From assembly GCF_016432865.1 (NCBI RefSeq), contig NC_067401.1, positions 112,096,001-112,160,000 on the forward strand: a DNA stretch of 64,000 bases, in the 5' to 3' direction. This document shows, piece after piece, positions 1 through 64,000 of this stretch. Below the pieces are notes generated by a model, which was not told the DNA's origin, ran no database searches, and was given only the letters and a program-made list of their open reading frames with translations. The stretch's first letter is position 1; the number at the start of each line of letters is the position of its first letter. This DNA comes from Antechinus flavipes (taxonomy: Eukaryota). The translations under genes and the position numbers were made by a program.

Positions 1-129
1 ATCCAGTGTTCTGCATTTCAAAAACCCAGAAAACCCTGGGTTTGAGCAAGATCAAATAGGGCCAAGCATCATAGCCCTCCCCCTACCCAAAAAAGGGTGG
101 GGACAAATAGCAGCAAGGGGACAGTGCCA

Positions 130-2190
130 GACCCTGGCATAAAAATCTCAATTCAAGAACTAAAGTTGGAGAGATGAGTAAATTTTTAAAAATACTGACC
201 AGTATACAAAAATTATCACAACTCTAAAGAGTACCCCCCAAAGAGAATGACAACTCTAATAATTGCCAATAGAAACCCAGAAGAAAAAAATAGATTTTCC
301 ACAAGGACTATATGAACACTTAGAAGAAATGAAACACTGAATAAGGAAAAATGAAATCAAAGCTCTGGAGAAAAAATTGAAAGGAGAATAGGTTAGAAGA
401 GAAAATAGTAAGCTTTACCCAGGAAATGAACTCCCTAAAAACAAGAATAGACCAAAGAGGAATCAATTGTACCATGAGACAGCAAGAAATACTAGAATAT
501 TAAAATTTTTAAAACAAAAGTATGTTAGCTGAGATGAAAAACAACTGACTTAGAAAGTAGGTAAAAGAGAGATAATTTAGGAATTTAGGAGAGAGGAATT
601 TAGGAATTTAGGAACTTAGAGGACTGAAGATCAAACACTACACTCACCTCTTACCAAAGAGGTATTGCAGTCACATACATTTTTGGATATAGGCTCTAGA
701 AATTTGTTTTGCTGGACTGCATATATTTGTTGTAAAGTTTTTAGTTTTGTTATTTTAATTGTTCAAATAGTGGAGGAGCAGTGGGTGGAAAATTAATGCC
801 TGTAAAAAGAAATACTTTTTTAGGGAAAAAAATTCATTGGATTAGGTAAAAAATTAACATTTTGATAAAAACTTTTAAAAAACCTTTTCACTAAAATTAG
901 CATTTTAGTAAAAACTATACTTCAAGACATAAATGAAAACTTCCTGGATCCATTAGAATCAGTGGACAAAGCAACATCACTGACCAACTACTTTTGGAAC
1001 TCCAAAAGAAGTATAAGAAATGTCATAGCCAAGATAGAAATACTAAAAACATGCAGAAAGAAATAGTTCAAGTACCAAGTGACTGAAGGCAATCATTTAA
1101 AATCTGGAAATCTCTACAATAAAAGAGAAGACTTTGGAATACAATATTCCAAAACCCAAAAGAAATAGATTTATAACCAAGAATAATTTTTAAAAACTCA
1201 ACATAATACTGAGGAGGAAAAAAATGGACAATTTAAAGATTATAAGATTTAAATTTTAAGCATTTCTGAAGAAAATAAATAGAAACTCTAAAATGCAGAA
1301 ATGAGTCCAGAGAAACATAGAAAGGAAAACTTAATTTTTAAAATTAGAAAGAGCTATAGGATGATGCAGAGCTAACAGTGCAAGAAAAGTATCCCTACAG
1401 AAATTTAATGTCTTCAAAGGGTTTTAAGGGAGTTAAATAAGAAAAACAAAGTGGTCAGAGTGAATCAGTTCTGAGAGCTTAAAGATAGTAAAGAAGTGAG
1501 AATAAAACAAATCTAGAAAAGGCAAAACGAGTATAGAAAGGAGGAAGAAGGGGGAAGAACTTCCTATTTTGCATGTTTGAAAGGCAAGGGAATATACAAA
1601 CATGGAGTGGATGAATTGTGTATCATCTCTCATTTTTATATTAAATGGAAAAAAGGAGGGTGAAAAACAGTTTGGTATAGAAATATATATATATATATAT
1701 ATAGAAATACATCAAATTCAATAAGGAAAAAAGTAGGGGTAGAAGAGTGGTTAATATTGTTTTAAGAACAACTAAGTCATTTTGATTATTGTACACAAAT
1801 TTAAAAAATAAAAGACATATGGAGGAAAATGCTACCTGCAAAGAAAATACAAATAGAATGTGCAGAAAAAGTATATATATATATATATATATATACACCT
1901 GTATACTTGGGAGGGAATAGCTATAAGAAAAACAAACTTCTAGCCTTAAAAGAGAAAGTAAAAAGCAGAGGGGGGGGGGGGGGGAGAAGAATAGGGGAGG
2001 GAACAAAGAACTAGGCTCAATGGAATACTTTAAATTGCCTCCTAAACAATTGTATGATGGATCAACAAATTATGACATATGAACCTACAGCAATATTATT
2101 GTATTGTAAGAAATAATAAAAAGAAGCAATTCAGAATTCAGAAAATCCTGGATAGTATGAATTGATGCAGAGTGAACCAAGAAACCAATT
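130..2190 (+). mobile_element. Degenerate LINE-1 remnants (ORF1-like, inter-ORF and ORF2 3' pieces)
   Basis: A-rich, L1-like sequence with no intact ORF. The segment at ~2030-2190 resembles the L1 ORF2 C-terminal coding region. (AT)n tracts near 1684-1702 and 1872-1894 and a G-run near 1969-1984 interrupt it. Boundaries are approximate. Confidence 0.55.
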
Positions 2191-2194
2191 TATT

Positions 2195-3085
2195 TTATTT
2201 TTCCAAATACATGTAGTTTTCAACACTCATTTTTAAGATTGTATTCCAAATTTTTCTCCTCTCCATGACAGCAATCTGATATAGATTGAACAAATGCAAT
2301 TCTTTTAAACATATTTCCATATTATGTTTTGCAATGAAAATGAGACCAAAAGAGAAAACCCTGAAAAAGAAAAAGCAAACAAAAGATGAAATACTATGCT
2401 TCAATTTAAAACTCTCTGGATGCAGATGGCATATTCCATCCCAAGTCTATTGGAATTGCCTTGAAACACTAATATATAAGAACCAAGTCCATCATATTTG
2501 ATCATCACATGTTACTGTGTACAATGTTTTCTTGGTTCTGCTCACTTCACTTAGCATCAGTTCATGTAAATCTTTCCAGGCTTTTCTGAAATTAGCCTGT
2601 TCATTATTTCTTACAGAATAATAATATTCCATTACCTTCATAACTTATTCAGCTATTCCCCAATTGGTGGCCATCCACTCAATTTTCAGTTCCTTGCCAC
2701 TACAAAAATTTTTGCATATGGATCCTCTTCTTTCTTTCATGATCTCTTTGGGATAAACTCAATAGCAAATCTGATGGATCAAAGGTAGGCATAGTTTTAT
2801 AGTTCTCTGGGCTAAACTGAGAGATATGAAATGGTGCCTTAGAGTTATCTTAATTTGCATTTTTCTAATCAATAGTAATTTAGAGCATTTTTTCATATAA
2901 CTAGAAATGGCTTTAATTTCATCTGAAAATTATCTGTTCATATCCTTTGACCAATCATCAACTGGAAAATGACTTGTATTCTTATAAATTTGAGTCAGTT
3001 CATATATTTTGAGGTCTTTTTCAGAAATATTGGCTGTAAAAATTGTTTCCTAGCTTTCTGTTTCCCTTTTAATTTTGGCTGCTAG
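2195..3085 (-). mobile_element. LINE-1 3' fragment (ORF2 end and 3' UTR), minus strand
   Basis: Contains typical reverse-complement L1 ORF2 motifs (ttctgctcacttcacttagcatcagttcatgtaaatc; gcatttttctaatcaatagt; ttttttcatata). Degenerate. Confidence 0.75.
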
Positions 3086-3929
3086 AAAACCAATTTATAC
3101 CAGGATATATTATAAAGAAAAATTCTGAAAAACTCAAAAATCCCTGTCTTCAGAGGACTTACAGGTGAAATTTGCTGTCTATCTCCTGATGGAGAGATGT
3201 TGAACACAGTGCAGAAATACTTTAAGACCAAGTCATTGTGTGAACTAATTTTGCTTGACTATACTTGTTTCAAGAATCTTGTTTTTTAGTCTTCTTGTTA
3301 AGGAAGAGGAAGAGGTTAGCATTAATAATGCATTAAAAAGAGGGCCATTAAAACTTTTTTTTATGAATGCACAAGAGAGGAAGAACTGACAAGAACAGTT
3401 TTGCAGTTAATTTATTTTACACTTAAAAGGACAAACAATCTAAATGGAGATTTAGGATTTCACAGAGACTCCTTTTCACAATCTGCTATGTGTATGTAGT
3501 GTTTCAGTTTAGAGCATAAAAATAAATAAAACGAAGACGTTAATCTAATGACCTCTGAAATCTCTTGAAACAGCAAAAATGGATTAGACTACCTCCCTTA
3601 CTCTTTCTTTAAGTCATGTGTCTCCTTCTCTGAGGGTCTTATCAAATAGCCAGCATTTGATAACATACTAGTTACTTCTTACTAAATGTGCTGGGTTAGG
3701 ATTGTTGTGATTGTTTAAAAATATTGATCCTGATAACTTTATTTCCTATTGAGGGATGTTCTTAACTAAGAACACTAATAATTCATTCAAGTACAAGAAT
3801 GCAAGAATATTTATACTTGATTCTCATTCATTATGAAGGGAAGACAGATCAAAGAAAAACAAAAGGCCCGGGCTAGGCCTAGAAGAGCTAGACATACCAT
3901 GAGACTGAGGCAATAGCATAAATAAAGAT

Positions 3930-3935
3930 TTTATT
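3930..3935 (-). terminator. HAX1: Probable HAX1 polyadenylation signal AATAAA
   Basis: TTTATT on the + strand, ~190 nt downstream of the HAX1 stop codon. Confidence 0.6.
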
Positions 3936-4122
3936 TGGGAGGCAGCAAGGGCAGGGGAGAAAAGTGTAGGATATCTTTTCCTTTGTCTATTATCCCCCCA
4001 CCCCCAGAATACCCTCGCTGTGGCAGGAAGAGCAGCTGAGCCAACTAGTGATGTCAGGAACCAGATGGCAATGATTGGGGCAAGGACGGGAGGGATGGAG
4101 TCCTCCAAGGTATCAACTTGGA

Positions 4123-6837
<2,715 letters not shown>

Positions 6838-8550
6838 TCCTCAAGCAGAACTCGAGTTCTCTCTGTCCTGGAAACCCCAAGCCCCTGCGGGCGCCGGATG
6901 GCGGAGCTCCGCCACACTGCCGGAAAGTGCCTTAGGTCAAGGAGGGCTGATTCAGCCACACTGCTGGAAAGCGTGAGGGCAGCCCGACCAAGCTATGGGA
7001 AAGCGAGCAAGACGGGCGGATTGCCCGGCCACCGTACTGTAGATCTACATACACTCTAAAAGGTAGTCCCGACACTGATGGAAAAGTTGTCATACTGTCG
7101 TAAAACGAACGTGAGAGCGGGCTCATGGGAAAGTGGGAGAGGCGGACCGGCAGGAGGCGGGGCACGGAGGCGATTGGCTGGAGGCTGACGGAAGCCGGAT
7201 GAGGCTGAACCGAGGCGGAGGAGGACTGGCTTTTACTCCCGTGAGATCCGTGGTTTGATGTGGGGGGCGGGAATGGTGGTGGTTGGGGCTTCTCGATTGT
7301 GAAGGTATTGGGAGACGTGCTTATAGAAGCAGAATCCCTGTCTCCTCTTCTCCGTCGGGTCTTTTAAGGGTCACCCTCCTGGGGAGGGACCGGCAGCTCC
7401 AACTAGCCGGCACTACTCTTCCCCCTTCTATCCACGCCCCCTTTGTATCGAAAACCTTGGGCACCAAAGCCTTCCAAGCCCCGTGGCCCTCGAGGGGAGG
7501 AGGGCCGAAAGCAGTCCGTGCGACTGGAAAGCTCGGAGCTCTGGGGTTGGAGCCGCGGAGCTCGGGCAGGAAGGAAGAGGGCTGGGGCTCGGTTTGACCA
7601 GAAAACCTAAGCCAGAAACAGTGCCGGGTCTCGGGCACAAAGCTATCCCGTTGGCACCTCCCCACGGCCACCCACGCCCCGCCTACCCAAGCCCTGCAGG
7701 GAAGCTTGGCAAGCCAGGCCCTCGGGGAGAGCGGAACCAGAGCAAGAAAAGGGGGCAGCCTCCTCCGTGGAAGAGTACGGGGTATAATATGCAAACGAGA
7801 CAAAAAGCCTCAGGACAACGGGGCCTCGCATTGGCCGAGATCCAGGTGACCACCCCTCAGATGCCTGTCAGCTCGGACGTTCTAAAGTTCTGATTCTTGC
7901 CAGGCTGGTACGTCTAAAAGCAAGATGGACAAGATGTCTCTTCGAGACACTTTCAATGTCTACAAAGGCAGATGCGGAGACATGACACGGACTTCCTCCG
8001 TCCTTGCCCCTAATTATTAAACTTTGTAGAATAGGAGCATGGCTCCTTTTTGCCTCTAGAGTAGGGTAGATCCTGAAAGGGGGGCAATGATGAGATGGAA
8101 AGGGAAGCTGGAGATGGGTGGTGGCCAGGCGAGGGGTCAGATGGGTTTATTGCGATCTCCTCCTCCCCCAAAAGTATGCTCCCTATTCCACCCCTTTACC
8201 TAAACAAGACCCCCCCCCTCCCCCCTCCCCCAGTGGGAAATGTGGGAGAACAGAAAGAACTGGTATGGTCTTTGATCACACCACACCGAACACAAACTGG
8301 TTCTGCCAGTGTCATGTACCCTACTCCTGGATACTTCCCAAGTAGTTTGTTTAGAGCAGCCCATGTTTCATTGCTTTTCTGTCTGAAAACATTGTTTCCA
8401 ATCCAATTTCTCCCCACTGCCCTTCTCACTCCCTAGTTTAACACTAAAGGTGAGGTGCTTCTGAGAACTGAGCTGAATGACTCTCAGGGTCAGGAAGAAG
8501 GGGACACCGGCACATCATAGTTAGGAGTTGTTAAAGGGCGAAGAGTTCAT

Positions 8551-8556
8551 TTTATT
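8551..8556 (-). terminator. UBAP2L: Poly(A) signal of the distal UBAP2L terminal exon
   Basis: TTTATT on the + strand, 50 nt past the TAA at 8608-8606. Confidence 0.65.
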
Positions 8557-8605
8557 CCACTGCCTTCGGAGCCTGCTAGTGGAGGCCCAGTTGGTACAGT
8601 AATAC

Positions 8606-8644
8606 TTATTCACCCAGCTGGTCATCAGGGAGACTGAGGACATC
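8606..8644 (-). CDS. UBAP2L: UBAP2L distal alternative last exon (DVLSLPDDQLGE*)
   Basis: Acceptor tctag|GAT at 8644 is phase 0, compatible with exon 26 ending ...QQDGQ. It resembles the recalled human isoform end DILNFVDDQLGE. Confidence 0.8.
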   Translation of the reverse strand, partial: DVLSLPDDQLGE

Positions 8645-11600
8645 CTAGACGAAGNNNNNNNNNNNNNNNNNNNNNNNNNNNNNNNNNNNNNNNNNNNNNN
8701 NNNNNNNNNNNNNNNNNNNNNNNNNNNNNNNNNNNNNNNNNNNNNNNNNNNNNNNNNNNNNNNNNNNNNNNNNNNNNNNNNNNTTCATGACTTTTGTTTT
8801 GTTTTCCTAATAATAAAAAGGGAGACTTAGGACTGTTGGGCTGATGATATCTATTTGGAGTCCTCTCCCCCAGCTACTTCCCACCACCAGGGTGAGTAGG
8901 AAGAGGAAGAGGAAGGCCAGAGCCCACAGCAAAGAGTTTCATAATCTTGAATGCAGGGGTAGTGTGGGGAGAGAAGAAAAAAGAGAAAGGAAAAAATACA
9001 AATCCTATATTACATACAAGAGGATAGGTAGGAGAGGAAAGAAATGGGCCTTCAGAAGTGAAGCTGAGGCCTGGGGCAGGCTGCGGGGGGGCAGCAGGAC
9101 CCTCCGCTCCACGTGCTTTTGTGTTGTAGCTGTTTCCTTAGGTGCCAGGCTGAGAGGCCCTCTCGGCAGGTAGGGGGGCCAAGGANNNNNNNNNNNNNNN
9201 NNNNNNNNNNNNNNNNNNNNNNNNNNNNNNNNNNNNNNNNNNNNNNNNNNNNNNNNNNNNNNNNNNNNNNNNNNNNNNNNNNNNNNNNNNNNNNNNNNNN
9301 NNNNNNNNNNNNNNNNNNNNNNNNNGAGGGGAGGAGGGAAGGGAAGGACAGGGAGGAGAAAGGAGGCCAGTTAGCAGGGACTTTTGGGTGGGAAGGCCTG
9401 GGAACTGTCATGTTCCTCCATTTCTCCTCCTGCCAAAAGACCATTCAAAGGCTACACTTTCCCTTAAACCCTTAATCCAAAGAAGTTGTCTGCATAATTG
9501 GTGGAACCTTTGGAAGTTCTAGTCCCTCTCCGGTCAGCAAAAGCATAATTCTGATTTCAAGACAAGAAAAGGCAGAGGGTAGGATGCCTTCAGAGCTCAT
9601 CTAAGAGACTAAATCAGTTTCTGATCATTCATCTTATCCCTCTACTTCACCAGAAAGGTCAAACATCTGGAAAGAGCTTCTCAGATGAGCAATCAAAAAA
9701 GTTTAACTTTTTTTGATTCAGTTTAACTGATTTTGATGCCTGTGACTAAAAGCTGCCTTAAAAACAAAGGAGCACTGCTTTCTGCTGTGGAGACAGGGAG
9801 AGTAACTAACAGAAGGCTCCACTACACCTCTTCCGCCCACATGCCTCCCCCCAGGGGGTCACTGGACCCTTATATATTTAGCAGGGTATTGCAGGGAGAC
9901 ATGGCTAAGGCCTCCAAGATTCAGATGCTTTCCCAAGAACCCTATCCACTCTAGTAGACAAATGCCTTCTACAGTTGGGAAGAGAGAAAAGGAGAGGAGG
10001 AGAAGGGAAGGGGAGGCCGGAGAGCCCAGCAGGGTGTGTGAGTGTGTCTATGTGTGTCTGTGTATCCCGATTTGTGGCCGCGCAATCTTTCTTCTCCTTG
10101 ATTTCCCCGGGGCTGTGGCAAGTGGGGTTTGGGACTGGCAGAGGGTAGGTATAATTATNNNNNNNNNNNNNNNNNNNNNNNNNNNNNNNNNNNNNNNNNN
10201 NNNNNNNNNNNNNNNNNNNNNNNNNNNNNNNNNNNNNNNNNNNNNNNNNNNNNNNNNNNNNNNNNNNNNNNNNNNNNNNNNNNNNNNNNNNNNNNNNNAG
10301 GGAAAGCTATAGTGGCAGGATTGGGGAGGGGTGGGGCATGGTCCAGGGCTATTGGGAAAATATGGGGGACAAAGTGTGCCACATTGGGGAGGGGACTCAA
10401 ACCCCCTCCAGATACCTATCGGGCTGAGCAAAGAGCTCCCCAACCTGGCCCCCTCTCTGTCAACTCCCTTGCCGGCCGCTTGTGTCGTGTACGCTTGTGT
10501 CTGTGTGTGTTGTGTGCCCATGGCCGGCGCTGGGGATAGATGGGGAAAGGGAGGGGAAGAGGGAAGGGGGAGGCAGCTTTAAGGAGTGGTAGGGAAAAGG
10601 ATCAGTGGGGGAAGAAAGACAAGAGGGGGAGAGTGTGTTACCTGGCCATCCTGCTGCAGGTGATGGTGGAGGATCTGGGAGTGTGGCTGCTGATGGGGGG
10701 TCAGGATGTGCATAAATGGGGCTGGCGGATAGGCAGCGGCTGTGGCCGGATTGATGGGCCCTCCACTCCCCAGGGCTGAAGGCAAGTTGAAGGAGGCAGC
10801 AGGAGTCCCAGAATGAAAACCTTGTTTCTCAAAGGACTGCTGTTCAGGGATGGGGGAAAGCACAATGGCATGCATCAGCAGGGCCATTCCTGACTACTTC
10901 CAATTCTCTATCCTATAAACTTCATCCTTCCTTCTTGATAATTCCTTGAACTAGATTGAAAACTCCGAGAGCAAGATTTCCACTGTCTTTTATTCTTGCA
11001 TGTATACAATGTGACTACAAATTAAAAGTGCCAGTGACACTAAATGAGTTTAGAGTTGTTATGCCTAAAGGTAGGTACCATTCGTTCTTAGAAGAAATAG
11101 TAGTTTGAAAATTCTTGGGTACTAAAGGCCTTGAAAATGAGATATCTCTCCGAAATGCTTCATAAATTATAATAAACTCTTGATCAGCTGCCATCATAAT
11201 GGAACAGTAAGAAACCAAATCTGTGAATAATCTCAAAAAGCCTTACTAAAATCCTACTTCTCTCCTACCATCACTTTCTCTATTTGTCCACCTCAGGAAT
11301 GACAGGGACCAAAAATCAAGATGCCTTGTGAGGGCCAAAACAATCTGTTACTGAGCTGGCTACTCATTTTTACATGTCATTTCCTCTCTTTTCATTCTGA
11401 AGCAGGGAGGGATAGAAAGGATAAACCTAGAGAAGATATGGAGATATCTTTTTTAAGATCAAAAGCCCTGATCTTAGAATTTGGGTCTCTTGACACATAG
11501 ACCAAGGCCTACTCTGTTGTCACAACACAACATCTTCACCAGCAGTCTTTCTCTACCTCTGCTGAGTGAGCTAAGGACCTACCTGAGTTTTGGAGTACAC

Positions 11601-14600
11601 AGAACCCGAAATATCTGGCACGCCTGTATTACTGGAGGTGACTGATACACCTGAGAAAGGAAGAAATAGATAGCAGGATTAACATAGCTAACTGTCCTTT
11701 TTCCCTGGTCCCTGAGTCAGTGGAGGTGAAAGTGGATTGGTAGGGGGAGGTCAAAGTGAAGGTATCTGAGGCTCTTCCAACTAGATTATTGCATGGGAAG
11801 CTTCAGTCCAGTGCTAAACAATGAAAGCCATGATAAAAAGGCTTCTTAGGAATTAATTAGCTTGTTTTGTTCCTGGCTGTAAGTTAACGGCTGATAATCC
11901 AGCTTCCAGTGAAGCCTACATCCAAATCAGAGTTAACACAATCTCCAGGACCATCTGTCCCAAATCCCAATGGGAATCCAAAAGCTTTTAAAAGTTAATT
12001 TTAAATCATTTTGCCCTTCCACTTTCCCACACCAATTATTTCTACTTCAATAGGCACTAAAACAATATCCAAACACCAAAGGAAATCCTGGGCTCTAGAG
12101 CCATATTGTCAAGGTAAATGCCAAAACAGTAGAGGCCAACTTGGATCTAAAGCCAGTCTCCCTTACCTGACCTCCATGCTCACTCAGAAGTCGTGACAAT
12201 CTCAATTTACACCAATAAAAGTCTGCTAGAGGTATAAATGAGGCTGGCACCCAGATCACTATGTAGGCAATGGCCAGAGAAGTCCACATGGAATAGAGAA
12301 TCCAAATGCTACTTATAGTTCTGTCATCTCAGTTACTAGTTTTAAGTCAGATATCCTGTCTTACATCTTCCTGACAGGAAGTCCCTCCTACTGCCAGTTC
12401 CAAGGGAATCAAGAGAGGGATACAAACCATTTGCTACAGTAAGCAAACCACAGTTGAAGATCCCTCCACCTGTTATCCTTATACATAGTTCACATTCTAT
12501 CTCTTAACACTGGAGGTACTCATTCCAGACCTAGAATACAAGTCCTCCTTTACATTCAAACCCATCTTGTCAGCTTCCAGTCATCTCAAAATGGAGGCTG
12601 TATATATCAACTGAAACCTTTCCAGTAGAGAAGGGGAAATCCTAGGCAGAAAATCCTCCCCCATACAAGACCAGGTGCAAGAAGCTCCTAACTGACAACA
12701 AATATTTCCTGATTTTCAGGGTAGCCTCCATTCTATATCTCAAGGCACCACAGATACATTAACAGGGGAAAGGACAAAGAGTACTGTCAGTAGTTAGTTT
12801 CCTTTTAATCCCTAGGTGTTTCTCTTGACTAAATTTGTAATGAAAACAAAATTTCTAAGGTCCCAGTCACAAGGACTTAAAACTTTAAAAAAAAGTATGC
12901 CCTATGTAGGAAGGCAGCATTGGTGCTAGATTAGAGAAGAGTAATTTTAGAAAACAAACCCGAATTCAACACAGATTTGCCTTTACTACTGGAGACAGCT
13001 AGCTGATAGTGCTGGGGGAGCCCTTGGGAAATCAGGGGTCATTGACATTACAGAATGAAGGGCTAGGCTTTCCATTTGTGGGTGGGGAGAAATGTGAGTC
13101 CTTTATAACACTTTGTCTTATCGGGGCCACAGTTCCCATGATAAGTATCCTTGTGGGGAGAGGAAGAGACAGAGACAGAGAAAGAAGAAAATCCTCAGTC
13201 TCACAGCTATGAAGTAAGGAAATACATTAACAACTAGAAGGCTCTTCAGTCCAATTCAGGGATTAGGTAAAATCCTTTCAAGATTGCAGATGCCCTCCTC
13301 CCCAAAGGAACATTTATAATCATATCATTATAGCGTGAGAGGCTGTAACAGAAGAAACAATTAAGAACATCTTCCAGGAAGTATGGTTAAACCTCAAGCA
13401 CCTATGATTGGGGGAAATTGATCAAATCTCCATAGTATATCATTTAAGGGTACCAACAATCAGAAAAAAGATCAAAGGAGAGGTAAATGGCTAGGTAACT
13501 TGCTAACCAAGAACAGAAAATTGGGCAAGAGAGACTATTTAATGAATTTGACATCTGTTCTCCCAAAGAAAGGTCTAGCTCCACATCCAAAATGAATCCA
13601 TCAAAAAGAAGGCTGATATGTGCAAACTGAATTGGGAAGGGAGCCAAGGAAAAGACACTGACAAAACCTTACCTATAGGCCCTTGGTTTTATCCAAAATC
13701 CATGAGGACCACTAAAGAACCATGTGTCCTTGAAAGAAAAAAAGTAGAGTGCCCTACCTCTAAGTAGAGAGGATTCATAAAGGGACCAAAACAAAGGTTA
13801 AGTGGATGCTAATGACCAAGTCATATCTGAGTCAACCCCTTGGTCTTCAAGAGGCAGGAATAACAGTTAAGTCAATGAAAATATTTTCCCCAAACTCTGG
13901 ATCCCCAATGCCAGTTCTTCTATCTTTCTTAACATGGGTACCTCAATACTACCCAAAATGCCTTGCCTTAGAGTAGAGACAAAGAGGGATTAATGGAAAG
14001 GTAAACAGAGATTAAGCTTGGGAAATCAGGAGTTCCCTATAAATTTAACTTTCCTCAATAACCAATAGGCTGGGAACTGAGACTGATACCCTCTTCCTGA
14101 GAAGGCCACCATGTACCAAAAAGTTAACCAGTGGCTTCTCTGGCTGTGCTGGGGTTTAATTGACAAGATCATCCTTCCACCCTTCCATCCCCCATATCCA
14201 CAGCACAATATTAGCTCCTGTNNNNNNNNNNNNNNNNNNNNNNNNNNNNNNNNNNNNNNNNNNNNNNNNNNNNNNNNNNNNNNNNNNNNNNNNNNNNNNN
14301 NNNNNNNNNNNNNNNNNNNNNNNNNNNNNNNNNNNNNNNNNNNNNNNNNNNTGTGCATTGCGGCTTCGGAGGCGCTGCACCGCTTGTACTCGAAACGGTT
14401 AAGACGGGGTCAGACACACTGGGGGAGGGGAGGGGAGAGGGGCAGGTTCAAAAGCCCAGAAGGTATCCACCAACTCATTCCCCCAAGCCNNNNNNNNNNN
14501 NNNNNNNNNNNNNNNNNNNNNNNNNNNNNNNNNNNNNNNNNNNNNNNNNNNNNNNNNNNNNNNNNNNNNNNNNNNNNNNNNNNNNNNNNNNNNNNNNNNN

Positions 14601-17600
14601 NNNNNNNNNNNNNNNNNNNNNNNNNNNNNNNNNNNNNNNNNNNNNNNNNNNNNNNNNNNNNNNNNNNNNNNNNNNNNAATAAATGAATTTAAGAGGTTGA
14701 TGAGGGAGGGGGAATGACCAGAATCCCCTATGGGGTTGGGGAAATGGGGCTTCTGGAATAAATCACATCAGGTCTCCAAAATCTTGGGTAAGGTAAAGGG
14801 GAAGGAGGGAAGGGATAATAATACTGCCCCCACTCATCCTTGTTTTTTTGTAATCAGACATGACCATAAAATCCCACGTATCTTATTTTCTATTTCTGAG
14901 CCTGGCCCAGACAGTATCTAAAACTAAAGTTCTAGTGATAGGGATGAGGGTTTATAAACCTTCTCCCCAAATCACACCTCTGAGGTATGTGGAGTAGAGA
15001 ATCTCTGTTCAGTACAAGGGGACAAATGGGCTTAGAATCTGGGTCAGGAGGGGCACGACGGGGCTTCCCAGAAACAATCAGCCCAAATCCACAATATAAT
15101 CCAAGTCACACATTACAGCTTCATGCCTCCACCCCACTAGTAGCTCCTGAAGTACCCATGTGTCCCGTCCCTGTTCTTAAAAAAATCTGGGATAGTTTAC
15201 CCACCTGGTGCCCAAAGAGAAGGGGAGAGCACAAAAGCTGCTGCCTCCAGATTATTCTGGAGCTGAGACTGAGCTGAAGGCTCTAAGGGACTCATAAGGA
15301 GGCAAACCCCACTCCCACCAATGCAACATTCTCCTTCCCATACACAACTGAACCTGCAAGGCTGCTGAAAAGAAAGAATAAGACTGAATCTCTCTTGACT
15401 CAGAATCTCTGAGGGAGTTAGAAAATCAGTCAGGTGCCAGGCAGAATGTCTTTCACCCCAATATCTACTTCAGGGACCATCACCACCTCTCTAATCTATC
15501 TTTTTCCTGAGTAATTAAAGAGCTGTCTCCCCAGCATAGAGATGCATAACCAGGCTTGTGCAAAGAAAACGGCCATACAATTGAAAGAATCACTGAAGAT
15601 ACAATTCTCCTATCTCACTTACCCTTGAGGTTCTCACTGTATTACTTACTACCTCACCCTCCACCCCTACACTTTCCTCAGTATTCTCTTATCTAAGGAA
15701 TGGAAACCACAGGAAAAACCTAAGCATATAAAGAGACTAGTGCTAGCCCAGCCAGTCTCCTAAGGACATACTAAATCTTATGTACGATGAATTTAGCCCC
15801 TTCAACTTTGCTGATGTTACACAAATTGCCACTTATCTCCACTGACATCATCTCAACCAAGTCTCAGCTCCTTTTGCCCAGCAGCCCTGTTCTACCCCAA
15901 CACCCCACACTACTGCCAGGCATGCTATCTGGCAGTCAATACATGCCCTGAGCACTGCCCAGCTGCAGACAAGTGGGCATTAGAACACAATACTAAGTTT
16001 TCTTGCTAGTGCTGAACAGAGGCTGAAGGCAGCTAAAAGCTGCCAAAGTCTACCATTTCTCCCTCATAGGTTTCTTCACCCCCAACCATTACCCCTCCAA
16101 GACTACTCCCACAACCAATTCCCCCTAAACACCAAGATATCTAATTGGCTTACCAGTGTTATATCCATGAGATCCATACCCACTTGGCTGTTGGAAAGGG
16201 GTGGCCGATGCGTTCACACTGACATTCACACCATGCTGCTTGGAAGAGGTAGGAGCGACCTGGAAGGGAAAGGGAGGGGGGCCTCAATGACCTTGTGAAG
16301 ATATCCTTACACTATGACTCTGTCCCATGGGACTAACTCAGAATTGTATATTGGTCAGTTCAATGGGGGAACTGAACTCAGTTAAGCAATGTGGGATGCT
16401 CACTTTACTACCTGAATGAAAGTTTTAAAAACCTACCAATGCTATCAGTGATGAATGGTCAAGTGAAGGTAAAAGGGGAGAGGGAACATCAGGCTAGCAA
16501 CATGTCTACAGAAAATAATGTCTACATGAGAATACATTTCTGATTTACTCTACTTAGAGATAAACAATCATTCTCTCTTCCTTTGCTAGGGATTTCTCCC
16601 CCCCCCCCCCCCCCCCCCCAAGCTCTGGGGTCAGGAATGCCTTCCTACCTGCTAAGAATCTAGCCAATGTACTGGAGAGTCAGGGTGAGTGATTATGGAT
16701 CTGGAAACCTGCCCTCTATAGAGAATGACCAAGGAGAGGTNNNNNNNNNNNNNNNNNNNNNNNNNNNNNNNNNNNNNNNNNNNNNNNNNNNNNNNNNNNN
16801 NNNNNNNNNNNNNNNNNNNNNNNNNNNNNNNNNNNNNNNNNNNNNNNNNNNNNNNNNNNNNNNNNNNNNNNNGTGAGTCTGCGTCTGATTCTGCTGGGGC
16901 TGTGCCAGGGTCGTGGCTGGGGCTGGGGATGAGGCATCTCCACGGCCGAACTTTGAGAGGTCACCTGTGCCAAGAGATTCTTAATGTCCACGGGGCCCTT
17001 TCATCTCTTGGGCAGTGGAATCACATGTTTCCAGGGGATGCCTTTTCAAAACTGTAAAATCTCAGTAATAGATGAAGTAACTTTTGTGCGGTGTTATATT
17101 TTTAATTAGTGGGCGAGCTGGGAGGAAAAAACAGGCTTTCTGACTTTTTTTCAACTACACATGCTGGGCCTACTGAAGACTCTATAAAGTTTTCACTGCA
17201 GATCTCTGGGTACCAGTGACTTAGACAGGTATTCTCTCCATCTGGAATTTTTATCTGCTATACTTTGTTCTTTTCCCAGAGATTAAATTCTATCTCTCTC
17301 CAACACTCCCAAATATCCTGAGGAGACAACAGGCATTCGTAAAACCACAATCACGTTCAGAAAAATTTCCTAAACTCTTACTATTGTGGAAGACACTGCA
17401 GAGGAGTTGATGGTAACTTTGCAATAGCTAGTATACTGGGCAAGAGTAAGGGACCTCCCAAGGTACCTTCCTCAAAATTCTGCACAGCTCTCTTCTGCTA
17501 CACTGCCAATTCAAGTCTTCTTTCACCATTCTGAAAATGTGGTTATCTCAGCACTTGTTCTCTAGGTATTTGCCTACAATGAATTATCGATTACCTGTGT

Positions 17601-20600
17601 CTCAGAGAAGCTAATTTCCCTTTCCTCTTTAGTGCACAACACACTTTTGTTTAAAACATACTTTTATTTAAGATAAGAGGTCAATGAAGGGGATGAAGGA
17701 TAGAATCATAAAAGCTACATTCACACAGCCCTTCATGACTACAAAGCACATTACATGTATTCTCTATGGAGACTTAGCCCTGTCACCAGTAGGGAAAGAC
17801 TCTTCTACATAAAGACAATAATAAAGCTCAGAGATTAAGCAACTTTTCTGTATCACTCAGCTAATGATCACACTCAGACTTCTAAGCTTGAATGCCAAGA
17901 TAACAGACCAGAAAAAAGAGGCCAGGGAAAATGGATTTTTAACAGGTAACAAGACTGCCACCAAAACGAGGACAAGAAGGAAAAATGAACTCAAGAAATT
18001 TAAGAATAGAAAGTGAGGTTCAAAGTATTTTCTCAGAAAAGCTGGTAAACATTAGAGTCACAGATATAACAGAAAAAGCTGGGAAGAAGCCTCAACAACA
18101 AAGCCTGTTCCACTAGGAGCCAAAAGTTAACATCTAATATTTTTTCCAAACCCTTCTTGCTGCTGACAAAACAGCCCAAAGAAGAGTTCCATAAGCTCCA
18201 ACATCACGTTCAGCCCCAACCCAGTCCTACCAGAGTAAGGGTTGCTGGCCAGGCTACCATCCCTCCCGGTCAACGGAGTAGTAGGTGTAGGGAATGGGAT
18301 GCTGTAGTAATCCTAGAAAACAGAACAAGGAGGTTGAAAATCCATACCTTAGTCCCCATTGTAGTGATCCTCAATAGGTTAGAAACAAAAATGTTAAGAG
18401 TAATGCGTATAGCCAGCCACCAATAGTGCTGGCCATAGATCACATAAGCTCTGTTTTCTCTGGCACACACTGTCCCCCCTGCTTGACTATTGGCAGAGTC
18501 AGGCAAGGTCTACGGGAGTGCCCATTTAAGTTGCCTAAGTACCTACAAGTGTTTTTTGTCCTGATTTATCTCCCATCCCTGCTGAAATCCTCTCTTCAAA
18601 AGTCACGGTCAAGATTATTCTCTTGAACAAACAGATACTGTTCTCTGGGTTTGCCAGGGGAAAAGTAAGGTACCCTAAGGTCCATAAGAAAGTGCTTAAG
18701 TGAGCACTGAGGATTGTCAGGTAGAGGTTCCAACTTGACACATAATTTTGATTTTTATTACATTAAGAAATTACCTCTTCCCCCAATTCTCAGCCTCTCT
18801 AAACAGCTTCTTTTGTCATGATTCTATCCCACATACTCACCAAGGGGAATCTTGTCTGAAGCATCTGCAAGTCGTCATAACCATACACTTGTGGCTGAAA
18901 GATACAGAAATATCTGTGATGAGGGAAGGTTGGTCACTAAATCCTTCCTATACCATACTCAAATATGGTAAGAATAGACCAAGGAAAACAAGTCAAGAGA
19001 ACCCAACAGCCAGCTTCTAAAGAGAAAGTCCCTTCTACCCTCTATACAAAAGTACCTTTAGAAGACCAGAAAAGAACACATTGGGTTTCTTCCATTTTTA
19101 AAGGGGAAAAAAACAAAAGGCCCAAGGTAATTTGTGCAAAAAATCCACTCATCAATTTTTATCCATCTTTTTCAAAATCTGGCTTAAGATCTCTCTCCTG
19201 AAAGCTTTCTCTGAGTTGGTACTAAGTTTTTGTTTTGGGTTTGTTTGTTTTTTTCCCCACTGGAGGAAGCTTTAACATCCTTAAAGTCAGGAAAATGCAT
19301 CTGTAAAGCCTTCCATTAAGTTTAGAGTCAACAACCATAGCAAAGAATCCTGAAAAACTGAATCCCAAGTTTACCCTGAAGTGTTCTAAAGACATGAGAG
19401 GAAAATAACTTTCTCCAGAGAAATTGAAAAAGATACCAAATTTATATTCAAACTACTAAAGACCCACTCCAAGTATGGATGATGGGATAGTTTGACTAGA
19501 CCCCATTTTTCTTCCTTGTTTTATGCTGTAAAATCCCAAAAATTAAACTCCCTAGTTTATATGTGGTTCCAACTAACTCATATTCACTCTGTGCAGAGTC
19601 AAAAAGCAAAAGGAAAGAGACAAGGAGAAGGACCATCTTACTTTTCAGAGATATCCCTCAAATCCCACTTACCGGGTAGGCATGTAACAGCCCTGGAGCC
19701 ATGATATATGGATTAGGCAACAACGGTGGGACCCCAGGAGGAAGGTTGGGGGGAGCTTTTCCTGAAAGAGAGAGGACACTTCTAATATGATAAATAACCA
19801 TTCCTTTTCCTCTTTACCCTGAAGACTTACCACCCACTTCCCAAGTAGGGTTACCTGAAGTTGTGGCAACTGAACTTCTGGTTGAGGCGGTGACGGTGGA
19901 GTTACTGCCCAGGCTGAGGCCTAGACTGCTGCCACTATTTAGGCTGGATGAGACGCTGACCACAGGGGGAGGCGCCGAGACTGTGCTGGATGCAGTAGAG
20001 AAAGTGCTGGAGGAAGAATGGAGACTCGCCTCACTTTCAACGCTTGTGTGCTACAAACAAGAGACAGGGAAGAAGGGAACAGAAGTTTTCACATTAGGTA
20101 AAAAGTCCAAGATCTTGCTACTAACCAAGCAATGAACTCTGGTCAGAAGAGCTGGGAGATTACAAGAGTGTTCTATGCCAATATAGGAAGGGGAACAAAA
20201 CCTCTAGCTAGCAGGTTTTTCAAACCATTCTAGCTGAGACCCATTCCTCCAAAAAACAGAAGAGGAAACTGACACAATCAATATGGAAACATCATACAAG
20301 GTACTGAAAAGCTATGCTAAATTAAGTAACATTAAGACCTTAAGATATCATTCCTGATGGACAATATTACAGTCACAGCATTATGGCTTCCCTTTTTGTT
20401 CCTTTCTCCTCTAACAAGAGACAATGGGAATGGGAAAGAAAGGATCTAATAATAACTCATGTAAACAAATTCTTTTAAGCTTCTAAATATCATGATAATT
20501 TGAAGATAAAGTGATGAGAGGTAAAAAAAAAAAAAAACTTAACCTCAGGCCACACACAATAAGACATCAACAGGAATTTTAATTCAGATCTTCTGATCAC

Positions 20601-23600
20601 CAAATTATTCTTGCTTTCATTATACCACAATCTAAGCCAGGGATTTGAAAAACTGCCTTTGCCCAAATAATTAACTCCACCAGACAAAGACCAGAAGATG
20701 AGAATGTGGCATCCATAAAACATTGTTCATATCCAAGAGAGTCCTGGAATACAAAGTGCTAGGTTATCCCATCACATGAAAAATAGTTGTCTTCAGGTTA
20801 GAAACGAAATGCCCATTCAGATACAAGAATAACTGGGAATTCCATTAAAAATTACCATGATTTAATGGAAAAAGCACAGATCTGATCAGAAAATCTGAGT
20901 TCAAACTGAAATATATGAAGGGCTGTCATGTGGAGGGGGATTAGATTTGTTTGTTTTGGCCTCAGATGGCAAAACCAGGCAGAAATTACAAAATACATCA
21001 CCAAATTTAGAATTAATTTCAGGAAAAACTTACTAACAATCAGAGCTACCTGTTAAGTAGAAAAAGCTACCTTGAGACATGCTAGGTTTCCCTCTCTACT
21101 GTCTTCAAGCTGAAGCCAAACAACCCTCAGTTAGTTGCGTTCTGTTAGGGATTCGTCTCTCTCCTCTGTCTAAGACAAGATGCCTGCTGAGGTTCCTTCC
21201 AATTTTTAAATTAATTTTTTCTGAAATCCTAATTCTTTAACTAGCATGACCTTGGGCCAAATTCCTTAACCACTTTGGGGCTAAGTTTCCTTATTTATAA
21301 AATGAGGAGGTTGGATTAGAGAAAGTCATTAATCCTTTAGAACTCTAAATACTATGGACCTTTGACCTTAAGGTACAGAAAAGAAAACTATCTTTATAAT
21401 CACAAAAATAGCAAAAGGATCTTAAAGCCCAGTATCTTAAATTTAGTCAGTGAATCAATGTTTATTAAGCACTTAGTATATGCCAGGGACTATTCCAAGC
21501 ACTGAGAATGCAAAAAAAGAGAAAAAAACAGTTCCTGTTCTTAAGAAGCTAATAATTACTTAGGCTTGCCAAACATAACAACGGTTGGGAGTTTTAGATT
21601 CCCAATAAATTCAAATTCCTAGCAAATTTAGCCCAACTGAAGGGTTAAACAGTAGCAAGCACTAGGCATAGGCATCAGAAGGTCAGCTTTGCTACCAAGC
21701 AACTTAATTAACCACTTCAGACCTCAATCCTACTAGTTAAGTTCCAGAATAGATTGAAAAAGGATATTTGAAAGGCATTCCTGAAATATCTACTCAAATC
21801 TTTCTCTCTAGGGAACCTAAGGATCCTAAAATTTCTGTTTAGCAGTCCAAAAATGAAGTTGTATTAAAATCACTGCCCTTCCTATTTTTTATTAGTATTT
21901 CTGAGCAGGCTACCTTCAGTGAAATGCTATAAAAAACTGATAAGATTCAGTTAGCAGACATTCCAAATCTGGCCTCCATTTTAATTGTTCAGATATAGAT
22001 GTAATTAATATAATGCCAGGCCAAGAGAAAAGGAAGGCATTATATAATGGTAGTAACCACTTGAGACTATAATGAATCATAAGGTCATATAATCTCTGGG
22101 GTATCTACCTGTGACACTATGACCTTATGACTTAACTTCTCAAGACTATAAACAACTAACTTCAAGAAAAGGTATCCATCTGCACTTGTAGAGAGAATTC
22201 CCTGTACCAATAAAATCGTAAGTTCAGTCCAAAAAAAGGGATAACAATGCTTTTAGAAATTTTGGGAGCCACCCAAAGTTATTAGAACAACTATATTATA
22301 TAGCTCAGTGGCACAGGATAGAGAGCTGGGCCTAAAGTCAGGAAGACTCATCTCCCAGACTGCAAATCTGGCCTCAGACACTTAGTAGTTGCTAGACCTT
22401 GGACAATTCACTTAACCTTGTTCACCTTATTTTCCTCATCTATAAAATGAGTTGGAAATGACACCTCTGTCAAGAAAACCCCAAATGGGTCCACACAAAG
22501 AGTCCACACCACTGAAACAATTCAACAATCACAACACTAACTTATAAATGTCCATGGTTGAGGTTCAAATCATTGGTACACCACTCAAATTATTATCAGG
22601 TTCTATTCTCTCACCCCCTCACTTCACTTTCCATCATTCTATCACTTCTATTCTCTTGTAGTCTCCTAAACCCTTAAGAAAATTTGTAAATTTGTTATCC
22701 TGAAGAAACCTTCAATATAGAAATATGGAAATCTGATGTGGGACTAATTGGCCTATTTAGTTTCACATGCATTTATTTAATGCTTATTATAGATAAAATA
22801 CCTGTTTTTATACACATATTTATGTATTAGCCCTCCACCCCCCCCCCAATTAATTTCGTATCTTAATGTTTTGGTTTTTGACCATTTTTATTTCATAGGA
22901 GTTGACTAAGGTCACAAAATAAGCATGTATATGTGGGGAATGAAGAGTTTTCTCCTAATAGATGATAAATATAAGGAAGCCTTGTCCTCCATCTATAGCA
23001 TCAACTTGCACTCACCAAAAGAGTTGATGTTGAAGTGCGCCCAGAAGATGATGACGACGAAAGTGTATTCTGTTGGGTAGATAATGTGCTAGAAAGATAC
23101 AGGGAAAGAGAAAATATTTTTAGCCAAAGGACTTCAACCATCTATTTCTTCTTGGGATTCAAAATCAGACAAGGTATCATGAAAAGGGGGGGAAGGGGAA
23201 GAGGGAAGGAAAGAAGAAAACGAGAGGGCTACCAATTATTCCATTTGAAGAGATCAGTAAAACAATTAGTTGCTGAAAAATGAAAGAAACACTTTTTTAT
23301 CTCCAATGTTCTTAAGTCATCTGATTACATCAAAGCCATCAGGACTACAGAAACCTATAGAAATAATAATGGCAACAATCACTGATTTACATAATTTTAG
23401 GATTTTCAGAATGTTACAAAACAGACTAATGTTCGGAATAGCTTTCGGGAGGACCTCAGTGGAGGAGTGCAGAAGGCAGGAGAACCACCATGAAACTGCT
23501 AAAAGATAGAATGCCTCATTTCCAGTCCCTCTTAGCCCTTATATACCTTAATACAATTACATCATTTCAGCATATTGAATATGTGTGAACTAGAGAACAA

Positions 23601-26600
23601 TCATCTCATCAATTCCACTGAGTTAACACCTTATTTTAAGTATGTATACTTCTCCAGAACTCTGGCCTTCTATAGACTATTTTCATTTGAGCTTAACAAG
23701 ATCCTTGGAGTAGATGTTTAAGGTAGTATCTGAAACTCTTCCTGTCTTCAAATCAAATACTCCACATGCCAGCCATTTAAATACACCTGTTGAATGTCAA
23801 ACAAGGATCCCAGAGGACGGACTACAGTAATTAGCAGCATCCCCATTCACTCACCTGCTGTGTTGAGTGGTGGTAGTATTTGGAAGCTCCTCACTGTGGC
23901 TCAAGCCACCCAATGCGGATGAGTGCTGATTGGCTGTGGTCAGCAAGGAAGCTGCAGATACTGTGTCATTGAGAGGGGGGATGCTGGGAGCAGAGGGTGA
24001 GTCCGATTTCACCGCAGGGCCAGTAGCACCTAAGAAGAAAGGAGGAGTAAAGAAAAGAAAATTGCAATTTTAGAAGCCCTGAAGGGAAAAGCAGGAAAGA
24101 GTAAAGACGTAGCCAATATTCAAAACTGCCTCAATTATAAGCAAATAAGATTAGTAATAACAGTTCACTTTGATTTCAATAGAATCTATTTTTCTTTAAA
24201 AACTCCAATTATTAAGAGGCATCTAGATGGAGCAGTGGATAGAGCACCAGCCCTGAAGTCAGGAGGACCTGAGTTCAAATCTGTCCTCAGACACTTAATA
24301 CTTCTTAGCTGTGTAACCATGGATAAATCACTTAACCCCAACTGCCTCAGGAAAAAAAAAAAAAGCTACTCCAAATATCTGGAAAGTTATTATTTTCGTA
24401 TCATCTTTATAAGGGGAAGGTATCATTATCTCCACTGCAAAAAAACTAAGGCAAAGAAATATTTAGTTCTTGCCAAGATCAGTAAGTCAGAACATAAGAA
24501 AGACAAACTCCTGACCACTGACTTGGAATTTTTTCAATAGACTGCAATGTTATTATGTACTAAAATGATTTGCAGATATTTTACAATGAAAAAAAATTTG
24601 CATTTTAAATAAGATTTATGAAGAACCCTTCCAGTCAACATTTAAAAATATTTGTAAATAAAAAAATTATAAAAATCTACTAGTATTACACCAAATGAAG
24701 TCATTTTTAAAAAAAATTTGTATCATTAATACACTATGTGTCAGAATCACCAGAAGGCAAATTGAATAAAACATTTATCGTATGTGTATTTCTTTCATTT
24801 CTGAAGTGGATGTTTACTTTTACTGTCCATCTTGGACATTTTCACATTCTCTTCCCTTCAAATTCTTTGATTTTATTCACATTTTTGCATAAAGCATAGT
24901 TTTTTTAAAAAAAAAAACATTAATGGAAACAAATTCTGATCCTTTTAAATTCCTTTGTTAAAACTGATAATCAATTGATTATGTATTACATGGTAGCACT
25001 GGTTATGCTTAAAGACTAATTCTATACGAACAAGAAATTTTAGTCTTTTATACCATTCTTCATCAGTATCTAATGGTTTTCTGTAATGATGGGACATATA
25101 CATATTATATGCATATACATATATGGACAGCAAAACAGATGGGCTGTCTGATCTGCTATGTCTGCTGATAAAAACTCTTTTTCATGGATAGCTTTCTAAT
25201 AGTTTTGTGAAGTCTAGTTTGAGATATGTTCATCATATAGATACTAGAATAGAGGTTACAAAATAAAACAAAATACCTTTAGAAAGAAAACTGGAGAACA
25301 CTCACCTTCAACAGATTGTGTGGTCTGTAACTGTGTGGCCTGCACAGAGCTGAAGCCATTCTGGAGCAAAAAATAGATAGATCTGAGTGAGTAGAGCCTG
25401 TTAGTATTTGCCCAGGCTTATTCTCTATCAGCAAGCCTTTTCTTCAAAAAATTCAGAGGAAATTGACTGTATTTAAATAATTTAAATTGAAGGATTAACA
25501 CTCCCCACACCCAAAAAAAAAAGAAATTCATGGGAGTCTTAGAGGATAAGATATATGTGCATTAAAGGATAGCAGGTGATAGCCCCCAATCTACTAAGGA
25601 AACCCAGAGCCCTAAAAAGATGCTGGAAAGACTTACAGACCCAGATCAATGATCCTTAGGGGGAATGTCTATGGAAGTAATGCAGTTCAGCCAAGCCATT
25701 AATTTGGCAGCCTGTAGATCTGGCAGTCACTCCACATTTCCTCTTGCATACACTGTCCCCCCCAACTGGCCATGAGGCAAAGCCAGATGAGGTCTACTGG
25801 TATGCACCTAGCATTCTAGCAATCAGATATCCCAATGAGATGGGGCAGGCACTGGACTAGACACAAACCCTGCTCCATCAGCTGGGATCTTTACATTTAT
25901 TCCTCCAGGGAGAATGATTCTTTGGTGCCAAGAGAACAGTCAGCTGGGCTTGGCCCAATCGCAGAAACGTGCTCTCCTTTCCTGCTTCTGCCCAGGTGCT
26001 CCCCAAGGACCCTCTGCAGCATTTGTGGCAAAGTGAAATGTTGAACCATGAGGGATTTTGTCCCCTTGTTCTCCCAACCACCTCCCAGGAGCTTCTAATC
26101 AACCTACCTTTGCCTGAGTCAGGTCCTTCTGAGGAGACGAGGAGATGGAGTTGGGGTACCGCCGAGTCTGTGTGGATCTCTGTTCATAGAGCGGGCCCTG
26201 AGCACTGTTTTGGGAGGTATAGGTTGTCGACTGAATTGGGCCGCTCTGATAGCCAGACTCCTGACTCTGGTTGGATGAAATTGTGGATGAAGACTCACTA
26301 TGTGGGATAAACAGAGAAACACACAATCATGTGTGGAATAGATGAAACTTACTAATAGATCAGGATTGTCAGGAAGGATCCTACTAAGATACAGGGTCAA
26401 TTCAATCACAATAAAGAAATCCTGTACCACCAAGTTACCAAATCTAAATCTCCACCACTGCCTCCTGGCCATCACTTGGATACAACATATGTCTACAATA
26501 CCAGTGGTACAGACAATATAATTCAGAAAACCCGACTAGAACTTTGAGTAGAAGGCACAAAGGAGTCACTAAAGGTAAAAATAATAATAAATATTATTTA

Positions 26601-29242
26601 TTTAAAAATTAAAAAGGACCTTATATGTCAAAAGTTCAAATTGTAAAGCTACATAGAAACTTCTACAATCTCACTATCATTTATGCAGTTTTTTTGTGGT
26701 TTGCAAAGTTACACTTTATCTCCTTTGATCTTTAAAACCACACAGATTAAATGCTATTATTCTTTTTTTTTTTTTAAACAAATGAAGAAACTGAGGCTGA
26801 CGGAATTTAAGTGACTTGTTCAGGGTCACATAAATCTTATAATTATGATTTAAACTAAGGAAGATCCGAGTTATAAATCCATTCCATCAACTATGTCTTC
26901 AACCTGCAAAGTACTATACTATAGTCTTGCAAGTTCCTTGACAAGTAGTCATCCAGCTGAAATTTACCTCCCTCTTATTTATACACATCTGGTTCTAATT
27001 ACATCAAGCAGAAGCACTTTCAATATCAAATCACTTCCTGTTCGCTTAATAGCTGTTACCAGAGAAGATAAAGTATCTATCTGTTTTGCCTCTCTGCTCC
27101 TTGAGGAGATAAGCTCTTCCAGATCTTTAGTTTTCACACATTTTAGGAAAAATGAAAAAGCCATGAAGAATCTGAATGGCAATAGTGCTATCCAACATGG
27201 ATACCCCAATGAATCCCAGATTGTGAACCCTAAACAGTGGATTCATCTTCTATTACTCAACTTAAGCCAACAAGTTCAAGATCACTTCCTCAAGACTCCA
27301 TTAATTCAACAAACACTGAATAATATAACTTTAAATGCCACTGAAAGGGCATCCTTGAGATGATCTAGTTTCATTTCCCAGGAGCCTCATTTTGCCCAAT
27401 ATTTTATTCAACTTCATTCCTCACTTTAGGCCTCCAAAGTTGAATAGTCAAGTTGCTGCTAACCACTGGGGGAAGGAGTCTTTTCACACCTGTAGAGTGA
27501 ATGGCTTCAGGAAGACAAGCTCATATAACTTTAAGGTTTTCTGTTATATATGCTAACCACTCTCCATGAAGTCTATGAAAAAATCCAGGAAGGAATCTAC
27601 TTGTTTCTTCTGGAGCACACTAGCTTCACCCAACTCTTTTCCCCCCGATCTCTTTATTCACATATTTTATGTCACTTACATTATGCAACTGTACTGGCAT
27701 CTATCCATATTTATCATGTATGTAGCTTACATTAACCCCCTTCCCCACATACCCACTTAAAATAGCACTTAAATGGGGAAGGGAATAAGCACTTATATAG
27801 GCCCTACAATCCAACAGGCAATCCTGTAATGAAGGTGCTGTTTGAGGTAGGTTGAGGAAATCGAGGTACAGGTTAAGGAACTTCCCCAGGGACACACAGC
27901 AAGTGTCTTCTTGAGTATGAATTTGTATTCAGGTCTTCATGGTTTTAGATGCAGGGTCCTAATCCCCATACCACCAGATGCTTTCCTTTACATGTTGAAT
28001 AGATTACAGTATATCCTGGATACAATATACGTGTGCAGAACTGAACAGTTTTCTTGTTGCACAGGGAGAATTGAATTCAGAAGGTATAAATAATCCGGGA
28101 AGAAAAACAAAAATGCAAGCAGTTTACATTCATCTCCCAGTGTTCTTTCTTTGGGTGTAGCTGCTTCTGTCCATCTTTGATCAATTGAAACTGAATTAGC
28201 TCTCTTTATCGAAGAGATCCACTTCCATCAGAATACATCCTCAAACAATATCATTGTTGAGGTATATAATGATCTCCTGGTTCTGCTCATTTCACTTAGC
28301 ATCAGTTCATGTAAGTCTCGCCAGTCCTCTCTGTATTCATCCTGCTGGTCATTCCTTACAGAACAATAATATTCCATAACGTTCATATACCACAATTTAC
28401 TCAACCATTCTCCAATTGATGGGCATCCATTCATTTTCCAGCTTCTAGCCACTACAAACAGGGCTGCCACAAATATTTTGGCACATACAGGTCCCTTTCC
28501 TTCCACCAGATGCTTTTAAAAAGCCACTGACAGCAAGCTTTTCTCGTGTTCTGAAGCCTACTTAACATATCATCTGCATTAAGTCTGCACACTTACCAGG
28601 AGTCAAACAGGCACATATTAATTACTACTTCCTTAAAGAAAATAACAAATGATCCTGATAGTGTTGATTTAAAGCACCACGAACATAAGAAAATCAACAA
28701 TAAAATACAAAAGTCCCTCTAATTTCTGATAGAAAACTTATCCTTAATTTTTCCTTCCCTAAATGAAACAGATTCAGGCTAGTTTTGGATCAATAGTCTC
28801 AAAAGTGACATGAACCTAAACCACAAGACAGCAGGCAGCTTTATATTGTACCTTGCAGTGCTGGTGTAGAGACTGCTTGGAGTCTGACTTGAGGAGGCGC
28901 TCGTGGTAGGAGTGGACTCATACTCTGAGAGAACAGGCTCTGACCCAAACTGTAATGCCCCAAACTGCAGGTTTAGCCCTGAGATATCCGCTGAGCCAGG
29001 CATCTCCACTGCCAGAGCAGGAATCTATAGAAAGACAGGAAGGGGGATGTGAGATTTAACCTTTTTATAACTTTATAGTTTTTAAAGATCTCACTGTTAC
29101 ATATTACCAAATTAAAAGATATGTAACTGTAAATTAGTCCAATAATTCTGGAAAATACTTTGGGACTGATAATCAAATGATTAAAACATCCTATATCTTT
29201 TCATCTAAGAGTAAGGATTAAAATAATGATAGCTAACACTCA

Positions 29243-29303
<61 letters not shown>

Positions 29304-32300
29304 CTCTTTAGAATTTAAAAAGAACATTATATATGTTATCTCATTTGATCCTAATTATAATTCTGTGAGGTTGATGTTATTATCTTTTTTTTCCAGATAA
29401 GAAAATTTTGGAGGCTTCCAGAGAGTATGTAATTTGTTCAAGTACTGCTTGAGACCAGATCTAAAATCCAATCTTCCTGATTCTTTATTCCAGATTTCTA
29501 CTAATTACACCCTCAGGTAGCTCCCACTGTTCAGCATAAAGCAAAACATTTATATCAGCACCTTTTATGTTATCAAAAACTAGAATCAAAGTAGATGTTT
29601 ATTAATTAGGGATGGGTAAGTAAATTATGGTACACAAATATTAGGAAATTTTACTGTGCAATTAATAAGCAACAAATATAACAAATAATGACAATTTTGG
29701 GAAGTCTTGTAACTTAATACAAAACAAAGTAAACAGAATAGGAAAATAATATGCACAAAGATTATATTACAAATGGAGGAACACCAAAGTGAATGCTGGG
29801 AAATGATAATAACCAAATGATAATAACAATAACCAATCGCTAAAGAAGAGATTAAAGAATGTCCTTCCCTCTCTTCTCTGCAGTTGGAAATCATAGCTGT
29901 GAAATGTTGTTCCTAATTTCAGAGTTTGTTGATGTGTGGAAAATTTTGTTTGTTTTTCTCTTTCCCTTAGTTATAAAGGATGACTCTCTAGGAAAGGAAT
30001 CAGGGAGGGAGGGAAAACAAAGGCAATGTAAAAAAAATTGATAAAATTTAAATAAAAATATCAAATGAAGGCAACAAGTTAAGGATGTAACCAAGTCTTC
30101 TGTGACTTTTGAACACAATTTGCATTAAGTGAGTGCCAATGATGTAATAGGATTCTTTGGCCCCCAGATCTTTAGGTGGGGGCTGGGTTAGGAAGCCCTG
30201 AATCTTCTGGAATAGGAATCTATCTCAGAAAACTCTCCTGATTCTGACCCCTCCTTAGCTGCTAGCCTCAGGAAAGTCCGAGGATAATCACCACCCTTAA
30301 GTCATCTGGAGATTGCTCCTTAGCCTGGAGTCACAAAGTCAACATGTATTCCCTAGCCTTAAGCTATAGAAGACAGGATAAAGCTGTGCTCTGTCTTTCA
30401 ATGCTTTGCTATTAGAATCAGGAATCTAGCCCACTAAAAATTCTTAAGTATCAAAATAAACTTTTTTTTTTTTTGGCCAACTTAACTTGGAGACTGGGAC
30501 TGCAAATTCTTTCTCTGTACCTGCAACACCGCCCTGGAGACCCTCAAACACTGTTAGGGTGTCTCATCCCTCAACACCTCTATCTACCTTAAAAGGCCCA
30601 TATAAAACTATGCCAAGTCCCATAATCCAAAGTACCTTTGAAGTCAAAGAGGCCTTTTTCTTTTGCTGCTTCAGTTTCTGCTGAGCGGGCTGGGGGCTGG
30701 AGGACTGGTTGTCTGATGAGCCCGGGGACATCTGTGGAGCTGAGGTGGACTTGCTCGGCAATGGAGAGGAAGGGGTCGGAGGTGCAGCTGTGGAGGTGGT
30801 CACTGCAGGTGGCTTTTCCTGCAGGAACACCTCCATCATGGCTGAAGATGGGGTGAAGGCCTGACGCTTTGTGAATGGGCTGTGGACTGTTGAATCACTT
30901 GGGTTCTTCAAATCTGATGGAGAAAAATTGATGTATATGTGTAAGACCATGCAAAGGCTACAGAACAAATTCTAAGAAAACTTGTCTAGAATCCTAAATT
31001 GTGCTTAAGGGGTAATCAGCACTTTTTCAATGCAGACCAAGAGGTTGGTTCCATTCTGATTGGCACCATCATCATTCTAGGGCAGAGATATAAAACAGAG
31101 AAGCTCCTTGGGGCCGATTCTTTTGTCAAGTCAGAAATAGTCCTACCCCTGGTTCTGAACTGTTCAAAGTTGGAAATATTTCCTTTTCACAATCAACCCA
31201 GGTGAACCAGAAGAAATTCTGTGAAATCTCCTGGTCAATGCAGGGCCTCCAGGCCAGGATATAGGAATCCATTGAATCAGATAAAATTAAGATTTATAGC
31301 CTCATAAATTCCTGTAATTCCCCAACTGCCTGGGCTCAATCTATCTGGGAAAGGGAAAATTAATGTGGGAAATGAGTCATTTGGCTGCCCCTTTCATCAC
31401 CCCACCATACATCTCTACCTACCCAATGGCAGCAACATTCTAACAATAATGACTATAACCTCCTGTCTTCCCTTACCATACTGCACCAGCGATGGGGATT
31501 GTGTTGTAGAGCCCATGTCCCAAGAGGAAGTGGTGGTGCTCCCACCCGACTGAGAGTGCTGAGCTGCCAACTGGGCCAAAGCCTGGGCTGTCTTGAACTG
31601 CTCCAAGAATTGGGAGCCTGTGGTGCTACCACCTTTAGCTTCGCCGACATCACCAAACCCCTTTCCTAGCATGCTCACCTGCAGATCAAGACAGAATCAC
31701 AGAAGTTCACTAAGGAATTCACATGGAATTACTAGCTTAGAGTGACATAGGCCAGATGAGTCAAGCCTATATTATACCTTCATACCTCCTGCAGGGAAAA
31801 ATGTCAATGGCTGTTTTTATAAAACAACCAACTTGATTATCCATGATAATGAGGGACAAGAAAACCACAAATAACTGAAAATAAAATACCATTTTAGCCA
31901 ACAATGCAAGACTCATTTCCACTTTTAGTTTTTTCACAAGAAGCCAAAAAGGACATCTTGAGAGTTTCTCCTCTCTGCCCCTAAATAGATGAGATGAAGA
32001 GATCATGAACTCTACACTGGTAAGTCAAATCTTATGGCTTCAGTAATAGATGTGATCAAATGTTTTTACAACAGAATAGATGCCCGAGTCCAAGTCTTAT
32101 CAGCTGTCCAAGCTTATACTTCAAAATTTATTGTTGCCATGTGGATAAAAGAACTAGTCTACTGATTATGCCCAGATAAAGCTGCCTTCAATCCATTCCA
32201 GACAATCAAGTTGTCTCATTTATTCTAAAAGATTTCTAGGGAAGGAAATTTATCCCAAACTTCCTTTAGCATTATTCACCACATGCCACCCAGAATTTAT

Positions 32301-35300
32301 TAGGCTGCAGCTCACTTACAATTTCTCTTACCCTACCTCAATCTCTACCAAGAATAGCAAAAATAAACAAATAACAGAAGTTCTAGTCAAAATTAAGGAA
32401 TTATTGAAAAATAATCTCCTATTAAGAGAATTATAAAGAACTAACCTAGAACAAGATACAAGACAAATGCTTCACAATATTTCATTATCCAACATACCAT
32501 ATCATAATTAAATGAAAATAGTAGAACTGTAAAGCTGATTTTTAAAACAAGCCAACACTGAAATAGAATTTATAAAAAATCAATGTAATTCAATCAATAG
32601 TAAATATATCACTACATAAGATCCTAGTGAAATTATAAAATTTAAATAACACCAAATAAGATCAGAAATTTAAAACTGGAATGGATCTTAAGTCAACCCC
32701 CCTCACTTTACAGATGAGGAAAATTAGGTTTGGAGATCTAAAGCAAGCTTTAGTCAAATAGGTAAGAAGCAATGCCAGAATTTCAACTGAGATCCTCTGA
32801 CTCCAGATCCAATATTCATCCTATACCACATGTTGACCTCAGGGAGTTGATAATCCAATTATGAATTAAACTTATAGTTCTCTTTAGGAGGCTATGAAGC
32901 ATGAAGTAACATATAGAACCATTTTTTAATCTGAATAAGGGAGGGAATCAAGCAAAATACCCTTAATCTAATACAAAACATGTAGAATGTGAAGCTGAAG
33001 TTATATTAATGGAAAATATCATAGGTTAATACCATTAAGAATTTCTCTAGCACTTATCTTTGACAACCAAAAAACTAAGCCTTTTAGGATCAGAATAATA
33101 AATAATATTTAGAATAAAACAGTTTTGATTCTAGGTATAACAGGATTCAGCTCCAAATGCAATTATTCTCAGCTCTAGTAAGTCCTTGGACTTTATTATA
33201 TTAAGGTTTAATGTGTGGAACAAGATTAAGGACAAGCTAACATGATTTTGGACAAAATACTCAATCATGGCCCAGGATACTATCTTCCCTCTCCTAAATA
33301 TCCTCTTGTACTATTCTGCCCCCATTAGGGAAAGAGTATTAGGAATGAACCTAGCCCTAGCTCTGATGCTTAATTAGCTCTGTGACCTTGGACAAGTCAT
33401 TAAGCTTTGATTCCATGTGATCACCTGATAAAATGGAAAGGATGGACTAGATATCTCCAAGAAACCTTTTAGCACAAAGATTCTCTAAATTTTAACCATC
33501 CCTCCCTCCTCTCAGACTCCCAGAATTATTTGCCTCAATATTTGATGAATTTATTATCAAAGACACCTGCTTTAGTCTCTAGCACAGGGTATCATTTTTT
33601 GGTTTAATTTTTAACTACCTAAGATTTTTTTGAACCAAGCCATATGGTACACAGTGTATAAATTGAAGGTTTTGGTTTATAAAAATGCAATTTCTGCCTC
33701 CATTATGAAAAAAAATCCTGTTGCCTCTCAAACATGTAATCTCATCAAGCATATAAAGAAGGAAAAAAAGGTTTGTTCACAATTTGATCTGAAGCAACTT
33801 TTTTCTCCTTCTTAAAGTATATCATATCATTAATTATTTCAAACTTAATACAGGACCCAACATTTGAGTAGAGACCAACATTTTGCCTATAGTTAGCTCT
33901 GCTCCATTTCTATACCTGAGAAGCAGAAAAACAGAAACCAGAAACTTCTTAATTTCTAACTACTTGAAGGGAATGGAACAGGAGTAAGTGAAGGGTTCCC
34001 TCTACTTACCATGCTGTGATGGGAGAAGGTGCTTCCTGATGCAGGCTGTGATATGGTGTTCTGCTTTGAATTGCTGAACACCAGAGGCTGGGCCAGGGAA
34101 GGAGCCTGAGATGGATCCAGATTGGTTGATTCATTCTCCATTGAAGAAGGCGTCTTCCCTAGTAACACAGCAAGGTCGATCCTAGCAAAGACAGGAATAG
34201 CATTTGAAAAACAAAGGCAGAAACTTCCAAGTATTCCCTAATAACCTTTGCTTAGTTACAGCAACATAAGTGGTAAAAGGCATATCAGATAAAAAAAACT
34301 GAATCTGAAGTCTATATTCTTCTATGGAGAATACAACAGTACACAGGCAGTTCTGAAGCAACCAGCACATAAAGTAAATATAAGCGGCAGTAAACTCTAT
34401 TCACTTTACAGCTTGAGAGAATACTACAAATCCACCAAGTGAAATGAATGTTAAAGTTTTTTTAAAGCTTTGTTTTAGCATAAATTTGATGAATGAGCAC
34501 TTTGTCTTGGTTTGATATGGTAGCTTCACAAGTAGACCTAAACTTGCTAAAATTTGGCAATTTCACCCAAAAGTTTGAATACATTTTATCAACAATACAT
34601 AAAAACTTAAAACTCATTGAATTTAAAGCATAAGAGGTTCTTTCAAAAATTAGTTTTATATCTCTCTAACATCATACTTTTCATCATCTCTGGACAGCCA
34701 TTACATGTCAAAGAATAGAATAGCAAATCCAAGAGGTGACGAGGTTGGTTCAAGGAACAATGAGAACTGCTAAACAGAAGTGCCACACCAAAACCAACCT
34801 TAGGATCTATTAGCTTAACTTTGGCTATTCTGGAGGACAGGGAATGACAGTGATCAATGAATACCTACGGAGGTCCGAAACCATAGAAGACTGACGAGAC
34901 TAAACTCAGCATTATAAAGTAAATGGATAGCCTACCAAATTTTCAAAATTCAGAACGGTATGGGAAAATCTTCACTTGAATTCCAATAATAGCATCACTT
35001 ACTTTGAAAGAAATTAAGTTTAGGTAGATTGTAAGTATGATAAGCCTTACTTAATGACAGGAATATTGAAAGTTAAACTGAATAAAAAGCAGAACTTAAC
35101 AATTTCAAAAGAAAATCAGAAGCTCAAAGCAGAGCACCATATCACAGCCTGCATCAGGAAGTACTTTCTCCCAGCTCAGCATGATAAGTAGGGGAACCCT
35201 TCAATTATTCCTGACCCTTCAAGAAGTAGTTAAGAGAGTAAGAAGTTTCTAGGGTCTATTTTTCTACTACTCAGGTATAGAAATGGAGCAAAGATAAAAA

Positions 35301-38300
35301 ACTGGTCTCTAATCAAATAGGATCCTGTACTATTAATATGAAAAAAATTAGCAAAGGCCATGTGTAAAAGATAGTAAATAAGCTGAGTTTTAAAGGGAAT
35401 TATGGCTTCCAAAAGGAGTATGTGAGAAGAGAGTCAGCCTGTACAAAGGCACAGAAAACAAGAGACAGTTACATAAGAAACATATTTATTAGAATTCTGA
35501 AGTGGATGTAAGGCTAGGATTTACACATTAATAAAAGCTAGTGTTTTTGGGTTATACGACTAATATAACAATCACTTAAACTACTTATAAAGTTCCTAAA
35601 AGTACAGGAAAAAAGAGACTTATTCAAAATCTGTCCCCAAAGTCCCCTCGAGCCCCTAAGACAAAGTTTATTATACATTTTTTTTTACCTCTGACCAGCA
35701 GTGATTGTCACATTTTCTGCAGGCAGAGGCACTGAAGACACATTAGAGGCAGTGAAGATCTTGGTCTCAGAAAGCTGGAATGGAGATTAAGGAGTGAGTC
35801 ATTATCAGTTCCAAGTAGGCCACATTCAATGAGATGCAGGGAAAAAGTAATTTAGTCTCAAAGTTAAAAAAACCTGAGCTGTCTAGACCCTTAATAAACC
35901 AAACAGCTTTCAATAGATTTGAGGTACTTTAGTCTGAAATTAAGGAAAAGAGATTAAATAGATAAGCTTCTTCCACCTATATACTTTGATTTCATTCATA
36001 ATAAATGTTTAGTTGAGGAATAACAGAATAAATGATCAAAAGTTCATAGGATCATAAATTTAGAATTTCAAGAGGGGATAGAGTTGCATCTAATCCACCA
36101 GAAGATGAAACCAGGACTGAGAGGTGAAGCCACACAGTAAAAAGCACAACTGGCATTCAAATTCGGATCCTACTGACTCCAAATTCAGCATTCTTTTCAC
36201 TGTACCACTGACCAATAGTTTCTACAATTAGATAATCTGGCTGTTTTCATTATAAAAAGCAGAATTAAGGAAGGTATTTGACAGTGACATTTCCTTGGCC
36301 ATGAAGTAAAGTAAAGTAAAGGTTTCACAAATAGGAACATGAGCAACAATTACTTAAAAAAAAAAAAAAAAAAAGGGACTCATTCTTAGAAATCAACCAT
36401 GAGGTTCAAAGCATTAAAGTTTCAGTTCAGAGCAGGGATAAAGTTATTTCAACTCAAGTAACATTTACCTAAGTAATTCCAGAAACCTTCTTTTATATGT
36501 AACTTTATGTCACTGCAGTTTGAGATAGGTATGCTAATGGAGTCTAGCAATATTAAACACAAAAAGAAAGAGGCCAAAAGATCAACTAAATTATCCACTT
36601 GAGAATAAGGATTCATCATCATCTCTCCTACTTCCTTCGCCTCATATATAGCCTATTATGGAGTTAGACAAGGAGTAAGTATTTAACGTGACTATGAAAT
36701 GAAAGTATGACTTCATAAGGTCATGGCATAAGAATACTGGTTATACTGAGTCTCAGGAGTCGTTATATATAATTTAATTCTGCCAGAATTCCATTTCCAA
36801 CATTACCCTGGACTTGTCACTTTCCTGGCAATAAGTTTTATAGTATGCTGTCATAGTTATGCATGTACATATAATTATATGGTAGAACCTATATCTTGTA
36901 GCCCTTTCCACAATGTGACTTCTTTGAATCTTACTTATCTCTAGGGATGTCTTCATGTGCCACCTGAAATGTTTACAGGTCAATATCCTGAAGTTGTCCA
37001 TGGGTTGCAAAGATTTAGACTATTACTGGTAAGTGGAAGCCCAAACAACTTCTACCCTTGAGCATTCAGTATAAGAGAATTTTTAGGAATACTTACATCT
37101 TCATTCCAATCTTCGGTACCCCATTCCTCTGTTGCAGTCCTCCATGCACCTAAGAACAAAGGGAAGAATTGAGAAGTGACTTAAAACACCATGAAGTAAG
37201 ACACACTTAAGAAACAATTCTAAAATATTTTTCAGGCAAAAAAGTGATAAGGTCTAGTGGACAGAAAAAATTCCCAAGTACAAAATCATGAACTAGACCC
37301 TCCCCCAAAGTGGCATCTCTGAATATAAGATTTTACTGGGATTATGACTTCACATTCATCACCATTGCCTTCTACAATCAGTTCAGCAGCAGGCACAAAA
37401 AACAACCATCCACCCCACCCCCCACTAGGCAATATCCTTTATAGAAACTCAGTCCTCTGGCCTGGTAGAATTTACCAGGTCATATAATAGGATGGTAAAA
37501 GGCAACATAAACAAGAGCATGCAACTGAGCTTACTTAACTGGGATAAGGAAAAAAAAATCCCAGGTGATCTGAAGAGAGATGGCAACAGTGATTTAAGAG
37601 CACAGTTAAAAAAAAAATTGGTTTTGATGATGGTTCATGACAAAACAGTGAAAGAAGGATGGGAAGGTGAATAGAGGGTAGGGTATTGAAGTAAAAAGTG
37701 CTGGATTTGGAAGTCAGAAGAGACCTGAGTTTATATCCTAATTCCAAAACTCCCAGTGATATCATGGTCATATGACCTCAATGAGTTTTCCTTTCCTCAT
37801 CTGTAAAATAGGGATATTACTTTAAACTAACTCCCTCACAGTATTGTTATGAGGAAAAAAGCTCTAAAGAAATGCAAATAGTTATTACCTGCCACTTACT
37901 TAATTTCATAGTAAGAACATATCCAAAACTAACTCAGCTAGAAACTAAAAATAAAAGATCTAATGCCTCCAAAAGCTATACTGTGGAAAGAGACAGATCA
38001 CTAAAGTCAGGAGTAAAAGCCACAATTTCAAACTCCTATGCATTCAGAACAGGTTTATCTCTTGAGTGGGGAAGAGGGTGAAGGGAAGGGAAGGGAAGGA
38101 AAGGAAAGGACAATACAAAAACAAAACCCCAAAACCCCTTTATTCCTTGGTTTTCATTGTATTTCTCTCAGTTCAACCTGGGAATCTCTAGCTCCTCCCT
38201 AAGAACCCCCTCTATTGACTAATTTAAAAAACAAACACTGGGTTTGAGGTAATGGGAGTTTGTGGGAGAAAAGACTAAAGCACAAGAAGATGCATCTATA

Positions 38301-40404
38301 TCTTCCATCTCTTCTGTATCTCTATCATCTTCTCTTCATATCTATTCTCAAAAGATTTGGGAGTGGAGAGGTGTTTTTAAAAATTAGATGAATTCTACTA
38401 TACTCTAAGAGTTAACTAAAAGAATTATATGGTACCTTCCATAGGTAAGGGAGAAAGGTGAGGGAGAAAAAGAATTCCCTCACTCTCTCAAAGCACCACC
38501 CTAACTTACTCAATCAACAAAGTTAGATTTCTCACAAAAGAGAAAGATTGTTAGAAATAAAGCCTGTAGGCTCTACATGTTTTAGTCTCTGAAGGAAAGC
38601 ATTCATGTGACACTTCGAACTTCCAACTGAAATTTTCTCAATATTCAACAAATACTAAAAAATTTGTTACTTCCAACAGGAAGATTATCTGATACAAGAA
38701 CTTTTTCAGCAACATCTAAAAACTGTCCAACAAGAGAACAGATGTTCTTTGATCAGAACAGAGGTCCAACTTTAACCTACCAAAGCAGAAAACTATATCC
38801 TAATCTCCTTCTGGAAACACAACTTCCTCTTCCCTTCCTCCTCTTTCTTCTCCTTCAAATTTCTACTCTAACCTGGGACAAACCATAAGGAGACTAGCTG
38901 GCAGAAAATTTTCTGGTGACTTTGGTGGGCAGGGAAGAATTCAAGACTGATACTGTTACATATGAACCGCAAGGTCATGGAAGCAGGTGGTTTTAGAACA
39001 GAACTGTGTGGAGAGAACTAAGGAACAGTGGGAGTTGAGACACTGACAAAGAATTATGGTTTCCTTCCCATCAACAGAAAACATAGAAAGCAAACATCAA
39101 ATATTCACTAAGTGAAAAAAATCTGAGAAAGACAGAAACAACAAGAAATAAGTGACATATCCACAGATATTTCAGTTTATAAAAAGCTATAAAAATAATA
39201 TCCGGGGCAGTTAGGCGCCTGGATGTATCATACCAGGAGCAGTCTCAAATTTTCGGGGATAATTTGACCCCTCAACCCCCATGAAATCAAGTCCTGAAAC
39301 AAAAAAGAAAAGAAAAGAAAAAACAACCAGTGAAATTTTGCTTATGAATGAGAACGTTTGCCCCCACTACACAACTCCCACTGTACCTGTGGATATTTGG
39401 GGGTAGATATTTTTCCCCCTAATTCTAAATTGAGAAAGGATGCTAGAAGTTGTTTTTAAATGGAAACACAAAAATGTATCATGCATGAGAGTTCGTATCA
39501 TGAATTAACAGTGATGGAAAATGCATGAATCTATACCTGGAGCTTTGACATTAACAGAATGATGGATGGTAACATCACATGCAATTTCATTCAACTACAT
39601 ATTATAGGATCTCCAAATCTAGTCTCCCGAGTCAACCCCCCACTTTCCCACTCTAGCAGATAGAAAAATTGTACTTTGCCAGCCAGTTTCTTGTTGAAGA
39701 TATATTTGCTGTTTACAATTTAAGGCTGAGATCCTGCATTTGATTCCTCTTTTTAACCGAAAGAAAATTTTTTTTTATAAGTTTACCCTTTGCTCTGTCA
39801 ATTAAGACAGAAAAAACCAATGGGCTAAATATCAAATTAGTGATCAAAAACATTACTTTCAACAGTCATATTAAAAAGACCCAAACCAGCCACCTCTATC
39901 TCTCAAAGGACCTCAGAAGAATGAAGATTTGGCTACTTTACAACATGGAAAGTTAAAATAGGAACAGGACATTTCATGGCAGAACGGTCAGGCATAAAGG
40001 GAATTAATTCTAGGGATCTATCTGGCCAATATCAACTTCAGCCTCCATTCAATGAGGCAAAGTAGGCTCGTAAGAAATAGCAGCCGAGTATATGGGAAAA
40101 GCAGAGAAAAATTAAAGGAATATCTTTTGGATGAGCACTTTGGTTCAGGCCAAGAAGCTTCCAAAATCCCAGAGATTAACCCCATTTAGATTTGAAGGGA
40201 ATAGTAATGAATTTGTGGTCTTTCAAGGTACTAGAATCCAAACATCTCCCATCAATAGAAAAATGATAACAGCAGGTTTTCATATTGGAACACTACTCAT
40301 CCAAGCAAAGGATAGATTCAAAAGTAAAAGGAACTCAGAACCAGGAGACCAGATTATATTTAAAACACACACCCACATACCTCTCTTCCCCACCTCTTAA
40401 AACC

Positions 40405-40435
<31 letters not shown>

Positions 40436-43400
40436 CCACCAAAAAACCCTTATCTTGTTAGTGTCATTCAAACTTAGCATCTGCTTTTACATACATATCC
40501 ACTCTGCAGACAGGTACCAAAACTGGTTCAGGAGAACAAACATGTACCCTGGGTAAAGGCCCCTTAATGCTTTATCACTCAAAAGAGTATCTGCAGAGAA
40601 GAGCGAGTGCTGAAAATCTCTTCCTTGTCTGCATGTTGCTCAGAATCCCTTATAGAAAAAGGAGTGAAGGGTTTTTTTGCCTTGGTGCTACAAAGCAAAC
40701 TGGCAGTAGAGCTTTAGATTAGGGCTTCAGTAGACAGCAATTTAAATATGCTATTCACTCTTCTCAAAAACAGAGTTGTCCAATGAACACTCAAATGCAT
40801 TTTAGAAATCCAAATAATGAATTCTAGAACCAATCCTATCACTTATCCCAAATATTTTTTCTACATTTTTCTGTAACTCAAAAAGATTAGTGCCCAAGAT
40901 TCCCAGAGGATAACAACATAAAGAAGGATAACTCACTCGTCCCATCATCTGGCTCAAAACTGCCAGTATTGTTCCACGTATTGCCACTACTATTTCCATA
41001 ATTTTCATCGGTGTTGGTTGGTTCTGCATAATCAGCTGGGTTAAAGGTTCTAAAAAAGAGGAGTCAAGAGTGAAAAGATTCTCGAGTCTCTAAGAACGTT
41101 CACCAAAGAGCATTATAATGAAGACACAGACTCCTGAACTCTACTGATTCCAATTCCAGAGCAGAATGGCTCCACTTTACAAAACCCACTTGCTGTCTGT
41201 TGTTTCCTTAGTGGCCCACAGTATTTTGTAATTCAGCCTCAACTTCACACTTACTGCCTATTTAAACTAACATGGTACTAGCCCGTCACAAAACTTTTAT
41301 GGAAAGTAACAAACATCTGCATTTAACTGAAGCTGCCAAGAAGGATAACAGGAGACAATCTAAGCAGCAACCACTTTTTATGGGAAAAAAGCAGTAGATC
41401 TCATGTCCTTCCTCTTATTTATCTCAGGAATGCTCTTTGTGGAAATTGGGGCATAACTAAGAAGGAATTTCTTTTGATATTATTTTGGGATTTCTTCAAT
41501 TATTAACCTAATCTAGAATGGGACAATGAATGTTTGTTTTAAGACATTACAATATCCTAATCATTATGGTAACACATAAAAGGATAGAAAATAAAGGATA
41601 ATTATTTTTAATTAATATTTTGATTAATTAATAATTTTAATAAATTAATAATTTATTTTTTAATGAAACTTACCCCATGCCTTGGGCAGAAAACCGTCCT
41701 CCCCTCCTCCCAGAGCCACCTAGAAATAAAATGGAGGGGGAGGGGGAAGCTTTAAAACATATACTCACACCATATAAACTATTGAGGCAGATTTGAAATA
41801 ACAGATGTTAAGTGGATAATCTAATAAAATGTACTCTCTATAGTTTCATGAAGAGGACCAGTTAATATGGCTCGGGCATTACAAATGATAAAGACCTCAT
41901 CTTGAAATCATATAATTATCTTAATAGATGCAGAAAAAACATTTGACAAAATACAACACCCATTCCTAATATAAACACTCAAGAGCATAAGAATAAATGG
42001 AGTTTTCCAGTTTGCCTTAAAATAATAAGTACCTCAAACTAAAACCATCAGCAAGCAGGGATATGTAACAGGGATAAGCTAGAAGCATTCCTAATAAGAT
42101 CAAGAGTGAAACAAGGTTGTCCATTAGCACCACTATTATTTAACATTGTACTAGAAAGGTTAGCTTTAGCAGTAAGAGAGAAATTGAAGATAGTATCATA
42201 GGTAATAAGGAAGCAAAACTATCACTCTTTGCAGGTAATATAATAGTTTATGTAGAGAAACTTAGGGAATCAATTAAAAAACTACTAGAAACAATAACTT
42301 TAGCAAACTTGCAGAATATAGAATAAACCCATATAAATCATTGGCATTCCTATGTTACCAACAAAGCCCAGCAGCAAGAGATAACAAGAGAAATCCATTT
42401 AAAATAACTGTAGATCATATAAAATATTTGGGAATTTACCTACATCACAAAGCCAGGAACTATATGAATGAAATTACAAAACATTTTTTCCACAAACTTA
42501 GATCTAAACTGAAAAATATTAATTGTTTATGGTTAGGCTGAGCTAACATGATTAAAAATTCTACCTAGATCTACTTATTCAATGCCATACCAATCAAAAT
42601 GCCAAAAAAAAAAAGTTACTTTATAGAAATAGAAAAAATAACAATACAATTCTGCTGGAAAAAAGAAAAGGAAAAGAACATCAAGGGAATTAATGAAAAA
42701 AAAAAAAAAATGCAAAAGACCAGACCTGAAAGTATGCTACCAAGCAGCCATCATCAAAACTATTTGGTACTGGCTAAGAAACAAGGGTAATTTATCAGGG
42801 GACTAGATTAGGTACACAAGACACAATTGTCAACAACTATGGTAATCTAATATTTGATAAACCTTCAAAAACTCAAGCTTCTGGCATAAGAACTCACTGT
42901 TTAACAAAAACTGCTGGGAAAATTGGAAAATTATGTGGCAGAAAGAAGTAGGCATTGAGCAACATCTAACATCCTTTAAAGATAAGGTCAAAATTGGGTC
43001 ATGATTTAAACATAAAAGATGATAACATGCAAATTAATAGAGAAAAGGATAGTCTACTTGTCAGATCTGTGGAGAAATGAGGAATTTATGGCCAAAGAAA
43101 AACTAGAAAACATCACAAAATGCAAAATGGATAATTTTGATTATATTAAATTTTAAAAGTTTTGCACAAAGCTAATACAGCCAGGATTAAAAAGGAAGCA
43201 GGAAGCTGGGAAACAATTTTTACAGCCAGTGTTTCTGATAGTCTTCCTTTCTAAAACATAAAGAACAACTTGAAATTTGTAATGCAAGTTATTTCTCAAT
43301 TGTTAAATGGTCAAATATGAACAGACAATTTTCAGATGAAGAAATTAAAGCCGTTTCGAGTCATATGAAAAAGTGTTCTAAATCACTACTGATTAAAGAA

Positions 43401-46400
43401 AATACAAATTAAGCAACTCTGACATACCACTTCACACCTCTCAGATTAACTAAAATGACAGGAAAAGAGAATGATAAATGTTGAAGGAAATGTGGTAAAA
43501 CTAGGAACACTAATATATTGTTGATAGACTTGTGAAATGATCCAACCATTCTGGAGAGCAATCTGGAACTATGGTCAAAGGGCTGTAAAACTCTGCATAA
43601 CCTTTGATCTAGCAATCTCACTAATGAATCTGTATTCCAGAGATAATAAAAAAAAAAAAAAAAAAAGGGAAACGGATTCATATGTGCAAAAGTGTCTGTA
43701 ACAGCTCTTTTTGCAGTGGCAAGAAATTGCAAAGTGAATGCCTATCAGTAATGGTATATGAAAGGTAATGGAATGTTTTTGTTCTATATGAAATAATGAG
43801 AGGTTGATTTCAGAAAACCCTGGAAAAATTTACATGAACTGATGCTAAATGAAGTGAGTAGAACTAAGAGAACATTGTACACGGTATAAGAAGATACATG
43901 ATGATCAACTTTGGTAGTTTTGGCTTTTCTCAACAATGCAGTGATTCAAGGCAATTTCAGTAGACTTGGAAAATGCCAGTCCCATTCAGAGAGAGAACTA
44001 TGGAGAATGAATTTGGATCAAAATATAGCAATTTTATCTTTTGGTTTGTTTGTTTTTTTCTCATGAATTTTCCCCGTTTGGTCTGATTTTTCTGGCACAA
44101 CATGAGAAATGTGGAAATGTGTTTAAAAGGATTGCATATATTTAATCTAAGAAATTGCTTGCTATCTTGGGGAGAGGAGAAGGAGAAAAAAGTTTTACAA
44201 AAATCAATGTTGATGTATTGGACTACCTGCCATCTAGGGTAGGGAGTGGAAGGAGGGGAAAAATTGGAACAGAAGGTTTTGTAAGGGTCAATGTTGATAA
44301 AACTACCCATGCATATGTTTTGTAAATAAAAAGCTATAATAATTTTTTTAAATGTATGGGAAATTAAGAAAAACTACTTAGATCTAGAAAAATTAATAGA
44401 AAACAAGAAATGATGGTTTACAAATAAAAAGTGACAATTCAAAAAAAATTAAAAAATGAATGTTAAGAACTATCTGTATAATTGGAAAAATAAAATACTT
44501 AAAAAACAACACCCTCTTCTTTTCTGCCTTATCTATTGGATACTCATTTAAGAGCATTAATGCCCACTACAAAAAAAAAAAAAAACTGCTTTGAATGTGT
44601 TCCCCACCCAACAATCCTCAAATTCTTGCAAAGAACTTCAAATATGACGGCAAGGAGATTAGATCTTACACCTTTTTAAAAAAAGAATTAAGGCAAACTC
44701 CTTTGAAAAAGCAAAGCAAAGCAAAACAAAACACTGCAAAATAACTTCTTTTCCCCGACCTATCAAGATGCTCACCTCTGCCTCGTCCACGGCCCCTTCG
44801 GCCTCTTTCTGTGCCTCTTCCAGATGGACCTCCAGCCTTAGCACCATCCAGTCCATTTTCTTGACCCCGAACTAAAATATAAAGATGCATAAACAAGTAA
44901 TCACATCAAGGTCAACAGGACATATTCAGTGTAAGAGATGATCAATTAGGCTATAAAAATAATCTTACTTTCCAGGATATTTGGGGAAAAGTTTATACAT
45001 TTACACTGGCTTTAAACAAAGAAGTTCTCAATCTCACTGACAGAAAAGCTGTGGATTAATTCATTACTACAAATGATTATGGGATGGTTACAAGAAAATT
45101 TGGTAGCTACATATCTGAATTTATGCAAGGGGAATAGATCCTCATGAAAGAAAAAGTGACTAAGAGAAAGAGTGGTTTAAGACTCAATTCCTCCCCCCTG
45201 GAAGGACACTGCTTTGTTCCTAAAGACCAAATATCTTAGTAATTGATATTAATTATTAAAATTTGCAAAGTACTTTACATACATTAACTTGTTTGATCCT
45301 CACAATCTAAAGAAATAGGTTCTATAGAACCTCCATTTTTGGATGGAGAAACCAAGGTTTAAAGAGGTTACATGACTTATTCACTGTTCCATGGCTATAT
45401 AAGAGATAAGTACTGAACTCAGGTTTTCCTGACTCCAAGTCCAGCACTCTATTCACTATGCCATGCTGCCTTGATAACTCAGTAGGTTTTAATAAATCCA
45501 TATGCATACACTCTCGTCCACGACTGGCGCCTCTTCCCCGTCGTGGTGGTCCACCGCGTCGCCTGCTATAATCCCTGTCTCGGTCTCTATTCTCTTTGCC
45601 TTCCTCATTGGATTCCATCTGTCCACCATCCTTCTGTCCCGAGACTCCCTTCTTTTTCCCAACCATTTCCCAGGAATGCTTTAAAAAAAAAGAGATGGGA
45701 GAAAAGAAGTTACTAACCTACAAAGTACAGACTGTTCATGACATCTTATGAAATAGACATTTTCCCACTCTTTTTTCTCAATTACAAGTTCTAGGTATAT
45801 CCCTATATATATTATCTTCCTGTTCAGATGAAACTCATGAACAAAATCATAAAAATATCAAGATATGTAATTATAAATAAATAAAACATAGTTAATAAAA
45901 GTTCTTCCTACAAGGGAAGCATCTATAGTTACTGATTAGCTAAAACCATTTCCAAGATCAATTCAAGATGTGCATATCTAAGCTGCTTGGGGTGGCCAGC
46001 CAAAAGACCTTACTTTTCCTTATCTCTCATGTTTGTTTGTTCTGAACTGAGCATCAATTATCTTTGAGCCAGTGTCCCTCAACTACCCCTAAAGATCACA
46101 TAACTTACTCTAGTCAACTAAAACAAAAAGTATACCTAAAAAATGTGGTATTTTTTGTTTTTTACCTTATATACTTTAAATTTTTAAAATAAGTTTTATA
46201 GATGACTTTTGTTCTCCTATCAGTCATTTCTAGAAATAGTAACCTTTCCACTGGTTCCATGAGTCTTTTCTTATAACAAAGAAAAACTAAAGCAAAAAGT
46301 ACTGATACTGAGACTCTGTGTGATAACATTTAACAATGGAAGGAAATATATTTCATTATTATTCTAAAGGCCCACTATTAGTTTTTTAATTACTTAAATG

Positions 46401-49400
46401 ATCTCTAGAGTTCAACACAGTTTTAAGAATTGTATATATTCCTCTGCTTCCGTTTATTTACACAAATCTTCCTTTCTGTACAATAACTTTTTGTTATATT
46501 CATTTTCTGAAATTTACTTGATAATTTTCCCAATCAATGGGTCCCTTCTGTTTCCAGTTCTTCATTAAACTTAAAAAAAAAAAAAAAAAAACCTGAATAT
46601 TTTGGGATAGATAAAATCTTTGTTCTATCTTTTTTTTTTCTTCCAGCAAATGCCCAGCTATGGAATTCTTAGGGCCAAAAGTATAAACAGTTTATTCACT
46701 TTTCTTTTTTCTCAGGTAAGGCTATAGTCAAAGGACTTTTCAGAATGAAATTTAGATTTGAAGAAAAGACTTAAGCTAAAAAAATCAGTTAAATGACTGT
46801 AAGCATACACCAGAGAAAGTAAACTTCTCAAAGATATTAAAAACCTCAAATGCAACACATGCTAGTTCCTATAGTACTATATACTCAAAAATCAATCACA
46901 AATGAACATTTTAAAATAGCTGAGCAGGTGAAGGTTCCATTTCATACACCAAGATGGTGAGGAGACAGCCCCCCATTCATTCCACTTAACTAAAAAACAA
47001 TGGCCCTGATCTCAACAATTATCAAATAAGATCATTAAAATAAAAAAATGTCCTTTCAAGAAAAATGTTCCCTCCACAATTCCAAAGTGTCATTTCATTT
47101 TCTAGTCCAAGTTAGCTCTTAGGATAGTACATTAAACAAGTGAATCATTTTATATTCAGGATAGCTTCAAGGCATCAATAACTGCCCATTGCTAAATAGC
47201 CTCATTGTTACAACCACCTTTAAAACACAGAATTCAATTCAAATCCAATTCAAGTAAAACAAAAGAAGCAGTAGATATTGATCACTGGATTTTCTGCTAA
47301 ATCCTCTGGTAGCAGAGCATGGGGAAGAGGAGAGAAGATCATAAAGGAAGTATCACCTCCCTTCTTTACTTGATAACACTATCATGGCTGCTGACATCTA
47401 CAGTTAAATCCTATAAAATAAAGGGTTGCTACAATTTTCTCAATATCACAGTTGATCTGTTTGCATCTCAATTATCCAACTTAATTCAAAATCAATGCAA
47501 AATTATCTTGTTTCCCACGATTTCATGAAGGACAGATGAATCTATGGCATAATTTTCCAGAGATGTGTGGAAAAGATGGCTTGGGTTAAAAAACATATCA
47601 CAATACCTTAAGCCAATGACTCTCATCTTCATAAGAATCTCATAAACTCACAGCCTTGAAATCTGAACTTCTTCAAAATTAATCATTGTTCACAAACTCT
47701 TTGAGTAGGGAAAAAAAAAGCCAGAGGGAGGGGAAAATTTCTCACTGAATATTTTTGTTCTTATAAGTCTTTTGCTCAAGAAAAATTAAGAGAATTTCTC
47801 TTCCATGCTACATATCTTTCTTTCCCTCATTACCAAGATAAGGTCAGAAAATCTACAAAACTTACTATCCCTGTTTCTTCATTAGAAATAGATTCAAAAG
47901 ATGAAATAGCACGGTATGATCTTCAGTCTATGTTAATGGGAATGTACTGAGTTAAGAATGGGGCATAGATTGTGATTTTAATTCTTCAGCAATGAAAATG
48001 ACCAATCCACTCTCATAATAGCGAAGAGTATCAAATGCTGCCTCTTACAATTCAAATATAGCCTTGAAAATAGTCACTTACCTAGAATGAATTACAATTT
48101 ATACTGAGCCAAGCAGAAGAGACACATTTTATCTGTTTACCTCCCAGTGTTATCTCCTCAAAGGAAGGCTAACTAGTTAAAAGAAAGGACACCCCACACA
48201 AACATACATAAACACACACAGAGAACTATTAAAAAATTTTTTTGCAACCTTTTAATAATGTGTAATCTGCTACAAACTCCCAAGAAAATTCCCTACTATC
48301 TATAAGGGTTATGCTTTCTTGAAAGTAATCAATCCCATTTAGCATTATACAGTGATTATAATTTCCCAATGGTATTCCACAAGTAAAAGTGATAAGCTCC
48401 CTTACCGTATCTGGGTTCCCTTCCAGCAGCACATTGATAGCTCTATTGACATCTCCGTTGCAGTCATGCAAAGCAATCACACATTCATCCTGGTTTTTGC
48501 CTGTGATATCAATCAGCTGCAAAGAAAAAGACTATAATCATCAAGAGTCAATCTGCATCTTTCACAAAAATAAAATTGCAGGGCAGAAGGGAAGGAATGA
48601 AGGTAAAAGAGAGATGGAACAAACAGAAAATAAGACCTGGAAAAGCAAACTAAGTGAAATTTTGAGGTTCTGAATCCAAAAGCAAAATATCATCAATCCC
48701 ATGTTGGCTATATGTTTAGGATTATAAACAGGACTTTATCTACTGTATTTCAAAACCAACTCAGTGACAAATAGAGAACAAATCTTCAACATGCATTTAT
48801 TACTGAAAAACTCAGTATATCCGAATCCACCAAATCTAGTGCTTTAGGGCATCATCATCTTCATTAGGATTTGTGTGGCAGTTTAAGGTTGCAAAGCACT
48901 TCACAAAAATAATCTCATTTTATCCTCACAATTCTGATAAGTGGTTACTATTTCCATTTCACAGATGAATAAACTAAGACAAAGAAAGGTTAAGTGATCT
49001 GTCCAAAGCCACAAAGCTAGTTAAGAATGCAACTATATTTGAATTGAGGTCTTCCTGATTCCAAGTCTGGTGTTCAATCCAATGTGCCACCTAATGTCTT
49101 ATTTAAATGTATTATATATTTCTATACATACAAAAATATAAGAGATGTTACTATAGTTTCATATGGCAGATCCATCAGCACTTATTCCACAATTAATTGA
49201 AACTTAAAGGTCAGATATCTCAGAATAATGAAATTGCCCAAAGGAGTAATTCAAACAAGGGAAAAAATTTGTTTCTTGGCATAAGCCAGTCACATTTCAG
49301 GTTATAAACATAATCCTTCCAATGTTCCTGGAAGAATCAGCGTCTTGAATAAAGGAAGTTGCATGTATAATTACTTGATAACAATACTCTCGACCATCAC

Positions 49401-51034
49401 CCTCCCCTAAAAAACATCACACGCACAATAAATTGGCATACTCACTTGCTTTACTTTCTCCTCAAAGTCAGCATCATTGTGGTCCGAAATCATCTGTGCA
49501 AGTCTAATCTGTTCTGCAGTAGCCTATGCATTGAAGTGAAAATAAGTAAAGTATGGTCAGAGGAGTACAATGAGAAGAAGGGAGGACAGTGTCTGTGTTA
49601 AATAATCTCCGATCTCTTTTTCAGGTTTTTTCCTTACAAATAGGATACACCAAGGACTAACACCAAATTACCTGTGACAGTGTTTTGCTGTTCACAGGGC
49701 ACTTTCACATGTACATCTGACATGTTGTTTCATTTGATTCTCATAACAACTATGAGATAGAAAGGGCAGGTATTATTACCCCAATTTTACAGATAAACAA
49801 ACTGTGGCTCAGAAATGTTAACTGGCTTGCCCAAAAACTCGAAGGGGAAAAAAAAAGGTAGGATTAAGACTTAGCATTCAACTCCAAGTCTTCTGAGTTC
49901 TAGTGCTCTTGTTCATACTAACATTGAAGCAACTTGGTAAACACTGAATAGAGTACTTAGAGAGGGAGAAGTAGCCATAAATAGTCATTTCAGTAAAAAG
50001 AGGAAGCTGTTTAGGTTTTGCTCCTTAGGAACAAACATTTCTAAAATGCTATCCTCTTAAGTAGGTTGGTCACAATTTTAAAAGTATGCTCAAATGTAAT
50101 TTTTATTAGAAAAGCCTATCCAATTCCCAAGATTGCCTTTTTGTTTCTAAGGTTGGAAATAGTGGAGTCAATCTGAGAATAAAAATAGCCTTCCTACTGA
50201 ATGATCATTACAAGAATATAAAGTGCTTAGAACTAAAATGATTTGCTTGATAAACTCAAATGAGCATCAGACTCCATTTGCTGAGAAGAATCTTGAGAAT
50301 AGAGGTGAAAAAGAATAAAGGGAACTCTTTCTGGGCAAAAGTCTACCCCAACTAAGTAATGAAATATAATTCATTTACTCATGTTAATAACACAAGATGA
50401 ATTATTTACTCACAATAGAGACTAATCAATAACCAACTGGCTATTGAAAATAGATCTCATTTAAACCAACCTTCAAAAGAACCTATAAAGTTTGGGAACC
50501 CCAGGGAAGAGGCCAAATACTTATATAAAGAAAAACCAGATAAACCTTCCAAAGGCCCCAAAGCAACCAGACAAAAGGGAAAGAAAAATTAAATCCAGGA
50601 GTGGGAAAATGGAAAGACATGTATGGGTTAAAGAGTGGGGGAAAAGTGGAAAATATAAGAAATTAGGAAGATACCATATCAAAGGCCCAGAAAAGGAAAG
50701 GAAGTGCTATCATCAAATTTTAGCCATAAGGGGTCTAAAAGACAAAACTCACACAATCCTTTTTCTCAAAGCCTCACCCAGCAACATAAAACAGCAAAAG
50801 AAAAAAAGGCAGCTCTTTGTAACAGCACATGATATTAACAAAGCATCAGGAGAATAAGAGGACTAAGGTCTAATCTTGAAAAACAGAATACAGAAAGAAA
50901 AAAAAAAAAAAACAAAAAACAGAATGAAGCTATGCAGGATATAAAGCTTTTATCAGCCATTTAGGTTGGTCATACTCTACTTTCCTGCAGATTTCTTTAC
51001 CTGTGGCCTCTGCTTGTGCTGTGTCTGGTTCTGT
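8606..51034 (-). CDS. UBAP2L: Ubiquitin-associated protein 2-like (stress-granule scaffold; UBA domain, RGG region); start codon and main stop codon fall in N-gaps
   Basis: Exons: e2 visible 51034-51001 (QNQTQHKQRPQ), 49523-49446, 48516-48406 (UBA), 45678-45510, 44871-44776, 41719-41674, 41049-40937, 37149-37097, 35774-35689, 34181-34010, 31678-31477, 30913-30636, 29024-28852, 26297-26108, 25360-25306, 24029-23855, 23088-23016, 20050-19855, 19761-19673, 18894-18841, 18312-18231, e23 16964-(into gap at 16872), 16259-16154, 11650-11583, 10839-10642, e27 coding part presumably in gap 9186-9325. All visible sites are GT-AG, phases chain, and the peptide is near-identical to recalled human UBAP2L. 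Confidence 0.96.
8784..9325 (-). other. UBAP2L: UBAP2L main last exon (e27): 3' UTR visible at 8784-9185, coding part inferred in N-gap 9186-9325
   Basis: A polypyrimidine tract on the minus strand immediately precedes the gap (9326-9366). The UTR text (gagagggcctctcagcctgg...cattcaagattatgaaact...cagcccaacagtcctaagtctcc) resembles the recalled human 3' UTR. Confidence 0.7.
14352..14677 (-). other. UBAP2L: UBAP2L proximal alternative last exon (short isoform): UTR visible at 14352-14489, coding part inferred in N-gap 14490-14677
   Basis: The minus-strand sequence gaatgagttggtggataccttctgggcttttgaac...tgtgtctgaccccgtctta resembles the recalled UTR of the human short isoform (ending RKYPPPYKHFWTAES). 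The coding part itself is not visible. Confidence 0.6.
18389..18523 (-). ncRNA. SNORA58B: H/ACA snoRNA SNORA58 family (SNORA58B-like), UBAP2L intron 21
   Basis: GGGCACTCCCGTAGACCTTGCCTGACT...GCAGGGGGGACAGTGTGTGCC hairpin, H box AGAGAA (18461-18456), second hairpin TATGGCCAGC/GCTGGCTATA, then ACA plus 3 nt; 135 nt. Strongly resembles recalled human SNORA58. Human SNORA58B is hosted by UBAP2L. Confidence 0.88.
20900..21200 (+). mobile_element. CR1/L3 3' fragment
   Basis: aaatatatgaagggctgtcatgtggagggggattagatttgttt...aggaaaaacttactaacaatcagagct is typical of the L3/CR1 3' region. Confidence 0.6.
21440..21560 (-). mobile_element. L2 3'-end fragment
   Basis: tttattaagcacttagtatatgccagggact is the reverse complement of the L2 terminus. 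Confidence 0.55.
22303..22520 (+). mobile_element. MAR1-type marsupial CORE-SINE
   Basis: tRNA-like head, CORE (ttcctcatctataaaatg) and MAR1-like tail (caagaaaaccccaaatggg...agagtccacaccactgaaac). Confidence 0.7.
24216..24364 (+). mobile_element. WSINE1-like young marsupial SINE with A-tail
   Basis: gcagtggatagagcaccagccctgaagtcaggaggacctgagttcaaatc...tcacttaaccccaactgcctcagg followed by A13. Confidence 0.8.
25663..25808 (-). ncRNA. Second SNORA58-family H/ACA snoRNA, UBAP2L intron 15
   Basis: GGTGCATACCAGTAGACCTCATCTGGCT...GGCCAGTTGGGGGGGACAGTGTATGCA, H box AGAGGA, second hairpin, terminal AGACATTC. The guide strands GTAGA and GGGACAGT are the same as in the intron 21 copy. Confidence 0.82.
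27810..27984 (-). mobile_element. Old CORE-SINE (MIR-like) whose 5' head is the target site of the adjacent L1 insertion
   Basis: The minus strand reads aaagcatctggtggtatggggattagg...gaagacctgaatacaaattc...ctgtgtgtccctggggaagttccttaacct. Confidence 0.55.
27985..28502 (-). mobile_element. Young LINE-1 fragment (ORF2 C-terminus and partial 3' UTR) flanked by a 14-bp TSD
   Basis: The ORF at 28228-28506 (KGPVCAKIFVAALFVVARSWK...EWLSKLWYMNVMEYY...RTRRSLYT) is the L1 ORF2 C-terminus. CCACCAGATGCTTT occurs at 27971-27984 and 28503-28516. Confidence 0.9.
29242..29300. repeat. (CA)n microsatellite
   Basis: Long near-perfect CA run. Confidence 0.95.
29590..30060 (+). mobile_element. Old L1 3' end
   Basis: taaattatggtacacaaatattaggaaattttactgtgc followed by a purine-rich 3' UTR and an A-rich end. 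Confidence 0.5.
35124..35336 (+). repeat. Inverted duplicate of 33845-34069 (UBAP2L exon 11 3' half, donor and intron 11 start)
   Basis: The + strand at 35124 reads tcaaagcagagcaccatatcacagcctgcatcaggaag..., matching the minus-strand exon 11 sequence from 34069. 55 of 60 exonic nt are identical; similarity continues with small indels to ...tcaggtatagaaatggagc...ggtctcta.tcaaat...tcctgta. Confidence 0.93.
37660..37900 (+). mobile_element. MIR/CORE-SINE (representative copy; similar copies near 21240, 26700, 29310, 32650, 33340, 36040, 45260, 48880, 49690, 59040)
   Basis: CORE motif agttttcctttcctcatctgtaaaataggg with a tRNA-like head. Confidence 0.65.
39234..39293 (-). CDS. UBAP2L: UBAP2L 60-nt in-frame cassette exon between e8 and e9 (RLDFMGVEGSNYPRKFETAP)
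   Basis: Long polypyrimidine tract and cag acceptor (39295-39294), donor CTG|GTATGA, phase 1 to phase 1, no stop codon. It matches a peptide recalled from mouse Ubap2l isoforms (RLDFIGVEGSNYPRKFETAP). Confidence 0.85.
41880..44345 (+). mobile_element. 5'-truncated, degenerate LINE-1 (RT region to poly(A)), antisense to UBAP2L in intron 6
   Basis: atcttaatagatgcagaaaaaacatttgacaaaatacaacacccattcc (IDAEKxFDKIQHPF motif), followed by ORF2 C-terminal sequence, 3' UTR and aataaaaagct. Many stops and frameshifts. Confidence 0.9.
46180..46570 (-). mobile_element. Old L1 3' fragment
   Basis: Resembles reverse-complement L1 3' UTR/ORF2 end; heavily decayed. Confidence 0.4.
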
Positions 51035-51462
51035 NNNNNNNNNNNNNNNNNNNNNNNNNNNNNNNNNNNNNNNNNNNNNNNNNNNNNNNNNNNNNNNNNN
51101 NNNNNNNNNNNNNNNNNNNNNNNNNNNNNNNNNNNNNNNNNNNNNNNNNNNNNNNNNNNNNNNNNNNNNNNNNNNNNNNAGAATATATTTACCACTGTCC
51201 TCACTCCCCTTAAAAAAACAAAAACAAAAACAAAAAACCACCCACAATTCTTATCATTCTTCTCTAGGCACAGCAAACCAAGGGAATATCTGCTTTCAAA
51301 GAAACATCATATTTAGACTGATAAGCATCTTAAGAGATCATGGCTTTTATTACTTGCTTGAAGATGGACAGCCACATAAAAAGTACAAAAAAGTTACCAG
51401 CTCATTCCAGTTCTACTAGTCCTCAACAAGTGGGGCTATCTGTAAGCCAATGCAACCTGCTA

Positions 51463-51464
<2 letters not shown>

Positions 51465-51540
<76 letters not shown>

Positions 51541-51542
51541 TC
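51465..51542. repeat. Compound (CA)n(CT)n microsatellite in UBAP2L intron 1
   Basis: A CA run directly followed by a CT run. Confidence 0.95.
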
Positions 51543-53599
51543 TCCTTAAGATTCAAAATCCCTTCAAACAGATAAGAGTCTGTTCAAGTGATTTTACATT
51601 ACAGAATTATAAAGAGTAAAAAGTAGAGATCTTCTATGAAGGGGATTACTAACCTCTTTACACTATAGAGAATTATAAAAAGTAAAAGTAGAAATCTTCT
51701 ATGAAGGAGATAACTAATCCAAACACATACAAAAGAAATCAGTTCAAAGAACTCCTACCTAAACACATAGACTTTATCTCTGAAATCCAGGCTCTCTCTC
51801 CAATACCCCTAACCCTCTTTAAATTTTTATCTGTACACATAATATGGAAGCTTTGCCTTTTTTTTTTTTTTAAACTAGAACCTTCCAAAAGGGACATTAA
51901 TTCCAATGACTTTGCCTGGAATCCCAACTCCCCCAGCAGGAATCCTTGTTTCTTGTCTTTGCAGCTGCTCCTCCATCTAACCTGCTGGTCAACAAATCCG
52001 CAACTCTTAGGGCTCACAACTGCCATTATTATCTTCCACAGCTCTTCTGAAGCAGAACATCCCAGAATTGCAGAATTAGCCAAAGCCCAAAGCATCCAAC
52101 ACAATGTCTTACTTGTAAGGGGAAGCATTGTAAAATCATCTCATGACTACACAGATAGGAGTTACAGAACAGCATATTAGAAGTTCACCCTAACCTGAAT
52201 ATAGAATTAATTCTAATAAGAAACAGTACAACTAGAGTACCACTCGTGCATTCAGCTTGTAATGCAACCTCAGCTGATGTTTTTAAATAAAAGAAAACAA
52301 AAAAACAACTTTTCTTGAGAGCAAGGTATTTTGTCACTACTTTATTCTTTTTTAAAAGTGCTCACTTTTCTATTAAGTTTGGAAAAAGTCTAATCCATAT
52401 AATTTTTGTCTAATGGAAATTTACATTAGTCAATTCTGAGTTCCTGTAATTGATACAATATGGTTACAAATAGGATGCTGAATTTGGTAATGAGAATCTG
52501 ATATTTCACCTCTTTCATTTTCTTGGATAGTCCACAGAATGATACTTCTCTCTGAATTACTAATAAAACAATTTATTTGGGACAAGTTTTTTTTTGGTTT
52601 GTTTTTTTTACAAATTTGTGACACTATGGTTACATACATCCTTGTTTATTACAATGTCATTAAAAGTTTCATTTTCTTCATTTCCATAAAAGTAGTTAAG
52701 CCTTTAGGGAACATTTTAAGGGAGAGTTAGATACCAAATTTAATAACAATAACAATACAAATATGTTAAGGGAGTACAGGTTATATGTGTTACACAGTAG
52801 TCTGTCTCTCTAGGCTGGCATCACAGTCAAATTTTAACATTCCATCTACAAAAACACAAATATCATTTAACCACCACTGCGTGCAAAACAGCAGTGAAGA
52901 TAAAGTCACATCAAGACAACAACAAAAGTATTCGTATTGGTTATATTTTAAAATTGGCTAGTCTCGGGTTTCTAATTTAATGAGTTGGCACTTCCCATCT
53001 CAACCTACAATTTCTAAATGTTGACTTCCTTCCACCACACATTTGATTTCAATTTGAAAAGTTAGGAGACCATATGCTAGCTACACAATAATATTGCATA
53101 GCTACAGCTATTTGCCCAATTGTCTGGACTTATTGTTTGGAACACTTAATGGAAAAACACTACAGATCCAGATATCATTTAAGACATTCTTTTGATCACT
53201 CCAGACTGAATTTCCTTATCTTCCTTACAAATGCCTAGTAAAATGTGATTGATACAACTTGCAAAACAAGTGAGCAAGGAGCAGGAAGCAACTGAGCTAA
53301 GAGATTACTTGGAACACAAGACATGGTACCTTCTAGTAGTAGGCAGGCAAACACACCCACGGTTGGCAGGGAACAAAAGAACTATCTTATATACTGCCTT
53401 TCTTAGACTATAAGGATGTACTGATGGAGAGGGAAGAGGAGAAATCTCAAATTAATTGCTGAAACTTAAAGAATAGCATGTCAGTAGAAAGAGTGCAATT
53501 TTCAAAGGAGCTATGAAACTTTCTTTGGAAAACCACCAACTTAAAAAACAGCCACTGAAAGGTTAAAAATATATATATGTATATATATATTTTACTGAA

Positions 53600-53770
53600 A
53601 TCAATCAATGAACAAGCATTTATTTGCATACCTATGTGTCCAGTACCATAGGGTATACAAAAGTAGAATGAGACATGGTTCCTGCCCTCAAGCTCACAAT
53701 CTAATTGGAGATACAAAATGCAATTAGAAAATAAGTGCTATGAGTGCACTAAACTAAGTGCAACAATTCA
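53600..53770 (-). mobile_element. L2 fragment
   Basis: tcaatcaatgaacaagcatttatttgcatacctatgtgtccag...gttcctgccctcaag. Confidence 0.6.
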
Positions 53771-54699
53771 GAGAAGACCACACTAGAGCCTGGCAGATAC
53801 ATCTTTTAGCTTCTAATGTGAACTATAATTCATAAGTAGCTGACCACCTGACTATGTTATTCTCCCCACATCCAATCCCACTCTGACAAGGCAAAATACT
53901 CCCTGTAAAAGTATGCTTAATACACCTTTAAAAACATAGAACTTATTTTTTCATAACCTTTTTATTAGCCCACAAAACTCAGCTAATTAGAAATAGAATT
54001 CTTCCATTTTGGAAGCAACCAACCCCCCTGAAAAGCTTGGCTCATATTAAAACGAGGCACCTAAACTAGACAACAAAGTAACTATTAAGATGCTAAACAT
54101 GTTAATTCTGTAGTAATGAAGAATGTCAATCTGGGCTGAATGTCTCAGCACAAGTACATCACATTTCCCAAAGCCAAGATTCAAGGGGGAAAGAGGAGAC
54201 CTCCTTAGCATTACTAGGCTAATAATCAAGGATTTCCTAAGGCAGAAAACTGCCTGTTACTGTGCTCTTTTTCTTTTCCTAATATCCCACCTAAGAGATG
54301 GCCGTTTCAGGCAAATTGGTTACTGCATTAGTTTTCAAGGCAATCTGGGAACTCTCCACAAGGTGAAAGAACTTGATAAATTTGGAATTTGTGCCCCATT
54401 ATGGGAAATGCTTTGCACATAGTACGGGCTAATGAACAGTTCTTGAACTCAATTGAGAACACAGTGATAAAGACAGTCGGTGCTCCAGTGCAATATACCC
54501 AAGGGGCTTGAAGCAGTGAGGTCAAGCTCCCCCACATGCTTTTGATTGTTGAAAGGACCCAGGACTCCACTGGGCTAAGAGATGAAAGGTATTAATTAAA
54601 ATGCCTTCAAAAATCCAGAAGAGGAGACAAAATGAGAAGAGCAACCAGAGCAGTTGACAAAGGGGCTAGGAGTGGAGAAGAAAACAGGGCGGGGAATCG

Positions 54700-56450
54700 A
54701 CGAGTGGAGATTTCAGTCCGAGAGATACACGGGGAGCCGGTAGGACCAATCGCCCACCTCTCCCCAAAAGATTAATTCTTTGCACTCAAAATAAAAAACC
54801 CATAAGGAAATAAAGTAAGGGGCGTGGGCTACTTCGTCCCACGACTCCTCAGATCTCTCCTTGCTGAAACCCTGACTGAGTCCTAGCTCAGAAGAGAAGA
54901 GGCCCCAAGGAGATCCTAAGGCTGGAAAGGGAGAATGCCGCGGCCCCCAATTACCCACCCCCCCCGCGGCCTTCTCTTCAGGAACAGGGTTATAAAAAGG
55001 GAAGAAGGGGGAGCCCTACCTCAGGCCCGGCCCAGACCGCGCTCGCTCCCTCGCGCTCTCTCCACCCCCCAGGCCCGAGCCGCATGGCCCCCCCCGGCCA
55101 CCCCGCGCCCCGCCCGGCCACGCTCCCAAATCTAGGCCCCGGCTCCGGCGCGGCCCAGTAGGCCGCAAGCCCGACCATAAACAAAACCCCGGCGGCTGGC
55201 CCAGAGTGGCGGGGGTGGGGGAGGTGGGGGAGCCTGGGGCCCGCGCGACTGGAGGGGGGGGGCACAGCGCGCGGAGGGGGGGGAGGGGAAGCCCGCACCG
55301 CGCGAGGTGGGGGGGGGCAGCTGCTGGGAGAAGGGGCCACCGCGGGAGGAGAGAAAANNNNNNNNNNNNNNNNNNNNNNNNNNNNNNNNNNNNNNNNNNN
55401 NNNNNNNNNNNNNNNNNNNNNNNNNNNNNNNNNNNNNNNNNNNNNNNNNNNNNNNNNNNNNNNNNNNNNNNNNNNNNNNNNNNNNNNNNNNNNNNNNNNN
55501 NNNNNNNNNNNNNNNNNNNNNNNNNNNNNTTCTCTCTCCACCCCCCCCTCTTTTTCCTCTCGCGCTCGTTCTCGCGCCTTTCCCCTCCCACTCTCCTTCC
55601 TTCCTCCCTCAGCACGTGACACGCAAAGAGGCGCGCGCCCGTCGTCCTGCCACGAGCCACCTTCTCCAGATTCGTGAGACAGCCTCCTCCGGTCACGTGA
55701 CTTGCTCAAGCCCTCCTTTTCCTCCTACTCTCGGAGGCCCGCCTTCCTCTCACGGGCTTTCTCTTTCCACCTTGCCAGTGTCACGTGCCAAGAAAGAAAA
55801 GGAACTCGTCACACTTCCCTCCGCCCTCTTTCCCTTCCCGTCCTCAGTCTCCCCCCATCCCCCCCAGCCTTAGTCCCAGTGCTCCCCCCCGGCCGCCATG
55901 TTTTCTGACAAGGCCCGGCTTTGGCTTCCCCCATAAGACATGGCCACGGAGTACCAAAGAAACGTAGGGCCGTCGCTACTACGGAGCCCGAGCTAACGAA
56001 GCTGGAGGGAGGCCATGGCGTCAGGCAGTAACTGGCTATCGGGAGTAAATGTTGTGCTGGTGATGGCCTACGGGAGCTTGGTGAGGAGACGACCCCCGCC
56101 CCCAGAGCTAGCCCGGAGGCCGGCCATCCACGCCCATTCCCAGTTCCTCTCGTGCGGTGTCCCCAGCTTGCTGACCCGCCCCCCACCCCCACCCCCACCC
56201 CCCCGCCCCGAGGGAAGACCCAAGCCTGCTTCTCCGGAAGCCGGAGTGGGGGGTTCAAGGAGCCGGAGCTGCCGCGGGGCTCAATGGGGTGTCCCAGAGC
56301 CTCTCCGCAGCCGCCCATCTTTCCCGCCAGGTATTCGTGCTGCTGTTCATTTTTGTGAAGAGGCAGATCATGCGATTTGCTATGAAGTCTCGAAGAGGCC
56401 CTCATGTCCCCGTGGGGCACAACGCCCCCAAGGTGGGTTTCTCCTCAAGC
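54700..56450. promoter_or_regulatory. Bidirectional CpG-island promoter shared by UBAP2L (-) and C1orf43 (+)
   Basis: GC- and CpG-rich between head-to-head genes. E-boxes CACGTG at 55613-55618, 55694-55699 and 55782-55787; YY1-like GCCGCCATGTTTT at 55892-55904. A candidate UBAP2L non-coding exon 1 donor GAG|GTAGGG lies at 55020/55019 (lower confidence). Confidence 0.85.
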
Positions 56451-59400
56451 CATGTTTGCTTGGTGAGGTAGGAGTTTCTCGATCTCTGGGCTATGTCTTT
56501 TAATTTACTTACGGTCTATCCACTTTCTCTAATTTGGATCTGTGGAAAGACCTCGGGGCTTCGGGAATTCGGATCCCTTGTGTGTGGATATCTGGTTGCT
56601 CAGTGCCAGTGCTGAGTGGTTCTGGATGGTTTGGGGCTCTGGGTTGAAGCCACAGACCAGCAGTCAGGATCTGTGCTTGCTTCCTGTTCCTGACCCCGTT
56701 GTTTATGGCCTTCCCTAGAGATTACTGCATTTTCAAGTTGGTGGGAGGTAGAGAATAAGCCAAACCGAGAAGATACATTTTCCCAAGCTTTTTTCTCCTC
56801 CATGGGAGCAGGATCTGAAGGAAGAGATTGACATCCGACTATCCAAGGTCCAGGATGTAAAGTATGAACCCCAGCTTCTTGAAGAGGATGATGCTAGACT
56901 TTTGCAGTTGGAGACACCAGGAAATCAACGTATGGGGCGAGTTTTCCACCTTGGGAATGAGTGAATTTGGGAAGTCAAGGGAGGGAAGTGCTGGCGGGCT
57001 CAGAATTTTATTTTCTGGGGGCTGAGGGAAATGCTAGGAAGTCTGAGAAAGTAAATTTAATAATGAAAGGATTATGGTGTGGGGATGATTGGAGTGGTAT
57101 TGATTCAAGTAATTATCTTTACAGATTGCTACAATTACCTATACAGGATGAAAGCATTGGATGCCATTCGTGCCTCTGGTAAGGTTCAGTCAGGTATGGG
57201 GAGGTCTCTTTAGGAATTCCTTTTCTCCAGATAGAGAAGAAATTTAAGACTCACACCATGGAGATAAGAATAAATTTGGTTTCTCTATACTTGGACTGAC
57301 CTGTGTTAGGAACTCCTGTGAGTATAGAGAATGTTTCCTTCCATTAGGGAAATGAGTTAATAAGGAAATGAATTCTCCTTAGAGATGTTTTGCCAGTGGT
57401 TGCTTTTTGTTTCTGTTTTGTTTTTTGATTGGTAGGATGGAAGCAGGAATTTTCTTGTTTCTCTTTCAGCTCAGATTAAGGCAAAGCCAGATAGGTGATC
57501 CAGTGGATCACTGTACCTGAAGTCAGGAAAATCAGTTCAAATCCATTTTCAAACATTTAGTAAATTATGAGCCTGAGCAAGTCACTTAATATTTTCCAGC
57601 CTTAGTTTCCTCAGTAAAATGGGAATAATAGTAACATCTTCTACTTTGGGTGGTTGTGAGAATCAGATGAGATATTTGCAAATCTTTTTGCAAAACTTAA
57701 AAGAGCTACATAAATGTTAGCTTGTTATTACTTTTAAACTCATACATTATATGACTTTAAGGGCTCATACAATGTTATTACTAGAAAAGAATAAACATCT
57801 AATCTTATTTATTTTATAAATAAAGAAACTTGGTTAGAAATATGAAGTGAAGGTCATAGGCTAACTAGTGAATGGTAAAAACTGAGTTTCTTTTTTTTTT
57901 TTAACTGAATTTCTTGACTCTTTGTCTACTACTTAACAATCACCTTTGCTGCCTTCTTTAGAGGTAAAAGCACATAGTCCTTAGGAAAAGCATCTGTAAG
58001 GATAATTAATCCAGCCCTATAATCTGTCCAAAAGAAATGAAGGAAGGAAAGCTTAAGAGAAAGAAATATTTGCATTGTCCTAATGTTCAGAAGTAGATAA
58101 ATCTTGGAGTAGAGAAAAGGAATGTTTTAACAAAGAAAGAAGAGATATCCCAAATCATTATGTTCTGGACCCTAACTTGAATTTTGTATGCCTTGAGTCT
58201 TAAATCCTGTGTTACCCATAACTAATCAGACTGAGAAGTGGTCAGAAGAGCAGATAAAGGAAGAAATAGATTGGGCCAAAGCTTGGGCCAAAGCTATAAC
58301 AAGTTTATCCATATATACTTCCTAAAAAAATACTCATAGACTCAAAGGACATAAAATAGATAAATGATGTTGAAGAATAGGTCATTCCTTTTATGTAATC
58401 CACCATTTGCTACCATTATCAAACAGTTGTTGAGACCTAGGTGTCTGGTTTCTGTTGCTGCCTCCAAAATTCCTAATTTAGAAGTAATTGGAGGGGCATT
58501 CTCTTGGCAGGAAATACATGGAAAAAAATTTTTATCATGTTCTTGACTTTTCAGAGATCCCGTTCCATTCGGAAGGCCGGCATCCTCGTTCCTTGATGGG
58601 CAAGAACTTCCGCTCCTATCTGTTGGAGCTTCGAAATACAAGTACCCCCTTCAAGGGTGTCCGCAAAGCTCTCATTGATACCCTGCTAGATGGCTATGAG
58701 ACAGCTCGATATGGAACAGGCGTAAGTCAGTTGATTTTTCTGCTACAGGTGGATTTTCTTTAATTTCAAGTGGGAAGGGTAGAAAATGGAGCTTTAAAGA
58801 TCCTTATTCTCTTTTTCCTCCTCAGGTCTTTGGCCACACTGAATATCTACACTATCAGGAAGCACTGAGTGAACTGGCTGCCGCGTGAGTCCTGGGTAAA
58901 ACATGTCAAAGTGGGGCTGGTTTCATGTTCTCTTTTTTTCTTTCTTCCATTAGCCATCACCCAAAAGTAAAACAGATGAAATACCTGTGATGCCAAGCAA
59001 CTCAGAGTTGTATCTTTATGTATTTTTGTATACAACTCAGAACTGGAAGGCACCTTAATAATCATTTGCTCTAACCCCTTCATTTGACAGATGAAGAGAC
59101 TGACAGAAGTGATTTGATCAAAGCTACTTAGTAATAGACCTAAGATTCAAACCCAACTCTTCCCATTTCCAAAGTCAGTGTTTTTGTCTTATTCCAAACT
59201 GCTCCTCTCTTCCTTTCTCTCATCTCAGAATAAAAGCTATTTTTCAAGCTAAAGAAAAATTCCCCTAATGCTGGCACATAAACCTTTGTTTAATCTAGTT
59301 CAGTATAATTCCCTATTCCCCAAAACCTTTATGATTATTGCTATCTTTTTTTTATTTTTATCATAGTTTCAACTTAAGTCACAGCCATCCTTAGTATCTA

Positions 59401-60992
59401 ATCTTAGTAGCAACCCCATTAGACTCAAGAGGCAAAAACATCATAGGTAAGCATAGTTAAGTTATTTTAGAGAAGGGAACTCCAAAGTTTGGTTGATTCT
59501 TCTTGATTGATTTGGAATATGTTGTTCCCCTATATGCTTTAGATGTAGTTTGGTTATGTTAGACTTGTACAAATGTTCCAATGAAATGTTCTGGATGGTA
59601 ATGGCAAATAACTCTCAGATTTTAAATTAGCATTGTTAATATAGAGCTAACTATATAGAGAAATACATTAAGTTCCCTTCTGTCTTAAAATTTAATTTGG
59701 GTTTTTCCTAAAGGACAGAAACGGATTGCATATCTCTTAACTGCTTTCTTTTTTTTGGTTTCTTGAAAAGAATTGTCTTGTTCTTTAAAAGAACACATAG
59801 TTATCACAAATAAAACATCAAAGTTAATGGAAATCAAGCAGCAAGTCTAGTAGATGTCAGCAAACCTATAAAATTCATTCTCTTGAATCTACAGAGTTTA
59901 GTTTTATTTTATATTGTTTTCATAAATTCTATCTAACAAAGGGACTCTTGAATGTGCTTGTTGCAGACAGAGAGACATTAAGTGGAAAGAGAACTGGATT
60001 TGGTTTCAGTAGTATATGGGTTTAGTATGTATGTTACTTTGGACAAATCACTTTTTCTTGGGCTTCATCAGATGGTCAGGAATCTAGATGACCTAACAGT
60101 TTCTATCTCTTATGGTCTCCAGTCCATAAGTGTTATTTGAGTGCCTTTTGTGTGCCAAGCATTGCTAGCACTAGAAAGGCTATACAAAAACAAAAGTGGA
60201 ACAGTGCCCCCAAAAAGTTTACATTCTATTGGAATGACAGAATTTACATACAGTATGTGGACAAAACTTAAGATAGTTTTGGGAAAGTGAGGGCTGGCAC
60301 CTTGGAGGTCTCTAGAAAAGCTTCTTATAGAAAGAAAATGATACTTGAGCTGAATTTTGAAAGAAATCAGAGATTCTAGCAGGAGGAAGAAAAAAGGGAG
60401 GGTATTCCACCCTTGGGAATAGCTAATGCAGTACAGACTTAGGATGCAAAGTATTGTTGAGGAAACACAACTCAGTCTGGATGGACTATAGAATAAATGG
60501 AGGGGAAAAGAATGTGCTGTGAATACTGGAAAAGTAGAGTGCTTGAGATCTTGGTGATTTGAATGGGAAGGGAGTATTTGGTTCAAAGCTTTTTGTAATA
60601 AGAAATAAAAATCTGGTAAGGGTATATTAGAAAAAAAAATGCTATGTGAAAACTAGGTTGAATTTTAGCAACTGGTATAGCTATTTGATGGCACAGACCA
60701 TTGGTTCATACTTAAATGAGTTAAATGAGCCCTGACCCATGACCTTTCTTCTCTTATGTTGCTCATAACTTATTCTTTCCTTGGATTCTTCAGTGTCAAA
60801 GTCCGTGGTGGGAACTCCCAGCGGCAGCATCAATCAGCAGCTAAGGATCTAACACAGTCTCCTGAAGTTTCCTCTCCAACAACCATCCAGGTCACCTATC
60901 TGCCCTCCAGCCAGAAGAGTAAAAGAGCGAAGCACTTCCTAGAGCTGAAGAGTTTTAAGGATAACTACAACACATTAGAGAGCACTCTCTGA
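56015..60992 (+). CDS. C1orf43: C1orf43 (NICE-3) protein, 7 exons, 254 aa
   Basis: Exons 56015-56080, 56331-56432, 56812-56929, 57125-57178, 58555-58721, 58826-58884, 60794-60992; GT-AG and phases chain. MASGSNWLSGVNVVLVMAYGSLVFVLLFIFVKRQIMRFAMKSRRGPHVPVGHNAPK...KSFKDNYNTLESTL* matches recalled human C1orf43. Confidence 0.97.
57480..57725 (+). mobile_element. MIR/CORE-SINE in C1orf43 intron 4
   Basis: tRNA-like head, gagcaagtcacttaa, agtttcctcagtaaaatggg and a MIR-like tail. Confidence 0.7.
60115..60590 (-). mobile_element. L2 fragment in C1orf43 intron 6
   Basis: tatttgagtgccttttgtgtgccaagcattgctag...gatacttgagctgaattttgaaagaa. Confidence 0.6.
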
Positions 60993-61638
60993 TTGAATTT
61001 GTGGATAGCCATAGCCAACATGGTTCCAGTAGAGACTTCAGTCTCAGTACCCAGGAATTTCCCCAAGACAAGAGAGAGAGTTGCACTGGGCAGCATTAAG
61101 ATCATTGTACCCAGAATTCTTGAAATGGGTACTTGGATATCTCCTTAGCTTATTATTCTGGTCTCTTAGAATTAAAGTTCCATGAGGCCGTCTTTCCCTC
61201 TGTAATAGCATTTTTATGGAGTTGAATCCACACGTTTTTCCTCTCTCTGTGTTACATCCTCCTTACCCCAACCTGTTTTGATCATGGTTATTTTTTTTGC
61301 CCTTTCCCAAAGTCAGTTTTATCCTAAATAGGTTAATGGGAGTGGGGGAGGGACACATGATGTTAGCAATGGAAACCACAAAGCCCCTATCCTACTCATA
61401 TGGATGGGGACTCTAGCTAGCCTATGGACATGTCATTTAAAGTTGTGGAATGAAAAAAGCAGACAGGAGGTAGGGGGTTATATATTTAAACCAAGCCCTG
61501 TTGAGATTTGTTTTGTGTTTGGTGTACACTGCCTTGCCCTTATTAAGATGTGGCTAAGGAAAACGGTTGTGATATAGGCACTAATTCCATATTCCCAAAA
61601 AGTCACTGCACTGGTATGACTTTATAAACTGGTTATTT

Positions 61639-61644
61639 AATAAA
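61639..61644 (+). terminator. C1orf43: Probable C1orf43 poly(A) signal AATAAA
   Basis: First AATAAA seen after the stop codon, ~650 nt downstream and just before the CFAP141 promoter. Confidence 0.6.
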
Positions 61645-61890
61645 AACAGCTTAAAAATAATCATATTACTACTGTTTACTGATTTCTTCTACCTATCTTG
61701 AGTATAGATGGGAAGGGGAGAGTGTGGGTATGTACACCTATGTGGGCATGATGGAGCTGATTCTCCTGAAATTATAATTTAATGGAGCTGTTTCTGGAAC
61801 TTAATATAAAGTTCTGAATTTGGGCCTGTGGCTCTTATTAATGTGGTGGGATCACTTTTAGAAGGCTAAAGAACTAGAATTCCCTTTCAG

Positions 61891-61963
61891 GTCTCCCAGG
61901 CAACAAGCCAGGTAACCAATCAGGGTCTAGGCCTAGGGCATAATTGGAGGCATGCCTAGTAAC
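61891..61963 (+). promoter_or_regulatory. CFAP141: RFX X-box-like cluster upstream of CFAP141
   Basis: GTCTCCCAGGCAAC 61891-61904, AAGCCAGGTAAC 61905-61916, GCATGCCTAGTAAC 61950-61963. Confidence 0.55.
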
Positions 61964-62016
61964 CAGGGTAATTGAGATCAGTGAGGGACAAAAACAAGAA
62001 GAGTTAACAGTCAAGA

Positions 62017-63668
<1,652 letters not shown>

Positions 63669-64000
63669 AGGCATCATAGGCATTGTCCCTTTTTCTCTAA
63701 CAGTTCATACTTCCCGGGCTCCCCAAGGCCTAGGATTTTTTTCCCTAGAATATGTCTAGGCTATTTGCCTAGAGCCAGACGTCCACTTCTCATCTATAAC
63801 CTTTTTTTTGTGTTGGTTTTTGTTTGTTTGTTTGTTTGTTTTTGGTAATGATGTATTAAAAGGCTGATGAGGCAAGAGTGACCTCTTGTGATCAATTCAG
63901 GGACTGTAATTCTGATGAATAATATTAGCTTGGGTGGGATAGAGGGGAATTGTTTGATGCAAACTATGAATGATTCTGGTTATTAATAGTTTAAATATGG

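What the first reader, a model, noticed from the sequence alone, without database searches (positions are those of the whole stretch)
33845..35336. Built-in intronic antisense arm that can pair over the UBAP2L exon 11 5' splice site
Seen in sequence: 35124-35336 is an inverted copy of 33845-34069, covering the last 60 nt of exon 11, its donor and ~165 nt of intron 11. The exonic part is 55/60 identical. In the copy the donor ATG|GTAAGT reads ATGATAAGT, which would form a G-U wobble in the duplex. Inference: in the pre-mRNA the copy lies ~940 nt upstream of exon 11 and is complementary to it, so it could fold into a ~200-bp stem that hides the donor from U1 and offers an ADAR substrate. Skipping the 172-nt exon joins e10 (...CAG AG) to e12 (GTG AGC...), giving AGG TGA, an immediate stop that predicts NMD. 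This would be a non-transposon, lineage-specific structural switch on UBAP2L dosage. Caveat: lower divergence in the exonic part than the intronic part is also what neutral decay of a duplicate predicts.
Basis: partly seen in the sequence, partly recalled or inferred. Interest (0 to 1): 0.75.

Follow-up and report, generated by a model that had tools for sequence, protein, structure and literature searches.

The report
Old inverted exon-end copy in UBAP2L
A marsupial UBAP2L gene carries, in the intron before one exon, a real but old and decaying back-to-front copy of that exon's end and splice signal; it could pair with the exon in the RNA, but nothing found here shows that it has been kept as a regulator.

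Summary
Window 35116-35336 is an inverted copy of 33845-34077, with blastn E 6e-51. The copied stretch is the last 68 nt of a 172-nt UBAP2L exon, its GTAAGT donor and about 165 nt of the next intron. It is the only such inverted repeat in the 64-kb window and has no other copies there, so it is not a transposon. Folding predicts a 204-bp imperfect duplex of -289.5 kcal/mol that holds the donor with probability 1.0. Skipping the exon gives AGG TGA at the new junction.

The "dosage switch" reading is not supported.
- Outgroup exons place 7 of the 8 exonic differences on the copy. That is 10% per lineage, the same as half of the intronic arm divergence (K2P 0.22).
- The mismatches show no significant bias towards keeping pairs.
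- Five loci from other vertebrates with enough upstream sequence lack the arm.

Most likely this is an old templated inverted micro-duplication that is tolerated and decaying neutrally. It may serve as an ADAR substrate and a minor source of unproductive splicing.

No RNA evidence could be obtained. Unchecked notes of this scan report similar intragenic inverted copies elsewhere in this genome.

The parts
34010..34181 (-). It is 172 nt and encodes (R)IDLAVLLGKTPSSMENESTNLDPSQ...TFSHHSM.
   Evidence: Sequence and translation. The same exon was found at 80-86% nucleotide identity in ten loci of other vertebrates. A downstream exon of the same gene hits Pfam UBAP2-Lig.
34004..34009 (-). 5' splice site GTAAGT of that exon, inside the downstream arm.
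   Evidence: It is predicted to be paired to the upstream arm with probability 1.0 at all nine positions from -3 to +6.
33845..34077 (-). Downstream arm, the source of the duplication: the last 68 nt of the exon, the donor and about 165 nt of the following intron. Weak homology may run on to about 33830.
35116..35336 (-). Upstream arm: the inverted copy of the source, lying in the preceding intron. In the pre-mRNA it is antisense to the exon end and donor. Weak homology may run on to about 35355.
   Evidence: Polarisation with outgroup exons shows that this arm carries 7 of the 8 exonic differences and the G-to-A change at the donor.
34078..35115 (-). Loop of 1038 nt between the arms. It holds the 3' part of the preceding intron, the acceptor, and the first 104 nt of the exon.
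34059..34059 (-). Exonic A, the middle base of codon AAC (Asn). It faces a C (the complement of 35134) between perfect helices of 11 and 27 bp. From own knowledge, an A opposite C is a favoured ADAR context, and editing here would read as AGC (Ser). Ser is the residue in four of the five outgroup exons compared.
   Evidence: This is a prediction only.
35689..35774 (-). Preceding exon of 86 nt, ending CAG AG.
31477..31678 (-). Following exon of 202 nt, starting GTGAGC.

Best explanation
This is an old, lineage-restricted inverted micro-duplication that does not derive from a transposon. About 235 bp were copied in reverse orientation into the preceding intron, 1.04 kb away. The copied stretch is the last 68 nt of a constitutive-looking UBAP2L exon, its donor and the start of the next intron. 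The most likely cause is a replication template switch or a templated insertion at a break; that step is inferred.

Since then the exon has stayed under protein-coding constraint, while the copy and the intronic part of the source have drifted at the neutral rate. This is shown by polarised substitutions.

In the pre-mRNA the two arms can form an imperfect duplex of about 204 bp that engulfs the 5' splice site. This is shown only by thermodynamic prediction.

I infer that the duplex forms on a fraction of nascent transcripts. There it would be edited promiscuously by ADAR, and it would cost at most a small, unregulated share of exon inclusion. The skipped product has an immediate stop codon and should be removed by NMD. 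On this view the structure is tolerated, not maintained as a dosage switch.
For: The repeat is real and unique in the window.

The exon-derived part is homologous to an exon conserved across vertebrates, so the exon is the source and the arm is the copy.

Of the 8 exonic differences, 7 lie on the copy (7/68, or 10%) and 1 on the exon. The intronic arms differ by K2P 0.22, or 0.11 per lineage. The copy's exon-complementary part therefore evolves as fast as intron-derived sequence.

Among the 22 transition differences, 13 give G.U and 9 give A.C. There are also 14 transversions and 19 gap columns, so the pattern shows no sign that pairing was preserved.

The arm divergence is far larger than the roughly 1-4.5% implied by the 31-mer shares of the related organisms B to F. 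The duplication therefore predates their common ancestor and has persisted for a long time in this gene.

UBAP2L is haploinsufficient in human and mouse (PMC9385150). A strong loss of productive mRNA would therefore hardly have been fixed at a time when the duplex was still perfect.

Folding: cofold of the arms gives -289.5 kcal/mol and 204 bp, with a longest perfect helix of 27 bp. The donor is paired to the arm with P = 1.0. The MFE of growing transcripts pairs the arms as soon as the exon end has emerged.

Precedents: inverted intronic Alus pair, are edited, and shift a neighbouring exon from constitutive to alternative (PMC2533698). Complementary regions are enriched in editing sites and generally obstruct splice sites (PMC8052449).
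Against: No RNA data and no orthologous intron from a close relative could be obtained. As a result, neither the small size of the effect nor the absence of compensatory changes is measured.

Both halves of the comparison lie inside the duplex. If the whole stem were under weak selection, both would be slowed together, and no neutral rate from outside the arms is available to calibrate against.

Polarisation at synonymous sites rests on distant outgroups.

The equilibrium model predicts complete sequestration of the donor. Taken at face value, that would mean a large effect.
Confidence: 0.6

Rival explanations
1. The arm is a selected structural switch: by hiding the donor from U1 it sets or regulates the rate of exon skipping, and the skipped mRNA (AGG TGA) is destroyed by NMD, which tunes UBAP2L dosage.
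For: The donor is predicted to be fully paired to the arm. The arm stabilises the 1.6-kb segment by about 150 kcal/mol relative to shuffled arms. Skipping gives an immediate stop codon. The structure has persisted for a long time. Long-range pairings that cover splice sites are generally obstructive (PMC8052449).
Against: The part of the copy that is complementary to the exon and donor has decayed at the per-lineage rate of intron-derived sequence. There is no significant bias towards pair-preserving changes, and indels break the stem. With the arm shuffled, the model still pairs most of the donor locally (mean P unpaired 0.17-0.19), so the model discriminates poorly. UBAP2L is dosage-sensitive (PMC9385150). 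No regulator or RNA evidence is in hand.
Confidence: 0.12
2. The arm acts as an exon-complementary sequence for ADAR. The duplex directs A-to-I editing in the exon. The best candidate is A 34059, which faces a C and whose editing would turn Asn into Ser, the residue in most outgroups compared. Editing at the donor could also change the protein or the splicing.
For: Perfect helices of 27 and 11 bp flank an A.C mismatch at 34059. Four of the five outgroups compared have G there, so editing would mimic the probable ancestral base. Exon-intron duplexes beside a 5' splice site are the known layout of the GluR-B R/G site (PMC1920255).
Against: No reads could be laid, so no editing has been seen. Known recoding ECS elements are short, close to the site and conserved. 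This arm is 1 kb away and decaying. Long imperfect duplexes are usually edited promiscuously and without functional consequence.
Confidence: 0.1
3. The arms act as flanking inverted repeats that bring the exon's donor and acceptor together and promote a 172-nt single-exon circular RNA.
For: One arm lies in the upstream intron and about 165 nt of the other lie in the downstream intron. [quoted passage not shown]
Against: The duplex covers the donor itself, which should hinder its use. The stem also includes 68 nt of the exon that would have to be circularised. No back-splice evidence is available.
Confidence: 0.06
4. The duplex essentially never forms in vivo, and the repeat has no molecular effect at all. 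Possible reasons are the 1-kb loop, the upstream arm being tied up in other pairings or coated by proteins, and unwinding by helicases.
For: Before the downstream arm is transcribed, 122-128 of the 236 bases of the upstream arm are predicted to be paired elsewhere. From my own knowledge, classical work (Eperon et al. 1988; Solnick and Lee 1987) found that hairpins with long loops sequester splice sites poorly in vivo. The neutral decay also fits this reading.
Against: Inverted Alu pairs at similar distances and with similar identity are demonstrably edited, so they do pair in vivo (PMC2533698).
Confidence: 0.1
5. The inverted copy is an assembly artefact.
For: None found.
Against: The arms differ by about 12% in the exonic part and about 19% in the intronic part, plus indels, whereas an artefact would be near-identical. 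Two samples of organism A hold 97-98% of the sampled 31-mers of the 5.85-kb stretch, and related organisms hold 24-70%.
Confidence: 0.02

Closest known systems
Inverted intronic Alu pairs that change splicing of a neighbouring exon (Lev-Maor et al. 2008, PMC2533698)
   Same: Both have two arms of 200-300 nt in opposite orientation, about 80-85% complementary and roughly 1 kb or less apart, in the same pre-mRNA next to an exon. Both are expected to form dsRNA, to be edited by ADAR and to shift the exon towards skipping.
   Different: The arms here are not transposons. One arm is the exon end, the donor and the proximal intron itself, so the splice site lies inside the stem instead of beside it. 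Pairing and any splicing effect are unmeasured here.
Exon-complementary sequences of ADAR recoding sites, such as the GluR-B (GRIA2) R/G hairpin at the 5' splice site (PMC1920255)
   Same: An intronic sequence is complementary to the end of an exon and its donor, which gives a possible link between editing and splicing.
   Different: Known ECS elements are short, lie close downstream of the exon and are deeply conserved. This arm is 235 nt long, lies 1 kb upstream, is restricted to one lineage and is decaying at the neutral rate. No editing has been shown.
Conserved long-range complementary regions in pre-mRNAs (PCCRs; Kalmykova et al. 2021, PMC8052449)
   Same: It is long-range intramolecular pairing that overlaps a splice site. 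In that catalogue such pairings are depleted at active splice sites and are described as generally obstructive.
   Different: PCCRs are defined by conservation of both sides. Conservation could not be tested here, and the substitution pattern argues against it.
Other intragenic inverted copies noted by this scan in the same genome (BRD7, STX5, PON2, STK19/C4, C9orf78; unchecked AI notes)
   Same: They are small local inverted copies of exon-flanking sequence within the same gene, which suggests a recurrent mutational process.
   Different: I did not check those loci. The C9orf78 note reports matched double changes, and none could be looked for here.

Membership tests
Inverted-repeat dsRNA in a pre-mRNA (IRAlu-like) | Two long complementary arms in opposite orientation in one transcript, within 1-2 kb or so | tested here: met
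   Arms of about 233 and 221 nt lie 1038 nt apart on the same strand of one gene. Cofold gives 204 bp at -289.5 kcal/mol.
Inverted-repeat dsRNA in a pre-mRNA (IRAlu-like) | Arms derive from a dispersed repeat family | tested here: not met
   There is no other copy in the 64-kb window. One arm is a vertebrate-conserved exon plus its own intron.
Inverted-repeat dsRNA in a pre-mRNA (IRAlu-like) | Double-strandedness in vivo, shown by clustered A-to-I editing or crosslinks | not testable with these tools
ADAR exon-complementary sequence (ECS) | Intronic sequence complementary to exonic sequence | tested here: met
   In the 68-nt exonic part, 60 positions are complementary, with perfect helices of 27 and 11 bp.
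ADAR exon-complementary sequence (ECS) | Site-selective editing of an exonic adenosine | not testable with these tools
   No reads could be laid. The A.C mismatch at 34059 is only a candidate.
ADAR exon-complementary sequence (ECS) | Evolutionary conservation of the ECS | tested here: inconclusive
   No relative could be fetched. Within the genome, the copy's exon-derived part has changed at 7 of 68 positions, equal to the intronic per-lineage rate, which argues against conservation.
Regulated unproductive splicing (AS-NMD) | The alternative event introduces a premature stop codon | tested here: met
   The exon is 172 nt, which is not a multiple of three, and the new junction reads AGG TGA.
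Regulated unproductive splicing (AS-NMD) | The alternative isoform exists and rises when NMD is blocked | not testable with these tools
   No RNA reads were available.
Regulated unproductive splicing (AS-NMD) | The regulatory element is under purifying selection | tested here: inconclusive
   The pattern fits neutral decay, but no outside neutral rate or orthologue is available.
circRNA-promoting flanking inverted repeats | Complementary sequences in both introns flanking the circularised exon | tested here: met
   The upstream arm lies in the preceding intron, and about 165 nt of the downstream arm lie in the following intron. However, the stem also covers the donor and 68 nt of the exon.
circRNA-promoting flanking inverted repeats | Back-splice junction reads | not testable with these tools
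UBAP2L gene | UBAP2/lingerer domain and the host-gene snoRNA | tested here: met
   Pfam PF12478 hits the exon at 28782-29009 at 2.5e-10. Two intronic SNORA58 copies were found. The exon translations match UBAP2L as I recall it; that last point rests on my own knowledge. Exons were searched one by one and never joined.

The most novel reading that the evidence does not exclude
The inverted copy is a working, lineage-specific regulator born from the gene's own exon. By sequestering the exon's donor, and being tuned by ADAR editing or dsRNA helicases, it would set the fraction of UBAP2L pre-mRNA that skips the exon and is destroyed by NMD. It would also direct a restorative Asn-to-Ser recoding at 34059. 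That would make it an example of an ECS or structural splicing switch caught at its origin by inverted duplication.
Probability: 0.1. Interest if true: 0.7.

Novelty: new member of a known kind. Interest (0 to 1): 0.35.

Why it matters
If the duplex forms and matters, it would show how an exon-complementary sequence can arise in one step from the exon itself. It would also show how a dosage-sensitive stress-granule gene tolerates or exploits a 200-bp dsRNA over one of its splice sites.

As things stand, it is a clean natural test case. It is a non-repeat stem of known polarity over a strong donor, so its effect on splicing and editing could be measured directly with RNA-seq or a minigene. Together with the other inverted copies noted in this genome, it points to a recurrent mutational process that seeds long-range RNA structure in introns.

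Tried and rejected
1. Read evidence. The look-up of sequencing runs listed DNA-like runs of organisms A to F and six RNA runs. I therefore have no junction, editing or presence/absence data. No letters of 33371-33408 went to any tool afterwards, and the window was split beside them.

2. Close relatives. An exact look-up of an ORF over the upstream arm found nothing. A word search with the exon ORF found only distant vertebrates, in which only the exon aligns. A word search with the intronic ORF found nothing. Two exact-pattern scans of metagenome contigs were blank.

3. The big representative-protein search was not used.

4. P0011 looked like the human or primate exon from memory, so it was neither fetched nor compared.

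5. Transposon origin was rejected.

6. Retrocopy of pre-mRNA with a poly(A) tail was rejected. The A-rich stretch after the copy aligns with an A-rich stretch of the source.

7. The higher identity of the exonic part as evidence for selection was rejected.

8. UBAP2L splicing regulation by RPL22 concerns the last exon and is not relevant here.

Full report
**What is there**

The gene lies on the minus strand.
- The exon at 28782-29009 hits Pfam UBAP2-Lig at E 2.5e-10.
- Two SNORA58 genes lie in introns.
- The exon translations read like UBAP2L; this last point rests on my own knowledge.

The exon in question is 34181-34010. It is 172 nt long, with donor GTAAGT at 34009-34004. The previous exon is 35774-35689 and ends CAG AG. 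The next exon is 31678-31477 and starts GTGAGC.

**The repeat**

The repeat finder reports five colinear inverted pieces between 33862-34077 and 35116-35318. blastn joins them as 33846-34077 against 35332-35116, with E 6e-51. They are the only inverted repeats of at least 60 nt within 5 kb of each other in the whole window. The arm has no other copy in the window, so it is not a dispersed element.

Homology begins 68 nt before the exon's end and is 60/68 identical there. The intronic part is 121/149 identical, with 19 gap columns that include a 10-nt indel. The copy's donor reads ATAAGT.

The upstream arm starts 352 nt after the previous exon's donor and ends 934 nt before this exon's acceptor.

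**Predicted structure**

| Measure | Result |
|---|---|
| MFE structure of 33845-35336 | pairs the arms end to end |
| Cofold of the two arms | -289.5 kcal/mol, 204 intermolecular pairs, longest perfect helix 27 bp |
| Each arm folded alone | -47.2 and -66.9 kcal/mol |
| Partition function, 1.6-kb segment | all nine donor positions (-3 to +6) paired to the upstream arm, P = 1.0; MFE -533.7 |
| Same segment with the arm shuffled | MFE -375 to -383 |

Two caveats apply. First, with the arm shuffled, or with pairs limited to a 300-nt span, the model still pairs most of the donor locally (mean P unpaired 0.15-0.19). The model alone therefore says little about access for U1. Second, before the downstream arm exists, 122-128 of the 236 bases of the upstream arm are predicted to be paired elsewhere. 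The MFE switches to arm-arm pairing as soon as half of the exonic part has emerged.

**Origin and polarity**

Ten loci from other vertebrates were fetched through ORF products that contain the exon. Their species are unknown. Only the exon aligns with the window, at 80-86% identity, so they are distant outgroups.

The five loci with 1.8 to 10 kb of upstream sequence (L006-L010) have no inverted copy of the exon end. The other five (L001-L005) have only 400-560 nt of upstream sequence and cannot speak to this.

Compared with five of these outgroup exons (L001, L005, L006, L008, L010), 7 of the 8 differences in the exonic part, and the donor G-to-A change, fall on the intronic copy. One difference, 34059 G to A (Ser to Asn), probably falls on the exon.

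The copy's exon-derived part has thus changed at 7/68 positions, or 10%. The intron-derived arms differ by K2P 0.22, or 0.11 per lineage. These rates are equal, which is what a constrained exon and a freely decaying copy give. The difference in identity between the exonic and intronic parts is not significant (Fisher p 0.09 to 0.24).

Among the 22 transition differences, 13 leave a G.U pair and 9 an A.C mismatch. There are also 14 transversions. The slight G.U excess is not significant. From my own knowledge of Green et al. 2003, transcription-associated strand asymmetry, which enriches G and T on the coding strand of both arms, would also produce such an excess.

**Age**

The 31-mer shares of related organisms are 0.70, 0.69, 0.51, 0.38 and 0.24. 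They imply roughly 1-4.5% divergence from the window's species. That is far below the arm divergence, so the duplication should predate their common ancestor and be present in all of them. This is inference and was not observed.

Unchecked notes of this scan call the genome an Antechinus, a dasyurid marsupial. They also list similar intragenic inverted copies in BRD7, STX5, PON2, STK19/C4 and C9orf78. I did not test those.

**Interpretation**

The structural potential is real, and precedent makes some in vivo pairing likely.
- Inverted intronic Alus of similar size, identity and spacing pair, are edited, and shift a neighbouring exon to alternative splicing (PMC2533698).
- Complementary regions are enriched in editing sites, depleted at active splice sites and generally obstructive (PMC8052449).
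- An exon-intron duplex at a donor couples editing and splicing at the GluR-B R/G site (PMC1920255).

Against a selected switch stand the neutral decay of exactly the part that covers the exon and donor, the indels in the stem, and the dosage sensitivity of UBAP2L (PMC9385150). That sensitivity makes it unlikely that a strong loss of productive mRNA was fixed at a time when the duplex was still perfect.

My best reading, at 0.6, is a tolerated and neutrally decaying templated inverted duplication. It probably gives promiscuous editing and at most a minor unproductive-splicing leak.

One concrete prediction follows. A 34059 faces a C between perfect helices of 11 and 27 bp. From own knowledge, an A opposite C is a favoured ADAR context. 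Editing there would read as Ser, the residue in four of the five outgroups compared.

**Limits**

After that I worked beside those places and sent none of their letters to any tool. No close relative could be fetched.

Exon inclusion, editing, circular RNA, presence in relatives and compensatory change therefore all remain unmeasured. One hit, P0011, resembled the human exon from memory and was left alone.

Noticed in passing
window 18389-18523 (-) and 25667-25807 (-): Two SNORA58 H/ACA snoRNA genes lie in UBAP2L introns, both above Rfam's gathering score (111.9 and 87.3 bits). The second is the one another first-stage note calls an extra paralogue.
   Followed up: partly
window 34059 (-) facing 35134: An exonic A (codon AAC, Asn) sits opposite a C between perfect helices of 11 and 27 bp in the predicted duplex. 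The copy and four of the five outgroups compared have G (Ser) here. The copy thus seems to preserve the pre-substitution state, and editing would mimic it.
   Followed up: partly
window 35148-35051 or 35148-35003 (-): Inside and just after the upstream arm, the sense RNA has an acceptor-like ...ttcctgatgcag|G. It is followed by two donor-like sites, AA|GTAAGG at 35050 and AA|GTAAGT at 35002. A 98- or 146-nt cryptic exon is conceivable, but the sites were not scored and no RNA evidence exists.
   Followed up: no
window 8655-8783, 9186-9325, 10159-10298, 14222-14351, 14490-14677, 16741-16872, 51035-51179, 55358-55529: There are eight runs of N, each 129-188 nt long, which is about exon size.
   Followed up: no
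window 28228-28506 (-): A 92-aa ORF resembles the C-terminal part of LINE-1 ORF2 as I remember it, so it is probably an L1 fragment in the intron. A (TG)n microsatellite lies at about 29230-29300.
   Followed up: no
L006-L010: UBAP2L loci of unknown vertebrates, found in Logan and JGI metagenome contigs, have much shorter introns. In L008 the next exon starts about 750 nt downstream and the UBAP2-Lig exon lies 2.7 kb downstream. This looks like host DNA in metagenome samples.
   Followed up: no
   Followed up: no
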